A stretch of 64,000 nt of DNA, taken from positions 15,222 to 79,221 of the forward strand of contig JAGOVG010000001.1 of NCBI GenBank assembly GCA_018060845.1, read 5' to 3'. The position numbers and the translations under genes were made by a program. The stretch is from Candidatus Woesebacteria bacterium. Lineage in GTDB: Bacteria; Patescibacteriota; Microgenomatia; UBA1400; UBA12108. Within the stretch, counting starts at the first letter, position 1; every line of letters starts with the position of its first letter. Positions 1-64,000 of the stretch are shown one piece after another. The notes under the pieces were generated by a model. That model worked only from the letters and a program-made list of their open reading frames with translations, was not told the origin of the DNA and did no database searches.

Positions 1-338
1 AATGAGAGCACTGAGATGATGGTTAAGAGGAACGGGACAGAGAAGAGTCTAGATTTTTTGGCGATCGGCTCGACTAGGCCATGCGGCATGATCTCCCCCA
101 TAACCTCGTCGTAATCGCGGCGATACATAGCAATTAAGGTATCGGGGTTTAGATGGAGGACGCGGGCATAGCTTTTGAGAAAACCCTTGGTAACTGGAGC
201 GCTCGGGAGTTTGTCAAAATCTGATTCTTCGAGTGCGAGTAAATATTCTGGTTTGACCTTGGTGCGACCTGCGACGTCCGAGAGAGTTAGTTCGAGCAAT
301 AGCCTCTTATCTTTTAATAAATCACCTGCAGTTTTCAT
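1..338 (-). CDS. RodZ-like helix-turn-helix membrane protein. Only the 5' part is in the window; the gene runs past the window start.
   Basis: ATG at 338 on the minus strand. Translation MKTAGDLLKDKRLLLELTLSDVAGRTKVKPEYLLALEESDFDKLP...GFLKSYARVLHLNPDTLIAMY matches the XRE-type HTH at the RodZ N-terminus, followed by a hydrophobic segment. Not in the ORF track because no stop codon lies inside the window. Confidence 0.55.
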   Translation of the reverse strand, partial: MKTAGDLLKDKRLLLELTLSDVAGRTKVKPEYLLALEESDFDKLPSAPVTKGFLKSYARVLHLNPDTLIAMYRRDYDEVMGEIMPHGLVEPIAKKSRLFSVPFLLTIISVLS

Positions 339-344
339 ATGAAT

Positions 345-2480
345 TTAGGCATTCTCGGCTTCTTTTGCCTTTAGCTCTTCGAGGCTGTGGATCAAGATAG
401 TGCGTGGTTTGGCACCCTCCTGCTGTCCAACTACTCCGGCAGTCTCGAGCTGATCCATGATACGTGCAGCTTTGTTGTAACCGAGTGACATTTTGCGTTG
501 CAAGAAACTGGTGCTAGCACGGCCGGCGGCAATCACCACATTAACTGCGTCCTCAAATTCTGCGTCGCGCTGCGTTGAGGCACCTACATCATCGCCAGTA
601 ATATACTTTTCGGTGACTTCTTCTTGGTATTTAACATCACCTGGCTCGGTTTTTTTGAGGTAGTCGATTAAAGCTTTGATCTCGTCGTTGGTCACGTAGG
701 TGCCCTGAATACGGGTCGGGAGTGGACGATCGGGTGGCACATATAACATGTCACCACGGCCGAGTAGTTTTTCTGCTCCAGGACTATCGATGATGACACG
801 GCTGTCGATCATGCTGGCCACGTTAAAGGCAATACGAGTTGGGATGTTGGCTTTGATCAGACCCGTAATAACGTTCACAGAGGGCCTTTGAGTTGCTAAG
901 ACTAAGTGGATACCTGTCGCACGAGCCATCTGGGCGAGGCGCACAATCAAGTCCTCGACTTTCGTTGGAGCTGAGAGCATGATGTCAGCGAGCTCGTCGA
1001 TCACAATCACGATATATTCCATAGCAGTAAAGCCGGAGAGTTCGTTATACTCCTCGACGTTTCTGACCCCGACCTCGGCAAACATTTTGTAGCGCTTGTC
1101 CATCTCTTTGGTGGCCCAGGTGAGAGCAGCGACAACCTGATCAGTGTTGGTGATAACGGGAGTCAGCAAATGTGGGATGCCGTTATAGCCGGTTAGCTCG
1201 ACTCTTTTTGGATCGACTAAGATAAAGCGCAGCTCCTGCGGAGAGTTGCGATAGAGGAGAGTTGTGATGATAGTGTTAATACAAACAGACTTACCGGAGC
1301 CGGTCGAACCAGCAACCAAGATGTGGGGCATTTTTTTGATATCGGCAATAATTGGTGCACCAGAGACGCCCAGACCCAGTCCTACTGCGAGTCGAGATTT
1401 TTCTTTTTTCATGTCGGGGTGAGTCATGATCTCTTGCAAGGTCACATATTCTGGTGAGCGGTTGGGGATCTCGAGACCTACGAGATTACGACCAGGGATT
1501 GGGGCTTCGATACGAATCTGACCGGTGGGGGCGGCGAGCGCGAGCGCTAGGTCGGTGGATAAGCCTTTGATTTTGCTGAGCTTGGTGCCCTCGGCAATGC
1601 GGATTGCATACTGGGTCACGGCGGGGCCACCATTTACCTCCATTACTTTGGCTCTAATACCAAAAGAGTCGAGAGTACTCTCGATGATGCTTGCGTTCTC
1701 TTTGATGTCTCCGCGATCGGCTTTGGCACCTTTTTGGGCAGAGAGCAGGTTTAGGGATGGATACTTCCAGATTTTGGTAGTGCCATCTTTGACGCCGGTT
1801 AGAGTAGTCTCAAATTCGTGGGTAGGATTTTTGTCTTTGGGTGCTGCCTTGGCAGCTTTAGCTGGCTCAACGGCAGGTACCGCCGTGTTACTGGGGATAT
1901 TAATCTTGGTTTCGGCATCATCTTGGAAGAGTAGTTTGGTCGAGACTTTTTTCACTGGGTCCCCAAAATCATCTTTTTTGACAAACATCCAAGAGAAAAT
2001 AGTCTGAAAGCTACCGAGTAATCGACCCATACCCATAACCAGTTCTTCGAGTGGTGTATTAGTAATAACCATAGCGCCAATTAGGATAGTGGCACTACTG
2101 ATAATGTTTGAGCCAATGTTACCAACGAGCGCGCCTAAGGCCTCAGAAATAACTAACCCAAGCTCGCCTGCCTGACTAACGCCAAGGGATCCCATAAAAA
2201 CCAGTAGACCCCCGAGGAGTAGGTTGGGGGAGGCGATCGCCCATTTGAGCGACATCATCATGAGTCCAATTGAGATTAAAAGGAAAGGCAAAATTAGCAT
2301 GGTCCAGCCAAATGCTCTAAACAAGACCTGATAGATGTCGCTGAGAACTGGGCTACTACGGGTAAAGCTAAGCATGACTACGGCTGAGGCAACCAAGAAG
2401 AGGATCGAGACCACGCTATAGACAATCTCCTTGCGAAGCTTGAGTTTGAATGGGTTTTTGCGACGACCACGACGAGCCAT
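345..2480 (-). CDS. ftsK: DNA translocase FtsK/SpoIIIE
   Basis: N-terminal TM helices, Walker A GSTGSGKSVCIN, and a C-terminal gamma winged-helix (ASTSFLQRKMSLGYNKAARIMDQLE). The ORF extends to 2525; the likely start is MARRGRRK at about 2480. Confidence 0.93.
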   Translation of the reverse strand: MARRGRRKNPFKLKLRKEIVYSVVSILFLVASAVVMLSFTRSSPVLSDIYQVLFRAFGWTMLILPFLLISIGLMMMSLKWAIASPNLLLGGLLVFMGSLGVSQAGELGLVISEALGALVGNIGSNIISSATILIGAMVITNTPLEELVMGMGRLLGSFQTIFSWMFVKKDDFGDPVKKVSTKLLFQDDAETKINIPSNTAVPAVEPAKAAKAAPKDKNPTHEFETTLTGVKDGTTKIWKYPSLNLLSAQKGAKADRGDIKENASIIESTLDSFGIRAKVMEVNGGPAVTQYAIRIAEGTKLSKIKGLSTDLALALAAPTGQIRIEAPIPGRNLVGLEIPNRSPEYVTLQEIMTHPDMKKEKSRLAVGLGLGVSGAPIIADIKKMPHILVAGSTGSGKSVCINTIITTLLYRNSPQELRFILVDPKRVELTGYNGIPHLLTPVITNTDQVVAALTWATKEMDKRYKMFAEVGVRNVEEYNELSGFTAMEYIVIVIDELADIMLSAPTKVEDLIVRLAQMARATGIHLVLATQRPSVNVITGLIKANIPTRIAFNVASMIDSRVIIDSPGAEKLLGRGDMLYVPPDRPLPTRIQGTYVTNDEIKALIDYLKKTEPGDVKYQEEVTEKYITGDDVGASTQRDAEFEDAVNVVIAAGRASTSFLQRKMSLGYNKAARIMDQLETAGVVGQQEGAKPRTILIHSLEELKAKEAENA

Positions 2481-2540
2481 ATGAGTTCCAATGTACACAA
2501 ATCTCAAATGTACACAAATGTGCACAAATGGGGAAAGTGT

Positions 2541-4184
2541 TTAATTATCAATAATAATTGGGATGACCAAAGGATTTTTGCCGTACTCTTCGAGAAAAAG
2601 TCGACTCACCTCTTTGGCGATCTTGTCTTTACTATACACCTTATCTCGATGAGAATCCTCTGCACGAAGCGCGGAACGGAGCGAGTTCTTAAATCGAGAC
2701 AGAACATCAGGTTCGATATGAGTGATTATCCCCTTGGGGATAAAGTCGACTTCGAGGGCGTTACCTGATCCAGTTACGACCGTAATCACCACCCCTTCTT
2801 GGAACATAGCCTGACGATCGGCGATCGGTTTGTCGCTCCTAGCAATCATGCCTGACTCGACATAGACTGTGCGCAGCGGGATTGGATCGCCCAGGTGAAC
2901 GATACCACCTGGCTCAATAACGAGCGGTTGGTTTTCGCTAGCTAAGATATGGTCCGGCGCGATCCCCATCTCACGAGCTAACTTGCCAAACTGCACGGCA
3001 TGCCGATGTGTACCACCAGTACCCATGACATACTTTGGTTTGGTAAAGGCTATCAACATCTTTATTTCGCTGGAGCTAGCGTGGCCTGAGACGTGGAGGT
3101 CGTCGGCGATGTCGCTATAGCTGACGCGCAGACCTTTGATGCTGAGCATGTCGATTAACCTATACACATTACTCTCGTTGCCGGGGATTGGATCGGCAGA
3201 AAAGATGACCTTGTCGCCTGAATCGAGCTTGATCATTTTATGATCCCCTACTGCGATCTTCTCTAGACTGCTACCGAGCTGACCTTGGCTACCGGCGATA
3301 ATGAGACATTGTTCATCCCTTGGTATATCTTTCATTTTGCGCTTATCAACAATCAGTCGTGGCGGGATTTTGAGAAATCCGAGTTCGGCGGCCACTTTGA
3401 CGTTTTTTTCGATACTGTAGCCGACAAAAGCAACTTTGCGGTTGTGCCGACGCGCGACCCAAAGAGCCTGCTGGATACGACTGATATTACTACTCATGGT
3501 AGTGACAATGACGCGGCCATTACAATCTCTAAACTCTCGCTCAAAAGACTCTTCAACACTCGCTTCGGAGAGTGAGTACCCTGGCTTCTCGGATCTTAGA
3601 CAGTCTGAGAGGAGGAGTGTTACCCCCTCCGCGCCAGCTCTTGTCATACTAGAGACATCCGGTAGCTCTTGGCCAACGGGAGTCCAGTCAAACTTAAAGT
3701 CTGAACCATGGTAGACATTGCCATGAGGAGTTTTGATGATTAGATGTTTGGTGTCGGGGACAGAGTGAGTGACAGGGATCATTTTGACTTCAAAAACACC
3801 GAGCTGGATCGGCTGGCGGTCACCGACTACGTTAATCATCTTAGGGTCGATACCGTAGTCTTTGAACTTTTCGCGCAAAAATCCAGCAGTTAACTTGCTA
3901 GCATAAATCGGGATCTGTCCACCGAGCTGAGGGATGACAAAGGGGAAGCCGCCGATATGGTCTTCGTGACCGTGAGTCACGACAAAGCCACGGATCCTAC
4001 TGATCTTGTCTTTGAGATAGGTAATATCAGGAATTGTTAAATCTACGCCTGGGACCCCTTCTTCGGGGAAGCCCATACCACAGTCGACGATAAAGATATC
4101 GGACTCGGATTCATAGACATACATATTGTCGTGAACATTGGGCATCCCACCGAGTGGGATCATTTTGATTGGAGAGTTAAGCAT
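2541..4184 (-). CDS. rnj: Ribonuclease J (metallo-beta-lactamase/beta-CASP)
   Basis: HGHEDHIGG motif; the N-terminus (KMIPLGGMPNVHDNMYVYESESDIFIVDCGMGFP) is typical of RNase J. Confidence 0.88.
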   Translation of the reverse strand: MLNSPIKMIPLGGMPNVHDNMYVYESESDIFIVDCGMGFPEEGVPGVDLTIPDITYLKDKISRIRGFVVTHGHEDHIGGFPFVIPQLGGQIPIYASKLTAGFLREKFKDYGIDPKMINVVGDRQPIQLGVFEVKMIPVTHSVPDTKHLIIKTPHGNVYHGSDFKFDWTPVGQELPDVSSMTRAGAEGVTLLLSDCLRSEKPGYSLSEASVEESFEREFRDCNGRVIVTTMSSNISRIQQALWVARRHNRKVAFVGYSIEKNVKVAAELGFLKIPPRLIVDKRKMKDIPRDEQCLIIAGSQGQLGSSLEKIAVGDHKMIKLDSGDKVIFSADPIPGNESNVYRLIDMLSIKGLRVSYSDIADDLHVSGHASSSEIKMLIAFTKPKYVMGTGGTHRHAVQFGKLAREMGIAPDHILASENQPLVIEPGGIVHLGDPIPLRTVYVESGMIARSDKPIADRQAMFQEGVVITVVTGSGNALEVDFIPKGIITHIEPDVLSRFKNSLRSALRAEDSHRDKVYSKDKIAKEVSRLFLEEYGKNPLVIPIIIDN

Positions 4185-4204
4185 TTTTCTTCTTTCTTAG
4201 CGTT

Positions 4205-5266
4205 TTAATACGCTTTCATATATTGTTTGTAATTGCTTATGTCGACTTTGACTGTCGCAGTTTTGCCCTCGACAATCTCGCGGGCAACACGCCTAGTTAA
4301 GGCAGCGAGGGTGCGCTGGAGTGTACGGATACCAGCGTCGTAGCCGAGTGGGCGGGCGACCACTGGCCAGACCGATTCGTCGATAACTAACTGGGATGGC
4401 AGTAGCCCTGATTCTTTGAGGGCTTTGGGGAGTAGATACTCGCGACTGATGTGGATCTTTTCTTCGTCTGTATAAGATGGCATCTGGATAAGCTCGAGAC
4501 GATCTAGAACCGCTGTTGCCACGTTGGTCGTATTATTGGCGGTTGCGACAAAGAGGACCTGGGACAGGTCGAGTGGGAAATCTAGGTAGTGATCAAGGAA
4601 GCGGTTGTTCTGGGTAGGATCCAAAAGTTCGACTAAGACACCCATGATGTCCGCACGCTCTTCTGCCCCGACACGATCTATTTCGTCGAGCAGGATAATC
4701 GGGTTCATACTACCAGCGTCCCTTAAGGCTTTGACAATGTGCCCTGGCTCGGCCTCGGCAAATAACCTAGACTTGCCGCGTAGATCCTGGGCACTACCCA
4801 AGCCACCAAACGGAATACGGGCAAATTTGCGACCGAGTGTTTCGGCCAGACTGTAGGCAAAAGTGGTTTTGCCTGTACCAACCAACCCAACCAAAAAGAT
4901 GGCTGGTGCTCTAACTACCTTTTCACCACCCTGGTCCATACGGAGTTTGATGGTTGCTAAGTATTCTAGAATGCGATCCTTGGTCTCCTGCATGCCGTAG
5001 TGACTCTTGTTCATGTTGGTGGCAGCAGCGACGATGTCGAGCTTGTCAGTAGTAGTTTCGCCCCATGGGATACTGGTGATCCAGTCGATGTAGTGGCTGA
5101 TGCGATCGTACTCGGCAGAGTAGACGCCGGTATTGATCATTCGGTTGAGGCGACCCAGCATTTCGATGGCCTTATCTTTTAAATCTTCGGGTAATTTGGT
5201 CGCATCAACTTTGGCTTTGAGCTTGACTAGTTCGTCGGCAAAATCTGTTTGGGCAATAGCATCCAT
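4205..5266 (-). CDS. Lon-like AAA+ ATPase module with no proteolytic domain and no N-terminal LAN domain
   Basis: Lon-type Walker A (GLVGTGKTT), ILLDEIDRV Walker B, and Lon-specific stretches (HYGMQETKDRILEYLA; DAGIRTLQRTLAAL). The ORF ends right after the alpha-subdomain. No S-K dyad protease domain follows. Confidence 0.72.
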   Translation of the reverse strand: MDAIAQTDFADELVKLKAKVDATKLPEDLKDKAIEMLGRLNRMINTGVYSAEYDRISHYIDWITSIPWGETTTDKLDIVAAATNMNKSHYGMQETKDRILEYLATIKLRMDQGGEKVVRAPAIFLVGLVGTGKTTFAYSLAETLGRKFARIPFGGLGSAQDLRGKSRLFAEAEPGHIVKALRDAGSMNPIILLDEIDRVGAEERADIMGVLVELLDPTQNNRFLDHYLDFPLDLSQVLFVATANNTTNVATAVLDRLELIQMPSYTDEEKIHISREYLLPKALKESGLLPSQLVIDESVWPVVARPLGYDAGIRTLQRTLAALTRRVAREIVEGKTATVKVDISNYKQYMKAY

Positions 5267-5280
5267 ATTTTTAGTATACC

Positions 5281-6396
5281 CTATGGCACGATGCGGACCA
5301 GCATGCCGACATCACTGTGATCATAAACATCTTTAGCGTCACTCGCAGATAGTGCGATACAGCCACCGGTTAGCTTGTCACCTATCTCACGATCATGACT
5401 GTATATTTTTTTGCCTTTGATGAGACTGGTGTAGGCTTTTTCGTGAAAGCCAAGATAAGCACCCACGTCATTTGCATATTCAAATGCCATCCAGTAGGGC
5501 ATCCAAGCGTTATAGATACCAGAGAATGCGAGAGGTGCCTTATTCATAATATGAAACTCCCCGACCGGTGTTGGATAATCTAGCCCCGTTGAAATCGTGT
5601 AGGTTTTGGCGAGTTGACCACTTGCAAAGAAATAAAGTTTTTGCTGGGAGATATCTACCTCGATATATTTGGCTGCGTGTTCACCACTGCTGGTTGGGCC
5701 ATCGTCTACACCGAGGACAACCGGAGTCGTCTGGAGTTTAAGACGCTCAAAGAGCGCACTTCGAACATTGCTAGTAGTTGAGTTCAGGCTAAAGTAATCT
5801 TTTTGCTTAGGGGTGAGGCGCGGCAAGATGTAGCCGAGGAGCATGGGCTCGTCGATCCCGAGAGGGACTGAGAGGTCGAGTGAGGTGGGCATAATCATGT
5901 TGCGTAGTAGCTCGGGCGGGAGCTCGAGTTCGGTCCCGCGACTACCGTCTTTGAGTAAGATTGGTAGCGATGACCGGTGGACGATGTTGAGCCTTTTGTT
6001 ATAGAGCTCGACCCGGCTCTGGTAGCGTGGGACTAACGTGTAGTTGGGAGTCAGAACTTGATGGGGCTCGGTGGTACCTCGCAGATTGGGGAGGGAGGAG
6101 AGCGCTATCTGATAATCCTGTGGTGAGCTAGTGAGGGTGACGCTTCCAGTCTTTGCATCATAGCTAAAAGATGGCTCACCCTGGTCAGTACTCGGGATGA
6201 CTATCGATTCCTGTGAGACTGGGAGATCTCTGACTTTGTAGGTCGTTGTAACATCTGGCAGCTCAAATGTTACCTCGGGATCGACTGGCATATCTGCCTG
6301 TACATTCCAGGTCTTTACCAAGACATAAGTAAGGAGAGAGACAAAGATAGTACCAAAAAATGTACCTAGGATAAGCGGGATGTTAGTTGGTTTCAT
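5281..6396 (-). CDS. L,D-transpeptidase (YkuD domain) with N-terminal membrane anchor
   Basis: C-terminal catalytic signature HxxxxGGCIAL..D (GFHEKAYTSL...TGGCIALSASDAKDVYDH). Overlaps the upstream gene by 4 nt. Confidence 0.8.
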   Translation of the reverse strand: MKPTNIPLILGTFFGTIFVSLLTYVLVKTWNVQADMPVDPEVTFELPDVTTTYKVRDLPVSQESIVIPSTDQGEPSFSYDAKTGSVTLTSSPQDYQIALSSLPNLRGTTEPHQVLTPNYTLVPRYQSRVELYNKRLNIVHRSSLPILLKDGSRGTELELPPELLRNMIMPTSLDLSVPLGIDEPMLLGYILPRLTPKQKDYFSLNSTTSNVRSALFERLKLQTTPVVLGVDDGPTSSGEHAAKYIEVDISQQKLYFFASGQLAKTYTISTGLDYPTPVGEFHIMNKAPLAFSGIYNAWMPYWMAFEYANDVGAYLGFHEKAYTSLIKGKKIYSHDREIGDKLTGGCIALSASDAKDVYDHSDVGMLVRIVP

Positions 6397-7559
6397 GGAG
6401 TCTGAGCAGAACTAGTAGCAGGAGTGGGGGTAGGTGAGACTAGAGCACTACTTACAAATGTTTTGAGTATTTCGTCCATCTCTTTGATGATGTTTACATC
6501 ATATTTGGCAGGGACATAATAGGTTACCCCACCAAAGTCGGTAGGAGTCGTAAAGTAAGGACCCTCTGCTTCTTTGTCGCAGAAGAAGAACGTTGATTTC
6601 TCCCCTTCGTTTTGATTAAAGTAACGGCGCATAACGAGATTAGCTTTGGTAGTAAATTCGGTATATTCTTTGTTTCGTAAATCACCTGATGAACCCTGGA
6701 ATGCAGGACTATCTTTAAACAGACAGACGGCACCACCGACAGGAGCCTGATACACCTTAATCTCGTAGTTGTTACGATAAATCGAGACCGTCAGAGTACC
6801 ATTTTCGGAGCTTTCTTTGACTGCCCAAGATTGTGGATGCGAAACAGAGAAAGCGGGATATGCTAGTGCATCAATTTTGCTAGTTACATATTCGACCCAA
6901 TCTATGCCAAGACCTGTTGTGGAGGTTAGCTTGAAAGTGGACAAGACGTTTCTGTATTCTTTGAGCAAACTCTCGCTGCTGATCGCATTTTTGCCGCCAG
7001 CTGGGAGTAGTCTAAAAATATAAATCTTGTCCTGGATCTGCGCATAGGTGATAACTGGTTGAAGACTCGTCTTAGGCCAACTCTCACTCCGCTCAAATGC
7101 ATCGTGATCCCCTACTTTGACTGGACTGGTCTTACTGCTGGTCCTACCATCCTGGAGAGTGCCAAAGTATTCTTCGAGGTTGCTAGTGGTTGCTTTGAAA
7201 CTCTCTATCTCCATAATGGCTGGTTCGTCGGTCTGGACTATTAAGCGACCTGATTGATCGGGACTAGTCTCGACCACGCTCCACTTAGGCGGGAGCGCGA
7301 TGCTATAAAAATGTGGTGTGTTGGTATAGCTGACGTATCCAGGAGGCGCATCTACCTGCTCTCCACCATTCGTTGTAGGAGCCTGGGTGCTACTCCTGCT
7401 AAAGAACGTAATGCCGAGCGCGAGGGAGACCAAGATGGCGGCGACTCCACCCAGAATGTAGGGTAGCCTGTTAGGTTTTTTGGCGTCAGCGACAGGGAGG
7501 ACTGGGGTCGTTTCGAGGATTGGAGCGGTCTGATTTTGAACGGGAGTATTTTCGGTCAT
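6393..7559 (-). CDS. Hypothetical membrane-anchored extracytoplasmic protein
   Basis: One N-terminal TM helix, no recognisable motifs. ATGA overlap with the L,D-transpeptidase gene suggests one operon. Confidence 0.5.
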   Translation of the reverse strand: MTENTPVQNQTAPILETTPVLPVADAKKPNRLPYILGGVAAILVSLALGITFFSRSSTQAPTTNGGEQVDAPPGYVSYTNTPHFYSIALPPKWSVVETSPDQSGRLIVQTDEPAIMEIESFKATTSNLEEYFGTLQDGRTSSKTSPVKVGDHDAFERSESWPKTSLQPVITYAQIQDKIYIFRLLPAGGKNAISSESLLKEYRNVLSTFKLTSTTGLGIDWVEYVTSKIDALAYPAFSVSHPQSWAVKESSENGTLTVSIYRNNYEIKVYQAPVGGAVCLFKDSPAFQGSSGDLRNKEYTEFTTKANLVMRRYFNQNEGEKSTFFFCDKEAEGPYFTTPTDFGGVTYYVPAKYDVNIIKEMDEILKTFVSSALVSPTPTPATSSAQTP

Positions 7560-7589
7560 AGCAAAATTGTACTACAGATTAGACACTTA

Positions 7590-7632
7590 CAGAAAAGCTC
7601 TCTAGTTACCCAGAGAGCTTTTCTTTTTACTT
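7590..7632 (-). terminator. Rho-independent terminator downstream of pnp
   Basis: Hairpin GCTCTCT-gggtaact-AGAGAGC followed by a U-tract on the minus strand. A T-tract on the plus strand also follows it. Confidence 0.5.
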
Positions 7633-7654
7633 TGTAATTACCTAATTACTAGTT

Positions 7655-9856
7655 TTAGCGACGAGGACGGAATCCGCCCCTGTCTCCACCGCGTGATCCC
7701 CCGCCAAAGCCACCGCTTCTGCGTGGACCACCAAAGCCACCTCGACCACCGCGATCTTCGCGAGGAGCCTCAGGCTTTAACTGGTCGAGTGGGACCATGG
7801 AGAGATCTACTCTGCCCTGATCGTCAACTCCTTTGACCCAGACGTGCACAGAGTCGCCTTCTTTGACAAGGCTACTGGCATCCTGGACATACTCAGCGCT
7901 CATGCGAGAGACGTGGACGAGACCCTGCTTGCCTGGGGCAAACTGCACAAAGCAGCCATAACCCTCGACACGAGTCACCTTGCCATCGTATTCTTCGCCA
8001 GCTTCTGGGACATGTACCATTCCCTTGATCCAGTTAACGGCTTTGTCCATCCCCTCGGGATCGACGCCGCTGACTGTGACTTTGCCGACACCTGTTGCAT
8101 CGTCGATATCGACATCTGCACCAGTCTCACTCATGATGAGCTTGATGTTTTTGCCTCCTGGGCCGATGATCTCGCCGATTTTGTCGGTTGGGATCTCGAA
8201 CTGGACGATCTTAGGAGCGTATTTACTCATCTCTTTTCTTGGTTCAGGAATAGCTTTGAGCATGACGTCCATGATCTGCATACGAGCGTCTTTGGCCTGG
8301 GCTAATGCCTGGGTCAAGACTTCGAAGCTGATGCCGCTGACCTTGATATCCATCTGGAGGGCGGTGATACCGTCGCGAGTACCTGCAACTTTAAAGTCCA
8401 TATCGCCAACGTGATCTTCGATACCAGCAATGTCAGTTAAGACAACGCTCTTTTTACCATCAGTCATTAGACCCATGGCTATACCAGCTACTGGTTTTTT
8501 CAGTGGGACACCGGCGGCCATAAGAGCCATACAGGAGCCACAGACACTAGCTTGGCTGGTACTACCATTACTACTCATAACCTCAGACACTACGTGAATA
8601 GTGTAAGGGAACTCTAGTTCGGATGGGAGCATGGGGACAATGGCTCTCTCAGCGAGTGCACCGTGACCAATCTCCCTCCTACCTGGAGCACCAAAACGAC
8701 CAGTTTCGCCTGATGCATAAGGAGGCATGGCATAGTGGTGGATGTAGCGCTTGACTGTCTCGGTTTCCATTGACTCGATGATCTGACCGAGTGAAGGAGC
8801 ACCGAGGGTGGCAATGGATAAGACCTGAGTCTGACCACGCTTAAACATGGCGCTTCCGTGGGGGCGAGGAAGAATGTCTACCTCGGCCTCTAGTGGTCGG
8901 ATCTCGACAGTCTTACGACCATCGACACGAATCTCTTCGTTGATAGTCATGGCACGAGTCTGCTCGGCTAAGACATCGTGAACGATCTCGCCTAGTTGTT
9001 TGCCATCGAGTTTGTCGGTGTATTCTTCTTTAAGTTTACCTACAAATTCTTCGATCAAACCATCCTCAGCCTGAGGAACGCCTAGTTTGGCACGAACATC
9101 TTTGCTTATTTTGTTGCTAACTTCATCTCTTAACTCTTGGGGAATAGTTTCTTTGGTTTCGAAGACCAATTTTTCTTTTCCTACTAGCTTTCTTAGCTCA
9201 TTGATTGAGACGATGATCTTTTTGATCTCGTCGTGGGCAAAAGCTAAGGCTTTTAACGTCTCTTCTTCGGTTACTTCGTTAGCACCGGCTTCGACCATTA
9301 CTATAGCTTCGGCAGAACCGGAGACGACTAGATCTAGCTTGGAGGTAGCGCGCTGCTCGTAGGTAGGATTGGCGACAAAGGCACCATCGATCATACCAAC
9401 ACGGACACCAGCAATAGGACCTTCCCAGGGGATGTTACTGATGTGGAGAGCGGCAGAGGTTGCGACTAGTCCTGGCATATCGGCGTCGTTACTACCATCG
9501 GCAGATAGGACGGTTGCGATAACCTGAACATCTCTTTTGACGTTCTTAGGGAAAAGTGGGCGGATAGAGCGGTCGATAATGCGACCTTTTAGAACTGCGT
9601 CATCACTAGGACGACCATCGCGCTTAACCCAGCGACTACCCTTGATTTTGCCACCAGCGTATAGCTTTTCGGCAAAGTCCACAGAGAGTGGGAAATATGA
9701 GAGAGTGGTGTCACTCTTGCCCATCACGGTTGTGACGTGGACAACAGTATCACCATAAGTTACGAGAATAGCGGCATTAGCCTGCTCGGAAAACTTCCCG
9801 TATTCGAGTATAAGATCTTGGCCACCCACCTGGGCGACGACTTTTGTAGACTGCAT
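7655..9856 (-). CDS. pnp: Polynucleotide phosphorylase with a C-terminal RGG/GGF-rich disordered tail
   Basis: Two RNase PH domains, KH and S1. Unusual C-terminal roughly 48 aa: REDRGGRGGFGGPRRSGGFGGGSRGGDRGGFRPRR. Confidence 0.95.
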   Translation of the reverse strand: MQSTKVVAQVGGQDLILEYGKFSEQANAAILVTYGDTVVHVTTVMGKSDTTLSYFPLSVDFAEKLYAGGKIKGSRWVKRDGRPSDDAVLKGRIIDRSIRPLFPKNVKRDVQVIATVLSADGSNDADMPGLVATSAALHISNIPWEGPIAGVRVGMIDGAFVANPTYEQRATSKLDLVVSGSAEAIVMVEAGANEVTEEETLKALAFAHDEIKKIIVSINELRKLVGKEKLVFETKETIPQELRDEVSNKISKDVRAKLGVPQAEDGLIEEFVGKLKEEYTDKLDGKQLGEIVHDVLAEQTRAMTINEEIRVDGRKTVEIRPLEAEVDILPRPHGSAMFKRGQTQVLSIATLGAPSLGQIIESMETETVKRYIHHYAMPPYASGETGRFGAPGRREIGHGALAERAIVPMLPSELEFPYTIHVVSEVMSSNGSTSQASVCGSCMALMAAGVPLKKPVAGIAMGLMTDGKKSVVLTDIAGIEDHVGDMDFKVAGTRDGITALQMDIKVSGISFEVLTQALAQAKDARMQIMDVMLKAIPEPRKEMSKYAPKIVQFEIPTDKIGEIIGPGGKNIKLIMSETGADVDIDDATGVGKVTVSGVDPEGMDKAVNWIKGMVHVPEAGEEYDGKVTRVEGYGCFVQFAPGKQGLVHVSRMSAEYVQDASSLVKEGDSVHVWVKGVDDQGRVDLSMVPLDQLKPEAPREDRGGRGGFGGPRRSGGFGGGSRGGDRGGFRPRR

Positions 9857-9879
9857 GAGATTTTTAACCGGACCCCTCG

Positions 9880-10146
9880 TTATTTGGCGAGGTTGAGGGT
9901 CTTGACCAGGGCACGATAACGGTCTTCGACGCTAGTTCTCAAATAGTTGAGAAGACGACGACGTTTAGAGACCATTTTCAGTAATCCGCGGCGAGAATGA
10001 TTGTCCTTTTTGTGAACCTTCAAGTGCTCAGTGAGCTCCTTGATTCGCTCAGTCAAGAGGGCAATCTGCACCTCGGGAGATCCAGTGTCTCCTTTCGTTG
10101 TTGCAAATTTTTTAATAATTTTGGATTTGTTATCGTCTTTTAGCAT
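9880..10146 (-). CDS. rpsO: 30S ribosomal protein S15
   Basis: [38 protein letters not shown] is classic S15. Conserved rpsO-pnp order. Confidence 0.95.
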
Positions 10147-10230
10147 GGTTTTTGTTGATCAAATTATGATTAATATTGGTGTATTGTAACTTACGAGGGG
10201 CAATCTGGCAATCACTAGATACTTACCAGG

Positions 10231-10497
10231 TTAATAAACCTGGTTGTGAGTGCCTACATCATAAAAAATTAAGATCCCGTCCTTTTCACCATATACGACT
10301 CTGTAATCTCCTGTAATACTAAATGCTCTCTTGCCAATTTTTGTGCCTGTTAACGCGTGATCTCGAATCAGAGGATCTTTAGGATTAGTTTGGAAAAGCT
10401 TGAGACGCTCGGCAAATTTTTTGGATAGACTAGAGCTTGGCAAGATTCTTTTCTTGAAGGATTTCTCAAAATATTTAGAAAATTTAATTTTCTTCAT
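10231..10497 (-). CDS. Type II toxin of the RelE/ParE superfamily, YafQ-like mRNA interferase
   Basis: C-terminus RDHALTGTKIGKRAFSITGDYRVVYGEKDGILIFYDVGTHNQVY matches the YafQ/RelE core (H.L.G....R..H.....L.Y......L...GTH). Confidence 0.78.
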   Translation of the reverse strand: MKKIKFSKYFEKSFKKRILPSSSLSKKFAERLKLFQTNPKDPLIRDHALTGTKIGKRAFSITGDYRVVYGEKDGILIFYDVGTHNQVY

Positions 10498-10840
10498 ACC
10501 CCAATTGCTTCATAAGATCGTCCACACCGGTTGCTGATTTAAAATTTTTACCTTTGGCTAAATCCTGATCCATCTTGTTATAACGATTAATTGCATCTTT
10601 GGAGAGTTTAACGGTGGATGGCTCAGAGTAGACATCGACACGTAGCGTGCCAGAGGAGAAGCGATGCATAATGACCCTCATCGCCTCTTGCAGACTAGAG
10701 AATCCCTGACTTAGCGCCATTTGGTGGGCGCTATCTCTTAGATCTGTGCTTACCGGTATTTGAACAACTGTTCTACTCATATGCATACAATTGTAATGTT
10801 TTGGTATGCGGTTGTCAATATATCGAGAGTTATCCTGCAC
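10484..10840 (-). CDS. RelB/DinJ-type antitoxin (ribbon-helix-helix), partner of the YafQ-like toxin
   Basis: Its stop overlaps the toxin start by 14 nt. RHH-like segment SRTVVQIPVSTDLRDSAHQMALSQGFSSLQEAMRVIMHRF. The true start is probably the internal MHMSRT at about 10786. Confidence 0.62.
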   Translation of the reverse strand: MQDNSRYIDNRIPKHYNCMHMSRTVVQIPVSTDLRDSAHQMALSQGFSSLQEAMRVIMHRFSSGTLRVDVYSEPSTVKLSKDAINRYNKMDQDLAKGKNFKSATGVDDLMKQLGYEEN

Positions 10841-10949
10841 AGCCGCGAATAACGCAAAGATATCCTAACCTTGGAGGTTACTATTCAACTATCATCGATA
10901 TTAGATTCAATACCTGAACTCAACTCAAATTATAAATAACTAACGCAGA

Positions 10950-11309
10950 TTAATTTTTCCTTGGCAAAAGTGGAGAATTTTTCTTTAATCTTGTTGGAAT
11001 TTTGTTAACCATAGGAGCAATTATATGAAAAACCTCAATTTGACCTTGATCTAACCCATGTTTAATAGTAGAAAGAGCATCATTTAGCCCTGAAAGATAT
11101 TCTCTCGCTGCTACTAATGTGATACTCGATAAAGCGTAAATCGTTTCTTTTGGAAGTTCTTGCAGGAGCATTACTGCAACTGTTGCCCTGTGTTGCATAG
11201 AGATTTCGTGAGGATTAAGGCCTAATGTAAGTGATACTTCTTTTTCAAAGAGAGCACTCCCCAACACTTCCTCTTCGCTAGCGTGAACTTCTCCACCGAT
11301 AATTTTCAT
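10950..11309 (-). CDS. Hypothetical protein, possibly the detached DHHA1-like C-terminal part of the upstream DHH-like gene
   Basis: Starts 8 nt after the stop of the DHH-like ORF. An N-terminal GGEVHAS stretch weakly recalls the DHHA1 GGGH motif. Weak call. Confidence 0.35.
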   Translation of the reverse strand: MKIIGGEVHASEEEVLGSALFEKEVSLTLGLNPHEISMQHRATVAVMLLQELPKETIYALSSITLVAAREYLSGLNDALSTIKHGLDQGQIEVFHIIAPMVNKIPTRLKKNSPLLPRKN

Positions 11310-11317
11310 ACTCGTCT

Positions 11318-12214
11318 TTAGTTATTGTTTTGTTTACTCTTATAGATCTTTGGCTTGAGCCAATCAGCCTGTGGTTCAGCAACTGGCTGCCCCACTTCGC
11401 TTACAGCTTCGGTTGGGGTCTTCGCTTCGCTTCGAGTGTCAATATCTATAATGGGCATGTCAGCGACAATCTTGGCCTGCTGAGGAACGATGGTCTTAAC
11501 CTGGCGACGAGCGCCGGTTCGATAGAGAACGGCCAAGGCTTCGAAAGTATCTGCCGTCATGTTGGGACTACCAAGATTATCAGTACCTGCTTCGATGCCG
11601 ATCATGAGGTTGTTGGCGATATCGACGTCCATGGGGAGAGCTAGCTCTTTGAGGAGTGCTGTAACTAACTCGCTATTACTACTAGATGGGTCTGCGATAT
11701 TGATGGCACCAAAGCTACTAACCTGGTTGCTAACGTTGGCGATAGTTGATTTGCTAAAGAGCTCGATTTCTTTTTCGGCTAGACTACCCACATCTTTCAA
11801 ATCAGCTGCACCAATCACGATTATGAGATCAGCAACAGCGCCAGAATAGCCAAAGACAATATCTTTTTCGGTGACTGGCTCGGCACCTTCTCTCGGATTA
11901 ATGATGAGGTTAAGATGGCCTCCTTCGGTATTACTGGTAACTTTGTCGACCCTATCTTCGGGAACATTTAAGGTTATTACTAGGTTGTTACCACCGAGGT
12001 CTGTACTCACTTTATCAAGCCCTACTAGGTGTGAGTCGCGGACGGTTACAGGGTTACTGGCAACAACGGCGACTTTTTTGCCACTAGTTTTGAGTGAGAG
12101 GTAAAAAGCGAGAGCAGCGGCGATACTATCTTGATTGGGGTTAGCCGCAAAAGTAATGAGAACTGAGTTAACCTCTTGGATTTTGGCTTTGAGAGCGTTT
12201 AGTTGATCTTGCAT
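11318..12214 (-). CDS. DHH-superfamily-like protein (NrnA-like fold) with a degenerate catalytic motif
   Basis: Layout resembles NrnA/DHH phosphoesterases, but the motif reads ITFAANPNQDSIAAALA instead of HxxPDGDA and no DHH triad is seen. It may be an inactive paralog. Confidence 0.5.
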   Translation of the reverse strand: MQDQLNALKAKIQEVNSVLITFAANPNQDSIAAALAFYLSLKTSGKKVAVVASNPVTVRDSHLVGLDKVSTDLGGNNLVITLNVPEDRVDKVTSNTEGGHLNLIINPREGAEPVTEKDIVFGYSGAVADLIIVIGAADLKDVGSLAEKEIELFSKSTIANVSNQVSSFGAINIADPSSSNSELVTALLKELALPMDVDIANNLMIGIEAGTDNLGSPNMTADTFEALAVLYRTGARRQVKTIVPQQAKIVADMPIIDIDTRSEAKTPTEAVSEVGQPVAEPQADWLKPKIYKSKQNNN

Positions 12215-12232
12215 AATTATAAGAAATAGAGA

Positions 12233-13660
12233 CTAATCTTCAGTCTTAATTTTCTTATAGGCTATTATAACGTCCTTTTCTCGGATGTCAAGATTGGGGG
12301 AGAAGAGGATGCCACACTCTTTGCCTGCTTCGATTTCTTTGAGTTCGGTCTTGCCAGTTCGGATATTTTTGATCCTGGCTTCTTTATTTACATCAGTGCC
12401 CCTTTTAATGTGGACAGTATCACCCACACTGATTTTGCCTGAGTCTACGCGGGTCCCACCAATGTGGTCTCCATTAATATCAAATACCTTGATTATTACC
12501 CCTGATCCTAGCTGATCTTCGTCGATTGTGGGCTCCATGAGGCGGAGGATCTTTTTCTCGATATATTCTAGGAGTTCGTAGATGATTTTGTAAGATTTGA
12601 TCACTACCCCCTCAAGCTCGGCGAGTTTGGCGACGCTAGTGGGGATGCGGACTGCAAAAGCGAGGATGAGTGAGCCGGTGGTGCGAGCTAGTAGTATATC
12701 GCTCTCAGACACGTCACCAGTACCTGCCTCGATTACGTGGATCTCGTCGGTAAAACTACCTCGGAGGGCCTCGAGTGAGCCGAGTGAGTCGGCGCGGACA
12801 ATAAGCTTTAGTCTATTGACTGGCATAACCGCAGCATCGGCTGCTCCTGCAGCCTGAGCAGCCTCTGGATCAGCTACTACAGCTTGAGAAGTTATAATCT
12901 CGCCAACTTTTGGAGCCGTGTTAAAACCTAAGAGCTGAACTGGGGTACCAGGTGTAGCGACCGGGATCTGAACACCCGCATAGCTGATGATCGAGCGGAT
13001 TTTGGTAGCAACCTCACCCACATAGACGGTATCGCTAGTTTTTAGAGTGCCCTCTTTGACGATTGCGGAGACTAGGACCCCCCTCTTCATATCTAGTTTG
13101 GACTCGATAATTGGGGCAACTAAGGGTGATTTTTCGTCATTTTTGAGCTCCTCGAGTTCGGAGAGGAGGAGGATGGTCTCGAGCAGCTGATCTACACCGG
13201 CTCCGGTCTTACCTGAGATTAGAACAAAAGGAGTATTACCACCGTAGCCCTCGACAAAGACTTGATGCTCAGTGAGCTGAGCCTTTGGTAATTCTGGGTT
13301 GGCCTGGGGTTTGTCGGTTTTGTTGATTGCAACTACAAATGGGATGCCGGCTGCTTGGATGTATTTAATACTCTCGGCTGTCTGCGGCATGACCCCGTCG
13401 TCGGCGGCGACCACCAACACTGCAATATCTGCAACATTTGCACCCCGAGAGCGCATCTTGGCAAAAGCGGCGTGGCCGGGAGTGTCGATAAAGGTTAGGA
13501 GATTGTCTTTAAAACTAGCCTGGTAGGCACCAATGCTCTGGGTAATACCCCCTGCTTCTTTGGCGGCTACGTGACTGCTCCTGATGTAGTCGAGTAGTGT
13601 GGTTTTGCCATGATCAACGTGGCCGAGGATTGCTACGATTGGAGGGCGTGTATTAGTCAT
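12233..13660 (-). CDS. infB: Translation initiation factor IF-2, minimal form (G domain to C2 only)
   Basis: Starts straight at the G domain ([14 protein letters not shown]; DTPGH; NKTD). It is 475 aa with no N-terminal domains. Confidence 0.9.
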
Positions 13661-13666
13661 AATTGA

Positions 13667-13695
13667 GGGGCGGACACAGGGGTCCGCCCTTACAT
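13667..13695. repeat. GC-rich palindromic element, copy 1 (GGGGCGGAC-acagg-GGTCCGCCC), between nusA and infB
   Basis: Perfect 9-bp stem. A near-identical 27 nt recur at 41585-41611 inside the pcrA coding sequence. Confidence 0.6.
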
Positions 13696-13704
13696 GAGTT
13701 GTTA

Positions 13705-14940
13705 TTATCTATTTTCGGCGTCGCGTTCGGCGGCAAAACGTGCGGCTTTTTCGGCTTCTTCACGAGCCATGTCGGCTTTTTTGTAGAAGCGAGCGATAGC
13801 TTTGCCAGTTTCGACGTAGGCGCGTGGGTCTAGCTCTTCGATGGTTGCTTTGAGTGACTCTAGCTTTTCCTCGAGTTCTTTGACTGTTGTAATCTTGAGA
13901 TCTAGCAAGGTGTTTCTGACTTTGCTGCCTAGCCCTAGTCTATCGATCTCAAACTCTTCTTCGCCAGTTACTGAGTGCACACCACTATCTGTTACACCCT
14001 TGATGTCGACTTTGAAACCAAGGAGCTTGGCGGCAAGGCGAGCATTTTGGCCACCGCGGCCGATTGCGAGACTGAGCTGATCGTCGGGGACGGTCACTGT
14101 GACTTTGCGTTTGCTCTCGTCAATATTTACTTCGAAGCCTTCGGCTGGAGCTAGGGCGGCTTTGACGTATTCGACTAGGTTGGTGCTGTACTCGACGATG
14201 TCGATCTTTTCACCATTTAGTTCGTTGATAACAGCCTGGACACGGATACCTTTTTGGCCGACGCATGAACCGACTGGGTCGATACCATCTTCGGTGCTTT
14301 TGACACTGATTTTGGTGCGGTGTCCGGCTTCGCGGGCAATTGCGACGATCTCCACACTACCGGCACCTACCTCTGGAACTTCGCGGGCAAAGAGTTCTTT
14401 GACGAGCTCTGGAGCTGCGCGACTAACAATGATGGTTTTGCCTTTGTAGGTGTCTCTGATTTCTTTGATGTAGACGGCGACGCGTTGGTTGAGGCGGTAG
14501 AACTCGTTAGGAATAGCCTCGGCCTGTGGCATCATAGCCTGGCCACGACCTATATCGATCACCACATTAGGACCATCAAAGCGCAGGATCATGCCTGTGA
14601 CTAAGGTACCTAGTTTGTCGCTATAGTCGGCGATGATTGCGTCTTTCTCGGCTTCTCTGACTCTTTGCATGATGACCTGTTTGGCGACCTGGGCGGCAAT
14701 ACGACCAAAACCAGCGGGGGTAGCGTCCTTGCCATCTTTGGTGACGGCTATTGCACCAGTTTCTTCGTTGACAGTGACCACGTATCCGACTAGTTCCTCT
14801 TCTTCGGCGATGTTTAGATCACGTTTGAGAGCTGCGAGGATAGCGGTCTTGATAGCGTCGATTACCATCTTGGGGTCGATGCCACGCTCGGAACAGATCT
14901 GGTTAAGGGCGAGCATAAATTCTGATTTAACTTGAGTCAT
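13705..14940 (-). CDS. nusA: Transcription termination/antitermination factor NusA
   Basis: N-terminal domain, S1, and two KH domains (GxxG: IGRGGQNARLAAKLLG). Conserved nusA-infB order. Confidence 0.93.
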   Translation of the reverse strand: MTQVKSEFMLALNQICSERGIDPKMVIDAIKTAILAALKRDLNIAEEEELVGYVVTVNEETGAIAVTKDGKDATPAGFGRIAAQVAKQVIMQRVREAEKDAIIADYSDKLGTLVTGMILRFDGPNVVIDIGRGQAMMPQAEAIPNEFYRLNQRVAVYIKEIRDTYKGKTIIVSRAAPELVKELFAREVPEVGAGSVEIVAIAREAGHRTKISVKSTEDGIDPVGSCVGQKGIRVQAVINELNGEKIDIVEYSTNLVEYVKAALAPAEGFEVNIDESKRKVTVTVPDDQLSLAIGRGGQNARLAAKLLGFKVDIKGVTDSGVHSVTGEEEFEIDRLGLGSKVRNTLLDLKITTVKELEEKLESLKATIEELDPRAYVETGKAIARFYKKADMAREEAEKAARFAAERDAENR

Positions 14941-15035
14941 ATAAATTACCTCCGTAATTAAGTCGTAAGTACCTAGTACTTAGTACTTAGATTATTGATG
15001 CTAATTAATAAATTGAGAGTCGAGTGGGTATATAC

Positions 15036-15062
15036 ATAAAAAGGTGGGAGACCCACCTTCAA
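15036..15062 (-). terminator. Rho-independent terminator downstream of the 15115-15378 gene
   Basis: Hairpin GGTGGG-tctc-CCACC followed by TTTTTAT on the minus strand. Confidence 0.5.
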
Positions 15063-15114
15063 CGTAATAAACACTAAACCTTAGAGAGTATTGTAGCACA
15101 GTGGCAGTCGAAAA

Positions 15115-15378
15115 CTAAAAAAGGTTTCTGATGCTCTCGACAAAATCGAGCCAAGATTCTTTTAACATCATCAGTAGGCCCTGGTTAGCAGGACTAGTTG
15201 GTGTAGCTTCTGTCACTTCGGCTATTGTTAAGCTCTCGGTGGTTAACCTGACGTGACTCTCTGTCACAAACTCGGCTCGGTCAGGACGCCTCTTAGTGGT
15301 GTCGTCTGCTGCACTCACTACTACAGGTGATGTAGTGAGAGTGATGACAGTGAGTAAGATTAAGAATCTATATTTCAT
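15115..15378 (-). CDS. Small secreted hypothetical protein
   Basis: N-terminal signal peptide (MKYRFLILLTVITLTTSPVVVSA). Confidence 0.45.
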   Translation of the reverse strand: MKYRFLILLTVITLTTSPVVVSAADDTTKRRPDRAEFVTESHVRLTTESLTIAEVTEATPTSPANQGLLMMLKESWLDFVESIRNLF

Positions 15379-15381
15379 AGT

Positions 15382-16245
15382 TTAAAAAAGGAACCGCTCA
15401 AGGAAGCGCTTAACGGGATTGGTCTCCCCTGATTTTGTCTCGACTTCGCCGGTCTCGGCTGAGACCTCACTATCTCGTTTAAATTTGATAGCAAAGCCCA
15501 AGATTCTTCTTTCCGCTTCTTGACTGACTTTATAAACGGCTTGACCATCTTCGTTCTCGGTTAACTCTGGTGTTTCATCCTCGACTAGTATCCCCTTTTC
15601 TTGGAGTTTGGCGACAGCCTGGTCAGGTAGTACTGTCAAGACACGACTACTCCCATCAGGTTTGGTGACGATCAACTCGTTGTCTTCGTTAACACTTAAG
15701 TCAAAATCTGTTCTAGCTTTGACTTTTTCTTTGATGAGCTCGAGTTTTTGCTCACGATTTTCGACCCGATCCTCTTTTCTTTCTTCGCGATTTTCTTGAC
15801 GCTCTTCTATTCGATCCATAACCATGGGCTTGATCTCGGTGCGCTCACCTCGCTCGTTCTCAACGTGTAGTGACTCGCCCTCTTTGAGTTCGACTTCTTT
15901 GTTGATCACTCTACCCGTTTTATCTTTGATCTCTTGCTTGAGTTTAAACTTGCCGTCTTCTGAGCGAACTTCTAGTCGAGATTTTGTCTCGTTTTTGTCA
16001 TTCATTTTTTTGCGAGCTTCTACCTCGCGCTCCAACGTTTTCTTGGCCTGCTCTCGTTTTTGCTCTTCTCTTTTATTGTCTGACTCATCTTCAACTGCGA
16101 CTGTAGAATCATCTTCGCCAAGGACAGAGCCATCAATAGATACTAAGGTGCCGGAGCGGTCATAGAGGTAATCAGCTCGTGCGGGGAGTGCTAGGATTGA
16201 AAACATAACTAGACTTAGAACTGTAATGATGGCTGTTTTTTGCAT
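15382..16245 (-). CDS. Secreted, highly charged (E/K/R-rich) hypothetical protein
   Basis: Signal peptide with an ARA cleavage-like site. Long low-complexity charged region (EERQENREERKEDRVENREQK). Confidence 0.5.
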   Translation of the reverse strand: MQKTAIITVLSLVMFSILALPARADYLYDRSGTLVSIDGSVLGEDDSTVAVEDESDNKREEQKREQAKKTLEREVEARKKMNDKNETKSRLEVRSEDGKFKLKQEIKDKTGRVINKEVELKEGESLHVENERGERTEIKPMVMDRIEERQENREERKEDRVENREQKLELIKEKVKARTDFDLSVNEDNELIVTKPDGSSRVLTVLPDQAVAKLQEKGILVEDETPELTENEDGQAVYKVSQEAERRILGFAIKFKRDSEVSAETGEVETKSGETNPVKRFLERFLF

Positions 16246-16254
16246 AATGTCTCC

Positions 16255-17373
16255 TTAATATAAGTTAAAGGTACTAGATTGTTCGTTTTTGTTGCCGCGC
16301 GCGTCAGTCATGCGAACGGCATAAGAGTGAGCACTACCAGAGTTTCCTTTGAAGCAATAGTCCGCTTTTGGTTGAGTAACCCAGTCACCACTATCGATTT
16401 TGTGCTCGATTTTGAGATCTTTTACTTCGGTTACATTGTCGTTGGGATAGTTGAGCAAGAAACAGGTACCATTCTCGTTCCAGTTGTAGGGACCGGAAAG
16501 GGTAAAGTTGGGAGCGATGTTATCGGCAAGATTCTTATAATCTAGCCGTGCTGTATTGTTGGCGTAAGTTGATTCGCCAAGTGCTTTGGCGTTGTTAATA
16601 GTTAACTCTATTTTGTGAGTGCCGATACCAATACTTACATCGCGACAAACATCATAGGTCTTACCTGCTTCTATCTTTGAATACTGCGAGAGCGTACCCT
16701 CTGCTACGACTTTGTCGTCTTCTCTTAAGGTATAACCTAGCTTGCTACCCTCTGTATCCTGATTACTGACGACATGGAAACAGGTGGTTATTTTGGCCGC
16801 CCAGCCTGATTTGAGTTCGTCAAACTCGCCTATCTGGGTACTACTAAATTCTCTATTGATCACACGTCCTGCGCCAGTATTATCATCATAAGTTTGTTTG
16901 ATGTGGGCACTCGGGTTACCAAAACGGACGTCGAGAGTAGCGCTAGATGTTACAGGAGTAGGAGTTGGGGAAGATGTGGTAGATGCTTTTGGGGTGTCTG
17001 TAGCAATGGTCGTGGGTTTACTACTAGCTTTGCTGCTTGGTTTGGCGCTAGTTTTGGGGCTCGCGCTCGCAGTTGCTGTCGCACTAGGCTCCACAGTGGG
17101 ACTAGCCATTACAGAAGGGCTCGGAGAGGGAGTAACACTCGCGACTTCTTTTTTTAGTTTAGAAAAATAGTAGAGGCCAGCAAAAAAAGAGGAGACTATG
17201 ACTACTACTACAACTCCGAGGAGCATGGGGATGATGGGCGAACTACTCTTTGGTTTGCCGAGAGGGAGAACTGGCGTAGTCTCTGGCTGGGTAACTAGAG
17301 GAGGAGGTGTGACAGGAGACTGTTCGGCTGCAACGTCGGGAGTGTCATTTTGATAAGTGTCCATGGACACCAC
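16255..17373 (-). CDS. Membrane-anchored protein with a Ser/Thr/Pro-rich linker and an extracellular domain
   Basis: TM helix at about aa 48-70, then a roughly 90-aa STP-rich linker (SPSPSVMASPTVEPSATATASASPKTSAKPSSK...), then a globular domain. Confidence 0.5.
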   Translation of the reverse strand: MVSMDTYQNDTPDVAAEQSPVTPPPLVTQPETTPVLPLGKPKSSSPIIPMLLGVVVVVIVSSFFAGLYYFSKLKKEVASVTPSPSPSVMASPTVEPSATATASASPKTSAKPSSKASSKPTTIATDTPKASTTSSPTPTPVTSSATLDVRFGNPSAHIKQTYDDNTGAGRVINREFSSTQIGEFDELKSGWAAKITTCFHVVSNQDTEGSKLGYTLREDDKVVAEGTLSQYSKIEAGKTYDVCRDVSIGIGTHKIELTINNAKALGESTYANNTARLDYKNLADNIAPNFTLSGPYNWNENGTCFLLNYPNDNVTEVKDLKIEHKIDSGDWVTQPKADYCFKGNSGSAHSYAVRMTDARGNKNEQSSTFNLY

Positions 17374-18245
17374 TATAGAACAGTTGCGAGTTGTTGTACA
17401 AGGTCCCTGGCTTTACGATTTAATTTGTCTGGCAACATAACCTTGAGTTTGATATAAAAATCCCCCCTACCACTGCTGCGGAGATGTTTAATACCTTTGC
17501 CGGTCAACCTCATGGTAGTGCTAGGCTGGGTACCTGGACGGATCTTGATATCGAGATCACCCTCGAGAGTCGGGATAGTAGTCTCGCCACCAAGGAGCGC
17601 GAGTGTGAGTGGGATCTCATGGAACAGGTAGATGTCGCTACCCTCACGGCGGAACTTGACGTGATCGCGGACACTAATACTTACATCAAATTCGTTGTAT
17701 CTGATACGAGTCCCGTCGTCTGCGCCTGCGGGGATTTTGACAGTATAGGTCTTCCCCTCATGAACAAAACTTTTCTCAACACCATTTACTGCATCCATAA
17801 ACTCGATTGCGAGACTGTAGTGTGGTTTGGGTCTGTACTGATTGCCAAAAGGGTTCTGGCCGCCAAAGAAACTCTCAAAAATATTAAAGGGATCCTGAAA
17901 ACCACCCTGACCCTGTTGACCAAAGAGGTCTTCAAAACCACCTCCAGAGCTGTAGGTATAGGTAAAGGGACCTGAGCGATAGGACTGTCCCCCGCCTCCA
18001 CCACCAAAGCCAGCCGATGGGTCAAAGGCAGCGTGGCCAAACTGATCGTATTTGGTGCGCTTTTCTTTGTTACTTAGGACCTCGTAGGCTTCGTTGATCT
18101 CTTTAAACTTGGCCTCAGCACCTTTGTCTTTGTTGCGATCTGGGTGCCACTGGAGAGCGAGCTTGCGATAAGCGCTCTTGAGCTCGGTCTCACTAGAAGT
18201 CTTGTTTACCCCTAAGATGTCGTAGTAGTCGCGTTTGGTAGCCAT
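17373..18245 (-). CDS. J-domain co-chaperone (DnaJ/CbpA-like, no zinc-finger domain)
   Basis: J-domain DYYDILGV...HPDRN, G/F-rich region, C-terminal DnaJ_C. No CxxCxGxG repeats. Start probably MATKRDYY at about 18245 (the ORF extends to 18281). Confidence 0.85.
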   Translation of the reverse strand: MATKRDYYDILGVNKTSSETELKSAYRKLALQWHPDRNKDKGAEAKFKEINEAYEVLSNKEKRTKYDQFGHAAFDPSAGFGGGGGGQSYRSGPFTYTYSSGGGFEDLFGQQGQGGFQDPFNIFESFFGGQNPFGNQYRPKPHYSLAIEFMDAVNGVEKSFVHEGKTYTVKIPAGADDGTRIRYNEFDVSISVRDHVKFRREGSDIYLFHEIPLTLALLGGETTIPTLEGDLDIKIRPGTQPSTTMRLTGKGIKHLRSSGRGDFYIKLKVMLPDKLNRKARDLVQQLATVL

Positions 18246-18290
18246 ATAGGAGATTATAATGAGATCTGTAGCAGATGACAAGGGAGAGTG

Positions 18291-18599
18291 CTAAGCACTT
18301 TCTAATTCAGCTAAAGTTATGGTCAAAGCTTGGCTAGCTACTTCGTTTAGGAACGCTAAATGGTCTGGACGAGTAGAGAATTCCCACACGTTACCTAGCG
18401 ACATCGCACTGGTAATATTACTAACCAGTCTACCACGTGGGTCACCTTCAGCAGCTTGAGCATGTGCGAGTACCCCATGAAGTAAGAAATTTAGTTCTTT
18501 GAATTTACCAAGAATAATTGCTTGACGATAAACATCAAACCCACTCAAACCTAGTGTGCCTCTGAGTGCATTCTTTTCCTGTTCAGTAAGTATACCCAC
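18291..18599 (-). CDS. Hypothetical protein
   Basis: ORF only, no motif recognised. Confidence 0.3.
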   Translation of the reverse strand: MGILTEQEKNALRGTLGLSGFDVYRQAIILGKFKELNFLLHGVLAHAQAAEGDPRGRLVSNITSAMSLGNVWEFSTRPDHLAFLNEVASQALTITLAELESA

Positions 18600-18672
18600 C
18601 TTACGTGCTAATTAAAGCGGAAACTGGATTAAAAAACTATGTGTCATGAAGATGTATGAAATATCCAAAGAG

Positions 18673-18921
18673 CTATGCGATTGAAGCTAACTGTATCACT
18701 GCCTGAGTAGCACAATTTGGACAAGTGCGAACACCTGTGACCGCATCAACCAACAGCTCAAGGAAGTGCTCGCCACATCTAACTACTCCTGTCTCTGTAT
18801 TTAGAGTTACTGACCCTTTATCAACATGTAAGTCATATCCCTCATAGTTAACCCAGTTAGAAGGATCAGCCGTGAACGTTTTTTCTTTTTTGTCTGCACC
18901 CATGTTTATATTGTATTTCAT
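18673..18921 (-). CDS. Hypothetical small Cys-containing protein
   Basis: CGEHF...CPNC suggests a zinc-ribbon-like fold. ORF only. Confidence 0.3.
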   Translation of the reverse strand: MKYNINMGADKKEKTFTADPSNWVNYEGYDLHVDKGSVTLNTETGVVRCGEHFLELLVDAVTGVRTCPNCATQAVIQLASIA

Positions 18922-19116
18922 CAGTCAATAGTCGTTTCTTGAAACTACAGTTACTGGAATGTGAAAAGTGCAAATATGAATAATAAATTAACTGCAGGTG
19001 AACTATTTGAGTAAGTGGAACTTGCGATTGTGGAAGTAGCTGTAGCTGCTAACTTTAATATTTAATGCGTCATACGTACAGTCGTGTGACACATAGCCTA
19101 AATCAGGAGAAAAAGG

Positions 19117-19692
19117 CTAGCTTCCTGAGTATTGGCAGGTGAAAATTCTTCTTGTAGCGACAATAGAGCTATACCAGTCGTTATCAACTTCTCTTGGTGC
19201 AGGAGTCCATGATTGAGAGTTTACGAGGTCCCACTTTCTTCCGTATTTACCAGAGAATGCGTGTCTTGTGCCTGGCTCGTCCGCAAATACCGTTAACATG
19301 AATAGAGCTCCGTGAACAAGCGAAGGAGAGATATGTTCCAGAAAAGCCTCTAAACTGCTAATAGCTATTAGGTAGTCTTTGGATATTATTGCATGTACGG
19401 GAGTTTTAATCTCTGCATCAAAAATGCTTTTTCTAACTAAGTTCATGTTTGATTTTGCGGGAGTAAGCTCTGTAAGTGAAAATGGAGAAGCGTCGACTGC
19501 AGTAAAAACAAAATTTCCTAATTCATCTACTTTTTTCAAAAGAGAACCTGTACCTGCTCCTACCTCCAAGACATGAGGCACTTCGTTCCGAAACCGCGCC
19601 AATGTGCGTTTTGCGAATGTCTCTACATGAGGCACAAAAGTGGGTAAGATAGCACCCCTATATTGATAAGCAAGGTCATTATATTTTGTCAT
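19117..19692 (-). CDS. Class I SAM-dependent methyltransferase
   Basis: Motif I VLEVGAGTGSL and a post-I acidic residue (TAVDAS). Confidence 0.72.
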   Translation of the reverse strand: MTKYNDLAYQYRGAILPTFVPHVETFAKRTLARFRNEVPHVLEVGAGTGSLLKKVDELGNFVFTAVDASPFSLTELTPAKSNMNLVRKSIFDAEIKTPVHAIISKDYLIAISSLEAFLEHISPSLVHGALFMLTVFADEPGTRHAFSGKYGRKWDLVNSQSWTPAPREVDNDWYSSIVATRRIFTCQYSGS

Positions 19693-19745
19693 CCAGTTAT
19701 TATAGGGTATATATTTTGAAGTTCAAGAACAGCTAGCGGTATCTT

Positions 19746-20204
19746 CTAGACTTTCCTGATCTTTTCGGCGTACTTAAGCCTCTCGACAGGGTCTGCAAGT
19801 TGTTTATCATGCATGTTTTGGTGGAGATCATCATGGTCGTAGCGAGGAAAGATGTGGAGATGATAATGGAAAGCGTGTTGGCCCCCAGCTGGCTCGTTGT
19901 TTTGTAGAAGTGTTATCCCATCACAGCCATACGCTTTTTTCATGGTAATCGAGATTTTTTTGGCAATCGCCAAAATGCGTGAGGCAACGTCAGTGGGTAG
20001 GTCGTAGATATTTTCATAATGTTCGTTTGGGACAACAATTACGTGTCCAGGATTATTTTTGATCCAAAAGGAATTGATAAAGGCGGTCACTGTCTCGTCG
20101 ATATAGACAATATCTTGGAGCCTGAGCAGTGTCCCATCACTCTCTACCCCGTTTACTCCTAGGCAGATGGGACAGGCGTAATCTGTGTCGGCGTGGTTGT
20201 GCAT
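19746..20204 (-). CDS. HIT-family (histidine triad) hydrolase
   Basis: HYHLHIFPR triad; N-terminal CPIC zinc motif. Confidence 0.85.
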   Translation of the reverse strand: MHNHADTDYACPICLGVNGVESDGTLLRLQDIVYIDETVTAFINSFWIKNNPGHVIVVPNEHYENIYDLPTDVASRILAIAKKISITMKKAYGCDGITLLQNNEPAGGQHAFHYHLHIFPRYDHDDLHQNMHDKQLADPVERLKYAEKIRKV

Positions 20205-20208
20205 AAGA
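20166..20208. repeat. Direct repeat A, the native 5' end/start region of the HIT gene
   Basis: gatgggacaggcgtaatctgtgtcggcgtggttgtgcataaga. It recurs at 22781-22823 (about 87% identity) and as a partial copy at 21261-21304. Confidence 0.7.
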
Positions 20209-20212
20209 ATAT

Positions 20213-20518
20213 TTACCGTCCGATAATTGGCTCACCGATATATCCACCTCTAATATCTGTCTGAAATAACCATCCAATAATACCAAATGCTTCGGATGGA
20301 AATGTAGAATGAAATTCTTTGCCGTTAATAAGCCCGTTCAGGACCATGCCTGTTAGAACAAGCACCTTCTCATCTATATAAACAACTACTTCTTGTCCAG
20401 GTAGCGCTTCGATTATATCGTTGAGCTTAATAACTCCATGAGAAACCATTCCGCGGAGATCCCCCGAGCGATCAAACCTATATTCCGCAACAGACAAACT
20501 TGTTCCTCTTATAGACAT
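20213..20518 (-). CDS. Hypothetical protein (in cassette 1)
   Basis: ORF only. Confidence 0.35.
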   Translation of the reverse strand: MSIRGTSLSVAEYRFDRSGDLRGMVSHGVIKLNDIIEALPGQEVVVYIDEKVLVLTGMVLNGLINGKEFHSTFPSEAFGIIGWLFQTDIRGGYIGEPIIGR

Positions 20519-20576
20519 GTTGAAGATTATATACCTGACAGACTAAGGTGTGTTTAACTGGCTTAACACTTAATTA

Positions 20577-21196
20577 TCATTTTATTCCGATAGCAATTGC
20601 TCTGAGTAGAGGTTCCTCGTACCAATCATCATCTGCCTTACTAGGCCACCATAAGAGTAGTTCGTCGTCGAATAATATCCCTGAACGCGATGCAGCCGTT
20701 CTTATTTGATCAAATGTTGTATGTGTGTATTTTTGGTTTGGGGGTGTTTTTTCATTAGGTCCAACAATACTTGGAATCGCGTTAAATACACACATAATTA
20801 TTCCAGGTGAACGTAAAACCCGACTACAGCTCGAGAAGAAAGTTCCCTTATTGGGTAAATGCTCGAGAACATCTTTAATATGTATTATGTCAAAGCTACT
20901 TACAGAGAGTTGTGAGTCTTCGAGTGTAGAGTAAATTTTAGGGGATGTAGTCATGCGCATAGATGCTGGCGAAGGATCGAGGACTGTTACATGAAAACCT
21001 TCTTCTGAAAGGCCTTGGCATAGATGCCGTTGCCAGAGCCAATATCCAGTAATGAGGGAGACTCTACTGAGAGTATCTGCCCAGCTCTCTCAACCAATGC
21101 GCTTATTACTGCATGATATGTTCCCACTGTTTGTGGTGCTTTTTCGTAGCTATGTAGATTGCCTTTTTCGCTATATTCAATATAACTTGTCATCAC
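20577..21196 (-). pseudogene. Class I SAM methyltransferase split into two ORFs by a frameshift
   Basis: ORF 20987-21196 carries motif I (LDIGSGNGIYA). ORF 20577-20960, in another frame, carries the C-terminal part (DIIHIKDVLEHLP). Confidence 0.6.
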
Positions 21197-21260
21197 GAAA
21201 TTTTAACAATATTATGTCAAAAATCATGTTATAGGACTACGTTAATAGCATTTTGCTGTC

Positions 21261-21304
21261 AATGGCGAGATTGGCGGAATTGGTCTTGGCGTGGTTGTGC
21301 ATAA
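21261..21304. repeat. Direct repeat B, partial copy of the HIT 5' end
   Basis: ttggcgtggttgtgcataa is identical to the core of repeat A. Read on the minus strand it gives a remnant MHNHA... reading frame. Confidence 0.5.
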
Positions 21305-21362
21305 CCTTGTTCGATTATAGCATTTTGTTATAATTAACCGAATAAAATACGTACGTCGTAAA

Positions 21363-21926
21363 TTGTGGTATAAAGAAAGTGATATGAGTAATAAACATAA
21401 GTTAAGCACAAGAGACTACATCTTATATCTCTTAAACAAGATAGAACTTGCCAAAGTTGGAAAGATCAGACTTAACAAACTCGCATTTTTTGTTGAGTTT
21501 GGGTACATATATAAGACTGGTAAACAGTTGTCGGAAACAGAATACGCTGGAATTAACCTAGGTCCTGTTATTAACGACTACCGCAAGATCCTAGCACAGA
21601 TGGAGAAAGATGGTGATGTGAAGATGGAAGGCGATAGGATCGTACCGTTGAAAAATTCGAACTTAATACCAGATGAAGTTAGGGTTGTGATTGATCCGCT
21701 GATTGCACGATTTGACGCTCAGCCAGATCGGCTGCTGGTAAGCATGTCCCATGCCACCGATGCTTACAAAATAACAACTATAGACGAAAAAGTTATGGGC
21801 AAGATAATCGATAAATCACTAGCACCACTTGAGACTGCTTTCTTCGATGAAAAAACTATAGTGGAAGACTTACAAGATCTGCCAAGTATCAATAGAAATA
21901 AGTTGGTTCCGTATGAGTTTGGATGA
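21363..21926 (+). CDS. Panacea-domain (DUF4065/SocA-like) putative antitoxin
   Basis: KIRLNKLAFFVEFGY matches the Panacea domain core (LnKLLYfad). Overlaps the downstream toxin-like gene by 14 nt. Confidence 0.68.
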   Translation: MWYKESDMSNKHKLSTRDYILYLLNKIELAKVGKIRLNKLAFFVEFGYIYKTGKQLSETEYAGINLGPVINDYRKILAQMEKDGDVKMEGDRIVPLKNSNLIPDEVRVVIDPLIARFDAQPDRLLVSMSHATDAYKITTIDEKVMGKIIDKSLAPLETAFFDEKTIVEDLQDLPSINRNKLVPYEFG

Positions 21927-22230
21927 TGCGTATCGAGTCTTAACTGATGACAAGTTTAATAAATGGATCAAGAAAAATTTGCCGACACAGCTGAAGAAAG
22001 TATTAGATAAAAAGATCGCGTATTTAGCATCTAACCCACAACATCCTAGCCTGAATACAAAGAAGTATGGTGTTAGTCAACAAACACTAAAGCAGTCCCA
22101 AGTGGATGAAATCTGGGAGTTTCGTATTAACATGAACTTTAGATGTGTCTATTATGTAGTGCACTCTGAGAAAACAATTATCCTGGCATTTGTGGGCAAC
22201 CACGAAGATGTGAAAGTTCGTTTTGAGTAG
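21913..22230 (+). CDS. RelE/ParE-superfamily-like toxin partnered with the Panacea antitoxin
   Basis: C-terminus EIWEFRINMNFRCVYYVVHSEKTIILAFVGNHEDV follows the RelE/ParE pattern (lwElR...yRiiY.v....i.il.vg.H.d). Confidence 0.6.
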   Translation: MSLDDAYRVLTDDKFNKWIKKNLPTQLKKVLDKKIAYLASNPQHPSLNTKKYGVSQQTLKQSQVDEIWEFRINMNFRCVYYVVHSEKTIILAFVGNHEDVKVRFE

Positions 22231-22249
22231 CTTGTGGTAGTATGCGATT

Positions 22250-22768
22250 ATGCAAAAAATACTAATTACCGGCATGGCAGGATCAGGAAAATCAACTGTA
22301 TGCGTTGAGTTAAAACGCAGGGGCTATAATAGCTATCCGATTGAAGACATAGATGGAATGTTTAATATTTATCATAAAGGTACTCGGACATTTTTTGAAG
22401 GCTATAGCAACCTTAATCCGGATGATATAGAAAATGCTGAATGGCTTTGTAACACCAATAAGTTACTGGAACTCATACGTGCCCAAAAGAGTGAGGTTGG
22501 ATTCTACTGTGGGGTCTCGTCAGACATGAACGAGCTATTTCCTTACTTTGATAAAGTATTAGTTCTTAAAGCTAGCGCAAATACGCTTAACGAGAGATTA
22601 ACGAATAGAGAGGGTACTGACGATATAGGTAATAACCAATCTGGTAGAGATATCATTTTGAAGAGGAAGGAACTCTGGGAAAAACAAATGGAGGAAAAGG
22701 GGGCAATATTTATCGACGCCAACAGTTCATTGGAAAAAGTCGTTGAAGATGTGTTAAGAAATATTTAG
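22250..22768 (+). CDS. Small P-loop NTPase/kinase-like protein
   Basis: Walker A ITGMAGSGKST. Size and layout fit the nucleoside/shikimate/zeta-like kinase fold. Last gene of cassette 2. Confidence 0.55.
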   Translation: MQKILITGMAGSGKSTVCVELKRRGYNSYPIEDIDGMFNIYHKGTRTFFEGYSNLNPDDIENAEWLCNTNKLLELIRAQKSEVGFYCGVSSDMNELFPYFDKVLVLKASANTLNERLTNREGTDDIGNNQSGRDIILKRKELWEKQMEEKGAIFIDANSSLEKVVEDVLRNI

Positions 22769-22780
22769 AAATCCGAGGGA

Positions 22781-22823
22781 GATGGGACAGGTGTAGTCTG
22801 TGTCTGAGTGGTTGTGTATAAGA
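22781..22823. repeat. Direct repeat C, HIT 5' end copy with ATG mutated to ATA
   Basis: gatgggacaggtgtagtctgtgtctgagtggttgtgtataaga. On the minus strand it reads IHNHSDTDYTCPISLG, compared with the native MHNHADTDYACPICLG. Confidence 0.7.
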
Positions 22824-22871
22824 GTTCTGCGGGACTTATAGCTCTGGTAATGGTAAAATTCCTGACTATAT

Positions 22872-23195
22872 ATGGCAGATGTAGAAATTCTTCATAAGTA
22901 CGGGATAGTTATGGGAGACGTTACATACGACCCAATAAACCGCTATGCACACCTCGGCCGGTTAATTGTGAACCCTGTAATCCAAAGACGTAACGGAGTT
23001 GGAACTCTTCTTCATAAAATGTTTGTTCAAGAAGCTCTTACGTGGGGCAATATCGCTATTGTTACTTTTCTTGATCCAGACAAAAAGAGTGACATGGAAT
23101 CGACTCGAATTTTTCTCGAAAAGTTAAAATATACGTTGTTTGAATACCAAGAGAAACAAATTTATCGAAAATTTATTGATTGGTCATCCGAATAA
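22872..23195 (+). CDS. Small GNAT-like N-acetyltransferase
   Basis: Motif A-like RRNGVGTLL. Confidence 0.5.
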   Translation: MADVEILHKYGIVMGDVTYDPINRYAHLGRLIVNPVIQRRNGVGTLLHKMFVQEALTWGNIAIVTFLDPDKKSDMESTRIFLEKLKYTLFEYQEKQIYRKFIDWSSE

Positions 23196-23222
23196 AAAGC
23201 CCCCTTGCGGGGGCTTTTATAC
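23194..23222. terminator. Bidirectional Rho-independent terminator between convergent genes (GNAT and dnaK)
   Basis: AAAAAGCCCCC-ttgc-GGGGGCTTTTAT; perfect 7-bp GC stem flanked by A-tract and T-tract. Confidence 0.75.
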
Positions 23223-23294
23223 TTTAGTAATCCTTATTTCTTATCTCCCCACTTTGTCCCGCACAGACGGGACTTCGTTAGGGGCACGGCCACC

Positions 23295-25211
23295 TTACTT
23301 TTCATCAACTACTTCCCCTTCTTCTGCGCCCTTGTCTCCAGACTTGGGTTTTTGTCCTTCGGTGGACTCAGGACCTGTCTGAGCGGAGTCAGACGCGGCT
23401 GCGGCTTTGTATAGGCGCTCGCCGTATTTAGAGAGAGCGTCGGAAGCTTTTTTGAAGGCTTCATCGATACTTTCGACTGTGGCATCAGCCTTGTCTTTGG
23501 CTTCTTTTAGAGCGCCAACGGCTTCTTCGATCTCTTTCTTTTCGTCCTCGGTGATTTTGTCACCGGCGTCTTTGAGAGTCTTTTCGGTCTGGAAGATGAG
23601 AGAGTCTGCCTCATTCTTCTTTTCGACTAGCTCCTTTTTCTTTTTATCTTCTTCGGCGTGGAGCTCGGCCTCTTTTTTCATGGTCTCGATCTCTTCGTCA
23701 CTAAGGTTAGTGGCGTTTTGGATAGAGATCTTTTGCTCTTTGCCAGTCCCTTTATCTTTGGCACTCACGTGGAGGATACCGGATGCATCGATGTCAAAAG
23801 TGACCTCGATCTGAGGGATCCCACGAGGAGCGGGGGCGATTCCATCTAGGACAAAACGACCCAGACTCTTGTTATCCGCGGCCATCGGGCGCTCACCCTG
23901 CAGGACATTGATCTCGACCTGGGGCTGGTTGTCGCTCGCGGTACTAAATACCTGACTCTTACTGGTTGGGACTGTGGTATTACGCTCAATAAGAGCTGTC
24001 CTGACACTACCCATGGTCTCGATACCGAGAGTCAGAGGAGTGACATCTAGCAAGAGGACATCGTTAACTTCGCCACCTAGGATACCGGCCTGAATGGCGG
24101 CACCTACGGCAACAACCTCGTCGGGATTAACCCCCTTATGAGGTTCGCGACCAAAGAAGTCGGCGACAGCTTTTTGGACAGCTGGCATGCGAGTCTGGCC
24201 ACCTACGAGGACGACTTCGTCGATATCGCTGGCTTTGAGTTTGGCATCGGCTAGACATTTTTTGACTGGCTCGATGGTCTTTTTGATTAGGTCATCAACT
24301 AGTTCTTCTAGTTTGGCGCGGCTAATACTCAGCGTTAGATGTAGTGGTGTGCCATCTTTGCCCTGGGTGATAAAGGGCTGGTTGATCTCGGCGCTACTAC
24401 TACTAGAGAGCTCGATCTTGGCTTTTTCGGCGGCGTCACGGATCCTCTGCAGGGCCTGTTTATCGCCCGATAGGTCGACTCCATTATCTTTTTTGAACTC
24501 GGCCACGATGTAGTCGACGAGTTTGTGGTTAAAGTCGTCACCACCGAGGAAGGTGTCGCCGTTGGTGGCTTTGACCTCAAAGACTCCATCGCCAATTTCG
24601 AGGATACTAATATCAAAGGTTCCACCACCGAGGTCGTAGACCGCGATTTTGCCTGATTTCTTTTTGTCGAGACCGTAGGCTAATGCTGCTGCGGTTGGCT
24701 CGTTGACGATACGCTTTACTTCTAAGCCGGCGATCTTACCTGCTTGCATGGTAGCTTGACGCTGAGAATCGTCAAAGTAGGCTGGGACGGTGATGACAGC
24801 TGAGCTTACTTTGGTACCTAGATAGGCTTCGGCATCGGCTTTGATCTTGCCCAATATCTTGGCACTGATCTCTTGTGGAGTGTAGACTTTGCCATCTACT
24901 TTGACTCCTGCCATATCGTCTTTGCCTGCTGCGACCTCGTAAGGGACCTTTTTGATCGTATCTTTGACCATGGCATCGCTCATTTTGCGACCCATTAGGC
25001 GTTTGACACTATAGATAGTGTTCTTACTATTTAGGACCATTTGGTTTTTGGCGACCTGGCCAACTAAGTTTTTGATCGGCTCGACGATACTGGGGATGGT
25101 GTTTCCACCCTCAGCACTAGGGATTACCTTGGCTTTGCCACCCTCCATGACTGCGATACAACTATTAGTGGTACCTAGGTCGATACCGATTGTTTTTCCT
25201 GTGTTAGTCAT
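23295..25211 (-). CDS. dnaK: Chaperone DnaK (Hsp70)
   Basis: [22 protein letters not shown], full NBD and SBD. Confidence 0.97.
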
Positions 25212-25238
25212 ACTTTTGACTCCTTTTTTAACAAATAT

Positions 25239-25715
25239 TTAATTAGACTTTGTAGTTTCGCCATTACCCACTGTGACTCGGGCTGGCCTTAATAGCTTGC
25301 CGTGGAGCAAGTAGCCACGGAGCTGAACACCGATCACCTTATCTTTGTCCCCTGGGACTGTCTCGTGACACTCCATAGTGGCTGGATCATACATACCATC
25401 TACTTTAACTTCGGTTACACCTTCGTCGATTAAGAGCTTGTCAAAAGTAGCGAGGATCATCTTAAGAGAGGTATCGCCTGCCTTGCCGGCAGACAGGCCG
25501 GCTGAGGCAGCCATACCGAGGTGGTCTCTAACTTCGAGCAGTTTACCCAGCAGGTTGCTGTTGGCAAACTTGATGATGCTAGAACTATCACGCTCAAACC
25601 TCTTCTCGAGGTTGCTGTAGTCGGCGAGCGCGCGAGCTAGTTTACCCTTTAGATCGCTTAACTGTTCATCTCTTGGATCTACTGCTTGTGGATCTGGTGT
25701 ATTTTTTTTGGTCAT
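25239..25715 (-). CDS. grpE: Nucleotide exchange factor GrpE
   Basis: Size, coiled-coil N-terminus, conserved C-terminal fold, position between hrcA and dnaK. Confidence 0.88.
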   Translation of the reverse strand: MTKKNTPDPQAVDPRDEQLSDLKGKLARALADYSNLEKRFERDSSSIIKFANSNLLGKLLEVRDHLGMAASAGLSAGKAGDTSLKMILATFDKLLIDEGVTEVKVDGMYDPATMECHETVPGDKDKVIGVQLRGYLLHGKLLRPARVTVGNGETTKSN

Positions 25716-25718
25716 AGT

Positions 25719-26450
25719 TTAACTCCAACTAGCTGCTATTTCGTCTAATAAGCTACTCATGTGTCTGAGCATGGGCATAACGTATGGGTAGTTGAGGCGG
25801 GCGGGACCGAGAACACCAACGTGACCGCGCATCTTGCCGGCGTTCCAGTCTATGTAGGCCATGGCGCAGGGATAGAGATATTCGTTACCAAATTCGTCCC
25901 CTACTACTATATGGAGGGGCTGAGTGTCGATGGTCTTCGCAAAGATACTCTCCATGGCTCGAGAGTCCTCGACGATCGAGAGGACCTGGCGCATGACGTC
26001 GATATCGTAGAACTCGGGGAGACTAAGGAGGTTACTGTAGCCACTACTATAGATGATGCCCTCGCCAGTCGTAGCAAAGCCGATGGTGCCAGTTTTTTCG
26101 GATAGGACGCGAGCTGACTCTTGTAGGAGACGGTCGATCTGAGCGCGGTGGTCCCAGATGCGCTCTTTGACACTAACTTCTTCGGTGACTGGGAGATCGT
26201 TCTCACTCATGAGCTCACTCACGTAGAGCTTGAGGGCGATCGGGGTCGGGACACGACCTGCGCTGGTGTGGGGCTGCTTTAGGTAACCGAGGTCTTCGAG
26301 CCTGACCATTTCGTTTCTTATGGTGGCTGGACTGACTCCGAGATTAAACTTTTTGTCGAGAGTCTCGCTACCCACGGCCTCACCGGTTGAGGTATATTCC
26401 TCAACTATTGCTTTGATGATGCTGATCTGACGTGGACTAAGTGGCTTCAT
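25719..26450 (-). CDS. hrcA: Heat-inducible transcription repressor HrcA (short form)
   Basis: N-terminal wHTH RQISIIKAIVEEYTSTGEAVGSETL, and a CIRCE operator immediately upstream. Confidence 0.88.
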   Translation of the reverse strand: MKPLSPRQISIIKAIVEEYTSTGEAVGSETLDKKFNLGVSPATIRNEMVRLEDLGYLKQPHTSAGRVPTPIALKLYVSELMSENDLPVTEEVSVKERIWDHRAQIDRLLQESARVLSEKTGTIGFATTGEGIIYSSGYSNLLSLPEFYDIDVMRQVLSIVEDSRAMESIFAKTIDTQPLHIVVGDEFGNEYLYPCAMAYIDWNAGKMRGHVGVLGPARLNYPYVMPMLRHMSSLLDEIAASWS

Positions 26451-26472
26451 AGCTAACCTCCGTTTAGAAGTG

Positions 26473-26499
26473 TTAGCACTATGATAGCGAGAGTGCTAG
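26473..26499. promoter_or_regulatory. CIRCE operator (HrcA binding site) overlapping a sigma-70-like promoter of the hrcA-grpE-dnaK operon
   Basis: TTAGCACTa-tgatagcga-GAGTGCTAg versus consensus TTAGCACTC-N9-GAGTGCTAA. On the minus strand TTGACA (plus-strand 26505-26510) then 18 nt then TATCAT (plus-strand 26481-26486) brackets it. Confidence 0.85.
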
Positions 26500-26534
26500 G
26501 TAGTTGTCAATACTCAACGGATCGATTTGCAACC

Positions 26535-27062
26535 CTATCTCCATGTCCTCTCGACGTGAACTGACCTATTTTCGTCGACCCAATTACTGAATTTGTTTAC
26601 ATTAGCTTGAAAACTGTCAGAAATATTTACTTTAAGAGCGCTGAGAATTGTTAATAAACCGATTAGTAGTCCGTTTTTCTCAACTATTTTCATGGCTTCT
26701 ATTGAAGGATTGATCATTACTTTTTTATAGTATTTTGCGTTCCTGTATAAAGGTCGTATCGATCTATGTGAAGTGGTTAAAATGCAACCTATCAACCTCT
26801 GGTCACTAGATTCCACCACTAGCGAAGTCGGGTGACCAAACTCATGAGGTTTCTGTATTACTTTACAAATAGTTGTAGGGAATAGGCTGTCGCCAACTCT
26901 AGCGAGTGCAAACTTTGTTATTGGAAGCTGACCTGAATCTAGGAGCATTGAAAAATAGTCAAAAAAGAACCCTTCGCCTTCTCTACAAGCAGGGTCAGAA
27001 AATGGTCTAGATCTCCACTCTTTCGGGATAATTGATAAATCAAATTTATCTTCCTTGGTCAT
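26535..27062 (-). CDS. Hypothetical protein
   Basis: ORF with ATGA overlap to lepA. No motif recognised. Confidence 0.4.
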   Translation of the reverse strand: MTKEDKFDLSIIPKEWRSRPFSDPACREGEGFFFDYFSMLLDSGQLPITKFALARVGDSLFPTTICKVIQKPHEFGHPTSLVVESSDQRLIGCILTTSHRSIRPLYRNAKYYKKVMINPSIEAMKIVEKNGLLIGLLTILSALKVNISDSFQANVNKFSNWVDENRSVHVERTWR

Positions 27063-28927
27063 ATCTTCAATACTTCAGTAAAGGCGCTCTGCGGAACCTC
27101 GACACGGCCGAGCATTTTCATTTTCTTTTTACCCCGCTTTTGTTTGTCGAGGAGTTTTTTGTTACGTGATACATCACCACCGTGCAGTTTGGCTTCGACA
27201 TCTTTGCGATACGCCCTGATTGTGGCGCGGGCGATAATTTTGCCACCAATTGCTGCCTGGATTGCAATCTCGATCTGGGCTCTGGGGATTACTTCTTTGA
27301 GTTTATCTACTAGTACCCTACCGCGAGCCTCTGCCTGATGACGTGGGGCGATAAAACTGAGCGCTTCGGCAGGCTCAGTATTTAAGAGAATGTCGACTTT
27401 GACAACATCAATCGGCTGATACCCTGCGTGTTCATAACTAACGCTCGCGTATCCAGAACTAACCGACTTGAGGCGGTCATAAAAGTTGGTTATCAGCTCG
27501 GCGAGAGGCATGAGATAGCTCAACCTGACGCGAGAGCTCACGTACTGCATATCGATAAACTCGGCTCTTTTGTTCTGGGTCAGCTCCATGATGCCACCCA
27601 CGTACTGTTCGGGAGTGTAGATAGTCATCTCAACCACTGGTTCCTCGACACTACTGACTAGCTCGGGTCTCGGCCAGTCGGAAGGAGAAGATATTTCAGT
27701 TTTTTCGCCATTATTGAGAGTCATGTGGTAAGGGACAGATGGACTGGTATTAACTACGGAGACCTCAAACTCTCGGGAGAGGCGCTCTGTCACGATCTCG
27801 GCATGGAGGATACCCAAGAACCCGACACGAAAGCCGTGACCAAGGGCGGGAGAGCTAGCGGCGTGATAAGTGAGCGCGGAATCGGATAGAGTTAGTTTGC
27901 CCATGGCATCGACAAAGTCGCGATAGTCGTCGGCATCGATCGGGTAGAGATCCATAAAGACCATAGGTTGTGGTTTTTGATAGCCAGGGACTGGGGTAAT
28001 TTTCGAACCAAAGGTAGTGACGGTGTCACCGATTGTAATCGCCTTAATATCTTTGTGGCCGGTTGCAATAAAACCTACCTCCCCTGCCTTAATTGTTGTG
28101 GCTGATGTCATGAGCGGGGCAAAGTAGCCGATGTCGAGGGGTGAAAACTTTTCTTGGGTCGCATAGAGATAGAGATTGTCTCTATTTCTCTTATTAATCT
28201 CGCCCTCTAAGACTTTGACAAAAGCGATTACGCCCTTGTGGCTGTCAAAAGTACTGTTAAAGATGAAAGCACGCAGATTGGAAACTGGTAAACCTGCCTG
28301 CGCAGGCAGGTCCGTGGAACCGTTAATCCGTGAAGCCGTTTTTGGCGCAGGAATTTTGTGTACTATTTCCTCAAGCAGCGCTGGAACACCCTCGCCACTT
28401 TTGGCTGAGACTCTAAGAATTTCTTCTTTTTTGAAACCTAGGTTATCGATTAGCTCGGCCTCGACCCGATCTGGCTCGGCGGCGGGCATATCAATCTTAT
28501 TAAGCACTGGGATTATGGTCAGCCCTGCAGCTTTGGCTTTGTCGTAGTTGGCTAGGGTTTGCGCCTGGATACCCTTGGTTGCGTCGACCACGAGCACGGC
28601 GCCTTCGCAGGCATAGAGAGCGCGACTTACTTCGTAACTAAAATCAACGTGACCGGGAGTATCTATCAAATTTAACTGGTAAGTTAAATTTGAATTCTCA
28701 AATCCCAAATTCTCAAATTGCTCAAGTTTAGAAGTGTAGTTCATGCGGACGGGCGCGAGCTTGATGGTGATCCCCCGCTCGATCTCGATCGGATTACTAT
28801 CCATGAGCCGAGCTGAACCCCCCATGGCGACAGTCCCGGTCTCCTCGAGCAATCGATCAGTCAAGGTAGTTTTGCCATGATCGATGTGAGCGATGATGCA
28901 AAAATTGCGAATATGAGTGGTGTTCAT
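27059..28927 (-). CDS. lepA: Elongation factor 4 (LepA)
   Basis: IIAHIDHGKTTLTDRLL, DTPGHVDF and the LepA C-terminal domain. The ORF extends to 29023 and would overlap murJ; the likely true start is MNTTHIRNF at about 28927. Confidence 0.9.
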   Translation of the reverse strand: MNTTHIRNFCIIAHIDHGKTTLTDRLLEETGTVAMGGSARLMDSNPIEIERGITIKLAPVRMNYTSKLEQFENLGFENSNLTYQLNLIDTPGHVDFSYEVSRALYACEGAVLVVDATKGIQAQTLANYDKAKAAGLTIIPVLNKIDMPAAEPDRVEAELIDNLGFKKEEILRVSAKSGEGVPALLEEIVHKIPAPKTASRINGSTDLPAQAGLPVSNLRAFIFNSTFDSHKGVIAFVKVLEGEINKRNRDNLYLYATQEKFSPLDIGYFAPLMTSATTIKAGEVGFIATGHKDIKAITIGDTVTTFGSKITPVPGYQKPQPMVFMDLYPIDADDYRDFVDAMGKLTLSDSALTYHAASSPALGHGFRVGFLGILHAEIVTERLSREFEVSVVNTSPSVPYHMTLNNGEKTEISSPSDWPRPELVSSVEEPVVEMTIYTPEQYVGGIMELTQNKRAEFIDMQYVSSRVRLSYLMPLAELITNFYDRLKSVSSGYASVSYEHAGYQPIDVVKVDILLNTEPAEALSFIAPRHQAEARGRVLVDKLKEVIPRAQIEIAIQAAIGGKIIARATIRAYRKDVEAKLHGGDVSRNKKLLDKQKRGKKKMKMLGRVEVPQSAFTEVLKI

Positions 28928-28955
28928 GGAAACTATTATACGGGATAGATCAGGG

Positions 28956-30608
28956 TTATACCGAGCTATCGTCAGAATCGAGGGTTTCTTTGCTCTGTGA
29001 TAGTGCTTTGTGCCAGTTGCCAATTTTTTCCACTAGCGCGACAAAGACTGTTAGCTCGCGGATTTTGAGGAAGTACGAGAGCGTGATGTAGACACCGATC
29101 CCAATTAGACCAACAGAGAGAGTCAGCATAATAAGAGGTAGCGTGCGGGTAGTGTCAAAGACCATTCTGTCTAGTACGCGCAGAGGCACCCAGAGGGCAA
29201 AGCCAGTGATAACGGTCGAGAGGAGGATTTTGCTGAGTGGGACAAGAAGATCCCGGAGGGAAAACTTGGCGTAGCCATAGAGGATCGCGGTTAAGACAAT
29301 GGTTTCGAGAATGCTCGCGACGGTGATCGCAAACGCCATCCCCAGGATCCCGGCCTGAGCCACAAAGAGAAAATAATAACTAACGCTCACATTAATAATA
29401 GTAGAGAGGAGGTTGGCGATTAGTGGCACTGTGGTGTTGTGGAGCGCGTAAAAAACCCGGACCAAAACGTGGGTGAGTGACCGTGCGGCAATGCTTAAGG
29501 CTAGGATCGCTACTAGCTTGCCAGTTAGGACAGTCTCGGCCCAGGGAAAAGAGTCGGCACCATACGCGAGTCTAACTAGCGGGATGCGCAAAACCAAGAC
29601 TATTGCAGACAAAGGAAGTGCCAAATAGAGCATCTCGAGGATCGTGTGATTGACCATAGTCGAGAGCTCCCCGCGCTCGCGGCTGCTCGCGTTTTTGGCA
29701 AAGAACGGGAGAGAGGCCTGGCCGATCGGCACGCCAATTAGCCGGACTGGCATGGCAGAGAGCTGCTGTGCGATCGCCATTAGGGTGACTGTGCCAGTGC
29801 TGAGCCAGGACGAAAAGGTAACAATAATCGTAGCCTCAATCTGAGTGAGAGAGAGCGTTAGGACCCGCGGACCCATGAGCCGCATCATCTCGGCTACTGC
29901 GGGGGATTTTGGCGAGATAGTTGGGGTATAGCGAAACCCTAGCTGGTGAGCAAGTGGGAGCTGAGCTAGTAGATGTAGTACTGCGCCTAGGACGACACCA
30001 ACTGCGGGGCCGTAGATACCAATGGTCGGACCGAGTACGATAATACCAATGATGATGCCGAGGTTATAAAGTATGGGAGAGAGCGCGGGGATCAAAAAGC
30101 GCTGGTTGGACTGGATGATGCCAGTTAAGAATGAGGAAAAGCCAAAAAAGAGCTGGGCTGCAGCCATGATGCGTGTCAGGTTGGCCATGAGGTCAAGTTG
30201 AGAACTCTCAAATCCCCCAGCGATCACACCACTGAGCGGGCGTGCATAGATTAAGAGGAGGATAGTGAGAACCAGCATGACTAGCATAATCGCATTGATC
30301 ATGGAGCTAGCAAGCCTACTACTCTCACTCTTATTACCTAGATATTTAGAAAATACTGGGATAAAGGCAGATGAGAGTGCGCCCACGATGATGATCTGAA
30401 AAACCATGTCGGGCAGCCTAAAGGCAGCCCAAAAAACATCGAGAACAGCGGTGTCGTTGTAAAAGTAAGTGATTAATAGCCTGGTACGAATTAGTCCGAG
30501 GACAGCGGAAGCTAAAGAGGCCCCCATGATCACTGTGGCTGCCGAGAGGATTGAGCTGTTTTCTTTGACAAAGAGCGACCGGCCATTATTAATTAATCGT
30601 TTGAACAT
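28956..30608 (-). CDS. murJ: Lipid II flippase MurJ (MviN)
   Basis: About 14 TM helices; typical MurJ N-terminus. Confidence 0.82.
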   Translation of the reverse strand: MFKRLINNGRSLFVKENSSILSAATVIMGASLASAVLGLIRTRLLITYFYNDTAVLDVFWAAFRLPDMVFQIIIVGALSSAFIPVFSKYLGNKSESSRLASSMINAIMLVMLVLTILLLIYARPLSGVIAGGFESSQLDLMANLTRIMAAAQLFFGFSSFLTGIIQSNQRFLIPALSPILYNLGIIIGIIVLGPTIGIYGPAVGVVLGAVLHLLAQLPLAHQLGFRYTPTISPKSPAVAEMMRLMGPRVLTLSLTQIEATIIVTFSSWLSTGTVTLMAIAQQLSAMPVRLIGVPIGQASLPFFAKNASSRERGELSTMVNHTILEMLYLALPLSAIVLVLRIPLVRLAYGADSFPWAETVLTGKLVAILALSIAARSLTHVLVRVFYALHNTTVPLIANLLSTIINVSVSYYFLFVAQAGILGMAFAITVASILETIVLTAILYGYAKFSLRDLLVPLSKILLSTVITGFALWVPLRVLDRMVFDTTRTLPLIMLTLSVGLIGIGVYITLSYFLKIRELTVFVALVEKIGNWHKALSQSKETLDSDDSSV

Positions 30609-30686
30609 ACGTACTAGTTTATAGCAGGTGGCTCATAGTTAATAGGTATTGTGATTTGCAGGATTACTTGATAAAATGCCCCCCAT

Positions 30687-30935
30687 ATGCCAATAACCAA
30701 ATCAGCGATCAAAAAACAAAGAGTCGACAAAAAGCGTTTTAGTGTTAATGCGCCTATCAAAGGACAGGTCAAAAGCACCCTCAAGGCCGCTCGCTCTAAG
30801 CCAACCAAAGAGAGTATTGGCGCGTTCTATACCGCAGTCGATCGCGCAGTAAAAAAGAGCTTAATCCCAGAACGAACAGCTTCTCGCTTAAAATCCAGAT
30901 TGGTTAAGCTAAGTAAGAAAAAAGCCTCGATTTAG
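30687..30935 (+). CDS. rpsT: 30S ribosomal protein S20
   Basis: MPITKSAIKKQRVDKKR...; basic helical protein of 82 aa. Confidence 0.88.
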   Translation: MPITKSAIKKQRVDKKRFSVNAPIKGQVKSTLKAARSKPTKESIGAFYTAVDRAVKKSLIPERTASRLKSRLVKLSKKKASI

Positions 30936-30965
30936 TTTTTTTTGTTATAGTGTTACACTTAAGTC

Positions 30966-31538
30966 ATGCAGCTGCCCGCTTTTTTTGGTCGTCGTCGTGC
31001 GATTAATTTATTACCCAGAGATTCGTTTGAGAGTAGTCAGATTGGCATTGTCCTCGCATGGCTTTTGTCGTTTGGCAAATGGGCAGTCATTGTTACTCAA
31101 CTGATCGTGATGGGTGCTTTTTTGTGGCGATTTTCGCTAGACCGGGAACTTACTGATCTCAAAAAATCGATAGCAAAGAATGTAGCGATAATTAAATCGT
31201 ATGATCAGATTGAGCGAGACTTTGTGCTAACGCAAAAAAGACTTACTACAGCCAAGACCGTAATAAGTCAGCAAAAGGCTATTACCGAAGAACTAGCAGT
31301 ACTCGCCTCCTCGACTCCGGTTGATGTTTGGTACGAAAAACTCACGCTCACCCCGACCTCTACCACTCTCTCGGCATATAGCAGATCTCTACCAGGATTT
31401 AGCCAATTTTTGTCGAGTGTACAGCGTAACCCTAGATACGGCGGGGTGTCTGTTGCCCGGATCCAGGACGGTGGAGCCCAAAATGCTCAGATGCAGTTTG
31501 AGATCAGTATGAACCGAGCTAAGGAGAGTGCTAAATGA
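30966..31538 (+). CDS. pilN: Type IV pilus assembly protein PilN-like
   Basis: N-terminal INLLP motif (RRRAINLLPRD, the PilM-binding peptide), then one TM helix and a periplasmic coiled-coil. Confidence 0.62.
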   Translation: MQLPAFFGRRRAINLLPRDSFESSQIGIVLAWLLSFGKWAVIVTQLIVMGAFLWRFSLDRELTDLKKSIAKNVAIIKSYDQIERDFVLTQKRLTTAKTVISQQKAITEELAVLASSTPVDVWYEKLTLTPTSTTLSAYSRSLPGFSQFLSSVQRNPRYGGVSVARIQDGGAQNAQMQFEISMNRAKESAK

Positions 31539-32209
31539 GTTCGACACGAAGACTACGCTTAGATCTCATGCGTTACTACCGACTACCCTCGGTGCAGGTA
31601 TCTATTGGTGTTGTTCTAGCTTTGTTTATCACCGCTTTCTTTATCATGTTTGCGATCAGACCAACATTTGCAACCATCGTGACACTGCAAAAAACGATTG
31701 TAGAGTCGAGAGAAACGCTCAAATTGCTAGAGACCAAAGTAACATCACTCGGCAAGGCCTCGACACTACTTGAAAAAATCAAACCTCAGCTGCCACTACT
31801 AGATAGTAGTATCCCAGCTAACGGCATGAACTATGATGAGATCTCGTACAGTCTGGAGGCTCTAGCTCAGAACACAGAGACTACTCTCGAGTCATTTACA
31901 CTAGGCAAGTCAATACTATCTTCACGCCTAGTTAGTGCATATGAACCAAGTAAAAAAAGTGAGGTGATCCCGAGTCCTATCACTATCCGAATTAATGGGA
32001 CATATCCACAAGTAGTAGCCTACCTTAGTCGACTCGCGAGTACGATCAGATTAACTAGCATCGAGAGTGTGGCCATTATCCGAGATGGCACTGGCTCTAA
32101 TAAGACTGGGACCGGCGGGCTCACCATGACGATTGGCGGGAGTGTGTATTACATGGGCGACACAGCTGCTATTAACAAAGTACTAACTACTAGCGAGGGA
32201 GGCAAATAA
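31535..32209 (+). CDS. pilO: PilO-like bitopic membrane protein
   Basis: Short cytoplasmic N-terminus, TM, coiled-coil (LKLLETKVTSLGKASTLLEKIKPQLPLLDSSIP). ATGA overlap with pilN. Confidence 0.5.
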   Translation: MSSTRRLRLDLMRYYRLPSVQVSIGVVLALFITAFFIMFAIRPTFATIVTLQKTIVESRETLKLLETKVTSLGKASTLLEKIKPQLPLLDSSIPANGMNYDEISYSLEALAQNTETTLESFTLGKSILSSRLVSAYEPSKKSEVIPSPITIRINGTYPQVVAYLSRLASTIRLTSIESVAIIRDGTGSNKTGTGGLTMTIGGSVYYMGDTAAINKVLTTSEGGK

Positions 32210-32210
32210 C

Positions 32211-32570
32211 ATGGCTCACCGCACACTAGTGATGGTTAAGAGGACATATCTACATGTTGGCGTAATAACGCTATTTACGGCGGTTTTGTGGTTAATCATT
32301 ACACTCTATAACTCGATGACTGCAGTTACCGAGGTAGCAGTTGACGCCAATATCAAATCCCCTATCAATCCCTCATTTGACGAAGCGGTGTTTATGGAGG
32401 TAATAGGACGCGAGAATCTGAGTAGTCTATCATTCGAAGCCCCAGCAAGCAGTGAGAGCGCTGTCACAATAAACGAGATAGTGGTCGCACCTGAGGCGAG
32501 TGAGACCCCGGCTGCTGATCCGACTGTAGAGGATACAACAGAAGTAAATACTGAGGTGGCAACCCCTTAA
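32211..32570 (+). CDS. Small membrane-anchored acidic protein
   Basis: TM helix followed by an acidic, Thr/Glu-rich tail. In the same operon as pilN/pilO. Confidence 0.4.
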   Translation: MAHRTLVMVKRTYLHVGVITLFTAVLWLIITLYNSMTAVTEVAVDANIKSPINPSFDEAVFMEVIGRENLSSLSFEAPASSESAVTINEIVVAPEASETPAADPTVEDTTEVNTEVATP

Positions 32571-32608
32571 ATGTGATAGCATGAAATTATATTAGATAGG
32601 CTCGCTTT

Positions 32609-33961
32609 ATGCTTGGCAAAAAGATCCCCACATTCCTAGCTCTACTCCTCCTCGTCTCTATTGGGATCTGGATCTGGATATGGCAGCGAAACAGAGTGGG
32701 CGTGACGAGTAATGAGATAGTACCCCAATCTGTCAAAATAACTAACATTGCAGATAATAAATTTAGTGTGTCATGGACTACCCAAGCACCAACTGTTGGT
32801 TACGTAGAGTACGGGAGTGTGGGAGAGAAGCTAGACAAACAAAAAGGTGATGACCGTGGCGAGAGCTACGCAGGTCTAACACACCATATTACAGTCACTG
32901 ATTTACAGCCTGCGACCAACTATGCTTTTCGCATACTATCAGGTGAGCGCTCGCAGCGCTTTGACAACAATGGCAGTGTCTATACAGCTCAGACAGGTGT
33001 GACTATCTCTAGTGTGCCAGCAGCCAGGAGTTTGTACGGTAGCGTGAGCGGAGCCAGCGAGGATACGATCGTTTATATTGCCCTACCCGACGCGCAGCCA
33101 GCATCCATTACTCTTAACTCTAGCGGCACATATAGTGTCCCCTTGTCTACTATCCGTAACGGTGACCTCACACAGTTTGTGTCATATGACCCGGCCGCGA
33201 CAATAGTAGCTTTGACACTGGATAATGGGGTCGCCAAATCTGAGGTTAATGTCTCGACCACCAATATTACCCCAGTACCAACTATTGCGATGGGTCAGAA
33301 TGCAGACTATAGAGCAGCACCGGGACAAGAGGAGCCAGTAGTCTCGCAGATTGCCCAGGTGGAGCCACAGACCACTACCACAGAGCCTGTCGCAACCGTC
33401 GAGCCATCACCCACTATGGCTGCACAACCTGTAGAGATCTTTAATGTAGAACCGCTATCCAATCCAGAAATCAATGCAGTGACCACGGGTTCGTATACCC
33501 TCACCAACCCTGCTGTCGAGGGTGAGGTACTATCGACCACCAAGCCAGAGTTTAGAGGGACTGGGGCAGCTAACGCCTCTATCACCATAGCAATTAGCGG
33601 CCAAAAAGCCGTCACTGACACTGTTGTCATTAGTGCAGGTGGCAGCTGGAGCTGGACACCAGCTATTGCGCTATCTTTGGGTAAACAAAAGATTACAGTG
33701 TCATACAAAGACAAAGATGGCAAAGCACAGACAATCGTCCGTAACTTTAGCATTACTGCTGCAACTACCACTAGCGAACCAGCATTTGTCTCGACACCAT
33801 CGGCTAGCACTACGACTACTATTGCAACTGCTTCGCCGCGAACCAACCTCCCCGCGACTGATAGTGGTGTTCCTGTTACTGGAGTAATGACGCCTATGCT
33901 ATTGACGGGAGCCCTAGGGTTTGCCATTATGGTAGTAGGCGCATTGTTACTGGCGCTTTAG
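32609..33961 (+). CDS. Surface protein with an FN3-like domain, Thr/Pro-rich stalk and a C-terminal LPATD-plus-hydrophobic anchor
   Basis: Signal-anchor at the N-terminus. FN3-like block (FSVSWTTQAPTVGYVEYGS...THHITVTDLQPATNYAFRI). C-terminus NLPATDSGVPVTGVMTPMLLTGALGFAIMVVGALLLAL. Confidence 0.6.
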   Translation: MLGKKIPTFLALLLLVSIGIWIWIWQRNRVGVTSNEIVPQSVKITNIADNKFSVSWTTQAPTVGYVEYGSVGEKLDKQKGDDRGESYAGLTHHITVTDLQPATNYAFRILSGERSQRFDNNGSVYTAQTGVTISSVPAARSLYGSVSGASEDTIVYIALPDAQPASITLNSSGTYSVPLSTIRNGDLTQFVSYDPAATIVALTLDNGVAKSEVNVSTTNITPVPTIAMGQNADYRAAPGQEEPVVSQIAQVEPQTTTTEPVATVEPSPTMAAQPVEIFNVEPLSNPEINAVTTGSYTLTNPAVEGEVLSTTKPEFRGTGAANASITIAISGQKAVTDTVVISAGGSWSWTPAIALSLGKQKITVSYKDKDGKAQTIVRNFSITAATTTSEPAFVSTPSASTTTTIATASPRTNLPATDSGVPVTGVMTPMLLTGALGFAIMVVGALLLAL

Positions 33962-33962
33962 G

Positions 33963-35519
33963 TTGATGAATATGACTGACCCAAATACACCAACAACTCC
34001 ATCCAGTAACCCCCAGGATCTCATCGACCAGGCACTTGGTGGCACACCTACCCCAACCATGACACCAGATCCAACACCCACAGTTACAGAGCCCACCCTA
34101 CCTACACCAGAACCATTAAGCGCCCCAGTAGTCGTCGAAGATACTCCTGTACTACCCCCAACCGGGACAGTCCCAACGGAGTTAACTACTACCCCTGTTA
34201 TCCCCACGATGAGTGAGCCACCAGTAGATACCAAACCAATGGGTGAAGATATGCCTCTAGCTTTTGCTGGTATTCCTAACGATGTAGCTGCTGATATTAA
34301 CCTTAACAATGTCTCTGCGCCTATCATTGAACCTGTAAATAACGTAGTACCACCAATCTTGACTAATCCCGCCCCAGCCGCGCCAGTGAATAAGGGTAAG
34401 GGTGCAATGTCTAAGGTTAAGATGGTGATAGTCGCTGCTCTAGCTTTCTTTGGTATTGCTAGCGCTACTGGTTACTGGGCTTACAGTCAGTATGGAACAG
34501 TTAGTCCAGCCATAATCGCTGGTATTAAAGATCAGTCTGAAGATACTTGTAGCGGCTGTGTAAATGGTGGATGGATGAGATGGGACAAAAAGACTGGAAC
34601 ATGTAAGCATACGGGTATTTGTGGCAGTGGAGTGCCAGGAAAAGATACAGAAGATCCTGTCATTGCACGAGCAGAGGACGCAAACAGTCCCACTGCTTGT
34701 TCACAGGCAAAAGGGGTATGGTGTGATAGTACTGATTCTGTTGGCAAACGCTACTCATTCTGTATCTCAAATCAAAGTACTACCGGTTGTAATCAAGCAG
34801 CCATTGATAAAGGGTACACTATAACTTTGGGAAAGGTCCAATGTGAGTGTAAAGATGCAAAGATCGGAACTAATGGATGTCAGAACTGGGGGGTATCTGC
34901 AGAAACACTGGCAGCGATGGAAAGTGCTCAAGTTGGATCAAATACTTACAACCAGAACTTAATGGCTGCCACCTCACAGTGCCAGAACGGAGGTAATTTT
35001 AGCGCGGTCTCGTCAGAAGCGTTTATATGTCCTCCTGGTGTGAGCGGACCTTGTACAGCATTGAACGGCAAACCATTCAAAGGAAACTTGGGTTGTTTCT
35101 GTGGAACCGTACAGGTAGATACTCCAAATGGTCACACAAGCTACAGTTCAACATGTGGCTGTAACAAACCAGAAGAAACTCCCAACCCAACTCCTACCCC
35201 AACTCCATCAGTCCCAGTATTTAGCACCCTAATGTGTTCTAACTTGACTCGAACACCTACCACTACTCCGGTAATTGGTGACAAAGTGACATTTACATGT
35301 GTCGGCGCATCAGTACCTGCCGGGAGCGTGAATCTCAGCTACAAGTTCCGCTATAGTCTAAATAGCGGCTCATACATCAACCTCACTAATAAGACAGCTA
35401 CTACCTCAGAACTATCTATTGCAGCATGTGGAAACTATAGCGTAGAGTGCCAGGCATGTGGCACAATTAATGGAGTACTAACCTGTGATCCTAATTGGGC
35501 AGGAGCAACAACACAATGA
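33963..35519 (+). CDS. Pro/Thr-rich N-terminal region, single TM helix, then a Cys-rich (roughly 30 Cys) extracellular domain
   Basis: PT repeats (TPTPTMTPDPTPTVTEPTLPTPEP), a TM helix (VIVAALAFFGIASATGYWAY), then many spaced cysteines. Confidence 0.5.
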   Translation: MMNMTDPNTPTTPSSNPQDLIDQALGGTPTPTMTPDPTPTVTEPTLPTPEPLSAPVVVEDTPVLPPTGTVPTELTTTPVIPTMSEPPVDTKPMGEDMPLAFAGIPNDVAADINLNNVSAPIIEPVNNVVPPILTNPAPAAPVNKGKGAMSKVKMVIVAALAFFGIASATGYWAYSQYGTVSPAIIAGIKDQSEDTCSGCVNGGWMRWDKKTGTCKHTGICGSGVPGKDTEDPVIARAEDANSPTACSQAKGVWCDSTDSVGKRYSFCISNQSTTGCNQAAIDKGYTITLGKVQCECKDAKIGTNGCQNWGVSAETLAAMESAQVGSNTYNQNLMAATSQCQNGGNFSAVSSEAFICPPGVSGPCTALNGKPFKGNLGCFCGTVQVDTPNGHTSYSSTCGCNKPEETPNPTPTPTPSVPVFSTLMCSNLTRTPTTTPVIGDKVTFTCVGASVPAGSVNLSYKFRYSLNSGSYINLTNKTATTSELSIAACGNYSVECQACGTINGVLTCDPNWAGATTQ

Positions 35520-36397
35520 AACCACTAACCCCTACACTCAAAAAATCTATTCAGATCGGACTCGCGGTATTTGCTGTGATTACGATCTCGCTCGGTGTAG
35601 TTTATTTGGTTAGACAACCATCAACAACCCGCCCCACTCCTACACCATCACCAAAAGTAGCGATGAGCACTACCTCACCTGTTCCGGTCGGAATAAATGA
35701 AGTAATACCAGCAGCAAAAGCAAAATGTTCTCTAACCTTTACCGTCGCTTGTATTGGCTCACCTACACCTTCACCATCAATCTCACCCACCCCCTCCCCA
35801 TCAGGCACGCCTATGGTCTATGTGTCCCCTTCACCATCTACCCCAGCTTCGGCTGACCTAGACTGTGTATCAAAAGAAGTATATGCCGACGACTCTCGTA
35901 ATAGAGCTGGCTTCTACTATCTTGAGTCACGAATAGCTGAGGCATCATCACTAGCCTCTGGCTCGACCATCGTTTACAGCATCATTGCCAAGAACCACGG
36001 TGGATCGACTGTCCCAGATACCAAGATTACCGACACGCTATCTTCTAACCTGACATTTGTTGACTCTGACAGTGACTGTACCTTTGATAGTGCTACCCGA
36101 ACTGTTACCTGTACCATCGGCACACTAGCAGCTGGTGCACAAGCACAGAGATCTATCAGAGCGCGTATTAATGTCTCATCCAACACCTCTATTGCTAACA
36201 CAGCCGAAGTATTCTCTAGTAATGGCCAGCGTAACAGCTGCTCGGTCCAGCTAGATGCAACAGGCAAGATAGTAGTACCTCCATCCCCAGTACCAACAGA
36301 GCTACCTGTAGCAGGTGTGTTTGAGGTGACTGCAGGAACGATCGGAGTCGGAGTAGTCTTCTTAATCCTCGGCGCACTAGGTCTACTACTACTTTAA
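35516..36397 (+). CDS. Surface protein with signal anchor, PT-rich linker, DUF11-like repeat domain and a C-terminal LPVAG-plus-hydrophobic anchor
   Basis: ATGA overlap start (MKPLTP). DUF11-like block (IVYSIIAKNHGGSTVPDTKITDTL...CTIGTLAAGAQ). C-terminus TELPVAGVFEVTAGTIGVGVVFLILGALGLLLL. Confidence 0.58.
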   Translation: MKPLTPTLKKSIQIGLAVFAVITISLGVVYLVRQPSTTRPTPTPSPKVAMSTTSPVPVGINEVIPAAKAKCSLTFTVACIGSPTPSPSISPTPSPSGTPMVYVSPSPSTPASADLDCVSKEVYADDSRNRAGFYYLESRIAEASSLASGSTIVYSIIAKNHGGSTVPDTKITDTLSSNLTFVDSDSDCTFDSATRTVTCTIGTLAAGAQAQRSIRARINVSSNTSIANTAEVFSSNGQRNSCSVQLDATGKIVVPPSPVPTELPVAGVFEVTAGTIGVGVVFLILGALGLLLL

Positions 36398-36519
36398 TCT
36401 CCTCACTAGCTAGATAGATTACCCGATTTACTTCACACATACTACCCATATATTAGTCTATTCACGCAGGGCGACAGAGCTTGGTTGGCAATGATTGGTC
36501 TCTCTTATTGCTAATCAGT

Positions 36520-38928
36520 TTACTTCCAGGTAGGAAAGATCTTAAACAAGCTATCCCAGTACTCGGTAGGGAGTGGGTAACCATAGAGCATGGGTGAAAT
36601 TAGGACTAGGGAAATGCAACAGAGCAACAATGCAACATTGCGATATTTGATTGGGAAAGAGAGGAGCCAGCTAGCAAGGATTGGGAGCAGAAAAACGGCA
36701 CTAGGCAAGTAATGATAATAGAACATGATGCGAGGAGAGATGACCCAGGGAATAAAGAGAATAAAGTACAAAGTATAAAGAAGCAAGTATGGGAACCGGC
36801 GAATAAGTGGTAGCTGCAGAATGAGAGCGACCAATCCTAGCCAGAGAATGAGTGGGTTGGCGTGAACATAGATGTTACTTATCACGCCCTCCCCATACTG
36901 CACCCAGTACCACACAGGCCTAGCTCCAAAGATCCATTGCAGCGGTGTGGACTGGTAGCCATGGGTTGCGACCAGTGTCGTGTGGTAATACCACATTTGT
37001 CGGTGCAGCTCCCACCACTGAGCCCAGGTATGACCGGCCAAAATAAAGGGAGCGAACGTCAAAATGTACACTGCAGTAGCAATTAAGATATAGCGTATCG
37101 CAAAGATGAGATGCTTAATATAGTGCATGAAATTTTGCTTTGAAAAGAATGAGTTGTTGTAGCTGTAGAGTAGAGATAACGGAAGAGAACCATAGAGAGC
37201 GCTCCATTTACTACCGAGGGCGAGGCCATAGAGGATAGCGACCATCTTCCATCTAGATTTGACGGCCGCATATAGGGACCAAATATAAAAAGTTAGCATG
37301 TAGCTATCGTTCATCGCAATGCGAGACTGAGCGATATGTGTCCCCTCGATGGTCATCAGGAATGCTGTAAGGAGCGCAAGATTTTTGTTGTTAGTAAGAC
37401 TAGATACAAAGAGGTAGAGTCCTAGGATACCGAGCACTCCCATCACAGCTGAGCCAACACGGTAGCCTAGCTCCCCTTCGCCCAAAACCAACATGCCGAG
37501 GACCATCCCGTATTTGGCAACGGGTGGGTGCGTCCACTCGTAGGCCACGCCCTCGGGCGGCTTGGTCCACCACTCCCATGCTTCGACACGACTGTGCAAA
37601 TATTCTCTCGCAGTAAAGCCATGATAGACCTCGTCAAAGATGTAAGCAGCGGGGTGAGAGAGGTTAACAAAGCGGAGGAGCGTCGCTATGATGAGGATTA
37701 GCATCAGTGACTTATTTGATCTAATAATATTCGTAATCTTTTGGTAAAAATCAGGAACCATTGTGGTTATTAATAGTGATAGCGCGGAGAGCACGGTCGC
37801 ATAAGAACTGATAATAGTGACCCAGATCGGGAGTGGCCAGACTTGATTATTCATCACCCAGGAAAAAGCTGAGTAGAGGTTGAGGATGTAGCAAAGACTT
37901 AAGATTATGTAATGACTAATTAATTTGGGATTATTTATAAGCGCAATGATTAGGAATGGCAATCCAAAGAGAAGATGCCTCTCGTGCATACGAGATGTTA
38001 CGGTATAGAAAATAATGAGAACAAGAGCGCTTAGCTGGTAACTCAGCTTAGGGTCAAACCCTGTCTTAAACCAGGATTTAAATATCAAGAATAGAGAAGT
38101 GAAAAATAAGAATAGTCCAAAGGCATGACCAGAGATACCGAGGAGAGTTAAGTTGTCTGGTACCCAGCTAATGTTACCGGTAATAGTCCAGAGATTCCAG
38201 GCATTAATACTAAGGTAGGGGTAGGTACCAGCCTGCTCGACTGCACGAGAATACATAAAAGAGATTACTTCCCAGGGCATTTTGACAAAAGGCAGTGCTG
38301 TTAAAAAGAAAATGGTGCCAGAGACTAGTGGGAACTGCCATGCCTGCTTCTTTTTGATTGCGACTATCCAGAGGATGGGTGCGATCAGGAGCATGATTGG
38401 CTTGTAAGCCACGGCCAGACCATAGAAGAGTGCAGAGAGCATCGTTGATTTGGTACTTAAGGTTTTTGGTGTGACTAACATCGAGAGTGAAAGCAAGCTC
38501 AGGAGACTCGGGATAGAGTCAACCTGTCCCCAATAAGTGGTGTTGCCAATGGTCGCTGGCGCGAGCAGGAGCAGAGCGATGATCACTTGATTTTTGAGAC
38601 CAGTGGAGCGGATGATAAGAGCTAGGAGCAGGAGCTCGACCACAGTATTGGTTGCTTTAAAGACTAGCGTAAAGTCGAGCGAGAACAATTGACTTAAATA
38701 AGTAGGAAGCGCAAAAGTAAGGATTGGGAGCGGCAGATAATCGGACCAGATACTGCCAAAGAACGCTTGTGGGCCAACTGATAGTAGGTGTGATCCCCAG
38801 GCATGGTATGTACCGATATCATAAGGCTGAGCAGGCAGGGTTAGACCATAGATACGAACGGCTAGCGCGACTACTAGCGTGAGATAAAAAAGATTGAGAG
38901 AACTAAAGATTGTCCGAAACATATTCAT
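36520..38928 (-). CDS. Fused two-module GT-C membrane glycosyltransferase; the C-terminal module is GT39/PMT_2-like
   Basis: More than 20 TM helices. The C-terminal half has YIFDEVYHGFTAREYL and WTHPPVAKYG, the PMT/ArnT-type DE and HPPLaK motifs. Confidence 0.72.
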   Translation of the reverse strand: MNMFRTIFSSLNLFYLTLVVALAVRIYGLTLPAQPYDIGTYHAWGSHLLSVGPQAFFGSIWSDYLPLPILTFALPTYLSQLFSLDFTLVFKATNTVVELLLLALIIRSTGLKNQVIIALLLLAPATIGNTTYWGQVDSIPSLLSLLSLSMLVTPKTLSTKSTMLSALFYGLAVAYKPIMLLIAPILWIVAIKKKQAWQFPLVSGTIFFLTALPFVKMPWEVISFMYSRAVEQAGTYPYLSINAWNLWTITGNISWVPDNLTLLGISGHAFGLFLFFTSLFLIFKSWFKTGFDPKLSYQLSALVLIIFYTVTSRMHERHLLFGLPFLIIALINNPKLISHYIILSLCYILNLYSAFSWVMNNQVWPLPIWVTIISSYATVLSALSLLITTMVPDFYQKITNIIRSNKSLMLILIIATLLRFVNLSHPAAYIFDEVYHGFTAREYLHSRVEAWEWWTKPPEGVAYEWTHPPVAKYGMVLGMLVLGEGELGYRVGSAVMGVLGILGLYLFVSSLTNNKNLALLTAFLMTIEGTHIAQSRIAMNDSYMLTFYIWSLYAAVKSRWKMVAILYGLALGSKWSALYGSLPLSLLYSYNNSFFSKQNFMHYIKHLIFAIRYILIATAVYILTFAPFILAGHTWAQWWELHRQMWYYHTTLVATHGYQSTPLQWIFGARPVWYWVQYGEGVISNIYVHANPLILWLGLVALILQLPLIRRFPYLLLYTLYFILFIPWVISPRIMFYYHYLPSAVFLLPILASWLLSFPIKYRNVALLLCCISLVLISPMLYGYPLPTEYWDSLFKIFPTWK

Positions 38929-39868
38929 TTACCTTGATCCAGCTAGTTTGTGGTATCAGTACCCACTGCCCTGCATATGGAGATAGGTTTTTTGGGTTAT
39001 ATAACTGGTTCTCGATCGTTACACTTTTGATCTCATCAAAGTTTAGACTTAGTCCTAGCTTGGTAAACGAAGAGGCAGCTGACTCATCAATGTCGGTCTT
39101 GATAGAGTCGCTCAATGCCTGCTTGAGTGTTGTGATGCGCTCTGAGTTAAAGACAGTGTTTCTGGAGATTAGGCTCGCAATAAAAGCTCTGATTACTTTT
39201 TGTTGTCTTTTGCTCCGGGCAAAATCTGTCCCCTCGTCCCCTAGCGCGTGGCGAGACCTCACATATTTGAGCGCGGTGACGCCGTCCATTTTTTGGGTAC
39301 CTGCTTCAAAGTGGAGGTGCTCGTAACGATCAGCTTCGGGTTCGACATTTTCTTTGCCTGGGATTGGGTATTTGTAGTCATCAAAAGTCTGGTCGACTGT
39401 AACTGTGATCCCACCCACGGCATCGATTGCTTTGATAAAGCCAGAAAAATCGATGAGCAAACTGTAGTGGATCGGCAGACCCGTTACTTCGGTTAACGCA
39501 GTCTTTAATTTGGATAGGCCAGTGCCAGGCTCTGCTTGGTCACCGTAGTAATAGATGCTATTAATTTTGGCTCGGTACGAAGTGAGGTAGATATCGCGTG
39601 GGATACTAATGAGAGTGATCTTTTTAGTGTCATGATGAACTGAGGCGATCAAGATACTATCGGTGAGCTCTCCCCCCTGGTGACCCTGACCCCCGACGCC
39701 GAGGAGGGCGATGTTGGTGCGAGAGTTCGTAGTTGCTAAGACCTCAATAGGCGGCTGTGTGATGCCGCGCGCATAATCTTTTATATTTTGACTCCGGTAG
39801 AGCCGAGCACCTGCTGCCACTAAGAGCGCAGCTACTAGAGCAGCTAGGATCGGGAGTTTAGCGCGCAT
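38903..39868 (-). CDS. LytR-CpsA-Psr (LCP) family cell-wall glycopolymer transferase
   Basis: N-terminal TM; LCP core NIALLGVGG...LTDSILIASVHHDTKKITLISIPRDIYL. Confidence 0.85.
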   Translation of the reverse strand: MRAKLPILAALVAALLVAAGARLYRSQNIKDYARGITQPPIEVLATTNSRTNIALLGVGGQGHQGGELTDSILIASVHHDTKKITLISIPRDIYLTSYRAKINSIYYYGDQAEPGTGLSKLKTALTEVTGLPIHYSLLIDFSGFIKAIDAVGGITVTVDQTFDDYKYPIPGKENVEPEADRYEHLHFEAGTQKMDGVTALKYVRSRHALGDEGTDFARSKRQQKVIRAFIASLISRNTVFNSERITTLKQALSDSIKTDIDESAASSFTKLGLSLNFDEIKSVTIENQLYNPKNLSPYAGQWVLIPQTSWIKVNEYVSDNL

Positions 39869-40550
39869 GTCCTACCCTGATGAGTATCTCGTTTAGACTA
39901 TTGGGGTCTAGGCTCGCGGTCGCGACTAGGACGCCGTCGATCGAAGTAGTTAGGAGTGAGTCGATATTGTCGGGTGTGACACTGCCACCGTACAGAACAG
40001 GGGCACTAGTATAGCGGCGGATCATGGTGAGTGTATCTTCGATGACATCAGCAGGAGCCGCGACAGTCCCGCCAATATCGGCCGGTGGCTCAAAACAATA
40101 TATACAATCGTTTTGAATACCATCATCTAGTGCAGCAAACTGAGGCTCGATATCCTCACGAGAGAGGCAGATCGCGGGAGTAATGCCGGCAGATAATAAC
40201 TCCTTGGCTTTGTTGGCAACATCTGTCATAGTCTCGTGGAAGTAGCGCCTGCGCTCAGTGTGACCAACTAGACCATATTTAATACCATATTCTTTGAGCT
40301 GAGTAGCATTGACCGCGCCAGTATAAGAGCCGGGGGGGAATGGGGAGACGTCCTGGGAGCAGAGGTTGATTGGATATAGGTTGTGACCTATATGATAGGA
40401 GGTCTGTGCTAGGTGGATGGTGCTAGGTGCTACGAGGAGCGAAACTTTATCTTTAGACTCTGTTATCACAGGATTTACAGTTTTTAGCCAGGATTCGACC
40501 TCTGCACTCGTTTTGTGTGACTTAAAGTTAGCCAAGACAATGAAGTTCAT
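39858..40550 (-). CDS. tpiA: Triosephosphate isomerase
   Basis: NFKSHK; active-site region GHTERR (GHSERR type); EPPADIGG (the catalytic Glu loop, EPxWAIGTG equivalent); GGSV. Confidence 0.85.
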   Translation of the reverse strand: MNFIVLANFKSHKTSAEVESWLKTVNPVITESKDKVSLLVAPSTIHLAQTSYHIGHNLYPINLCSQDVSPFPPGSYTGAVNATQLKEYGIKYGLVGHTERRRYFHETMTDVANKAKELLSAGITPAICLSREDIEPQFAALDDGIQNDCIYCFEPPADIGGTVAAPADVIEDTLTMIRRYTSAPVLYGGSVTPDNIDSLLTTSIDGVLVATASLDPNSLNEILIRVGHAR

Positions 40551-40561
40551 ATGTAGTACTA

Positions 40562-42568
40562 TTGTACCTTATGCATACCTACCTAGACGAGCTAAACAAA
40601 GAGCAGAGGCGAGCGGCCGAGCATCTAGGTACGCCACTACTCATCCTGGCTGGGGCGGGGAGCGGCAAAACTAAGACACTCACCTACAAGGCGGCACACC
40701 TCATGCACTCTGGTATTGTGACCCCAGAGCAGCTACTACTCGTTACTTTTACAAATAAGGCAGCTGGAGAGATGAAGGAGCGGGTCAAAAAAGTAGCTGG
40801 AACATACCTACCAAATGTCGGGACTTACCACTCATTGTCTGCTCGAATACTACGAAGGCACGGTGACGCACTAGGGATTGGTCATGACTTTGTGATCTAC
40901 GATGACGGCGACCAAGAGGACTTGGTTAAGCAGATCCAGGGTGAGTTATCGCAGGACCCCAAGAGATTTAAGTCACGTAGCATCATGAGTATGATCAGCT
41001 CGGCCAAACAAGAAATGGTAAACCCAGAAAATTATCGAAGTATGGCTCGTGGACCTTTTCAAGAAGCGGCGGCTGCAGTTTACTCTAAGTATCAAAAATA
41101 CTTAAGGGACTATACGGCGGTAGATTTTGATGACCTACTATCACTAACCGTTGAGCTACTGCAGAAACATGAGCACGTAAGAGATAACTACCAGAACCTG
41201 TTTAAAGCAGTGTTTGTGGACGAGTATCAGGACACCAATACCACACAATACCTGTTAACTAAGCTCCTCGCAGCCAAGGCTGAGCTGACAGTGGTTGGGG
41301 ATGCGTCGCAGTCGATCTATAGATGGCGTGGGGCAGACTATCGTAATATGACCAAGCTAAAGTCGGACTTCCCTACTCTCACCGAGATTAGACTAGAGCG
41401 TAACTATAGGAGCACCCAAAATATCTTAGATGCGGCAACAACGGTCATTGGCCATAACAAAAACCATCCCATCCTGTCGCTCTGGACCGAAGCTGGGGCG
41501 GGCGAGCCAATAGGACTTATCGAAGCGTATTCGGGTAGCGACGAGGCGAGCCGGATCGTTGAACTAATACTGAATATGGTCAACGGGCGGACGCAGGGGT
41601 CCGCCCCTACAAGATGGAATGATATCGCTTTACTTTACCGCACCAACGCACAGAGCCGAGCGATCGAAGAAGCGATGATTAGGAGCAGTGTCCCGTATAC
41701 CTTGGTTGGGGGGACAAAGTTCTATGAGCGCAAAGAAATAAAAGATTTACTTGCATACCTACGAATCCTCTTAAACCCTGCTGACAAAGTTAGCTATACC
41801 AGAGCCGAAAAAGTGGGTAAGAGGAGACTGGCCATGCTCATGGCAATCAGCGAAACTATTGATGTAGCTAAGACTCGGCCTAGTGATCTGCTTGAAAAAG
41901 TAATAGAGACAACCAAATATTTGGACCAGTACGACGAGGATGACCCGGAGGAGCTATCGAGAATTGAGAATATCCGGGAGCTGCAGGTGGTAGCTGAAGA
42001 GTTTGAAGACCTGCCAGCGCTCCTAGAGAATGTGTCCCTTGTACAATCAGAGTACTTTGCCGGAGAAAAGGGCAAAGACAAAGCTAACTCAGTGACCCTC
42101 ATGACGCTGCATGCAGCTAAGGGACTAGAGTTCCCGATCGTGTTTTTGATAGGAATGGAAGAAGGACTGTTCCCCCACTCCCGAGCGCTCATGGATCTAG
42201 AGGAGATGGAAGAGGAGCGGAGACTCGCCTATGTAGGTATCACGCGTGCCAAAGAAAAACTATATATTTCATATGCCAAACAGAGGACAGTCTGGGGTAA
42301 TACTGGTTTTCAAACTAAGTCGAGATTTATTGATGAGATCCCCGCCAACTTGATTCAGAATGTCGGACAACCAGAAAACTCAGAGGGTCGGAAAGTCGGA
42401 GAACCAGTTAACCAGATAAAGAGTAAAAGTGAGAAGGATTTTTGGGTATCGCATGGAGCGCAGTTTAAGACAAAAAAATCCGGCGTCCGGATAGACAGTC
42501 TTAATGACTCGACACTAGATGATTTTCTATCGGGTAATTTGAGTATTGATGAACTGCTGAATCGTTGA
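40562..42568 (+). CDS. pcrA: UvrD/PcrA-family SF1 DNA helicase
   Basis: LNKEQRRAA...AGAGSGKTKTL (motif I), VDEYQDTN, TLHAAKGLEF, VGITRAK. Confidence 0.9.
   Translation: MYLMHTYLDELNKEQRRAAEHLGTPLLILAGAGSGKTKTLTYKAAHLMHSGIVTPEQLLLVTFTNKAAGEMKERVKKVAGTYLPNVGTYHSLSARILRRHGDALGIGHDFVIYDDGDQEDLVKQIQGELSQDPKRFKSRSIMSMISSAKQEMVNPENYRSMARGPFQEAAAAVYSKYQKYLRDYTAVDFDDLLSLTVELLQKHEHVRDNYQNLFKAVFVDEYQDTNTTQYLLTKLLAAKAELTVVGDASQSIYRWRGADYRNMTKLKSDFPTLTEIRLERNYRSTQNILDAATTVIGHNKNHPILSLWTEAGAGEPIGLIEAYSGSDEASRIVELILNMVNGRTQGSAPTRWNDIALLYRTNAQSRAIEEAMIRSSVPYTLVGGTKFYERKEIKDLLAYLRILLNPADKVSYTRAEKVGKRRLAMLMAISETIDVAKTRPSDLLEKVIETTKYLDQYDEDDPEELSRIENIRELQVVAEEFEDLPALLENVSLVQSEYFAGEKGKDKANSVTLMTLHAAKGLEFPIVFLIGMEEGLFPHSRALMDLEEMEEERRLAYVGITRAKEKLYISYAKQRTVWGNTGFQTKSRFIDEIPANLIQNVGQPENSEGRKVGEPVNQIKSKSEKDFWVSHGAQFKTKKSGVRIDSLNDSTLDDFLSGNLSIDELLNR
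41585..41611. repeat. GC-rich palindromic element, copy 2, embedded in-frame inside the pcrA coding sequence
   Basis: GGGCGGACgCAGGGGTCCGCCCcTACA. It encodes the NGRTQGSAPTRWN segment just before the conserved LLYRTNAQ motif. Confidence 0.6.
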
Positions 42569-42596
42569 CCCGTATATCCGTATATCCGTATATCCG
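42569..42596. repeat. Tandem octamer repeat (CCGTATAT) x3.5 in the 35-nt pcrA-femX intergenic spacer
   Basis: cccgtatatccgtatatccgtatatccg lies directly between the pcrA stop (42566-42568) and the femX ATG (42604). Confidence 0.85.
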
Positions 42597-42603
42597 CTAG
42601 AAT

Positions 42604-43617
42604 ATGGTTGTGAATAACAAAGACTGGAATACTCAGGCTAACCACCCCCTACAAGCATGGGAATGGGGGGAGTTTCGAGGGGCGACCGGGATTAAGGTAG
42701 TAAGAGAGAGCGGGATCCAAGTGACTATCCACCCTATCCCCCACACCCCATGGACAGTCGGCTACTACCCCAAAGGCAGTGAGCCGAACAAAGAACAGGT
42801 AGAAATACTAAAGAAAATTGCCACAGACAATGACTGTATTTTTATCAAATGCGAGCCGATGGTCGAGTTACAAGGTGAAGGTAAAGTTTTAAAACAGAAG
42901 CTAGGCCGTTTGGGGTTTGTTGAGGGCCGGCCACTGTTTACCAAATACAACTTTGTATTAGATGTGACCCCGAGCGAAGAGGAGTTACTAGCATCGTTTA
43001 AGCAAAAAACTAGATATAACATCCGGGTAGCACAGAAGCGTGGTGTCACAGTAGAACTTTCAAAAAAGCAAGGTGACTTTGAGAGATACTTGGAGCTAAC
43101 TACTGAGACCACCGAGCGACAAGGGTTTTATGCACACGGAGCTAATTATCACAAAAAGATGTGGGAGACGCTGGGAGATAGGACAAAGGAAAAAGGTGAA
43201 AGTAATAAGGATGAATTGAGCGCACATCTACTAGTGGCAGAATACCAGGGACAGGTAATCACTACCTGGGTGCTATTTAGATTTAAAGATACACTCTACT
43301 ATCCATACGGAGCTAGCACCCGTGAGCACCGAGAGGTAATGGCCAATAACCTGGTGATGTGGGAAGCGATCCGGCTCGCCAAAAAGTGGGGATGTAAATA
43401 CCTAGATATGTGGGGGGCACTAGGGCCTGAGCCAGACAAAAATGATCCGTGGTACGGCTTTCATACCTTTAAATCAGGTTATGGCGCTAGGCATGTAGAG
43501 TATATCGGGACGTGGGATTATGTGGCTAAGCCAATGCTATATCAGATATATACAATAGTAGACAAGGTCCGCTGGACACTTCTTCGCACAAAAAAGCTCG
43601 TGACTAAAGGCAGGTAG
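42604..43617 (+). CDS. FemAB-family peptidoglycan interpeptide-bridge aminoacyltransferase
   Basis: Size and FemAB-type GNAT-like halves (FKQKTRYNIRVAQKRGV; LYYPYGAS). The usual FemX coiled-coil insert is largely absent. Confidence 0.75.
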   Translation: MVVNNKDWNTQANHPLQAWEWGEFRGATGIKVVRESGIQVTIHPIPHTPWTVGYYPKGSEPNKEQVEILKKIATDNDCIFIKCEPMVELQGEGKVLKQKLGRLGFVEGRPLFTKYNFVLDVTPSEEELLASFKQKTRYNIRVAQKRGVTVELSKKQGDFERYLELTTETTERQGFYAHGANYHKKMWETLGDRTKEKGESNKDELSAHLLVAEYQGQVITTWVLFRFKDTLYYPYGASTREHREVMANNLVMWEAIRLAKKWGCKYLDMWGALGPEPDKNDPWYGFHTFKSGYGARHVEYIGTWDYVAKPMLYQIYTIVDKVRWTLLRTKKLVTKGR

Positions 43618-43640
43618 TAGTAATCACGAGCTTAATTTTT

Positions 43641-43808
43641 TTATTTTCGTTTTTTAGTTGCTTTTTTGACAGTCTTTTTGACTATTTTCTTTGGAGCTGC
43701 TTTGACAACTTTTTTAACGGGTTTTTTAGCTACTTTTTTGACGGCTTTCTTGACAGTTGGTTTAACTGTTTTTTTGCCGAGCAGTCTGTGTAGTATTTTT
43801 TTAAGCAT
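43641..43808 (-). CDS. Small (55 aa) lysine-rich histone H1-like/basic repeat protein; too short for the ORF track
   Basis: Minus strand: strong SD AAGGGGGTGA 7 nt before ATG at 43808. Translation MLKKILHRLLGKKTVKPTVKKAVKKVAKKPVKKVVKAAPKKIVKKTVKKATKKRK, stop at 43641. Confidence 0.5.
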   Translation of the reverse strand: MLKKILHRLLGKKTVKPTVKKAVKKVAKKPVKKVVKAAPKKIVKKTVKKATKKRK

Positions 43809-43856
43809 AGTGGTGATTCACCCCCTTTTGAGATTATTTGGCGTGAGCCAGTATGT

Positions 43857-44135
43857 TTATTTGCGGTCTACGGTGATAGTACACTCAGAGATCATGGCAA
43901 CGAGAGCGCCTAGGACGATGAGTGGGGGGAGTAAGAGAGCACCAACGACGCCAACCGTCACGGGGATAGACATTATTACTTTGCCTTTACTATCTTTGAC
44001 AGTAATTTTTCTGACATTGCCCTCTTTGATGAGCTCTTTAACTTTGCTGACTACTTTTTTACCTTCGACTTTAAATTCGTTTTGTTGTTTTTTGCTAACT
44101 AGTGGTTTCTTCTTAGTTGTTTTTTTGGCAGGCAT
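43857..44135 (-). CDS. DUF4342-like small protein with a basic N-terminus and hydrophobic C-terminal segment
   Basis: FKVEGKKVVSKVKELIKEGNVRKITVKDSKGKVIMSIPVTVGVVGALLLPPLIVLGALVAMISECTITVD matches the DUF4342 pattern as I recall it. Confidence 0.55.
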   Translation of the reverse strand: MPAKKTTKKKPLVSKKQQNEFKVEGKKVVSKVKELIKEGNVRKITVKDSKGKVIMSIPVTVGVVGALLLPPLIVLGALVAMISECTITVDRK

Positions 44136-44204
44136 ATACTTCCTTTTTGATTAATTAATACTTAGTTATTTGTATCACAAACTAGGTGGTATTGATACGC
44201 CCTG

Positions 44205-44714
44205 CTAACTCAAACTCTTAGTAAAAAACTTTGCATTACCGTTTTCATAGTAGTCAGATAACTCACCAATTAACTTGTAACCATTTTTCTGATAAAAAGT
44301 ATGGAGCTGTGGCTGCATGCTGTGTGCATTTACCATCACTGTTGATGCGCCAAAATCTCTTGCTGCTTCTTCACATTTTTGTAGGATCATGCTGCCTAGG
44401 CCACCGCGCTGAGTTCCGGGTAAAACACCAATAATAAATAGTTCGACTTTTTTTCCATCTGGCCAGCTGATAGGGTGTTGTTTGGCAACAAAGCCTGCGC
44501 CGATCAATTTATTTTCTTCGTCTCTAGCTTCTACCAATTTTCCATACTTCATGTATTTGATCATTTCGTCGTAGTCGAACCACGCTTTGAGAGTGTTTTG
44601 ATCCAGCTCGGGCGTAAAGTAGCCCGTCTCATCTTCTAAGATCTCATTAAACGCACGCTCAAATAATTCTCTAACTTCTTTGTGATCGGGATTATCTTGG
44701 GTATATATCTTCAT
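44205..44714 (-). CDS. GNAT family N-acetyltransferase
   Basis: Motif A QRGGLGSMILQKCEEAARDFG. Confidence 0.75.
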   Translation of the reverse strand: MKIYTQDNPDHKEVRELFERAFNEILEDETGYFTPELDQNTLKAWFDYDEMIKYMKYGKLVEARDEENKLIGAGFVAKQHPISWPDGKKVELFIIGVLPGTQRGGLGSMILQKCEEAARDFGASTVMVNAHSMQPQLHTFYQKNGYKLIGELSDYYENGNAKFFTKSLS

Positions 44715-44724
44715 GACAAATTAT

Positions 44725-45282
44725 CTAGTGTGATTTGATAATCTCTATGATTTCAGGGAACTCATCGTTAGCTGGGTTTTGTTCTATCAAAAAGTGACCA
44801 CGATTGGGGAGGACTAGTAGCTCGCTACCTACTTGTGACTGGATATACTTAGGCTCGGTAGTATCAAAATATGGATCATCATCACCATGGATCTGCACTA
44901 CCCACCCTGCATTAGTTTTGATCTTTTCCCACTGCCATGGCGCGTCATACCACCCTGCTTCTTTTTCATCTTCAAAACCTAAGTCAGTATAGTTGCAGCC
45001 AACTAGTATAGCTCCTGCCAACTTATGCTCTTCGAGATATCGGAGGGTTGCGACTGCACCACTGCTGTGACCGACCACTATAGTATTTTCGTCTTTGATC
45101 AGCTCGGACTCGATGTATGGCAACCAGATATCCATATGTGCTGCCACGGGATCTGGCATATCGGTCATCGTTACCGAGTATCCTAGTTTGACTAGCTCGT
45201 CCCTGAGCCACGGATACCAGTTATCTGTTTCGACTCGGCTGCCACCGTTACCTGGGATGATTACAATGTTTGGTTTGCTCAT
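44725..45282 (-). CDS. YdeN/RBBP9-like alpha/beta serine hydrolase
   Basis: Nucleophile elbow VVGHSSGA, a His near the C-terminus (NRGHF), about 185 aa. Confidence 0.68.
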   Translation of the reverse strand: MSKPNIVIIPGNGGSRVETDNWYPWLRDELVKLGYSVTMTDMPDPVAAHMDIWLPYIESELIKDENTIVVGHSSGAVATLRYLEEHKLAGAILVGCNYTDLGFEDEKEAGWYDAPWQWEKIKTNAGWVVQIHGDDDPYFDTTEPKYIQSQVGSELLVLPNRGHFLIEQNPANDEFPEIIEIIKSH

Positions 45283-45297
45283 AGCAGATATTGTAAC

Positions 45298-45675
45298 TTA
45301 TCTAATAGGGAAGACGACAGAGTAGAGACTACTCCCTTTTTTGTTAATCTGGATCTGGATATCCTGAACACCTAGGTAGTCAGCTAATACCTTCCTCATA
45401 CGACTGGGTGCAAAGTGACCACGACTACGAAAGGTGGCGATCATGACAGTACCCCTTAGTTCCTGATCTACTATCTCTCCGGCTATCCCACCCTCACGCA
45501 ATATGTTGGTGAGGAGATAATTGTTGTACCAGGTGGCATAGGTATCAGCGACGTTCAGGAGTGTGCGAGAACGTAGCAGGCGCGCCACGTACTGGAGTAG
45601 GTCATTGGTGTGAAACAAAATGTATGCGACCACAGTCGCTAGCCAACTAATTATGGTGCTAGTTATATACTTCAT
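45298..45675 (-). CDS. Hypothetical protein with N-terminal TM
   Basis: ORF with 4-nt overlap to the TfoX-N gene. Confidence 0.35.
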   Translation of the reverse strand: MKYITSTIISWLATVVAYILFHTNDLLQYVARLLRSRTLLNVADTYATWYNNYLLTNILREGGIAGEIVDQELRGTVMIATFRSRGHFAPSRMRKVLADYLGVQDIQIQINKKGSSLYSVVFPIR

Positions 45676-45989
45676 TTTTTTGGTGGTAGGTTATTGTAAG
45701 TAATCGTTATTAGTTGGCAGAGCTTACCCCGGTCATTAATTATTTCTTCTGCCACTTTGATATGTGCCTTGGCACCAGGGTATGGGACCCCCTCTGCATA
45801 ATCAGCATCCAGTAATGTCTTGCCTTGATCCGTTATTTTGACAAAAAGAGTGTCATCACAGACGAGGGCAATTACACGATCTAGGTAGTAGAGAGCGTAC
45901 TCGCCAAACATTTTGCGCGATCTAATGTGAGGCACTAGACTCGATAGCTGATCAACAATATATGTGATTGTGGTTGGGTTACTAGACAT
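45672..45989 (-). CDS. TfoX/Sxy N-terminal-domain protein (competence-regulator-like), no C-terminal domain
   Basis: RKMFGEYALYYLDRVIALVCDDTLFVK is the TfoX_N signature. Confidence 0.68.
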   Translation of the reverse strand: MSSNPTTITYIVDQLSSLVPHIRSRKMFGEYALYYLDRVIALVCDDTLFVKITDQGKTLLDADYAEGVPYPGAKAHIKVAEEIINDRGKLCQLITITYNNLPPKK

Positions 45990-45992
45990 AGT

Positions 45993-46760
45993 TTAAGACT
46001 CCTTTTTTAAGTAGTATTGTCTCTCTGACTCTGATAACTTCTCAATAGCATAGCGCAGCATAGTCCTGGGCATGACGCTTGCGTACTCATTAAGAAAGTT
46101 AAGGAGTGTCATTTTATCTTTTTTGCCCATTTCGCGTAGCATCCACCCAACGGCTTTGTGGATTAGATCATGGGGATCGTGGAGCAAGACTTTGCTTAAT
46201 TTGAGCGTGTCTTCAAATACTCCTGCTCTAATAAAAGCAAATGTTGCCATAATACTGATCCGACGCTCCCATAAATTATCTGAACTGGCTAGCTGATATA
46301 GGACGCCCCGCGGTCGAGATAGTAGGTAGTCACCCACGATCTTCGGCGTGCTCAAATCGACTAGGTCCCAGTTGTTGATAAACTGACGATGTTCTAGGTA
46401 ATATTCATATATTTTAATTTTTTCTGTATCTAATTTAGTCTTCTCATACTTTTTGACTAGCATTAGTAGAGCGACTAAACGGATTTCGTGGTATGGACTA
46501 CTTATTAATTTATCTATGTTAGCTAAATCTAGCTCAAGATAATATTTGCTAACCAGCTTGTGGGCTGTAGGTACCATAATACCTAGGAACTGATCCCCCT
46601 CCCCGTACTGACCAGGCCCAGTCTTAAAGAATCGGCCGAGGATGGCCGCACGTGCTTGATCAGCAAGAGAATGTAGCTCTTTGGTTAGCTCATTTACGCT
46701 CATATAACTATTGTAGACTAGAGAATGTATAATGAGGCTATATGGCGAAGAAACATACAC
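45993..46760 (-). CDS. AlkD/AlkC-like DNA alkylation repair glycosylase (HEAT-like repeats)
   Basis: All-helical, with the family motifs FFKTGPGQYGEGDQFLGIMVP and WDLVD. Confidence 0.72.
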   Translation of the reverse strand: MYVSSPYSLIIHSLVYNSYMSVNELTKELHSLADQARAAILGRFFKTGPGQYGEGDQFLGIMVPTAHKLVSKYYLELDLANIDKLISSPYHEIRLVALLMLVKKYEKTKLDTEKIKIYEYYLEHRQFINNWDLVDLSTPKIVGDYLLSRPRGVLYQLASSDNLWERRISIMATFAFIRAGVFEDTLKLSKVLLHDPHDLIHKAVGWMLREMGKKDKMTLLNFLNEYASVMPRTMLRYAIEKLSESERQYYLKKES

Positions 46761-47080
46761 ACCACAAGTCCCCTTTTTCGGATTACTTTAATGCACTATC
46801 TCGGATAGATAAGGGTAAGAGATATTCGGATGAGTACGGGTCGATCCTGATATTGTCACTAGTTGAAGAGGTGGGCGAGATCGCCCGTGCCTACCTGGCC
46901 GAGCACGGTCGAAAACCCAACAACAAGGCAGCTCAGCGTGATGAGACCTATGAGCAGGAGCTCGGTGACCTGGTGGTGACCATCCTACGATTTGCCAGAA
47001 CTAAGGATATTAATCTAGACGAATACGTCAAGCGTACACTCGCCAAGATAGAGGCACGTAAGAATAAGCCAAAAGAATAG
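46742..47080 (+). CDS. MazG-like nucleotide pyrophosphohydrolase (small, single domain)
   Basis: LVEEVGEIARA...ELGDLVVTILRFA is the EExxE/D MazG motif set. Confidence 0.75.
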   Translation: MAKKHTHHKSPFSDYFNALSRIDKGKRYSDEYGSILILSLVEEVGEIARAYLAEHGRKPNNKAAQRDETYEQELGDLVVTILRFARTKDINLDEYVKRTLAKIEARKNKPKE

Positions 47081-47093
47081 GGATATTCCCTAT

Positions 47094-47549
47094 TTATTTC
47101 CCTTTGCCGTAGCTAGCTTTGACCTGATAGAGGAGGTAGAACGAGATAACGGTCATGACGAGTGAGCCGACATTAAAATATTGGAGAGTTGAGAGGAGTG
47201 AGAGCAGCTGGGAGTAGTACATGAGCCTCCAGCCTTTACCCCTGCGTGCAAAGAGTGGCTTTACTGCCATAGCAGATAAGACTACCTGCGCAGCACCAAC
47301 TGCCCAGAAGAGCCAGAAGATGCCAGTGCGTGAGCCAGCGATCCAGACGAATGGAGTAGCGATAGCACCGAGCCCAAAGACAGCCAGGAGCGCTGGGATG
47401 CCGACGATCGCACCGATTAGGGCGAGATAAGGGGCAACAGAGACGATGAAATCTTTTCCGCCTTTTGGTAGGACTGGGGATTTTTTAACTAGGTAATCAC
47501 TGAGTACTTTGTCTAGTGCGTCGGTGTATGTTTTCATATATGTCTCCAA
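47094..47549 (-). CDS. Hypothetical 4-TM membrane protein
   Basis: Hydrophobicity only. Confidence 0.45.
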   Translation of the reverse strand: METYMKTYTDALDKVLSDYLVKKSPVLPKGGKDFIVSVAPYLALIGAIVGIPALLAVFGLGAIATPFVWIAGSRTGIFWLFWAVGAAQVVLSAMAVKPLFARRGKGWRLMYYSQLLSLLSTLQYFNVGSLVMTVISFYLLYQVKASYGKGK

Positions 47550-47624
47550 GGTGTTTATCTAATAGATACACTATAACAAATTAATCAATGCTGGGTAACT
47601 AGAGATAACTCTAAGTCTTATAGT

Positions 47625-48050
47625 ATGTTATACTCTTACCTTATGATTAACTATGAGCTATATACCCATACTCAGACTCCTGAACTAGTGACGTATGTTC
47701 TGCTCCCTTATACATGGACCGAAGACATTACCACAACTAGCTTTGTTCAGGCTAGGCGTGTCGCATCTGCTCTAATGTGTATTGATGATCTTAATTCAGT
47801 GAGTGAGGGAAATGGAGCTGGGACAGCACTACTAAATGCTATAGCTGTTTGGGGCATGAGTCGTGGACTGGATAAAATTACGGGTAGTGTAGTAACTAGA
47901 GATGGATTTTACGAGGCCCTCGTGAAATGGTACGGAAAACGTGGACTCAGTGTGCAGAATGGGTGGCTAGTGGGCGAGACAAGTGAAGTACGAGACATGA
48001 CTGCAGAAATATTGCACGCACATAACGTAGAGTACAAGATTGCTACTTAA
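47625..48050 (+). CDS. Possible GNAT-like acetyltransferase
   Basis: Weak motif A-like GNGAGTALL. Confidence 0.35.
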   Translation: MLYSYLMINYELYTHTQTPELVTYVLLPYTWTEDITTTSFVQARRVASALMCIDDLNSVSEGNGAGTALLNAIAVWGMSRGLDKITGSVVTRDGFYEALVKWYGKRGLSVQNGWLVGETSEVRDMTAEILHAHNVEYKIAT

Positions 48051-48133
48051 ATATCTCAGAAATAAAAAGGGTGGTAATATCTAGCTTTACAATGTTTGGC
48101 CATAGGTTTAGGAATTGCATATGTGTTTACCAA

Positions 48134-48161
48134 CCCCCTCCCTACAATCGCAGGGAGGGGG
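48134..48161. promoter_or_regulatory. Very stable GC hairpin (10-bp stem CCCCCTCCCT/AGGGAGGGGG) at the left edge of the AT-rich island
   Basis: Lies between convergent genes. No adjoining U-tract on either strand. Confidence 0.4.
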
Positions 48162-48170
48162 TGTTAGGCC

Positions 48171-48368
48171 TTACTTACTCCTGTTATATGGAGATTGATT
48201 TGTTGGCTTGAGTGAAACACCTATATGACCAGCTCTTGACTGAACTGCGTCTGGTGTCCGACCAAGCTTAAGACCGATGACTCTAGTAGGCGTATTCTGC
48301 CTTACTAGTGATCTAAGTTGTGACTCCTGTGAAGAAGTCCAAGGTTTATTGTTATTTTTGGGTGACAT
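48171..48368 (-). CDS. Small GcrA-N-terminal-like HTH protein
   Basis: WTSSQESQLRSLVRQNTPTRVIGLKLGRTPDAVQSRAGHIGVSL follows the GcrA N-terminal pattern W-T-xE-x3-L-...-IA-x2-LG-x-T-x-NAV-x-gK-x-hRLGL. SD GGAGCT precedes the start. Confidence 0.45.
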   Translation of the reverse strand: MSPKNNNKPWTSSQESQLRSLVRQNTPTRVIGLKLGRTPDAVQSRAGHIGVSLKPTNQSPYNRSK

Positions 48369-48530
48369 AATAGCTCCTTATATTTGCCTTCTACCCACCA
48401 GAGAGAGCTTGCTAAAAATTTAATAGTGTAGAATACTAGTCTTGATGTAGAACTGAGAGGAGTGAGTAATTCATTCCTCTCTTTTCGTATTCTGTCGCCA
48501 ATTGTTTTTTGGCATGTTTAATCCTTTGGC

Positions 48531-48558
48531 TACAAAAACCTCCCTTAACCGGGAGGTT
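48531..48558 (-). terminator. Rho-independent terminator ending the hsdR-to-ORF150 operon
   Basis: On the minus strand: CCTCCC-ggttaa-GGGAGG followed by TTTTTGT, about 135 nt downstream of the ORF150 stop. Confidence 0.55.
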
Positions 48559-48692
48559 GCCTTGTTCCCGCTTAAGCGGTTGTGGTGATTAAGAATTACT
48601 TCGCGTCATCATAACTTGAAAACTATCCTAACGAATATTACACATACCATGCAACCACTAGATCTATATCAAAGTAGTGCAACTTAATTTCT

Positions 48693-49145
48693 TCATCCTG
48701 AAATATCTACAATCGCTTTAACTCTGTTTTTGTCGACCCTGTGTATCTGGATGGCCTTACGATTGGCAGATATTTCCATTGCGAGGCGATTAAGGATGTA
48801 CATACGGATATTTTTCTCAGTCATATCCTCATATTTCACAGTCGTAACTAGGTAATTATTTATAGTTTGTACATCTTCAACAGTCACCTTGAAATGTTTT
48901 GAGGTTGTATTCTCATAATCTAGAGCATTATGAATGAGTCTAGCGTTGTACCAGTTGCCATACGACTCAAATACGTTATATGTGAATTCTCCGGGGAAGA
49001 GGTCGTTTAGTGATTTAAGAAAGTCAACAGTTTTTCGAAGAACTATAGACTTTGCTAGTTGAAAAACCTGCTCTATGAATCTAAATACCCAAACCATTGC
49101 ATCCACTATTGGATCACTAGGCTCTTTAATCTTCTTTTTCTTCAT
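48693..49145 (-). CDS. Hypothetical protein (last gene of the R-M-linked operon)
   Basis: ORF with 20-nt overlap to the FtsK-gamma gene. No recognised motif. Confidence 0.4.
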   Translation of the reverse strand: MKKKKIKEPSDPIVDAMVWVFRFIEQVFQLAKSIVLRKTVDFLKSLNDLFPGEFTYNVFESYGNWYNARLIHNALDYENTTSKHFKVTVEDVQTINNYLVTTVKYEDMTEKNIRMYILNRLAMEISANRKAIQIHRVDKNRVKAIVDISG

Positions 49146-49479
49146 ATTTTCTTAGAACATCTCTAGGTTTTACTCCCTCTGCCTTACTAACGACCCCTTC
49201 TTTTTCTAGTTTTTCCATAATCATTGCTGCTTTGTTGTATCCATGTGACATACGGCGTTGTAGGTATGACACACTGGCTTTGCCTGCGTCAGATATGACT
49301 CTCCATGCCTCGTTATATTCTTCATCAGCTATCGTAGTAAAGGGATTTGCGTAAGGAATATCAATTTCATCTTCATCTTCTCTTGGCTCGGTATAAAGTA
49401 AATAAGCCACCATCTTCTCGAGGATTAATACACGATTGGTTAATTCATCTACTTGCTTCATTAATTGATCATCGCTCAT
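49126..49479 (-). CDS. Standalone FtsK gamma-domain (winged-helix) protein
   Basis: C-terminal 58 aa EEYNEAWRVISDAGKASVSYLQRRMSHGYNKAAMIMEKLEKEGVVSKAEGVKPRDVL align almost residue-for-residue with the FtsK C-terminus at 345-2480 (ASTSFLQRKMSLGYNKAARIMDQLETAGVVGQQEGAKPRTIL). Confidence 0.75.
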   Translation of the reverse strand: MSDDQLMKQVDELTNRVLILEKMVAYLLYTEPREDEDEIDIPYANPFTTIADEEYNEAWRVISDAGKASVSYLQRRMSHGYNKAAMIMEKLEKEGVVSKAEGVKPRDVLRKYEEKED

Positions 49480-49487
49480 ACGCCTCC

Positions 49488-50163
49488 TTAGAATGGTAAA
49501 TCACTCTTAGTATTCCGATACCTTTCATTAACATGCCGATACTTACAAAACCGGCAATCCTCATTCTCATTGGGGATTGGGCCAGTGATGAGCGTATTGA
49601 TCTCATCCATAAATTTGGTGAAAGATGACTCGTCGATTGGGACTTCGAGCCACTTGGGTGGGAAAGTTAGAGTGGCAACTCCATTATCGAACTTTACCTG
49701 ATCGGGATACATGACAATAAGACCCATTTGGGTGATGCGAATTGGTTCGTCATGCCTGGGATGTTCCATGGCGAATTTGTAGGAATAGAGCTGGGTCTTA
49801 TATTTATCGATTTTGTCCACATGTGGCTGAGATAGCTTAAAGTCTACTAAAAGATATGTACCATCTCGACGTTTAACTAGTAGGTCATATTTGCCTTTGA
49901 GATACAGCTCTGTGCCGGGTATAACGATAGACTCCACAAATCCCCTCCTGCTTCTCAACGATTCCCTCTGGTAGACTTGGGGATAGGGCACGCAACTCTT
50001 TACCAACTAGCGTTCCTTGTAAGCGAGTATTGATAGCTGAGAAGATCCCTGGCATGGGCATTTGAGGCCTCATAACCTGATCGTGGACTTTCATCCAATA
50101 ACATCGTTTACACTCTTCATATAAATAGGCAAAATCTGATGGAGAGAGTTTGCATTGATGCAT
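49488..50163 (-). pseudogene. Cas4-like/RecB-family PD-(D/E)XK nuclease with Cys cluster, interrupted by a 1-nt frameshift
   Basis: N-terminal ORF has SPSDFAYLYEECKRCYW (Cas4 YCPRrfY-type). C-terminal ORF, in another frame, has GKYDLLVKRRDGTYLLVDFKLS (D...D/ExK), TQLYSYKF (QxxxY) and a C-terminal CRFC. The two frames would join by deleting one C in the CCCC tract at 49942-49945. Confidence 0.65.
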
Positions 50164-50165
50164 AG

Positions 50166-50759
50166 TTATGAGTTCTTCTCTCGTATCTCTTCCTCTAAGG
50201 ACTTCAATGTAGATTCAAATAGTGTCATAAATTCGTCAGTTTTCCCATTAGTTGCTCCGTACAATTCCATCCAAAGCCCTTCTGCATCTTTATTGCCGAT
50301 TCTATTAGTCGGATCGTCCCATTTAGATTCGTAAAAGATTTCAAAATCTATTGCATATCTTTTTATCAGGTCTAGGATTGATTGAATGTATTTAGTTTTA
50401 TCTTTTCCCCATAAGGCGTCGGCTCTGAGCTTTAATATTCTGAGATGACTATTAGTTTCTATTACGTCATTAAGTCTTGCTGCATGTTCACTGTAATGTG
50501 CATCACGTTGTTTTTCCACATCCTTCATAATATCTTGTTGATATCTATAAAATCTTCCTCTCGCATGTATGAGCTTTTCTTCTATCTCATACACACATTC
50601 CATAATTTCAAGTGATAATTTGTATTCATCTTGACCTTTTACTTGCTTCTTCCATGTTGACAACCCTTGATACGCTATCCATACTCCAAAACCTACTAGG
50701 AGAGAGTTAACTAATTCTAGATTTAACATGTTTAATAGACATGGTAGATTAATTAACAT
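50166..50759 (-). CDS. Hypothetical protein with N-terminal TM helix, directly downstream of hsdMS
   Basis: Lies 4 nt after the hsdMS stop. N-terminal hydrophobic helix (LVNSLLVGFGVWIAYQGL), then a charged helical domain with no recognised motif. Confidence 0.45.
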   Translation of the reverse strand: MLINLPCLLNMLNLELVNSLLVGFGVWIAYQGLSTWKKQVKGQDEYKLSLEIMECVYEIEEKLIHARGRFYRYQQDIMKDVEKQRDAHYSEHAARLNDVIETNSHLRILKLRADALWGKDKTKYIQSILDLIKRYAIDFEIFYESKWDDPTNRIGNKDAEGLWMELYGATNGKTDEFMTLFESTLKSLEEEIREKNS

Positions 50760-50763
50760 ATCA

Positions 50764-53163
50764 TCATTCTGACCATAAATTAGATAAAAGTAAATCTACT
50801 TTTTGCTCATATATTTCAACTAGTTGTCGCACGTTATCGACTAACATATATTCTGAATTAATATTTTTAATTATTTCGATTTGAGTTTCAGCCGAGGGAA
50901 AAGGTACTTCAATATCTTCTATTTGAGATTTACTTATTGAATCAAATACTGCACCTCCGTTTCCTACTATTTCCTTTTCAATCATTTTCAAATATGTAAA
51001 TAAAAACATCTGATTTATCTTTATTGGTTTTATTGCTGCCAGACCTCTCCCTATACAGATTTGTTCTGTAGTAATGTTTACGGGTCCAACAGGTGCTCGA
51101 ACTGACATCAGAATATCACCCTTATCTGCAACCTTAGATGTTTTTGTAGTCCACTTCGTAGGCTTCCGTAGATAGACATCTCCAAATTCTGTTTTGCCTT
51201 GATAAAATGCCATCCCTTGCTCAGAATCGTTATAATACTTTCCTTCTGGTGATTGGCCTGCAATAACATTAGCAACTTCGTGTAATTTGACTTTATTCCA
51301 AAGCTTATTAATTTCTATACTAGGTTTCCAATTATTTTTTATTAGCAGAGCCCCATTTATAATTTTCTGATAATTATCTATCTTTGCAACGATTTGATCC
51401 TGAATTTCAATTGATGGTAAGGGTATATTAAACTGTCCTAAATCACTAGTTTTCATTGTTACATTTGCTGCTCCACTCATCAATTTCGCCATTTCCTTCT
51501 TAACACTATTTAATACGTAATACAGGTATTTAGTATTCAATTGGCTCGCATCAATGGGCACTAGCAGAGCTAATAAATTAGCAAGAGCAAACTTTCCTGT
51601 TGTGTAATGTATCCTCTTTATATCGGCTTTCCCGTGTCCCGTTGCGGAAATTAGAGGAACAGCAACTCCTTCGCCCTCAAAATCAAAATGATCTGATGAT
51701 TTTATTATTTCTGCAGTTAAATATAATTTGTATGGACCATTTTCAGTTTTAGTGCTTGATGACTTTCCTTTTACTATTGTGCAAATTTCCGCTAAAGGTA
51801 CATACTTAATATCTGTACTTACAACATCTCTTTTTTTATATTTTAATAATGAAAGATTATAGTTATTATTTATTATTTCTTGTTTATTTATAATTGAAGA
51901 TAAGTGATTAGGTTTGATTTTCGTACTACTTTGGTAAGCTTTAATTATTTTGAGAGCAACTTCTAAATCGTTTTCTTTTATAATTTTTTGAGTTGCGCCT
52001 AGACTTACTCCAGTGCTATGGATATCTATAAATATAAGGTTGTCATTCAGATTATTAAGAGCCTTATCAAAAACTAATATAGAAGTTTTTACTCCTGAAT
52101 ATGGTTGAAATACTCCACTTGGAAGACTAATGACAGCATACAATCCATCATTAATAAGATTTTTACGTAACTCAGTATGGGATTTTCCAGTTTGGAAAAT
52201 AATACCTTCTGGAACAATAATTGCAGCTCTCCCGTTTGGCTTTAAATGATTCATTATGTAGTCAACAAACAATACCTCTGAACGACTAGATTGAATACTG
52301 AATTTGCTGTGTGGAGTAATTCCTCCTTTTGGAGACATGAAAGGAGGATTGGCTAAGATAACATCAAACTTATCATTCCAACGTTCATCTTGTGACAGTG
52401 AGTCGTACTGAAATATTTTTGGGTTCTTAAATTGATGAAGATACATATTTACCTGAGCTATACGGACCATCCCTGGATCAATATCATATCCTTCAAAGTT
52501 ACCCATCATTTTCCTGCGCTCGTCAGGTGTTAGCGCTTTTTCTTTCTTATCTGGATCATTTTTCCCATCATGCTTCTCAAGTATGTGAAGGAAGGATTTG
52601 ATTAAGAATCCTCCTGTCCCACAAGCTGGGTCTAGCACCTTATCATCCTTAGTTGGATTTACAACATCTACCATGAAATCAATAATGTGTCGTGGAGTTC
52701 TAAACTGTCCGGCGTCCCCTTGACTAGACATGATTGAAAGTAGATATTCGTAGGCATTGCCAAGCTCTTCTGGATGAGAGTAATCAAAGAATCCTATTTC
52801 TTTAAGAAATAGTCCTAGTGTTTCTGGTGAACGATATGGTAAAAATGCAGATTTGAATATGCCTCTAAATAACTCTGGGAGCTGTTTAGATTCGGAGAAC
52901 TTAACTAATGCCTCGGCATATAAATTCATTCTCTCCTGATTACCGAGCCGTGAGTCCATAATTCTAGTCCATGCGTATTTCTCTAGGTCACCGACAAAGA
53001 AGGCTGGCTCTCCACCTACTTTCACCGAAGCTTGATCTATATCGTCCATGAACTTGTAGATTAGAGCAGTAGTGATTTGATCAATCTGAGATGTCGGATT
53101 GGGAACCACCCCTACAAGCACTTGTCGTGCCGCGTCTATATGTCTTTTAGTGTCTGTATTCAT
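50764..53163 (-). CDS. hsdM: Type I R-M fused methyltransferase-specificity subunit (HsdM-HsdS fusion)
   Basis: HsdM_N helices, motif I DPACGTGGFL, motif IV ILANPPF. Two HsdS-type TRDs follow, each ending in a conserved spacer helix (LPLPSIEIQDQIVAKID; VPFPSAETQIEIIKNINSEY). Confidence 0.85.
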   Translation of the reverse strand: MNTDTKRHIDAARQVLVGVVPNPTSQIDQITTALIYKFMDDIDQASVKVGGEPAFFVGDLEKYAWTRIMDSRLGNQERMNLYAEALVKFSESKQLPELFRGIFKSAFLPYRSPETLGLFLKEIGFFDYSHPEELGNAYEYLLSIMSSQGDAGQFRTPRHIIDFMVDVVNPTKDDKVLDPACGTGGFLIKSFLHILEKHDGKNDPDKKEKALTPDERRKMMGNFEGYDIDPGMVRIAQVNMYLHQFKNPKIFQYDSLSQDERWNDKFDVILANPPFMSPKGGITPHSKFSIQSSRSEVLFVDYIMNHLKPNGRAAIIVPEGIIFQTGKSHTELRKNLINDGLYAVISLPSGVFQPYSGVKTSILVFDKALNNLNDNLIFIDIHSTGVSLGATQKIIKENDLEVALKIIKAYQSSTKIKPNHLSSIINKQEIINNNYNLSLLKYKKRDVVSTDIKYVPLAEICTIVKGKSSSTKTENGPYKLYLTAEIIKSSDHFDFEGEGVAVPLISATGHGKADIKRIHYTTGKFALANLLALLVPIDASQLNTKYLYYVLNSVKKEMAKLMSGAANVTMKTSDLGQFNIPLPSIEIQDQIVAKIDNYQKIINGALLIKNNWKPSIEINKLWNKVKLHEVANVIAGQSPEGKYYNDSEQGMAFYQGKTEFGDVYLRKPTKWTTKTSKVADKGDILMSVRAPVGPVNITTEQICIGRGLAAIKPIKINQMFLFTYLKMIEKEIVGNGGAVFDSISKSQIEDIEVPFPSAETQIEIIKNINSEYMLVDNVRQLVEIYEQKVDLLLSNLWSE

Positions 53164-53165
53164 AT

Positions 53166-55742
53166 TTATAGATTAGTTAAGTTGTACGCGTAATCGTGAA
53201 TGTATTGTGGTACAACAGTTGAGTATCCATTTAACCTCTGGTACTCATCAAAAGTAAAGCTCGATTCGGTGTTAAATCGCCCAACTTGGCGACTTGCGAC
53301 GATTTCTCTCACCTTTTCATCAGATGCATAGGCTTTGAAGTACATTTTTACGGCGTCGTAGTGTTCTTGGTCAACTGGGTTAACCTCCATAAACTTGCCC
53401 CATTCAGACTCTAATAGGTCATCTTTCATCTCAAAAGCATCTTTGTCTCCAAATGCTACCTGAAGGAATTCTTTGACAGTAATGCGTCTATCGACACTAA
53501 ATATCTTTCTTATTTTGTCTAGGTTGAGGAAATGTTTTGGCTTATCAAAGATATTCTTCTTAGCAAAATCTTCTGCTGCCTCAATGTCACCATTCTCCCA
53601 CATATTTTTGAGAGTTTTGTTTCCAAGCACATCTTCGTCAATCGCACGCTTGAATCCTTCTCTATCAATCTTCATTCCCTCCACCCCGATTGCAGTCTCA
53701 GCGACTGAGACAACTTCATCTCTAGTAGCAAGATCGATGGGACCGTTAAATACTTTGTGACCATTTTCATCTACATAGTCGCTACTAGATGATACTTCAA
53801 CACCAATCTCAGTGACGGGAACTTTTTTGATGTTTGGTAATTTTATCTTTTCGTCATACTCAAATTCTTTTTCAAAATATTCACAAGTAGCGAAGAAATC
53901 AAAGAACTTAAATTGTTTTTTGGGGATCGAGATTGTTTCGTTATTGGTGTAGTCGTGATAGTCGAAGGAGTATTTCCTAGTTCCACGCCCCTTAATCTGT
54001 ACAAAATCGGCAGGACTAAAGACTGGGCGCATCAGAGCAATGTTAAGCAGATCCTGACAATCGTAGCCAGTCGTCATCATTCCGACTGTTACGGCTACGC
54101 GAGTTTTACTTGTATCGTATCCTTCTGGACTTTTAATCTGTCCACCAAGCTTATTATTTGCAAAGTTGATTGTCATTTGTTGTGCACTTTGAACTTGAGA
54201 AGTAACTTGTACTGCAAAGTCTGACTCACTATAAAGCTTTGGCCATTTTTCCATTGCTAGTTTATTGAGAATATTTGTGACGTGAGCCGCATGGCGCTGC
54301 GATACGCAGAATACGATAGATTTACCAAATAGCTGAATGTCGAACTTACTAGCAATAGGATCGAAGAACCCGTTATCAAGAAATGCTTTGGACATGGCAA
54401 TATTTGTTTCTTCATTAAAGAACTTACGCTCGTAGTGACGCTCATTAAAGACCTCGTCAATACTTTCGCCGTCTTCTCCGGTTGTGTGGACTGAATACCC
54501 TTCACCAGATAAAAGTTGAGTTGTGATCTCGGTGCGAGCATCAACTACCGTAGGTTGGATTAAATAGTCTTCTTTCGAACCCTGAACGAGATCATATGAG
54601 AAGGTTGGGTTGCCAGACTCACAGCCGAAGGTTTTATATGTATCCAGAAGAAGTCTTCGTTCGTATTCTCTTTGACTATCGTTGCTTTCACCGCTATCCA
54701 GCCCTTTTAGATAATTCTTGGGTGTAGCAGTAAGTCCAAGCTTATATCCGACAAAATATTCAAATACAGCCCGACTATTTCCTCCGATTGAGCGGTGAGC
54801 TTCGTCAGATATCACAAGTTCAAAGTCGGTAGGAGAGAAATCCTTTCGATACCTATTGCCAGAAAGAAAAGTTTGAATTGTTGAAACAACGACACTTGCA
54901 TTTTGCCAGCTATCTTTTGTATTTTTGTATATTGCACAAGTAAAATCTTTGCCTAAATACTGGATAAAGGCTTTGTTTGCTTGGTCTTCAAGTTCTAGGC
55001 GATCTACTAGGAATAGTACTCTCCTTGCATTCCCAGATTTGAGGAAGAGCTTAATAACTGCGGCAGAAATTAGGGTTTTTCCTGTTCCTGTTGCCATCTC
55101 GAAAAGAAATCTTTGATTACCTTCTAAAGCAGATTGTTGAAGTGCCTTTAGAGCTTGAACTTGATATGGACGAAGTTGTTTAAGATTGTGTTTCTTGAGA
55201 TATGACGAACGAGTATTCTCATCTATAAATTCAGGAACTCTCGAATAATCTGGCATTTGAGTTGAGATAACATAGTTCGCATCAACGCTAGTGTTAGCTA
55301 GCTCTTCTGGGTCTGGAGTGTATTTCTGGTACTGACTGATTGAATCTTGAGTTGGGAATCGAGAGATTGTATCGGGGTTTCCATGTTTCGTATCCCAAAA
55401 ATAGTGAATATTCCCATTTGAGAGAATAATAAATCGAGCTCCGCAATTACGTGCGTAGTTACGAGCTTGCTCTTTGGCAGATAATGGGTCGACTGACTCT
55501 TTCTTTGCCTCTACTACGAGAAGTGGTCGTCCATCCTTATCTAACAAAAGGAAATCAATAAAACCATGCACTTCATGTTCAAAGTCATCTCCTAGCTCGG
55601 AGTACTTAATTCCTGGTTCGAGCTGAATGTTAGCTTTTCCGAGACTATTATCTACAAATCTCCAACCTGATTCCTCGAGAAGTTTATTTATTTTTATCCG
55701 AGCTTGAGCCTCTTTTTGCACCATGAGAGTATTGTACCCCAT
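53166..55742 (-). CDS. hsdR: Type I restriction endonuclease R subunit
   Basis: N-terminal PD-(D/E)XK (GFIDFLLLDKDGRPLLVVEAKKE), SF2 motor motifs (EMATGTGKT; VISDEAHRS), C-terminal helical domain. Starts 3 nt upstream of the hsdMS start. Confidence 0.9.
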   Translation of the reverse strand: MGYNTLMVQKEAQARIKINKLLEESGWRFVDNSLGKANIQLEPGIKYSELGDDFEHEVHGFIDFLLLDKDGRPLLVVEAKKESVDPLSAKEQARNYARNCGARFIILSNGNIHYFWDTKHGNPDTISRFPTQDSISQYQKYTPDPEELANTSVDANYVISTQMPDYSRVPEFIDENTRSSYLKKHNLKQLRPYQVQALKALQQSALEGNQRFLFEMATGTGKTLISAAVIKLFLKSGNARRVLFLVDRLELEDQANKAFIQYLGKDFTCAIYKNTKDSWQNASVVVSTIQTFLSGNRYRKDFSPTDFELVISDEAHRSIGGNSRAVFEYFVGYKLGLTATPKNYLKGLDSGESNDSQREYERRLLLDTYKTFGCESGNPTFSYDLVQGSKEDYLIQPTVVDARTEITTQLLSGEGYSVHTTGEDGESIDEVFNERHYERKFFNEETNIAMSKAFLDNGFFDPIASKFDIQLFGKSIVFCVSQRHAAHVTNILNKLAMEKWPKLYSESDFAVQVTSQVQSAQQMTINFANNKLGGQIKSPEGYDTSKTRVAVTVGMMTTGYDCQDLLNIALMRPVFSPADFVQIKGRGTRKYSFDYHDYTNNETISIPKKQFKFFDFFATCEYFEKEFEYDEKIKLPNIKKVPVTEIGVEVSSSSDYVDENGHKVFNGPIDLATRDEVVSVAETAIGVEGMKIDREGFKRAIDEDVLGNKTLKNMWENGDIEAAEDFAKKNIFDKPKHFLNLDKIRKIFSVDRRITVKEFLQVAFGDKDAFEMKDDLLESEWGKFMEVNPVDQEHYDAVKMYFKAYASDEKVREIVASRQVGRFNTESSFTFDEYQRLNGYSTVVPQYIHDYAYNLTNL

Positions 55743-55898
55743 AGCGGCAACATCTCAGATTGCTCGGGCAACTTTGAAGATGACAATCGCCAACTTACTG
55801 TGAAGGATGTTGTTTCTAAAGATGAGGTTGGCCTAGCCTGCCACAAATGATTTAGGAGATCAGTGGCAAATGCTTCAGTACTAACAGCCACAGCTGAC

Positions 55899-55922
55899 CA
55901 TTTTGTCGGCGTCGACAAAATG
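55899..55922. promoter_or_regulatory. Palindromic operator-like site 1 upstream of hsdR (CATTTTGTCGGCGTCGACAAAATG)
   Basis: 24-bp inverted repeat with one mismatch. It sits inside a roughly 50-nt unit (TGACCATTTTGTCGGCGTCGACAAAATGATATTTGAC) that is repeated 90 nt downstream. Confidence 0.6.
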
Positions 55923-55988
55923 ATATTTGACGGGTTGATCGCTCCTTTTAAAGGATTCTTATGCACACAATATAGAGGATTGACCAAC

Positions 55989-56012
55989 CATTTTACCGGC
56001 GCCGGTAAAATG
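55989..56012. promoter_or_regulatory. Palindromic operator-like site 2 (CATTTTACCGGCGCCGGTAAAATG), a perfect 24-bp palindrome
   Basis: Second copy of the unit (TGACCAACCATTTTACCGGCGCCGGTAAAATGGTTTTTGAC). Half-site CATTTT(A/G)(C/T)CGGCG. Confidence 0.6.
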
Positions 56013-56031
56013 GTTTTTGACTGATTATCTG

Positions 56032-56286
56032 CTATTTTCTTGGATTTAGTATTAAGAACTCTAGAGCTCTCCACAGAGTACCAATAAAGCCGCTGTCTGT
56101 ACATTTTGCGGCACGCATTAGAGACTCGACGGCATCGTGTTGTGGAGGGAGACTAACCCCAGGTTCTGAGGGTACGCGAGTCTTTAACTCGTGCTCTAGG
56201 AGCTGTCTCGCAAAACAAAAACCTAACCAGGTACAGGTATCTGGATTTGGACATGTTGGTGAAATCTTAAATTCTGATTTGGTCAT
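56032..56286 (-). CDS. Hypothetical small Cys-containing protein
   Basis: ORF only; it lies downstream of the 285-aa ORF and immediately before (higher coordinates) the palindromic sites, which sit between it and hsdR. Confidence 0.3.
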   Translation of the reverse strand: MTKSEFKISPTCPNPDTCTWLGFCFARQLLEHELKTRVPSEPGVSLPPQHDAVESLMRAAKCTDSGFIGTLWRALEFLILNPRK

Positions 56287-56301
56287 CTATGTTGCTTGAT
56301 G

Positions 56302-57159
56302 TTATTGGGGTACGCACTCATAGAGATCTTGACACATTGTTAGTAATGCGTGTGCGTTTGCAGCTACTGGGTTATTTGATGCTTTCATTTCGTATTTCAA
56401 AGAATTTGCTACCATTTGATCATAAGAAGCAAATTGATAATCTTTAAGTGGAGTGGGATCAAATATTCCATCTTCCCTGAAAGTAGCTGCTCGATACAGT
56501 TGTCTTACTTGCCATAATATTGCGGCTTGTCGCATACCAAGTATTGCAGTGTGAGCAACAGATGGTTCAAGTTGGACATCTCTACACCCCTTACTCTGCA
56601 TTACTGTATATGATCGCTCTAGTGCACGAAAAAGCGAGTCTCTATATTCAGTAGCATTTTTATCACTAATCTTTCTGTGAGTTGCTTCTTTTAGTGTTTG
56701 GATTGTTGGTGTCACTCGTACAGCGTTAGGGTCTATTCTAAATAATTCGGTTTCTAATACTGACAGTGGGGTGTTTACAATTGCCTGAGATGGCCCACCT
56801 GAAGAGCAGATATTTGTTGAACCAACTAGGTGAAGTAAACGTATTTTCGATAGTTCGCCTGGAGTTCTTTTAATTGTATTCTTTAGAATAGTATTCAGGT
56901 GCGCATCGTTTAGTGCATCTTTAAAATTACCACCTTTGCCATAAAATTGATAAACTCTACTCGAGAAAGTATTTACAGTTTCTGCAAGAGCTAAAGTGAG
57001 TTTCTCGCTTAATTCAGGTCTATTTATCGCTGCTGCTGCTTGTTCAGCTGCTATCACTAACATGGATGAAGTTACTCGATACATGAAGTGTTTCACTGTT
57101 TCAAAAGACTCAGGGCCAAGTCTAATGTTGCTGTATACCGCTTCGTGATCTATAGACAT
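56302..57159 (-). CDS. Hypothetical 285-aa protein between the RecD-like helicase and the R-M locus
   Basis: ORF with no recognised motif. Looks AT-richer than the helicase genes. Confidence 0.45.
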   Translation of the reverse strand: MSIDHEAVYSNIRLGPESFETVKHFMYRVTSSMLVIAAEQAAAAINRPELSEKLTLALAETVNTFSSRVYQFYGKGGNFKDALNDAHLNTILKNTIKRTPGELSKIRLLHLVGSTNICSSGGPSQAIVNTPLSVLETELFRIDPNAVRVTPTIQTLKEATHRKISDKNATEYRDSLFRALERSYTVMQSKGCRDVQLEPSVAHTAILGMRQAAILWQVRQLYRAATFREDGIFDPTPLKDYQFASYDQMVANSLKYEMKASNNPVAANAHALLTMCQDLYECVPQ

Positions 57160-57195
57160 TCTTGGTATTATAGGATAAATGGCTGAAATTTCAAG

Positions 57196-58503
57196 CTAGA
57201 GGATGGTACTGGTTTCGCGCATTAAAGTGAGCCAAGAGGTCACGGTCGGATCCATGATGACGTGGCGGTGGGTGAGCTCGCGGCGGAGATAGACGCCAGC
57301 GAGACTGGTTGCGCGTGATAGTGCGACATAAGTCTGGCCATGGGCAAAGGACTGAGGTAGGTCGATGATGACTCGGTCAAAAGTCTTCCCCTGTGCTTTG
57401 TGGATGGTAACTGCCCAAGCGAGCATAAGCGGGAGCTGGGTGTAGGTGCCGACCACGTCGCTACTGATCCGACGTGATTTTTCGTTGTAGTCAAAACTAA
57501 ACATCTCCCAGGTAGTTGGGGCGACGTCAACGAGCTTTTTGTTTTTGAGCCTGACTGAGACTATAGGCAGGCTATTCTCCCAGTCGATTTCCTCGACCCT
57601 GCCAACTGTCCCATTAACATACCTCTTCTCCCTATCGTTTGCCGTCAGCATAACCTGTGCCCCGATCTTGAGGGTTAACTCGCGAGGAGCTGGTTCGGTA
57701 CGATTATCAAACTTCCCGGTTGCGATCGCAAAAAAATCGTGGCTCTTGCCACTTAGGCTATTTAGCTGATAGTCGTTGTAGTCACCGGCGGTTTTGTTGG
57801 TACCGGTTAGGTTGATCACATACTCCTCGGGAGGTGGCGCATAGTCGGGAGAGACGCGGGTATTTAGAAGATCTAGGTGGGAGCTATTAAGTTTCCCCTC
57901 GCGTAGCGCATTTAGGACCTCGATAAACTCGGCATCACTCTGTCTATAGATATGGTCGAGTTCGATAAAGGTAAGTGCTAGGCGAGACATCACGTCGGCA
58001 CTAAAGAAAAAAGGTGAAGAGTAGCGAGCACGAAAAACCTCTGCCTCCATATATGGTACGACGGGTGGGAGCTGATAGAGGTCGCCAAAGAAAATCATCC
58101 GCTTGCCACCGAACGGGCGAGAGCTCATGCAGACCCTACGCAAGAAAGCATCGATACAGTCTAGGAGATCGGCTCGGACCATACTGATCTCGTCGATGAT
58201 GACTAGATTTAGGTTTTTATAGAGTTCGGATTTTTTGGTTTTGCCACCTAAGCTCCAAGCTTTGTCGATTGTGATGTTGGGTTTAAAACCAAAGAAGCTA
58301 TGAATGGTGGCACCACCCACATTGACTGCCGCCACTCCGGTGGGAGCCAAGACTACATGGGACTGCTCGGTGCTCTTGTGAAAGTAAGTAAGGAGCGTGG
58401 ACTTGCCTGTCCCTGCCCGACCAGTGATAAAGAGGTGGTCGCTACCGTGCTCTAAGAGCTCTAGGGTTTGTTTAAATATTGGAGAGAGCTCAATGTTAGA
58501 CAT
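57196..58503 (-). CDS. RecD/PIF1-like SF1B DNA helicase (short form)
   Basis: Motif I FITGRAGTGKST, Ia VLAPTGVAA, II VIIDEISMV, and a C-terminal SH3-like/2B region (AVTIHKAQGKTFDRVII). Confidence 0.8.
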   Translation of the reverse strand: MSNIELSPIFKQTLELLEHGSDHLFITGRAGTGKSTLLTYFHKSTEQSHVVLAPTGVAAVNVGGATIHSFFGFKPNITIDKAWSLGGKTKKSELYKNLNLVIIDEISMVRADLLDCIDAFLRRVCMSSRPFGGKRMIFFGDLYQLPPVVPYMEAEVFRARYSSPFFFSADVMSRLALTFIELDHIYRQSDAEFIEVLNALREGKLNSSHLDLLNTRVSPDYAPPPEEYVINLTGTNKTAGDYNDYQLNSLSGKSHDFFAIATGKFDNRTEPAPRELTLKIGAQVMLTANDREKRYVNGTVGRVEEIDWENSLPIVSVRLKNKKLVDVAPTTWEMFSFDYNEKSRRISSDVVGTYTQLPLMLAWAVTIHKAQGKTFDRVIIDLPQSFAHGQTYVALSRATSLAGVYLRRELTHRHVIMDPTVTSWLTLMRETSTIL

Positions 58504-58524
58504 ACCTCATGTTACACCACGATT

Positions 58525-61500
58525 TTAAGCGAGCAAGTCAATTTCGAATGATTTGGTGCCCTGGAGGTTCTTGCTATATTTGTCGGTTATTGGGAGGTCT
58601 AAGGCCTGGATCTTGCCCCAAACTACCCCTATCAGTTTTTTGATCTCTTGCTCTTCTGCCTCATTAAACTGAATACTGAGCGGTGCAATGATATCACCGC
58701 TCCTTAGATCTGTGGGCTCGACAAACTCTAGCCGAGCCTCAGTTACTTTGTAGCTCCTCCAAGTGTAACTACCCTCTATAAGGAATTTGTAGAAATATAA
58801 TTGATGCTTGTATTTGTAGGCTTTCATTGAGGATTCCCATTTGGGGAGAGGCTGACCAGTTTTGAAGTCTACAATACGCAGAGTTTTGTTAACTTGATCA
58901 ATCTCTAGTCTATCGATCTTGCCGGTCAATCTAGCATCACCAATACAGACTCCCTCACTATAAAAGTTTACCTCTGTCTGAGCACTCTGGCTAAACATAT
59001 CTCCACGGCTAGTTAGATACTTTTGAAGTACTACACTACCCCGACTAAGTAAGTGATCCTTATCATGCTCGCTTAAGAAGCGATGATTTAGCTCTACACT
59101 ATAGTGAGTCAGTACCTCGGCCATCTCTGGTTTTTTACTGCTTAAAATCTGTTGCTGATACCACTCTAAGGTATTGTGGATCGCTAAGCCATATTCACTA
59201 TCCGGAGTTGGGGCGCTCGGGAAGCGTAGCAGTGTCCGCATCAAAAACTCTTCGGGACCGCTGTGCTCTAGATCCATAAAGGTATTGAGGTGGGTGGGAC
59301 TCATGACGTAGCTGTCCAGGTGCTCACTCAGGAGGTCACGAAAATCGACCGGGAGCGTAACTCGGCCGGCGCTCCAGAGAGTGGCTACATCACGAGCTAA
59401 GTCATCTGAGCTATGCTCTGTAGTCACAATATTCTGTGAAGATAACGGTAAGTGTGGTGAGACACCGTCAACCTCACCCAAGTATTTGAGAGGAGTGGTT
59501 GGTTTGCCGTTATCGTGACTCGAATGTGAGGAAATATAGAGGCCGTAGCGGGAGCGGGTGATGGCAACAAAGAAGAGTCGCAGCCGCTCGTCATCACCAC
59601 TATGGGTATAGCGGATATGGCTCAGATTGGGTGGGAGGGAGAGCTTGGACCCGCCGCCGCGACTGGCACTACCCCAGACATCGTCGTGCGCCTGCAAAAT
59701 AAAGACGTGATCAAACTCGAGCCCCTTGGCTTTGTAGGCTGTCATGAGCTGGACACTACTTAACCCCTGTGCGACAGGATGTGAGTTAATCAGTCCCTCG
59801 CCAGCCGATTCGTACATCGCAAAAAAGTCGAGAAAGTCGGTGAGCGTCAAGCTATGGTCACTACTATTTTGATATTCCCTCAGGTGTGAGCGAATAATAC
59901 TTAGATGTGTGATCGCTTCGTAGTATTTGACTGCATCAACCGAGCGCATTTCTATGGCAAAGTAGTGAGACTTAAGAGGAGTCTCGGTAATTAGCTGGTC
60001 AAGGATAGATTCGAGCGGTGTAGTTGCTACTGCACCACTGAGAGTGAGATAAAAATTAACTGCCTCTGATAATGCATTATTCTCGAGCGCGATCTCGGCC
60101 CAGGCTCTCTTTTCTTCTTTTTTGGCAAACTGCCAGTTGGTACGCCATACCTCGACCACCGGGATACCCCAGTATGGTTGAGACAAAACCTGAGGAAAGT
60201 ATTCGTTTATCTTTGAGCGATTATTAGTCCAAAGCGCGTCGAGTAGTAGTGCTGATTGGTGAAGGATTTTGACTATTTCGGTATCCAGGATGTTCTCACG
60301 CTTTTCGTAGGTTAAGGGGACTCCCAGTTGCTTGAGGAACGGCACCATATTCTCTAGTAGTTTGTGTTTGGGAGCAATGACTGCAACCTCGCTGGGTTTG
60401 GTGCCACGCTTAATTAACTCGTCGATCTGACGAGCGACCCATGAATACTCTGCTGCCTCGGATACAAAATCATTGCGCATAATATTGGAGCTGGGAGGGA
60501 GTGCGTCGCTACTCTCAACTAGTAATTTGTCGATACCCTCTAGCTTGGTATGCAATCGACCACTAATCTGACTGGCGATGTTCTGGGCAACGTGTAGTAC
60601 GTCGCGGTGTGAGCGATAGTTGTTGACTAGGTTGATAACCTGCACTTCACGAAATGATTCTAGAAAATCTTGGATGTTGCCGATGTTCGCACCCTGAAAA
60701 GCAAAAATGGCCTGGTCATCATCTCCTACTGCCATCACGTTGGGTCGACCCTCGTGGACAGGGTGGTCTGCTATCCGCTTGACCAGCTCGAACTGTGCGG
60801 GGTTGGTATCCTGGAACTCGTCGAGGAGGATATATTGATAGCGTTCCTGCAGGTTAAACCTTAGTTCGTCATTATTTTTAAGACCCTCGATTGCGCGGAT
60901 GATCATGTCATTAAAATCGTAAGATGCCTCTACTCTGAGAGCTTGCTCATACGACTCGTAGATGCTTGAGAGATCGACCATTTTTTCGCTGGTCGCGCGC
61001 TTGGTTAATGTAAATTTATCTTTATCATCTTTGTGTAACCAAGCGTTCTTCCATTTGGTTAGGGGAGTGGAAGTGCTACTCTCCTCATATTCATCAAATG
61101 CAAGTTTTAACCCACCTGCTGCTTGCTCGACCAAACTACCACTAAGAGCGGACAAGCGCTCGAGCAATGTCGCATACTGGCTTGGCCACTGATCTTTTTT
61201 GCGCGAGATACCACCCACCTGGTTAATCACCTCATCGATGACTATCTGAGCGGAGTCGATCTGATGGAGGTTGTTAATACCTAGTTCATAGAGTGCTTGT
61301 GGAGTTATTAAGTTTTTTTTGAGATCGCTAATAGTACTCACCACATCTTTGACAAAGTAGCGGGCAGAGAGGAGTGAGCTATCAAATGGTAGCTTACCGA
61401 GGATCGCTTCGACTATCCGGATTTGAGATAACTCATCGATCGCTCGCTCGAGCCTAACATCATCCGTTCGATCTAGCCCTATCTGCTGAAAGTATTCACT

Positions 61501-61818
61501 GTGGCTCTTTATGATGTCGCTACCAAAACTGTGGTAGGTACTAATAGTCACCTCGTAGGCGGCCTCACCAATAAACTCCCTGAGGCGACGACGCATATTG
61601 GCGGCACCGGACTCGGTAAAAGTGAGACAGAGGATGTTGCTGGGTGCAATATCCGTTAGCTTTAGAATATTGGCGACACGAGCGGAGAGGAGCTGGGTCT
61701 TGCCAGTACCAGGACCAGCAAGTACGAGGAGCGGGCCATCGATCGTATCGACTGCCAGTTTTTGCTCTTTGTTTAGATTGTTGTAGGCGGTCGCAAAGGA
61801 TGATTTGTAGTCTGTCAT
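58525..61818 (-). CDS. RecB/AddA-like UvrD-family helicase fused to a C-terminal PD-(D/E)XK nuclease
   Basis: Helicase motifs VLAGPGTGKTQLL, LLDEFQDTNP, YKAKGLEFDHVFIL, VAITRSR. C-terminal nuclease GKIDRLEID...LRIVDFKTGQ plus QLYFYKF. Confidence 0.85.
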   Translation of the reverse strand: MTDYKSSFATAYNNLNKEQKLAVDTIDGPLLVLAGPGTGKTQLLSARVANILKLTDIAPSNILCLTFTESGAANMRRRLREFIGEAAYEVTISTYHSFGSDIIKSHSEYFQQIGLDRTDDVRLERAIDELSQIRIVEAILGKLPFDSSLLSARYFVKDVVSTISDLKKNLITPQALYELGINNLHQIDSAQIVIDEVINQVGGISRKKDQWPSQYATLLERLSALSGSLVEQAAGGLKLAFDEYEESSTSTPLTKWKNAWLHKDDKDKFTLTKRATSEKMVDLSSIYESYEQALRVEASYDFNDMIIRAIEGLKNNDELRFNLQERYQYILLDEFQDTNPAQFELVKRIADHPVHEGRPNVMAVGDDDQAIFAFQGANIGNIQDFLESFREVQVINLVNNYRSHRDVLHVAQNIASQISGRLHTKLEGIDKLLVESSDALPPSSNIMRNDFVSEAAEYSWVARQIDELIKRGTKPSEVAVIAPKHKLLENMVPFLKQLGVPLTYEKRENILDTEIVKILHQSALLLDALWTNNRSKINEYFPQVLSQPYWGIPVVEVWRTNWQFAKKEEKRAWAEIALENNALSEAVNFYLTLSGAVATTPLESILDQLITETPLKSHYFAIEMRSVDAVKYYEAITHLSIIRSHLREYQNSSDHSLTLTDFLDFFAMYESAGEGLINSHPVAQGLSSVQLMTAYKAKGLEFDHVFILQAHDDVWGSASRGGGSKLSLPPNLSHIRYTHSGDDERLRLFFVAITRSRYGLYISSHSSHDNGKPTTPLKYLGEVDGVSPHLPLSSQNIVTTEHSSDDLARDVATLWSAGRVTLPVDFRDLLSEHLDSYVMSPTHLNTFMDLEHSGPEEFLMRTLLRFPSAPTPDSEYGLAIHNTLEWYQQQILSSKKPEMAEVLTHYSVELNHRFLSEHDKDHLLSRGSVVLQKYLTSRGDMFSQSAQTEVNFYSEGVCIGDARLTGKIDRLEIDQVNKTLRIVDFKTGQPLPKWESSMKAYKYKHQLYFYKFLIEGSYTWRSYKVTEARLEFVEPTDLRSGDIIAPLSIQFNEAEEQEIKKLIGVVWGKIQALDLPITDKYSKNLQGTKSFEIDLLA

Positions 61819-62789
61819 GAGATCCTCGGCTGCTCATCGGCATCTGATTTTGTTAAAGCTTTGGTGCCCTCTAGTTTTTGACCCAGCTGGGTGATGCCGC
61901 TACTTACTTCACTATATTTGTTGTAGGCATTGGTTAGATGAGTGCCGAGCGTACCGTATGATTCGCTAACTTTTGTGTAGTCTTTTTGGATACTACGAAG
62001 GAGAGTAAAGACTTCTTTGGCCCGTGACTCGATGCGGCGACCCTCGAAAGATAGGAGGATAGTCTGCAGTGCGGCATAAAGGGTGCTCGGGGAGACGGGG
62101 TAGACCCGGAGCCCTCGCGCATAGTCCATGACACCGTCAGCCTGGACGATCTCGTAATATACGCTCTCTGAGGGGATATACATAAGCGCAAAGTCCAGTG
62201 TCCCCTCGCTGGGATTAATGTATTTGGTGCTAATGGCCTTAACGTGGAGTCGAACATCCCGGACAAAGGAGCGCCTATGCGCAATGACCAAATCTGGGTT
62301 TTGTTCTGAGTAGATTTTTTGAAAATTCTCGAGAGGGAACTTACTATCGATCGGGAGGATGCCAGCATCGGTCTTTACTATCGCGTCGACTTTTTCCCCT
62401 GATTTAAACGCATATTGGAGCACGTAACTACTCTTAGGGAAAATCTGACCTATTAGGTCGGCGAGGACCGCCTCACCAATATTGCCGCGTAGCTTAGGAG
62501 AGCGCAGATAATCCTGGAGATCCTTCATGGAGCGGCCGATCTCGCTAAAGGCCCCTGTCTCTTTTTTTAGTTCACCAATCACATAACTCGCTCGCTCTAG
62601 ACGCGAGCTGATATCACGCGTCGTATCAAGGAGAGAACTGGCCACGCTAGATTTTGTTGAGTCAACGCTAGTTCTTATAGTATCGAGCTCCCGTCTAAGG
62701 GAGCTGATAAAGAGATAGCCTGCGATAAAGATCACAACGGTTATGGCGATTAAGAACAGTTCGAGAGACATAGATTTATTGTATACCAA
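61815..62789 (-). CDS. rmuC: DNA recombination protein RmuC
   Basis: N-terminal TM, coiled-coil, conserved RmuC C-terminal nuclease-like domain (LPIDSKFPLE...DFALMYIPSESVYYE). 4-nt overlap with the downstream recB-like gene. Confidence 0.82.
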   Translation of the reverse strand: MVYNKSMSLELFLIAITVVIFIAGYLFISSLRRELDTIRTSVDSTKSSVASSLLDTTRDISSRLERASYVIGELKKETGAFSEIGRSMKDLQDYLRSPKLRGNIGEAVLADLIGQIFPKSSYVLQYAFKSGEKVDAIVKTDAGILPIDSKFPLENFQKIYSEQNPDLVIAHRRSFVRDVRLHVKAISTKYINPSEGTLDFALMYIPSESVYYEIVQADGVMDYARGLRVYPVSPSTLYAALQTILLSFEGRRIESRAKEVFTLLRSIQKDYTKVSESYGTLGTHLTNAYNKYSEVSSGITQLGQKLEGTKALTKSDADEQPRIS

Positions 62790-62804
62790 GCATATAATGA
62801 AGTA

Positions 62805-63044
62805 ATGCTAATGATACTTAAAATAATCTCGATAATCTCTTTGTGGGTGGTAGTTGCCGCGGCTACTATATATATAGACCCAGTAACGATTAAAGATGTA
62901 TTGATCCCTGGACTATACCTACCTATGATCCTCATAATCGGAGTAGCGACAGGCTATACTGCATACTCGCTCTCTAGTGGGTGGAAGTGGGTGGCAATAA
63001 GCCTCTTTGTTATGGTTCTGACTGGTGTGTTACTGTTGCTTTAG
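62805..63044 (+). CDS. Small 2-3 TM membrane protein
   Basis: Hydrophobicity only. Confidence 0.35.
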   Translation: MLMILKIISIISLWVVVAAATIYIDPVTIKDVLIPGLYLPMILIIGVATGYTAYSLSSGWKWVAISLFVMVLTGVLLLL

Positions 63045-63071
63045 AGTACTAAAGTTGGTACAAATATAGGT

Positions 63072-63416
63072 ATGAACAAAAATATCCAATCCCAGGTGAT
63101 GAAAATCTTTTACCAAGTTTTGGCTGATGCCAAAACAGAGACAGATATGGAGCTGATCCTCAAGTCACTTTTGACTGAGAAAGAATCCCTAACTATCGCC
63201 AAGAGATTAGCTATTGCTGTATTTTTGGACAAAGGACAGTCATACGAGCATATCCACGATACTTTGCAGGCATCGTCGGCGACCATTGCGGCTGTTGCTG
63301 AAAGCATGAACAAAAAAGGAATGCAGATGGCCCTAAATAGAGTTAAGGCAGAAGAATGGGCTGACGTATGGAGTATCAGAATATCGCGAGCACTAGAGAA
63401 GTTGATGAAGAACTAG
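63072..63416 (+). CDS. YerC/YecD (TrpR-like) family small DNA-binding protein
   Basis: LLTEKESLTIAKRLAIAVFLDKGQSYEHIHDTLQASSATIAAVAES matches the YerC/TrpR-like HTH layout. Confidence 0.58.
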   Translation: MNKNIQSQVMKIFYQVLADAKTETDMELILKSLLTEKESLTIAKRLAIAVFLDKGQSYEHIHDTLQASSATIAAVAESMNKKGMQMALNRVKAEEWADVWSIRISRALEKLMKN

Positions 63417-63430
63417 GTTATAATTAGGGA

Positions 63431-64000
63431 ATGGGTAAGTACTACATTACAACGACCGCGCCATACGTAAACTCTGATCCACATATCGGCTTTGCTCTCG
63501 AGATTATCCAAGCTGATACTGTTGCTCGATATCGCCAACTCATGGGAGACGAAGTGTTTTTTAATACAGGCACCGATGAGCATGGCAAAAAGATCTATGA
63601 AAAAGCACTCGAAGAAAAGCGAGATGTCCAGGATTATGTGGATGAGTATGCGGCTAAGTTTCGTAATTTAAAGACACTGCTCGGGCTATCTGAGCTACTA
63701 CATTTCTCCCGGACAACTGATGAGTCACATATAACAGCAGCTCAAGAGATGTGGAAGCGAGTTGACGCAGCCGGCTACATTAGGCGCGGCGTCTACCAAG
63801 CCAAGTACTGTGTAGGGTGTGAGCTAGAGAAGCAGGAGAGTGAGCTAGAGGATGGCGTCTGTCCACTGCACCCTAACAAAAAAATTGAACTTATTAACGA
63901 AGAAAACTACTTCTTTTGTTTTTCTAAATTACAGAAAGATTTGCTAGCTCTATATGAAAAGTACCCCGATTTTGTAGTGCCAGCACACAGACAAAAGGAA
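63431..64000 (+). CDS. metG: Methionyl-tRNA synthetase, 5' portion; the gene continues beyond the window end
   Basis: MGKYYITTTAPYVNSDPHIGFALE (HIGH motif), a CVGCE...CPLH zinc knuckle, and the class I fold order. Not in the ORF track because no stop lies inside the window. Confidence 0.85.
   Translation, partial: MGKYYITTTAPYVNSDPHIGFALEIIQADTVARYRQLMGDEVFFNTGTDEHGKKIYEKALEEKRDVQDYVDEYAAKFRNLKTLLGLSELLHFSRTTDESHITAAQEMWKRVDAAGYIRRGVYQAKYCVGCELEKQESELEDGVCPLHPNKKIELINEENYFFCFSKLQKDLLALYEKYPDFVVPAHRQKE

Follow-up and report, generated by a model that had tools for sequence, protein, structure and literature searches.

The gamma domain of FtsK is a small DNA-reading module that reads the polarity of the chromosome (KOPS) and switches on XerD. 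XerD can reportedly also be activated independently of FtsK by XafT, the activation factor of the Vibrio satellite phage TLC-phi, an IMEX; XafT is said to be an HTH of the DUF3653 type rather than a gamma domain, and TLC-phi to be bounded by dif-type sites. In the crystal structure of XerD with gamma, the contact with XerD is made by residues 1289-1297 of the E. coli protein (RQFRIGYNR), R1289 being critical (PMC5052618). These contact residues touch DNA as well as XerD, and gamma cannot bind KOPS and XerD simultaneously. It has been established that a single KOPS accommodates three gamma domains and that a covalent 3-gamma protein binds better than monomers (PMC5052618, PMC3384302), this trimer having been engineered because monomers bind KOPS weakly (PMC3384302). 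Moreover, the isolated domain, and even a 9-mer, activates XerD once brought close (PMC5052618), and the loss of R1300 in E. coli abolishes KOPS reading while Xer activation is kept (PMC2680272). Outside the translocases, gamma is found as a TerS-gamma fusion in the Bacillus phages Sam46 and Sam112, and phages also carry single FtsK_gamma-like genes whose role is not known (PMC8190038). In the literature searched, no described defence system includes an FtsK gamma protein.

The locus presented here lies in a 64-kb stretch of Patescibacteria DNA, which was analysed as a whole and is referred to as the window. It encodes a protein of 117 aa that corresponds to the tail of FtsK without its motor (49126..49479; this and all other genes, domains and signals with coordinates marked by two dots are on the minus strand) and that consists of an N-terminal helix, a linker and a gamma winged helix. 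The Pfam model FtsK_gamma (PF09397) matches residues 51-110 over profile positions 3-62 of 63 with an E value of 4.7e-23 (81.1 bits, against a cut-off of 30.6), and gamma-domain families of PHROG match the C-terminal half. The window also encodes the chromosomal FtsK paralogue, of 726 aa with alpha, beta and gamma domains (345..2525; gamma domain, aa 652-712, at 390..572), and BLASTP aligns residues 52-109 of the short protein with residues 654-711 of this FtsK, 33 of the 58 positions being identical (57%, E = 3e-20). The first-pass annotation had proposed a free FtsK gamma domain at 49126-49479, and its alignments to the Pfam model and to the host gamma domain bear this out at a level far above generic HTH similarity. 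It had also placed FtsK at 345-2480; the gene is indeed there, but its reading frame extends to a GTG at 2525, position 2480 being the first ATG (Met16).

The structural evidence is in line with this assignment. The AlphaFold model of the 117-aa protein has a pLDDT of 81 overall and of 87-91 across the gamma domain, and its best 13 matches in the PDB by Foldseek are all FtsK gamma domains, with TM scores of 0.73-0.90 (0.82-0.90 for chains of crystal structures). Superposition on 2J5P, 2VE8 and 2VE9 gives TM scores of 0.85-0.90 and an rmsd of 1-1.9 Å for a three-helix winged-helix fold. The protein shares with the gamma domains of FtsK and SpoIIIE (PF09397; 2J5P, 2VE8/2VE9, 5DCF) the fold, the homology, the R-x4-GYN-[RK] motif and the equivalents of E1303 and E1306 (E89 and E92). 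Unlike FtsK and SpoIIIE, it has none of their transmembrane, linker, alpha or beta parts (Pfam finds the gamma model only, with no alpha domain and no RecA-type beta domain with Walker A/B), all that precedes the gamma domain is an acidic linker and, before it, a helix that has been lengthened, R1300 is replaced by a Met at a position that varies within the family, and a restriction operon surrounds the gene. It differs from the terminases of the Sam46 type, which likewise carry gamma outside a translocase, in having no terminase domain and in lying in a chromosomal defence island.

The winged helix itself, delimited by Pfam, BLASTP, Foldseek and the family alignment, occupies codons 52-110 (49150..49326). 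It follows an acidic, proline-containing linker (codons 31-51, 49327..49389) that is predicted to be disordered (pLDDT 62-64, without secondary structure) and that varies in length in the alignment. The N-terminus is modelled as an amphipathic helix over residues 3-30 (49390..49473, KQVDELTNRVLILEKMVAYLLY; pLDDT ~85), in which hydrophobic residues are spaced by three or four and 14 positions are invariant in 17 sequences. This 28-residue helix is the signature of the family and, judging from the model, is presumed to be an oligomerisation helix. In this respect the protein resembles the engineered covalent 3-gamma trimer (PMC3384302), in which gamma domains are joined without a motor and to which natural proteins with two or three gamma domains, or with a coiled coil and a gamma domain, look alike; unlike in that trimer, multimerisation here is deduced from the amphipathic helix alone.

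The family is rare. About 17 full-length homologues were aligned and ~20 sequences are known in all, every one from uncultured Patescibacteria-like metagenomes. A scan of the JGI metagenomes with the N-terminus alone returned four short contigs, and the matches listed from the GTDB representative genomes are mostly FtsK gammas, with at least one further family member (locus L010). A viral origin finds no support, since neither IMG/VR nor the GenBank phages contain a full-length relative with the N-helix; the one phage gamma inspected is part of a 441-aa early-region protein. Plasmid matches to gamma were likewise set aside as ordinary FtsKs of megaplasmids. In an exhaustive profile search with roughly 20,000 hits, short proteins that lack the motor and carry up to three gamma domains proved numerous in metagenomes, and those with two or three tandem gammas, or with a coiled coil and a gamma, dominate the best 150 matches. 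The family appears to be one part of this wider group, for which there is no earlier description.

Comparison of the window gene with its counterpart at L003 gives a dN of 0.027 and a dS of 0.395 (ratio 0.07). In more distant pairs synonymous sites are saturated while identity is still 50-75%, and the reading frame is intact throughout the ~20 members, which are 50-95% identical to one another. By these substitution patterns, the gamma gene is under purifying selection and is not debris. Between L010 and L099, pN is 0.04 in the N-helix versus 0.21 in gamma, and the helix is at least as constrained as the gamma domain.

As to the origin of the gene, hhalign places family residues 20-111 collinear with the C-terminus of FtsK, in an alignment that takes in the final beta-domain helix: residues 20-41 correspond to that helix and the linker of FtsK, and the N-terminus alone aligns in the same register with a gamma-less FtsK (P = 0.006). 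Clade-specific M, S and N residues are common to the family and to the FtsKs of the host clade. In addition, at L008/L090 an ORF comprising only the FtsK alpha domain, 49% identical to the host alpha, abuts the gamma gene, and at L010/L099 the gamma gene is abutted by a beta ORF that lacks Walker A, the two ORFs being 68% identical. Its source was thus probably the 3′ end of the ftsK that this clade carries, and the duplicated FtsK C-terminus that had been suggested at first reading finds its closest relative in the FtsK of this clade.

In the window, the gamma gene is in a horizontally acquired restriction-enzyme operon, in agreement with the defence or mobile island proposed earlier: the stretch from 48 to 57 kb has a GC content of 0.33-0.41, compared with ~0.47 elsewhere in the window, and a type I R-M system adjoins the gene. 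The operon begins with hsdR (53166..55742; Pfam ResIII and HSDR_N; PADLOC REase_I, 1e-53), followed by an hsdM-hsdS fusion for a type I methylase and specificity protein of 799 aa (50764..53163; Pfam N6_Mtase, 1e-58, and Methylase_S; PADLOC MTase_I, 5e-100, and Specificity_I). Then come a gene for 197 aa (50166..50759), whose product matches no family in Pfam, PHROG-type profile or PADLOC searches, and a gene for a Cas4-like PD-(D/E)XK nuclease with four Cys (49488..50163; Pfam PDDEXK_1 and nucleotide alignment). The latter carries an apparent +1 frameshift in the window (an extra G near 49945), which splits it into ORFs of 92 and 172 aa, while its orthologue is intact (222-223 aa) at L007, L094 and L095, the L007 copy matching PADLOC Cas4 at 1.9e-9. 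The gamma gene is the fifth, and it is overlapped by 20 nt by a gene for 150 aa (48693..49145). The AlphaFold model of this last protein (pLDDT 79) has no PDB fold match, and Pfam and profile searches assign it to no known family; its PADLOC match to PDC-S19 is weak and was not trusted. No PADLOC model rises above noise for the gamma, 150-aa or 197-aa proteins.

From hsdR through the gamma gene the intergenic gaps measure only 2-8 nt. A strong ribosome-binding site (AAGGAGG, 49483..49489) lies 5 nt upstream of the gamma ATG, overlapping the stop of the Cas4-like gene, and after the 20-nt overlap downstream the operon ends at a hairpin with a T-run that resembles an intrinsic terminator (48534..48556, CCTCCCGGTTAAGGGAGGTTTTT). 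This hairpin is inside an intergenic block of ~200 bp (48393-48588) that is 78% conserved with L007; the conservation is accounted for by terminator hairpins, and Rfam has no match in the 46-51 kb region that includes the block. Beyond the tight hsd operon and the adjoining four-Cys nuclease, features also seen among the extra genes of type I R-M operons and Cas4-family defence nucleases, the gamma gene does not fit a controller (C) protein of an R-M system, being fifth in the operon rather than upstream of the R gene and lacking an XRE HTH by Pfam.

The relatives are found in comparable company. Five of the seven family contexts, together with one distant relative, adjoin restriction systems of type I, III or IIG that show no mutual homology: the window and L007 have type I R-M with a Cas4-like nuclease, L003 and L009 have type III R-M beside the gamma gene, L008 has an MmeI/Eco57I-like enzyme with GmrSD, and at L100, in another lineage, type I R-M adjoins a distant coiled-coil-gamma protein (P0136, the informative one of three such contexts, the other two being on very short contigs). 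L010 and L099 have no recognisable adjacent R-M. A Cas4-like or DUF2779 nuclease is directly adjacent in the window, L007, L003 and L099. Among 79 control loci from Patescibacteria (1.25 Mb), none holds a homologue of any of these R-M proteins, a figure that is indicative only, since each control locus has ftsK at its centre and the test loci had supplied the queries. Both the recurrent link to restriction systems and the conserved N-helix had escaped the first-pass annotation.

With L003, which holds the closest relative, the window shares only a block of 787 bp (92% nt), the homology breaking off precisely where the gamma and 150-aa genes end, and the Cas4-like and gamma pair of the window is closest (73-80%) to that of L007, which has a different chromosomal context and whose MAG carries two copies at two loci. 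The 150-aa gene is a frequent but non-obligatory downstream partner, which also follows unrelated upstream genes, and the gamma gene occurs without it as well. At L094 and L095 the slot between the Cas4-like and 150-aa genes is occupied by an unrelated 84-aa protein, and L094 has no R-M nearby, so the module strictly needs neither gamma nor R-M.

The interpretation that we tentatively favour, and to which we would give nearly but not quite an even chance, is that of an independent, selected FtsK-tail protein that arose from the ftsK of the clade and acts as an oligomeric DNA-binding accessory of a mobile defence cassette, not of a dif-flanked element; as regards its function, the oligomeric DNA-binding accessory is our best guess. 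According to this model, ftsK of this Patescibacteria clade would have given rise to a free tail in which a lengthened version of the last beta helix is joined through the linker to the winged helix of gamma. The 28-residue amphipathic helix would then oligomerise the protein, as its heptad-like pattern and the monomer model suggest, allowing several gamma domains to bind duplex DNA together in the way that three gammas sit on one KOPS. Co-transcribed from the hsdR promoter, as the short gaps, the ribosome-binding site, the overlap and the terminator would have it, the protein may serve as a targeting or regulatory subunit of a cassette composed of a restriction system, a Cas4-like nuclease, gamma and a small partner, a cassette that would not be part of a dif-flanked, Xer-exploiting element. 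With its KOPS-reading arginine replaced, the protein would probably not read the host KOPS in the manner of FtsK. Counting against the proposed model are the frameshift in the Cas4-like partner in the window, the lack of adjacent R-M at L010 and L099, the 84-aa protein that takes the place of gamma at L094 and L095, and the flanking genes common to the window, L009 and L010, which allow for a hotspot.

The most probable of the rival readings, though itself unlikely, is that the free gamma meets XerD at a distance from the septum and sets off Xer recombination, by which the island or its cassettes would be moved or exchanged in the manner of IMEX elements or pdif modules. The nine-residue segment that contacts XerD is kept as RRMSHGYNK, its R, G, Y and N being invariant in the family and the Arg equivalent to the critical R1289 invariant in 17 of 17 members; the arginine lost in most members, R1300, is one that E. 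coli can lose with Xer activation spared (PMC2680272); isolated gamma or the 9-mer suffices near XerD; and the region is a mosaic of sharply bounded gene cassettes. The conservation of the segment does not discriminate between readings, however, because the same residues also contact DNA. The TEKRKA loop, which had been pointed to earlier as a marker of XerD contact, fares differently from the segment and is not conserved (SDAGKA here), a loss that says little because R1280 of this loop served as wild-type control in the 2016 mutagenesis (PMC5052618). Against Xer activation stands the search for its substrates. The dif core ATAA-N6-TTATG has no match in the window, although this consensus is proteobacterial/firmicute and the clade's own dif may differ; a relaxed 17-mer consensus gives a single chance-level match 28 kb away, without palindromic arms; in the region of 45.5-59 kb, neither direct nor inverted repeats exceed chance; no tyrosine recombinase is present among the ORFs scanned; and nowhere in the window does the cumulative GC skew switch in the way expected of a terminus. 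Moreover, the cassette junctions are gaps of 2-9 nt or gene overlaps, so tight that they leave no room for flanking 28-bp sites. The dif-like sites that had been expected on either side of the island are thus not found with the proteobacterial/firmicute consensus, and the IMEX reading of the first-pass annotation is unsupported, since the searches for such sites, for repeats at the flanks and for a recombinase all came up empty. What the protein has in common with XafT is that it is small, is encoded on DNA gained by horizontal transfer and might in principle turn on XerD with no motor at hand, but Pfam gives FtsK_gamma only, which speaks against homology to XafT, and no dif-type sites were found here.

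Somewhat less probable still is that the protein has a housekeeping or some other role and is a bystander at a chromosomal hotspot, its link to restriction being positional rather than functional. The window and L010 are syntenic, with RmuC and an AddA-like gene on one side, a variable stretch, gamma and a DNA-alkylation-repair gene downstream, around unrelated cargo, and the DNA-alkylation-repair gene lies downstream at L009 too. These shared flanking genes mean that the R-M association could partly reflect such a hotspot and not function. Position alone does not account, however, for the Cas4-like and gamma pair having its nearest relative in another context, in a MAG with two copies at two loci, for the L003 copy sharing only the two-gene block, or for the distant relative of another lineage that also abuts a type I system. 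Furthermore, among the matches listed, the gene is missing from most of the related genomes sampled, and it is therefore accessory and not core.

It is improbable that the protein is a transcriptional regulator, whether an antitoxin-like partner of the 150-aa gene or a controller of the restriction operon. A small winged helix with a dimerisation-type helix and an overlapping downstream gene would suit such a role, and the 84-aa occupant of the alternative slot is another small, helical-looking protein. The loose pairing of the two genes and the position of gamma at the distal end of the operon speak against it, as does the partner's lack of a toxin-like fold match; a type II toxin-antitoxin pair was rejected on the non-obligate pairing and the absence of a toxin family or fold. 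The dyad symmetry of two palindromes upstream of hsdR sets them apart from the asymmetric targets of gamma; they are also unique to the window locus, and with no link to gamma they were rejected as gamma or Xer sites.

Even more doubtful is the proposal that free gamma acts as a decoy, occupying KOPS or XerD and perturbing FtsK loading or dimer resolution in the manner of selfish addiction or host manipulation. The 57% identity to the host domain, the retained surface shared by DNA and XerD, and the fact that gamma cannot bind both at once would allow it. Competition for KOPS, raised at first reading, is rendered doubtful by the equivalent of the KOPS-reading R1300, which is M86 here, hydrophobic in 10 of 17 family members and R/K in the other seven, compared with R/K in 76 of 78 Patescibacteria FtsKs; with this Arg replaced, KOPS reading is predicted to be weak. 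E. coli-type KOPS (GGGNAGGG) number six in the 64-kb window, where 4.8 are expected, and are thus not enriched, the window being too small to bring out the skewed octamers of the clade. In a reduced genome a competitor should also come at a cost, yet purifying selection on the gene is strong in several lineages, and the Cas4-like and R-M linkage would be left unexplained. Finally, a functionless remnant of a decaying ftsK duplicate, which the alpha-only and degenerate beta ORFs beside gamma genes in relatives and the frameshifted Cas4-like neighbour might evoke, is effectively refuted by the selection analysis (dN/dS 0.07, frames intact in all ~20 members with synonymous sites saturated), together with the strong ribosome-binding site and the family-specific N-helix.

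Returning to the accessory of a defence cassette, a broader extrapolation by analogy can be envisaged. Chi is a comparable stop-type signal for RecBCD/AddAB. It is conceivable, albeit a long shot, that motor-less gammas oligomerised by a helix constitute a dedicated, unrecognised accessory of restriction and other nuclease-based defence cassettes in bacteria with reduced genomes. They would read a polar DNA word specific to the chromosome and so provide translocating restriction enzymes or Cas4-like nucleases with a self/non-self or stop signal, or else they would turn on Xer recombination so that defence cassettes are exchanged with no recombinase encoded by the element.

What the locus illustrates is a lineage that has apparently cut the DNA-reading module from the FtsK motor, added a conserved helix and kept the product under strong selection. 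That this product recurs next to Cas4-like nucleases and to restriction systems of unrelated kinds is a hint of a connection that nobody has yet studied, and it raises the question of whether defence systems borrow the chromosome's reader of polarity or of Xer activation. Should the defence link prove to be only positional, the family would still show cleanly how, in a reduced genome, the 3′ end of an essential gene can give birth to a new one.

The gamma gene (ORF 49126..49479, minus strand) encodes 117 aa and is preceded, 5 bases upstream of its ATG, by AAGGAGG, which overlaps the stop codon of the preceding gene. Residues 51-110 are assigned to FtsK_gamma (PF09397; E = 4.7e-23), the only domain that a Pfam scan found in the protein, and residues 52-109 are 57% identical to residues 654-711 of the host FtsK (BLASTP, E = 3e-20), a 726-aa protein (345..2525, minus strand) with alpha, beta and gamma domains in Pfam. 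An AlphaFold model (17 homologues as input, mean pLDDT 81) consists of a long helix (residues 3-30), an acidic stretch without structure (31-51) and three helices plus a wing (52-110). FtsK gamma structures account for all of its 13 best PDB matches, with target-normalised TM scores of 0.73-0.90 (0.82-0.90 for the crystal-structure chains). Thus, the gene is, as the first-pass annotation had proposed, a standalone gamma protein that duplicates the C-terminus of the host FtsK, and its similarity is not confined to generic HTH residues.

A search of 5.8 billion proteins retrieved 16 full-length homologues (112-143 aa, 50-95% identical) and two outliers, namely a truncated FtsK that retains gamma and the last part of the beta domain (P0017) and a more distant small gamma protein of 123 aa (P0018). 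In the family alignment, conservation of the N-terminal helix (K-Q-V-E-E-L-T-N-R-V-L-I-L-E-K-M-V-A-x-L-L-Y) equals that of the gamma domain; of the first 29 positions, 14 are invariant. Three lines of evidence indicate that the protein probably derived from the 3' end of this clade's own ftsK. First, in a profile-profile alignment to 78 FtsK C-termini, family residues 20-111 are collinear with the FtsK C-terminus, including the last beta-domain helix and the linker (host EIKALIDYLKKTEPGD, family ILEKMVAYLLYTEPRED); when only the N-terminal part is aligned to gamma-less FtsK, it falls in the same register (P = 0.006, weak by itself). Second, the family has Met, Ser and Asn at E. coli positions 1291, 1292 and 1296, each found in only 6-7 of the 78 FtsKs, which fits the size of the host clade by number only. 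Third, pieces of FtsK adjoin gamma in relatives: an alpha-only ORF of 159 aa, 49% identical to the host alpha domain, overlaps the gamma start (L008 7535-8014; L090 180-659), and a beta-like ORF of 235-245 aa adjoins gamma on the opposite strand (L010 8997-9704 and L099 3296-4033, both minus). The latter has lost Walker A; its 68% conservation between both loci despite this loss suggests a selected pseudo-ATPase. Over its length, the host FtsK itself shares 66-73% identity with FtsKs of uncultured bacteria, one labelled Microgenomates group, and it shares 40-53% with those from Saccharibacteria, Nomurabacteria and Paceibacterota, which identifies the host as a bacterium of Patescibacteria type. 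The remainder of the window carries housekeeping genes (e.g., PNPase, IF-2, NusA, DnaK/DnaJ, LepA and MurJ).

The study of the XerD-gamma crystal structure reported that XerD contacts gamma where helix 2 ends, in the loop and where helix 3 begins, that KOPS DNA, the word read by FtsK gamma, is contacted through the same surface, that R1289 is the critical XerD-contact residue and the nine-residue stretch 1289-1297 alone stimulates recombination, and that R1280, inside TEKRKA, shows wild-type behaviour (PMC5052618). R1300A and E1303A, in turn, compromise KOPS reading and leave Xer activation unimpaired (PMC2680272). When the gamma protein is mapped to E. coli gamma (2J5P) by phmmer alignment, RQFRIGYNR (1289-1297) reads RRMSHGYNK, E1303 and E1306 are retained as E89 and E92, R1300 becomes M86, and TEKRKA becomes SDAGKA; the XerD-contact segment 1289-1297 is retained, and the TEKRKA loop, which the first-pass annotation had named for this contact, is altered. 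Among the 17 family members the equivalents of R1289, G, Y, N and E1306 do not vary, while the R1300 position, R or K in 76/78 Patescibacteria FtsKs, is R or K in 7/17 and I, M or L in the other ten. On this basis, the family appears to have kept the common DNA/XerD surface with one KOPS-specific contact relaxed or changed. The retained surface would suit an FtsK-independent activator of Xer, but the same residues are equally compatible with DNA binding of altered specificity, and we consider Xer activation a rather unlikely role.

[quoted passage not shown] The dif core ATAA-N6-TTATG, a consensus that may not be this clade's dif, has no match in the 64 kb, and a relaxed consensus gave one chance-level match at 20877 without inverted arms. 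Around the island, repeats do not exceed chance level, the cumulative GC skew of the window dips over the island with no terminus-type reversal, and no tyrosine recombinase occurs among the ORFs scanned. Judged by the proteobacterial and firmicute dif consensus, the island shows no sign of being dif-bounded.

The gene lies in a restriction operon, in a region (48 to 57 kb of the window) where GC falls from ~0.47 to 0.33-0.41. From hsdR to a terminator-like hairpin all features are on the minus strand with gaps of 2-8 nt: hsdR (53166-55742), a 799-aa hsdM-hsdS fusion (50764-53163; N6_Mtase at residues 132-445, then two Methylase_S target-recognition stretches), a 197-aa gene without known family (50166-50759), a gene for a Cas4-like four-Cys PD-(D/E)XK nuclease directly upstream of gamma (49488-50163), the gamma gene, a 150-aa gene without known family that overlaps it by 20 nt (48693-49145), and the hairpin with its T-run (48534-48556). 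Relative to intact 222-223-aa orthologues in L007, L094 and L095, one extra G in a G-run near 49945 splits the Cas4-like gene into ORFs of 92 and 172 aa; the gene either is a genuine pseudogene or was misassembled at the homopolymer. Upstream of hsdR, two related perfect palindromes (CATTTTACCGGCGCCGGTAAAATG at 55989-56012 and CATTTTGTCGACGCCGACAAAATG at 55899-55922), 90 bp apart within a 307-bp gap, look like paired operators of the operon; no copies occur in the other loci fetched. At the distal end, an intergenic block of ~200 bp with back-to-back terminator-like hairpins (48534-48556, minus; 48455-48481, plus) is 78% conserved between the window (48393-48588) and L007 (8498-8693), where the flanking genes differ, and has no Rfam match. 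A 65-aa HTH protein (PHROG 323 'transcriptional regulator, D5-like', E 5.5e-9) is encoded downstream of the 150-aa gene in the window (48171-48368, minus) and L096/97 (L096 1173-1370), and upstream of gamma in L010 (8241-8435).

Restriction systems recur next to gamma; they are of different types or only ~23% identical. In L007, hsdM-S, two genes without known family, hsdR and an intact Cas4-like gene precede gamma; L003-5 carry an SNF2 helicase, type III Mod and Res, a DUF2779 nuclease (opposite strand), gamma and the 150-aa gene; L008 has an MmeI/Eco57I-like enzyme, GmrSD, three genes without known family, the FtsK-alpha ORF and gamma; and L009 has type III Mod, a Schlafen/AlbA-domain protein, Res, two small genes and gamma. 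L010 shares synteny with the window at either end and carries RmuC, AddA-like, a Bro-N protein, a 729-aa gene without known family, a 92-aa ORF and a 64-aa HTH upstream of gamma, and the beta-like ORF and a DNA-alkylation-repair gene after it. In another lineage, on an unrelated contig (L100), a distant coiled-coil plus gamma protein (P0136; 8001-8360, plus) converges with a 4-nt overlap on hsdR (8357-11410, minus) of a further, separate type I operon with hsdM, genes without known family, hsdS and hsdR. As a rough control, homologues of the gamma-linked restriction-modification (R-M) proteins were found in 0/79 ftsK-centred Patescibacteria loci (1.25 Mb). L099 combines DUF2779, gamma and the beta-like ORF with a large serine recombinase (7021-8613, 530 aa; Resolvase, Recombinase and Zn_ribbon_recom domains), and the position of the latter ~4 kb downstream hints that this gamma copy, of a second subfamily, lies on an integrative element. 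Both subfamilies are present in assembly GCA_020049755.1 (L001, L099), on different contigs, and the window forms part of a 226-kb contig there. Contig numbers >21,000 mark it as an assembly of metagenome scale, in which a shared assembly need not mean a shared genome.

The closest relatives, L003-L006, are homologous to the window over precisely 48702-49488, a stretch comprising gamma and the 150-aa gene but neither flank; the junctions are a few bases long and leave no space for flanking dif-type sites. In L094 (3036-3290) and L095 (7743-7997) an unrelated 84-aa protein occupies the gamma slot between the 150-aa gene and a Cas4-like gene 87% identical to that of the window, a clean single-gene replacement within the operon. 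A strict functional unit is disfavoured by this substitute, by the lack of R-M genes near it in L094, and by the 251-aa gene that precedes the 150-aa gene in L096-98. What emerges at the distal end of defence operons is a patchwork of small genes that can replace one another, gamma being one recurrent occupant. That gamma is just a positional bystander at such a hotspot seems improbable; a regulator or antitoxin is more doubtful, and a decoy of FtsK more doubtful again. Least credible is a pseudogene, given dN = 0.027 and dS = 0.395 (ratio 0.07) in the comparison with L003, the closest relative (92% nt), and a pN of only 0.04 in the helix (0.21 in gamma) between L010 and L099. Together with this constraint, the saturation of synonymous sites in more distant pairs whose proteins are still 50-75% identical excludes a decaying fragment; on these substitution patterns the gene is real and selected.

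Motor-less gamma proteins form a wider class. When 1.84 billion representatives were searched exhaustively with a profile, 20,804 hits were obtained; most of the best 150 are 110-300 aa long, contain one to three gamma stretches and have no space for a motor. The sequences retrieved (P0025, P0027, P0030, P0031, P0054, P0070, P0090, P0136, P0169) include tandem two- and three-gamma proteins, short motor-less forms of which there are many in metagenomes; in another recurrent form, an N-terminal helix (I-E-E-L-T ... N-x-Q-Y-T-D-I-M) precedes one or two gammas. Neither this class nor the window's family is present in IMG/VR. Single FtsK_gamma genes of unknown role in some phages and a TerS-gamma fusion have been described (PMC8190038), but the literature searched contained no description of the multi-gamma or N-x-Q-Y-T-D-I-M helix proteins, nor papers tying gamma-only proteins to defence or restriction. 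Since one KOPS is bound by three gamma domains (PMC5052618, PMC3384302) and a covalent gamma trimer was engineered for higher affinity (PMC3384302), natural multi-gamma or helix-oligomerised proteins plausibly bind DNA multivalently.

While the identity, architecture, selection, origin and context of the gamma protein are demonstrated, its roles are predictions. The leading one, which is tentative, is that it would form oligomers and bind DNA as an accessory to a mobile defence cassette, ahead of Xer activator, bystander, regulator or antitoxin, FtsK decoy and pseudogene, in that order. Its main interest, which we rate as moderate, lies in the repeated and unexplained pairing of gamma with restriction systems and Cas4-like nucleases.

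Follow-up and report, generated by a model that had tools for sequence, protein, structure and literature searches.

The window examined here is the whole 64-kb stretch of DNA, and its minus strand carries a disrupted gene for a Cas4-like PD-(D/E)XK nuclease (Table 1). The coding sequence is divided between two ORFs in adjacent frames, ORF-A and ORF-B, which overlap by 122 nt. This is the largest overlap between the open frames of same-strand neighbors anywhere in the window; the second largest, 121 nt, involves positions 55694–56104 and 56032–56286, where the 136-aa ORF looks spurious. Deleting one base from the run of four cytosines generates a 675-nt ORF that encodes 224 aa followed by a stop codon, in line with the single ~225-aa protein that the initial annotation expected from removal of one C. 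The extra base sits between codons 74 and 75, placing the junction at approximately residue 74, and it is the only lesion in the gene. After the frameshift, the N-terminal CxxC motif is left in a stretch of 74 native residues, apart from both the catalytic core and the second CxxC motif, at the C terminus. Together, the two ORFs hold the motifs of Cas4/RecB nucleases, as first proposed, with CxxC, D, DxK, QxxxY, and CxxC following one another in the restored protein. The public record lists ORF-B as a truncated 149-aa “PD-(D/E)XK nuclease family protein”.

Table 1. Positions of the disrupted nuclease gene, its parts, and the surrounding gene block in the 64-kb window
Feature	Position	Strand	Description
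Disrupted Cas4-like PD-(D/E)XK nuclease gene, whole locus	49488–50163	−	224 aa when restored; defined by one-base deletion and homologs
ORF-A	49885–50163	−	92 aa, ATG start; 74 native N-terminal residues including invariant C18-x2-C21, then 18 out-of-frame residues and a stop
ORF-B, open frame	49488–50006	−	172 aa from TTG
ORF-B, public record	49488–49937	−	149 aa from GTG 49937, MBP9702116.1; carries D93, D107-x-K109, Q124..Y128, C203-x2-C206, acidic LPF tail
CCCC (+) / GGGG (−) run with the extra base	49942–49945		GGG in sister strain L009
AGGAGG	49944–49949	−	Made by conserved Q-E-G codons; 6 nt before GTG 49937; read from sequence
HsdR, Type I restriction subunit, EcoAI-like	53166–55742	−	First gene of block; Pfam ResIII and HSDR_N_2; PADLOC REase_I
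Fused HsdM-HsdS	50764–53163	−	799 aa; N6-adenine methyltransferase and two specificity domains; Pfam N6_Mtase 1e-58, Methylase_S 2e-27; PADLOC MTase_I 5e-100
197-aa protein	50166–50759	−	Ends 2 nt before nuclease start codon; also in L009
FtsK-gamma (winged-helix) protein	49126–49479	−	117 aa; starts 8 nt after nuclease stop; Pfam FtsK_gamma 5e-23; syntenic in L009, L010, L092
150-aa protein	48693–49145	−	Last gene of tight block; conserved downstream in L008, L009, L092

The initial annotation placed the nuclease within a restriction-modification (R-M) operon, and the gene is indeed the fourth in a tightly packed, co-directional hsd block. The order is HsdR, the HsdM-HsdS fusion, the 197-aa protein, the nuclease, the FtsK-gamma protein, and the 150-aa protein. 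The successive gaps are 2, 4, 2, and 8 nt, followed by a 20-nt overlap. The HsdR protein matches the NCBIfam model restrict_EcoAI with E = 5e-61 and 207 bits, below the 550-bit cutoff, meaning that “EcoAI-like” denotes resemblance only. The 197-aa protein has no match in Pfam, NCBIfam, or PADLOC. Within the block, no terminator-like site was detected on the minus strand, and a scan of 47.5–57.5 kb for sigma-70 promoters returned 27 sites, with 29 expected.

The statement in the initial annotation that no CRISPR array is visible also stands. Neither TRF nor a direct-repeat search detected CRISPR-like repeats anywhere in the 64 kb, and a CRISPR array was rejected as a component of the locus. No cas family occurs among the annotated neighbors, with cas1 and cas2 absent. 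A second copy of the nuclease was not found in the window. The one weak match is the nuclease domain of an AddA-like protein of 1,097 aa, encoded by a separate gene (58525–61818), with 33% identity to the nuclease over 86 aa.

Family, fold, and cysteines of the nuclease

The two halves belong to one PD-(D/E)XK Cas4-like family, rather than to different families. The restored protein passes the threshold for Pfam PDDEXK_1 (PF12705; 39.4 bits, cutoff 22) and scores below the threshold for the Cas4 model TIGR00372 (37.1 bits, cutoff 65). PADLOC Cas4 models match it with E ~ 1e-10, and the Cas4-model alignments span approximately residues 17–210, crossing the junction. Among 5.8 billion proteins searched, 771 homologs were found, the best with E = 1e-131; hence, the family match is not due to chance. 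Nearly all of these homologs are intact proteins of 219–236 aa from Patescibacteria (Woesebacteria, Berkelbacteria, and others), and a PF12705 match is precomputed for every listed homolog. Identity to the restored protein reaches 88% for the best homolog and is ~60% for most. The peptide that spans the junction, EKQEGFVES, is conserved among orthologs.

Nine residues are invariant in an alignment of 44 sequences: C18, C21, D93, D107, K109, Q124, Y128, C203, and C206. The cysteines follow a 2+2 pattern (CxxC...CxxC) in all 119 full-length homologs, with an extra cysteine within 9 residues in only six of them. In most family members, the C terminus is an acidic (I/L)PF tail that resembles the C-terminal tip of SSB.

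An AF2 model built from the 44-sequence alignment (pLDDT 87.9) and its Foldseek matches support a restriction-endonuclease-like alpha/beta fold. The best Foldseek matches are the AdnA nuclease domain, Cas4 SSO0001 (4ic1, E = 2e-6), MGME1, EXO5, ACE1, and AddAB, and the match probability is ~1.0 for AdnA, Cas4, MGME1, EXO5, AddAB, and lambda exonuclease. A sequence search of the PDB with the family profile yielded nothing significant, the best real match being 4ic1 with E = 0.1. For this reason, the relationship to Cas4 is drawn from HMM and fold evidence. The intact protein is a single-domain nuclease of ~224 aa in the Cas4/AddB/EXO5 fold class, and it most likely resects or degrades DNA ends.

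The label “solo Cas4” in the initial annotation holds in part. The gene does stand alone and does encode a Cas4-like PD-(D/E)XK nuclease, but the protein is not a bona fide Cas4, because it scores below the Cas4 cutoff, its cysteines are arranged 2+2 rather than 1+3, and the window has no CRISPR-like repeats. The protein and CRISPR-associated Cas4 SSO0001 share a fold class (TM ~0.5), the D...DxK and QxxxY motifs, and a C-terminal CxxC that aligns. By contrast, the third C-terminal cysteine of CRISPR-associated Cas4 is missing here, with a second N-terminal cysteine in its place, and the genomic setting lacks the cas genes and repeats. The nuclease domains of AddAB/AdnAB, together with EXO5/MGME1, are the best structural matches (9np6, E = 5e-7; 7lwa; 5zyv). 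In those enzymes, an Fe-S “staple” joins an N-terminal cysteine to C-terminal cysteines. Unlike AddAB/AdnAB, the protein described here is free-standing and has no helicase domain.

The four cysteines probably coordinate an Fe-S (or metal) cluster, by which the two termini of the protein would be tied together. A frameshift that parts the two cysteine pairs would therefore most likely abolish the folded enzyme, and with it the function of the gene.

Origin and consequences of the frameshift

The 90% cluster of ORF-B includes a 201-aa protein that runs straight through the junction. It is encoded on contig L009 (ENA ERZ3602260; 4,442 bp), which comes from a sister strain and has the same gene order as the window. 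By blastn, contig and window are 97.4% identical over 4,396 bp; there are 113 mismatches and a single gap. That gap is at the G run, which reads GGG in L009 and GGGG in the window; no other indel occurs in the 4.4-kb comparison, longer A/T runs included. The nuclease gene of L009 (2928–3599) is intact, and its product matches the restored sequence with 100% identity. Besides the indel, the two nuclease genes differ by only one synonymous substitution, so the break is very recent. Because L009 has GGG and an intact, identical protein, the ancestral state was intact. The wider set of orthologs, likewise single intact ORFs, agrees; the alternative that orthologs would be split at the same place did not materialize.

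The initial annotation offered three explanations for the split: a recently inactivated gene, a sequencing error, or a low-frequency phase switch. The first is favored by the comparison with L009. We consider it likely that a base was genuinely and very recently inserted here (+1; GGG became GGGG in the coding strand), frameshifting a conserved, stand-alone Cas4-like nuclease gene.

It is unlikely that the organism instead has GGG and an intact gene, with the extra G arising as an indel error in a metagenome-assembled contig. Several observations would fit such an artifact. The sequence comes from a Candidatus Woesebacteria MAG (GCA_020049755.1, contig JAHZTO010000034.1), and only one base is affected, within a short homopolymer. 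The gene is otherwise free of decay and encodes, once restored, the same protein as the sister strain, and the lengths of two public versions of the contig are 4 bp apart. In addition, a second gene in the window, encoding a SAM methyltransferase (20577–21193), is split by a single base, a finding that fits several real pseudogenes as well as a low rate of indel errors. Other pairs of overlapping ORFs were considered as frameshifts and rejected: LepA/MurJ, PMT/LytR, SocA/ParE, and a GNAT pair are separate genes, leaving the methyltransferase pair as the only other one that looks split.

Three lines of evidence weaken the sequencing-error explanation. First, an independent assembly of the raw run SRR11088367 by Logan contains an 11,219-bp contig (L090) that is 100% identical to positions 49858–53163 of the window (3,306 bp), including GGGG and the exact 92-aa ORF-A. 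This contig probably derives from the same reads as the MAG, and a systematic read error therefore retains some probability. Second, an error-prone assembly would not be expected to match a sister strain over 4.4 kb without another indel, even at longer A/T runs. Third, none of the large genes in the window, which reach 1,097 aa, is broken, and the coding fraction is ~0.97. The 149-aa ORF-B is also encoded on another public contig (226,723 bp).

The window is not alone in carrying a broken allele. The ortholog at L092 has an independent nonsense mutation (GAG to TAG) at codon 77, three codons past the break in the window, in an ORF that is otherwise intact. At L084, a separate 1-nt frameshift lies in an A run, and at L085–L088 only remnants are left, consisting of the first 21–31 codons. 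These independent nonsense, frameshift, and remnant alleles suggest that the nuclease is most likely dispensable, and repeated loss of the gene argues against an essential housekeeping role.

Could the broken gene still yield an active enzyme? One proposal is that ORF-A and ORF-B are both translated and reassemble through the shared metal cluster, or that ORF-B is active by itself. The AGGAGG sequence, followed by six nucleotides and GTG, lies exactly at the break and could be a fortuitous, putative Shine-Dalgarno site for ORF-B, which contains all of the catalytic residues. Moreover, the archaeal solo-Cas4 of M. mazei is a dsDNA nuclease with a [4Fe-4S] cluster, and mutating its cysteines removes the cluster without abolishing nuclease activity (PMC12501428); by analogy a translated ORF-B fragment might keep some activity. 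However, AGGAGG is merely the product of conserved Q-E-G codons, and none of the hundreds of listed orthologs is naturally split at this position, the short entries being isolated fragments or broken alleles. ORF-B also lacks ~75 N-terminal residues, comprising the N-terminal CxxC, three predicted helices, and one strand of the modeled fold. A functional two-piece enzyme is thus very unlikely.

A programmed or leaky +1 ribosomal frameshift, in which a slip from GGG to GGA would supply a low level of wild-type protein, has a probability close to negligible. A slip after GGG would yield ...QEGFVES..., the same as the wild type, and the SD-like sequence overlaps the site. SD-like AGGAGG at a slip site resembles the stimulator in prfB and might aid slippage in the same way. 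Nonetheless, no ortholog needs a frameshift, the nearest strain included. In the zero frame, the A-site codon is AUU, so that ribosomes meet neither a stop nor a rare codon at which to pause, and a further 18 codons can be read before that frame closes.

A phase-variable switch, with the length of the G run toggling the nuclease on and off within a population, is highly improbable. GGG and GGGG alleles are both present in closely related strains, and the gene lies in a defense context, where phase variation is common. On the other hand, known contingency tracts are usually ~7 bases or longer, and the run here has four bases in the window and three in the sister strain. We counted the G run in 50 distinct ortholog loci after removal of duplicate rows; it has two G in eight loci, three in 33, and four in nine. 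The variation between two and four G tracks synonymous E-G codons, no homopolymer tract is maintained among these orthologs, and in other lineages the gene was inactivated by lesions unrelated to this run, namely a nonsense codon, a deletion in an A run, and further deletions. Recent inactivation by a one-base insertion remains our preferred explanation.

Restriction systems upstream of the nuclease

CRISPR-Cas is largely missing from CPR bacteria, which are believed to depend on restriction systems. In close relatives (nuclease identity 76–88%), a restriction-type system lies directly upstream of the nuclease ortholog, on the same strand, in all seven distinct contexts, and these systems differ. 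The spacing between the nuclease and the gene upstream ranges from an 8-nt overlap to a 19-nt gap. The upstream neighbors are Type ISP-like at L003; Dam, SNF2, AAA_15, and Dnd-associated genes at L002; Mod/Res-like (Type III-like) genes with AAA_15 and Ymh at L004–L007; an unrelated Type I system at L010; and Type IIG at L008 and L092. Accordingly, there is no specific co-occurrence with Type I R-M. Downstream, the genes are syntenic with the window in L003, L008, L009, L010, and L092, and none are shared with the window in L002 or L004. In these relatives, the nuclease gene marks the fixed downstream edge of a fast-changing restriction-system cassette; the nuclease, and in several relatives the downstream synteny, is kept while the upstream systems are replaced. 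A conserved partner at position −1, forming a two-gene module with the nuclease, was considered and rejected: the proteins encoded there (197, 179, 244, 316, 280, 144, and 281 aa) are mutually unrelated.

The same polarity is seen more broadly. Across 79 species-representative CPR loci, the pooled Pfam families of the four upstream genes are mostly ResIII, HSDR_N, N6_Mtase, Methylase_S, Eco57I, EcoRI_methylase, Type_ISP_C, GmrSD_N, Mrr_cat, HNH, and Fic, and those of the two downstream genes are housekeeping families. A methyltransferase or helicase-nuclease homolog lies within five genes upstream in 18 of 73 loci, versus two of 73 downstream (binomial p = 4e-4). In approximately three quarters of the 73 loci, no gene within five positions upstream matches the methyltransferase, helicase, or ATPase seeds, a per-locus count that left out the GmrSD, Fic, Mrr, and HNH families. 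Taken with the seven close-relative contexts, the polar association is strong.

The divergence of the R-M genes relative to the nuclease varies from pair to pair. Between the window and L010, the nuclease is 78% identical and the R-M systems are unrelated; between L025 and L037, nuclease identity is 60% and Res identity 77%; between L004 and L025, all are at ~55–60%. Such divergences would be consistent with co-transfer as well as with a hotspot, and do not settle between the two.

The polar pattern fits either a defense-island hotspot with the nuclease as its recognizable anchor gene, or an accessory nuclease shared among restriction systems; on present evidence, a functional partnership and mere insertion of cassettes beside an unrelated gene look alike. 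As a tentative possibility, the family may act as a shared, exchangeable helper nuclease for many restriction systems in Patescibacteria, with the gene as the fixed 3' anchor of a defense-cassette hotspot. Such a helper would process or destroy the DNA ends that cleavage by Type I, ISP, IIG, and III enzymes leaves, much as RecBCD acts after restriction in E. coli, or as ACE1 acts beside pAgo. The acidic (I/L)PF tail could recruit it to SSB partners or to SSB-coated DNA, and the recurrent knock-outs might reflect a cost of the nuclease once the upstream cassette changes.

Parts of this picture were already noted. Solo-Cas4 genes occur in many CPR genomes, adjoin R-M genes in DPANN archaea, and have PF12705 relatives linked to type III R-M (Hudaiberdiev et al. 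2017, PMC5704561). The nuclease described here resembles the solo-Cas4 of CPR and DPANN in being a stand-alone protein of ~220 aa with four conserved cysteines, encoded outside CRISPR-cas and beside R-M genes in small-genome, uncultured bacteria. It differs in scoring below the Cas4 cutoff (37 vs 65 bits), in having CxxC...CxxC in place of C...CxxCx5C, and in the acidic tail that ends most members. Its polar placement, at the 3' boundary of many restriction systems unrelated to one another, is also narrower than the pattern reported in that paper. The 2+2 cysteines, the SSB-like tail, the fixed 3' position, and the recurrent inactivation are not described in PMC5704561. ACE1, an Argonaute-associated Cas4-family enzyme that assists a non-CRISPR defense nuclease (PMC12094033), offers a second parallel: it too is encoded beside such a nuclease, and it is a structural neighbor (9iab/9iac, E ~2e-5). 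Unlike the present family, ACE1 has pAgo as its partner rather than restriction enzymes, and its cooperation has been demonstrated, whereas cooperation here is suggested by gene order.

The frameshift itself carries little weight, as one recent allele with presumed loss of function. Of wider value is a highly conserved Cas4-like nuclease, ~60% identical across CPR lineages, that sits directly behind rapidly swapped restriction cassettes and is repeatedly knocked out. Whether it proves to be a hotspot anchor or an accessory nuclease, either outcome would aid in finding and interpreting defense loci in unculturable CPR bacteria. The intact allele of the sister strain and the broken allele of the window form a natural pair for testing the role of the enzyme.

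Decayed relatives of the Cas4-like gene

The Cas4-like gene is also interrupted in a relative of the 88% clade (L092:3344-4012, from Logan ERR8482633), where a GAG -> TAG nonsense change ends the frame at ..QEGFV*SIVVPG.., just three codons past the site of the window's frameshift. The ORF of this ortholog is otherwise intact, and a Type IIG enzyme (Eco57I/MmeI/TaqI_C) is encoded upstream. Further decayed copies occur among species-representative genomes, on contigs L084 to L088 of other lineages (see table); on L085-L088 the gene is reduced to its first 21-31 codons, beyond which the sequence is rich in stops.

L085 also carries a distant paralog (12830-13468; ~23% identity), 2.7 kb downstream of the family's decayed remnant; it shares the CxxC...DxK...CxxC layout. 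A profile search at E <= 1e-3 recovered 1,029 clusters (50% identity level), so the superfamily is far wider than the CPR ortholog group.

C-terminal tail of the nuclease

Most full-length homologs in alignment A1 (66/119) end in IPF or LPF, usually preceded by acidic residues, as in EDIPF, SDLPF, or DDIPF. This tail is similar to the C-terminal tip of SSB, DDDIPF, which brings in repair proteins. The acidic tail is a possible partner-binding element.

Divergence and gene neighborhood

Divergence between the window and the sister-strain contig L009 is mosaic along the locus (HsdM-S gene, window 50764-53163 (-) versus L009:3-2327). It reaches ~10% over the initial ~700 nt of HsdM-S and again in the 3' portion of the 150-aa gene, with ~0.5% between the two. 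This pattern suggests recent recombination across this locus.

The R-M block is flanked immediately upstream by a row of DNA-end-processing genes, and insertion of the R-M genes may have separated this row from the Cas4-like gene.

Other features of the window

A SAM-dependent methyltransferase gene (window 20577-21193 (-)) is also split, apparently through loss of one base near AAGGCCTTT; the same break is found on a second contig. Elsewhere, two overlapping ORFs probably constitute a toxin-antitoxin pair, the ParE-like match being weak.

Locations of features in the window and on related contigs
Feature	Location	Strand	Details
C-terminus of Cas4-like protein	window 49488-49505	-	
Methyltransferase N-terminal ORF	window 20987-21193	-	68 aa; Methyltransf_23 profile positions 7-45
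Methyltransferase C-terminal ORF	window 20577-20960	-	127 aa; Methyltransf_11 positions 50-95
ORF	within window 56302-62771	-	318 aa
UvrD-helicase + PDDEXK_1 protein, AddA-like	within window 56302-62771	-	1,097 aa
PIF1/RecD-like helicase	within window 56302-62771	-	435 aa
Function-unassigned protein	within window 56302-62771	-	285 aa
SocA/Panacea-domain antitoxin-like ORF, overlapping ParE-like toxin ORF	window 21384-22230	+	180 aa; 105 aa
Decayed Cas4-like copy (Berkelbacteria)	L084:10001-10662		one-base frameshift in A run, ~residue 98
Cas4-like remnant	L085:10001-10081		
Cas4-like remnant	L086:879-944		
Cas4-like remnant	L087:5570-5632		
Cas4-like remnant	L088:10001-10093

What the first reader, a model, noticed from the sequence alone, without database searches (positions are those of the whole stretch)
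57196..62789. rmuC, recB-like helicase-nuclease and recD/PIF1-like helicase in one operon with no RecC/AddB partner in sight
A 1097-aa UvrD-family helicase with a C-terminal RecB-type nuclease is followed immediately by a 435-aa SF1B RecD/PIF1-like helicase. RmuC overlaps the first gene by 4 nt. RecBCD and AddAB normally need RecC or AddB. A minimal two-motor RecB-RecD pair coupled to RmuC would be an unusual end-processing machine. Because it directly abuts the R-M island it could also serve a defensive role.
Basis: partly seen in the sequence, partly recalled or inferred. Interest (0 to 1): 0.55.

Follow-up and report, generated by a model that had tools for sequence, protein, structure and literature searches.

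The report
RmuC, AddA-like helicase-nuclease, Pif1 operon
Three DNA-repair genes (RmuC, a partner-less AddA/RecB-like helicase-nuclease, and a true Pif1 helicase) sit in a tight operon in one small group of ultra-small (CPR) bacteria. Comparison with about 70 related genomes shows the grouping is a local gene-order quirk, not a conserved two-motor machine or a defence system.

Summary
On the minus strand lie rmuC (62771..61815), a 1097-aa UvrD/PcrA-like helicase fused to an intact RecB-type nuclease ("HelNuc", 61818..58525, 4-nt ATGA overlap with rmuC) and a 435-aa helicase (58503..57196). The 435-aa protein is a genuine bacterial Pif1, not RecD and not a relaxase fragment. HelNuc has the AddA/RecB/AdnB architecture but falls below every NCBIfam equivalog cut-off.

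HelNuc orthologues are solitary in about 63 other Saccharibacteria-type loci. In the complete Southlakia epibionticum genome the orthologue is the only PDDEXK_1 protein. That genome has no annotated AddB, RecC or RecD, and its Tn-seq decline resembles recA, recF and recR. HelNuc is therefore most likely a partner-less end-resection enzyme.

The rmuC-HelNuc-pif1 triad occurs only in one narrow Microgenomates-group clade (4 genomes). A sister genome keeps rmuC-HelNuc but has an ExoIII-like gene in place of pif1. Pif1 and RmuC are unlinked and dispensable in S. epibionticum.

The type I R-M genes belong to a low-GC island of about 10 kb that starts exactly after the pif1 stop codon, at a variable hotspot. 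The adjacency is incidental. This MAG's whole genome could not be searched for addB or recC.

The parts
61815..62771 (-). rmuC: RmuC-family protein with an N-terminal membrane helix and a predicted PD-(D/E)XK-type nuclease. First gene of the operon. The start is probably the ATG at 62771 (318 aa); the mechanical ORF starts at the TTG at 62789.
   Evidence: Pfam RmuC 3.6e-51, residues 35-316. The gene call is 318 aa in the source contig and in relatives. Sequence shown.
58525..61818 (-). HelNuc: 1097-aa SF1A UvrD/PcrA-like helicase fused to a C-terminal RecB-family PD-(D/E)XK nuclease. It has the AddA/RecB/AdnB architecture. Its start overlaps the rmuC stop by 4 nt (ATGA).
   Evidence: Pfam domains. 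All NCBIfam equivalogs are below cut-off, with PcrA the best at 266 bits. Motifs are intact and there are only 2 Cys. AF2 model pLDDT 85.9. Best full-length Foldseek match is AddA 4cej_A, E = 4.4e-32. Overlap shown.
57196..58503 (-). pif1: 435-aa SF1B Pif1-family helicase (5'-3' polarity inferred from the family). It has its own GAGG ribosome-binding site 21 nt after the HelNuc stop.
   Evidence: Pfam PIF1 4.7e-31. PDB 8bns 2e-119; Bacteroides Pif1 5fhd 2.7e-80 over residues 7-417. recD and RecD2 models are below cut-off. Junction sequence.
57167..57194 (-). Boundary marker, not part of the operon: a near-consensus sigma-70-like promoter (TTGAAA-16-TATAAT, 11/12) between the pif1 stop and ORF285. 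It is the first feature of the foreign island.
   Evidence: sequence. Similarity between the triad loci ends at the pif1 stop.
46761..57159 (.). Flanking low-GC variable island, not part of the operon. It holds ORF285, ORF84, type I hsdR (53166-55742), an hsdM-hsdS fusion (50764-53163), ORF197, a split Cas4-like ORF and an FtsK-gamma-like ORF. It is inserted between pif1 and the backbone DNA-alkylation-repair gene (45993-46760).
   Evidence: Pfam hits. GC 0.34-0.43 against 0.47-0.51 for the triad. Backbone order taken from L093. Cargo differs in L083, L084 and L092.

Best explanation
This is a lineage-specific DNA-repair operon in a Microgenomates-group CPR bacterium. It is not a RecBCD-like holoenzyme and not a defence module.

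HelNuc, the central gene, belongs to a widespread family of partner-less AddA-like motor-nucleases. These pair a 3'-5' UvrD/PcrA-type motor with an active RecB-type nuclease that has no Fe-S cluster. The most likely mechanism is inferred, not shown. HelNuc loads on a broken or blunt DNA end, unwinds it with its SF1A motor and cuts the displaced strand(s) with its C-terminal nuclease. RecA is then loaded by RecFOR, because no AddB/RecC-type Chi-reading subunit exists.

RmuC (a membrane-anchored PD-(D/E)XK protein) and Pif1 (a 5'-3' SF1B helicase that clears flaps, G4 DNA and R-loops in characterised members) are independent repair factors. In this one clade they have come to be co-transcribed with HelNuc. 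Co-expression is likely; an obligate physical complex is not.

The type I R-M genes belong to a foreign island that landed in a variable hotspot just downstream of pif1.
For: Shown:
- Domain identities, intact motifs, the ATGA overlap and the separate RBS.
- AddA-like overall fold: AF2 pLDDT 85.9; Foldseek 4cej_A E = 4.4e-32, followed by UvrD/PcrA, AdnB, AddB and RecB.
- HelNuc orthologues (28-73% identity, full length, 1070-1170 aa) are solitary next to housekeeping genes such as ATP synthase, Dus and a P-type ATPase. This holds in L002, L085-L089 and L003-L059. No recurrent AddB-like neighbour was found.
- The same solitary architecture occurs in Collinsella and Saprospirales.
- In the complete S. 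epibionticum genome (PMC10633639 Tables S1/S2), SEML1_0364 shares its synteny with L012 and is a 'core family' gene. It is the only PF12705 protein and the only AddAB-type ECOD hit.
- That genome has no AddA/AddB/RecB names, no K16898/K16899/K03581/K03582/K03583 and no PF04257/PF21445.
- Its Tn-seq calls are NE/NE/GD, with normalised reads falling 8081 -> 1516 -> 361. This parallels RecA (790 -> 264 -> 43), RecF and RecR. The Pif1-like gene (SEML1_0264) and RmuC (SEML1_0575) are NE and unlinked.
- The triad is found only in the window, L083, L084 and L092. L093 has rmuC-HelNuc followed by Exo_endo_phos and DNA_alkylation genes.
- A 70%-identical Pif1 lies in an unrelated context.
- The island boundary falls at the pif1 stop codon, with a GC drop.

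Inferred: the resection mechanism, and RecFOR-dependent RecA loading.
Against: - The rest of this MAG (GCA_020049755.1) could not be searched, so an unlinked addB or recC is not excluded for this organism.
- The complete-genome evidence comes from a Saccharibacteria orthologue that is only about 36% identical.
- A slow Tn-seq decline is not specific to recombination.
- In B. subtilis AddAB the AddA subunit depends on AddB (my own knowledge). Stand-alone activity would therefore need properties that have not been demonstrated here.
- Tight coupling (ATGA overlaps, 3-26 nt gaps) is kept in 4-5 genomes. The complementary polarity of an SF1A and an SF1B motor is exactly the RecBCD logic. Real cooperation within this clade remains possible.
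Confidence: 0.6

Rival explanations
1. One reading: a minimal bipolar two-motor machine. In this clade HelNuc (3'-5') and Pif1 (5'-3') would bind each other and travel on opposite strands of one DNA end, as RecB and RecD do, without a RecC scaffold. RmuC would act as an accessory nuclease.
For: - Complementary motor classes.
- Tight co-directional arrangement kept in four genomes, with a 4-nt overlap or gaps of 3-26 nt.
- Within the clade Pif1 is more conserved (85-89%) than HelNuc (66-70%).
- No RecC or AddB in the window.
Against: - Adjacency is limited to one narrow clade (LepA 84-94% identical).
- Sister genome L093 replaces pif1 with an ExoIII-like gene.
- About 63 other HelNuc loci lack pif1.
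- A 70%-identical Pif1 lives elsewhere without HelNuc.
- Neither protein gains a domain or changes length compared with solitary relatives.
- In S. epibionticum the two genes lie 100 kb apart, and the Pif1-like gene shows no fitness effect while the HelNuc orthologue does.
Confidence: 0.12
2. Ordinary AddAB, RecBCD or AdnAB, with the partner subunit encoded elsewhere in this genome.
For: - Only 64 kb of the window plus 10-kb flanks were visible, out of a MAG with many contigs.
- The fold is AddA-like.
- There is a faint ADDB_N hit.
Against: - AddA/AddB, AdnA/AdnB and RecB/RecC genes normally co-occur and are usually adjacent (PMC1193525).
- No partner lies beside any of about 70 orthologues.
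- There is no AddB, RecC or RecD by name, KO, Pfam or ECOD in a complete genome with the orthologue.
- HelNuc is far below the addA and recB equivalog cut-offs: 92-162 bits against 708-861, and 118 against 696.
Confidence: 0.1
3. HelNuc, alone or with RmuC, mainly degrades DNA for another purpose. Candidates are processing or scavenging of imported DNA in a nucleotide-auxotrophic, naturally competent CPR cell, or PcrA-like anti-recombinase or replication-restart work. On this reading it is not a double-strand-break resection enzyme.
For: - The helicase core is closest to PcrA/UvrD (PcrA model 266 bits; PDB 1pjr 1.8e-49).
- CPR bacteria depend on DNA uptake and cannot synthesise nucleotides (PMC10633639 main text).
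- The Tn-seq phenotype is unspecific.
Against: - A canonical 668-aa PcrA/UvrD is already encoded at 40562-42568.
- The Tn-seq trajectory parallels recA, recF and recR.
- The full AddA-like architecture is present with an intact nuclease.
Confidence: 0.13
4. An anti-phage defence module, Gabija-, Nhi- or DRT-associated-like, functionally linked to the adjacent type I R-M island.
For: - PADLOC gives generic hits: GajB 1.4e-80, RTasHel 4.3e-70, RTasRmuC 1.8e-8 and PDC-S68 for Pif1.
- The locus abuts an R-M island and a variable hotspot that carries R-M, RadC, DUF3800 and Schlafen-like helicase genes in relatives.
Against: - The PADLOC hits are family-level UvrD, RmuC and SF1B similarity. No GajA, RT or other system partner is present.
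- HelNuc is a core, single-copy gene beside housekeeping genes in most genomes.
- The triad has native GC, and the island starts only after pif1.
- L083 has no R-M genes downstream.
Confidence: 0.05

Closest known systems
AddA subunit of AddAB (Bacillus subtilis; PDB 4cej/3u44)
   Same: One polypeptide with an N-terminal active SF1A UvrD-like motor and a C-terminal RecB-family nuclease with no Fe-S cluster. AddA is the best full-length structural match (E = 4.4e-32).
   Different: - No AddB partner lies beside any orthologue, and none exists in a complete genome with the orthologue.
- Sequence scores are far below the addA equivalog cut-offs.
- The helicase core is closer to PcrA/UvrD.
- Chi recognition, which resides in AddB, has no counterpart here.
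RecB and RecD of RecBCD (E. coli)
   Same: SF1A motor plus PD-(D/E)XK nuclease in HelNuc. An SF1B helicase is encoded immediately downstream, mimicking the recB-recD gene order and the bipolar-motor logic.
   Different: - There is no RecC.
- The recB model scores 118 bits against a cut-off of 696.
- The downstream helicase is Pif1, not RecD (recD 56.8 against 310).
- The adjacency is confined to one small clade.
AdnAB (Mycobacterium; PDB 6ppr/6ppu)
   Same: AdnB is a UvrD-like motor plus RecB-like nuclease of almost the same size (1095 aa). It matches by PDB phmmer at 1e-21 and by Foldseek.
   Different: - AdnAB is a heterodimer of two paralogous motor-nucleases encoded side by side. Here there is a single gene with no paralogue nearby.
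- HelNuc has only two Cys residues, so it cannot carry the nuclease-domain Fe-S clusters that I recall for AdnAB (the AdnAB feature is from memory).
PcrA/UvrD/Rep helicases
   Same: These give the closest sequence similarity for the motor: PcrA model 266 bits, PDB 1pjr 1.8e-49, with all SF1A motifs present.
   Different: - HelNuc carries an extra ~300-residue C-terminal region with the nuclease domain (Pfam hit 839-1035), and an insertion of about 100 aa in the N-terminal domain.
- It is below the equivalog cut-offs.
- A canonical PcrA/UvrD is encoded separately at 40562-42568.
Bacterial Pif1 helicases (Bacteroides Pif1 5fhd; Thermus oshimai Pif1 6s3e; 8bns)
   Same: The 435-aa protein aligns end to end with these structures (E = 2e-119 to 1e-68). 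It has the Pif1 motifs and the 2B/SH3 domain.
   Different: - It lacks the C-terminal WYL domain of the ~515-aa relatives (PF13280 in P0206 and P0209).
- Its placement directly after a helicase-nuclease is peculiar to this clade.
E. coli RmuC (YigN)
   Same: RmuC Pfam domain well above cut-off (174 bits against 26).
   Different: - It is much shorter (318 aa against 475 aa).
- It is far below the E. coli equivalog cut-off (22 against 810).
- The function of RmuC is poorly defined even in E. coli (my own knowledge).

Membership tests
AddAB | AddA-type subunit: active SF1A motor plus C-terminal RecB-family nuclease in one chain | tested here: met
   Pfam domains, intact motifs, and a full-length Foldseek match to AddA 4cej_A at E = 4.4e-32.
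AddAB | Sequence membership: NCBIfam addA equivalog cut-offs | tested here: not met
   TIGR02784 scores 162.4 against 860.75. TIGR02785 scores 92 against 707.65. PRK13909 variants score 36-105 against 650-1109.
AddAB | AddB partner (inactive helicase plus nuclease) encoded adjacent or elsewhere in the genome | tested here: not met
   None was found in the 64-kb window or beside about 70 orthologues. The complete S. epibionticum genome has none by name, KO, Pfam or ECOD. The rest of this particular MAG was not searchable.
RecBCD | RecB equivalog score | tested here: not met
   TIGR00609 scores 117.9 against 696. PRK10876 scores 52.5 against 1697.
RecBCD | RecC subunit present | tested here: not met
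   No candidate exists in the window or beside the orthologues. K03583 and PF04257 are absent from the S. epibionticum tables. The whole genome of this MAG is not testable with these tools.
RecBCD | RecD subunit (SF1B, recD equivalog) | tested here: not met
   The 435-aa protein scores 56.8 against 310 for TIGR01447 and 15.3 against 671 for PRK10875. It is Pif1.
AdnAB | Two paralogous motor-nuclease subunits encoded together | tested here: not met
   tblastn with HelNuc finds only one copy per locus in 90 loci. The only second hit is the canonical PcrA.
AdnAB / AddB / Cas4-type nucleases | Four-cysteine Fe-S cluster in the nuclease domain | tested here: not met
   HelNuc has only two Cys, at positions 64 and 958. 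That this feature defines those families is my own knowledge.
PcrA/UvrD/Rep | Equivalog-level similarity and helicase-only architecture | tested here: not met
   PcrA scores 265.6 against 911. UvrD scores 219-224 against 965-1144. Rep scores 160-210 against 951-1168. HelNuc carries an additional nuclease domain.
Pif1 family (SF1B) | PIF1 Pfam domain above the gathering score, full-length alignment to solved Pif1 structures, and helicase motifs | tested here: met
   PF05970 scores 108.5 against 25.9. PDB 8bns at 2e-119, 5fhd at 2.7e-80 and 6s3e at 1.1e-68, each covering nearly the whole protein. Motifs.
Pif1 family (SF1B) | 5'-3' unwinding activity | not testable with these tools
   Inferred from family membership only.
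Conjugative relaxase (TraA/TrwC) helicase fragment | Relaxase domain or relaxase-type helicase score | tested here: not met
   TraA models score 24-48 bits against cut-offs of 590-1317, and only over the C-terminal helicase motifs. The protein is a complete Pif1.
RmuC family | RmuC Pfam domain above the gathering score | tested here: met
   PF02646 scores 174.4 against 26, covering 3-288 of 291 model positions. The E. coli equivalog NF007686 is not met (22.2 against 810).
Gabija (GajAB) defence | GajB-type UvrD helicase together with a GajA OLD/TOPRIM nuclease | tested here: not met
   Only generic GajB-model hits to the UvrD core were found. No GajA hit appeared among the six PADLOC-scanned ORFs (RmuC, HelNuc, Pif1, ORF285, ORF197 and the Cas4-like ORF).

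The most novel reading that the evidence does not exclude
Patescibacteria (Saccharibacteria and some Microgenomates) resect DNA ends with a single-gene AddA-like motor-nuclease that needs no AddB, RecC or AdnA partner. It might act as a homodimer, which would be an ancestral-looking form of AdnAB. In the window's clade this enzyme would have recruited Pif1 as a second motor of opposite polarity. That would independently re-create the RecB-RecD bipolar design without a scaffold subunit.
Probability: 0.12. Interest if true: 0.65.

Novelty: new variant of a known kind. Interest (0 to 1): 0.36.

Why it matters
All three well-studied bacterial end-resection machines (RecBCD, AddAB, AdnAB) are multi-subunit. 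A partner-less AddA-like enzyme would define a minimal resection machine. The evidence for one is that it is core to Saccharibacteria, is the only such nuclease in a complete genome, and shows a recA-like fitness profile. It would also help explain how ultra-reduced CPR genomes keep homologous recombination, which is now exploited for their genetics.

The specific rmuC-HelNuc-pif1 operon matters less. It is a recent, clade-restricted arrangement beside an insertion hotspot. Its value is mainly as a natural experiment for asking whether Pif1 can assist an SF1A motor-nuclease.

Tried and rejected
1. Whole-genome search for recC or addB in this MAG. This was not possible. Only the window and 10-kb flanks of contig JAHZTO010000034.1 are reachable. 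I substituted the fully annotated S. epibionticum genome from PMC10633639.
2. PDB sequence search with the nuclease domain alone (residues 807-1097): no hit even at E <= 10. The fold search was needed instead.
3. Literature searches for Saccharibacteria/Patescibacteria combined with RecBCD, AddAB or RecFOR, and for stand-alone UvrD-like helicase-nucleases. These returned only general RecBCD, AddAB and AdnAB papers. One search failed on syntax.
4. Clustering of all ORFs within 6 kb of HelNuc in 63 loci, to find a hidden conserved partner. The best family occurs in only 16 of 63 loci. The top families are tRNA methyltransferase, Dus, P-type ATPase, aquaporin, GpsA and a pyridine-nucleotide oxidoreductase.
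5. Large ORFs next to distant homologues (L053, L060, L061, L063) were checked as AddB candidates. They are unrelated proteins: TPR/SPOR, tRNA synthetase, fn3 and asparagine synthase.
7. I first assumed the organism was a Saccharibacterium, based on the names of HelNuc hits. I rejected this after LepA and Pif1 both pointed to the Microgenomates group.
8. ORF285, ORF84 and ORF197 have no hits in Pfam or PHROGs. ORF285 and ORF197 also have none in NCBIfam or PADLOC.

Full report
**1. What is in the sequence**

The three ORFs lie on the minus strand exactly where the finding places them.

- **rmuC.** The mechanical ORF is 61815..62789 (324 aa from a TTG). Gene calls on the source contig and in relatives start at the ATG at 62771, giving 318 aa. 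It matches Pfam RmuC over nearly the whole model (E = 3.6e-51).
- **HelNuc.** The 1097-aa ORF (58525..61818) carries UvrD-helicase, UvrD_C and a C-terminal PDDEXK_1 domain. Every catalytic motif is present: Walker A GPGTGKT, DEFQD and GDDDQAI in the motor, and GKIDR, VDFKT and QLYFY in the nuclease. It has only two cysteines, so it cannot hold an Fe-S cluster.
- **Junctions.** The rmuC stop and the HelNuc start overlap as ATGA. The 435-aa ORF (57196..58503) follows 21 nt later behind a GAGG ribosome-binding site.
- **No partner in the window.** Besides HelNuc, the only ORFs of 700 aa or more are FtsK, PNPase, a PMT glycosyltransferase, HsdR and an HsdM-S fusion. No RecC- or AddB-sized candidate exists in the 64 kb.

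**2. Identity of the parts**

The 435-aa protein is a bona fide bacterial Pif1.

- It aligns end to end with solved Pif1 structures: 8bns at 2e-119, Bacteroides Pif1 5fhd at 2.7e-80 and Thermus Pif1 6s3e at 1e-68.
- It passes the Pfam PIF1 threshold.
- It fails the recD, RecD2 and TraA-relaxase models by wide margins.

HelNuc's motor is closest in sequence to PcrA/UvrD: the PcrA model scores 266 bits and PDB 1pjr gives 1.8e-49. AdnB (1e-21), AddA (8.5e-12) and RecB (4.5e-10) are more distant. It is below every NCBIfam equivalog cut-off.

An AlphaFold2 model built on 53 homologues has pLDDT 85.9 and pTM 0.75. Its best full-length structural match is AddA of B. subtilis AddAB (4cej_A, E = 4.4e-32). 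UvrD/PcrA come next, matching the motor only, followed by AdnB, AddB and RecB.

So HelNuc has the AddA/RecB/AdnB architecture but is not a sequence-level member of those families. A canonical 668-aa PcrA/UvrD is encoded separately at 40562-42568.

**3. Which organism**

The exact protein comes from MAG GCA_020049755.1, contig JAHZTO010000034.1, labelled Woesebacteria.

- LepA from the window is 84-94% identical in a small clade. It is about 73% identical to Microgenomates-group genomes, including GW2011_GWA2_46_7. No Saccharibacteria name appears among the best 120 hits.
- Pif1 behaves the same way: 74-90% in the clade, and about 70% in the same Microgenomates genomes.
- HelNuc's nearest relatives outside the clade are labelled Saccharibacteria (60-64%).
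- In a neighbour-joining tree the window clade nests inside the Saccharibacteria radiation. HelNuc is 61% identical to L085 but only 36-44% identical to other Saccharibacteria.

This suggests HelNuc was transferred from Saccharibacteria into this Microgenomates lineage. The tree has no support values, so I treat this as tentative.

**4. Is the gene cluster conserved?**

The rmuC-HelNuc-pif1 triad, with the same upstream flank (TatD, a class I tRNA synthetase, a Trp-repressor-like gene), is found in four genomes:

| Locus | HelNuc identity to window |
|---|---|
| Window / L001 | 100% |
| L084 | 70% |
| L083 | 66% |
| L092 | 63% |

- **Sister genome.** L093 (HelNuc 65%, LepA 73%) keeps the flank and rmuC-HelNuc. 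It has an Exo_endo_phos (ExoIII-like) gene and a DNA-alkylation-repair gene where pif1 would be.
- **Solitary HelNuc, close relatives.** At 49-64% identity (L088, L089, L085, L086, L087, L002) HelNuc stands alone, usually convergent with the ATP-synthase operon.
- **Solitary HelNuc, distant relatives.** Among 57 further loci (L003-L059), none has pif1 next to HelNuc. L033 has a different, 579-aa Pif1-family gene 2 kb away on the opposite strand. L059 has rmuC 0.8 kb upstream. Three related loci have rmuC 7 kb away.
- **No hidden partner.** Clustering all neighbouring ORFs found no recurrent partner. The commonest neighbours are Dus, a P-type ATPase, a tRNA methyltransferase, an aquaporin and GpsA.
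- **Pif1 elsewhere.** A 70%-identical Pif1 in a 965-kb Microgenomates contig sits among glycosyltransferase genes, next to TfoX and DUF2130 genes, with no HelNuc.
- **No sign of adaptation.** Neither HelNuc (1096-1124 aa throughout) nor Pif1 (434-438 aa) differs in size or domain content between triad and solitary forms.

The pairing with Pif1 is therefore recent and clade-restricted. The rmuC-HelNuc pairing runs somewhat deeper in this lineage, but it is not general.

**5. Is there a RecC/AddB partner?**

The rest of this MAG could not be searched. The best available substitute is the complete, fully annotated genome of the Saccharibacterium Southlakia epibionticum ML1 (PMC10633639, Tables S1 and S2, stored uncut).

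- SEML1_0364 (3282 bp; PF00580 + PF13361 + PF12705; 'core family' = 1) lies between a Dus gene and a P-type ATPase gene. This is the same context as the HelNuc orthologue of Nanosynbacter in L012.
- It is the only PF12705 protein and the only protein assigned AddAB-type ECOD domains.
- The tables contain no AddA, AddB or RecB names, no K16898, K16899, K03581, K03582 or K03583, and no PF04257 or PF21445.
- RecA, RecF, RecR and RecJ are present.
- In Tn-seq, SEML1_0364 is called NE/NE/GD, with normalised reads falling 8081 -> 1516 -> 361.
- That trajectory resembles RecA (790 -> 264 -> 43), RecF (1618 -> 574 -> 206) and RecR (GD throughout).
- The Pif1-like gene SEML1_0264 and RmuC SEML1_0575 are non-essential, flat, and located 100-200 kb away.

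Solitary proteins with the same architecture also occur in Collinsella and Saprospirales, beside unrelated genes.

**6. The R-M neighbourhood**

- Translated similarity between the triad genomes stops exactly at the pif1 stop codon.
- Beyond it, GC drops from 0.475-0.51 (the triad) to 0.39 (ORF285), 0.40 (hsdR) and 0.35 (hsdM-S).
- A near-consensus promoter sits between pif1 and ORF285.
- Comparison with L093 shows the backbone resumes at the DNA-alkylation-repair gene (45993-46760), followed by FemAB, PcrA, TIM and LytR. The island therefore spans about 46.8-57.16 kb.
- Relatives carry different cargo at the same spot:
  - L083: MazG and sigma-factor genes.
  - L084: RadC, HsdM and DUF3800 genes.
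  - L092: MazG-like, Schlafen-type helicase and RadC genes.

The adjacency to R-M genes is incidental. PADLOC hits (GajB, RTasHel, RTasRmuC) reflect generic family similarity, and no system partners are present.

**7. Interpretation**

- **Shown:** gene identities, the operon structure, the restricted distribution of the triad, the island boundary, and the absence of AddB/RecC beside orthologues and in one complete genome.
- **Inferred:** HelNuc is a partner-less AddA-like end-resection enzyme that feeds RecFOR/RecA. RmuC and Pif1 are co-expressed repair factors rather than subunits.
- **Still possible for this clade (about 0.12):** a physically coupled HelNuc-Pif1 bipolar motor.
- **Still possible for this MAG (about 0.1):** an unlinked AddB or RecC.

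**8. Verdict**

The partner-less AddA-like family is a modestly novel variant of a known kind and deserves biochemical study. The specific three-gene operon and its supposed link to defence are ordinary. Interest: 0.36.

Noticed in passing
window 46761-57159: A low-GC island of about 10 kb (0.34-0.43) inserted between pif1 and the backbone DNA-alkylation-repair gene. It carries type I hsdR (858 aa), an hsdM-hsdS fusion in one 799-aa ORF (N6_Mtase plus two Methylase_S stretches), and several ORFs with no family hits. The same site holds different cargo in L083, L084 and L092, so it is an insertion hotspot.
   Followed up: partly
window 57140-57196 (minus strand) and ORF285 56302-57159: A TTGAAA-16-TATAAT promoter-like site (11/12) ends only about 7 nt before the ATG of ORF285. 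This implies a leaderless or nearly leaderless transcript. ORF285 (285 aa) has no hit in Pfam, NCBIfam, PADLOC or PHROGs and is absent from the related loci.
   Followed up: partly
window 49488-50163 (minus strand): A Cas4-like PD-(D/E)XK nuclease (Pfam PDDEXK_1 4e-9; cas4 model 4e-9, below cut-off) appears split over two overlapping ORFs (49885-50163 and 49488-50006), possibly by a frameshift. It lies next to a small FtsK-gamma-like protein (49126-49479). These look like remnants of a mobile element at the far end of the island. No CRISPR array was looked for.
   Followed up: no
window 58525-61818 versus 27059-29023 (LepA) and 57196-58503 (Pif1): Phylogenetic discordance. LepA and Pif1 place the organism in the Microgenomates group (about 70-73% to GW2011_GWA2_46_7). 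HelNuc nests inside the Saccharibacteria radiation in an NJ tree. This suggests inter-class transfer of the helicase-nuclease into the site downstream of rmuC.
   Followed up: partly
L093 11431-13265: In the sister genome, HelNuc is followed by an Exo_endo_phos (ExoIII/AP-endonuclease-like) gene and a DNA-alkylation-repair gene instead of pif1. The position downstream of HelNuc seems to collect DNA-repair genes of varying identity.
   Followed up: no
L090 8001-11218 / L091 1645-4862: In another Microgenomates genome the 70%-identical Pif1 is followed, on the same strand, by a TfoX_N-domain gene, a PF1765-like gene and a DUF2130 gene. This may be a competence- or recombination-related cluster.
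   Followed up: no
window 40562-42568 (+): A canonical 668-aa PcrA/UvrD helicase without a nuclease domain is encoded 16 kb from HelNuc. The genome therefore keeps both a plain UvrD-type helicase and the nuclease-fused paralogue. The same PcrA-FemAB-TIM-LytR block is seen in L093.
   Followed up: partly
window 12233-13660 (minus strand): Translation initiation factor IF-2 is only 475 aa, lacking the long N-terminal region of typical bacterial IF-2. This fits a reduced CPR genome.
   Followed up: no
L033 5231-6970 (minus strand): A Paceibacterota-labelled genome has a different, 579-aa Pif1-family helicase with a C-terminal HTH_40 domain, 2 kb downstream of its HelNuc on the opposite strand. 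Among the 57 distant loci from the genome scan (L003-L059), this is the only other case of a Pif1-family gene near HelNuc.
   Followed up: no
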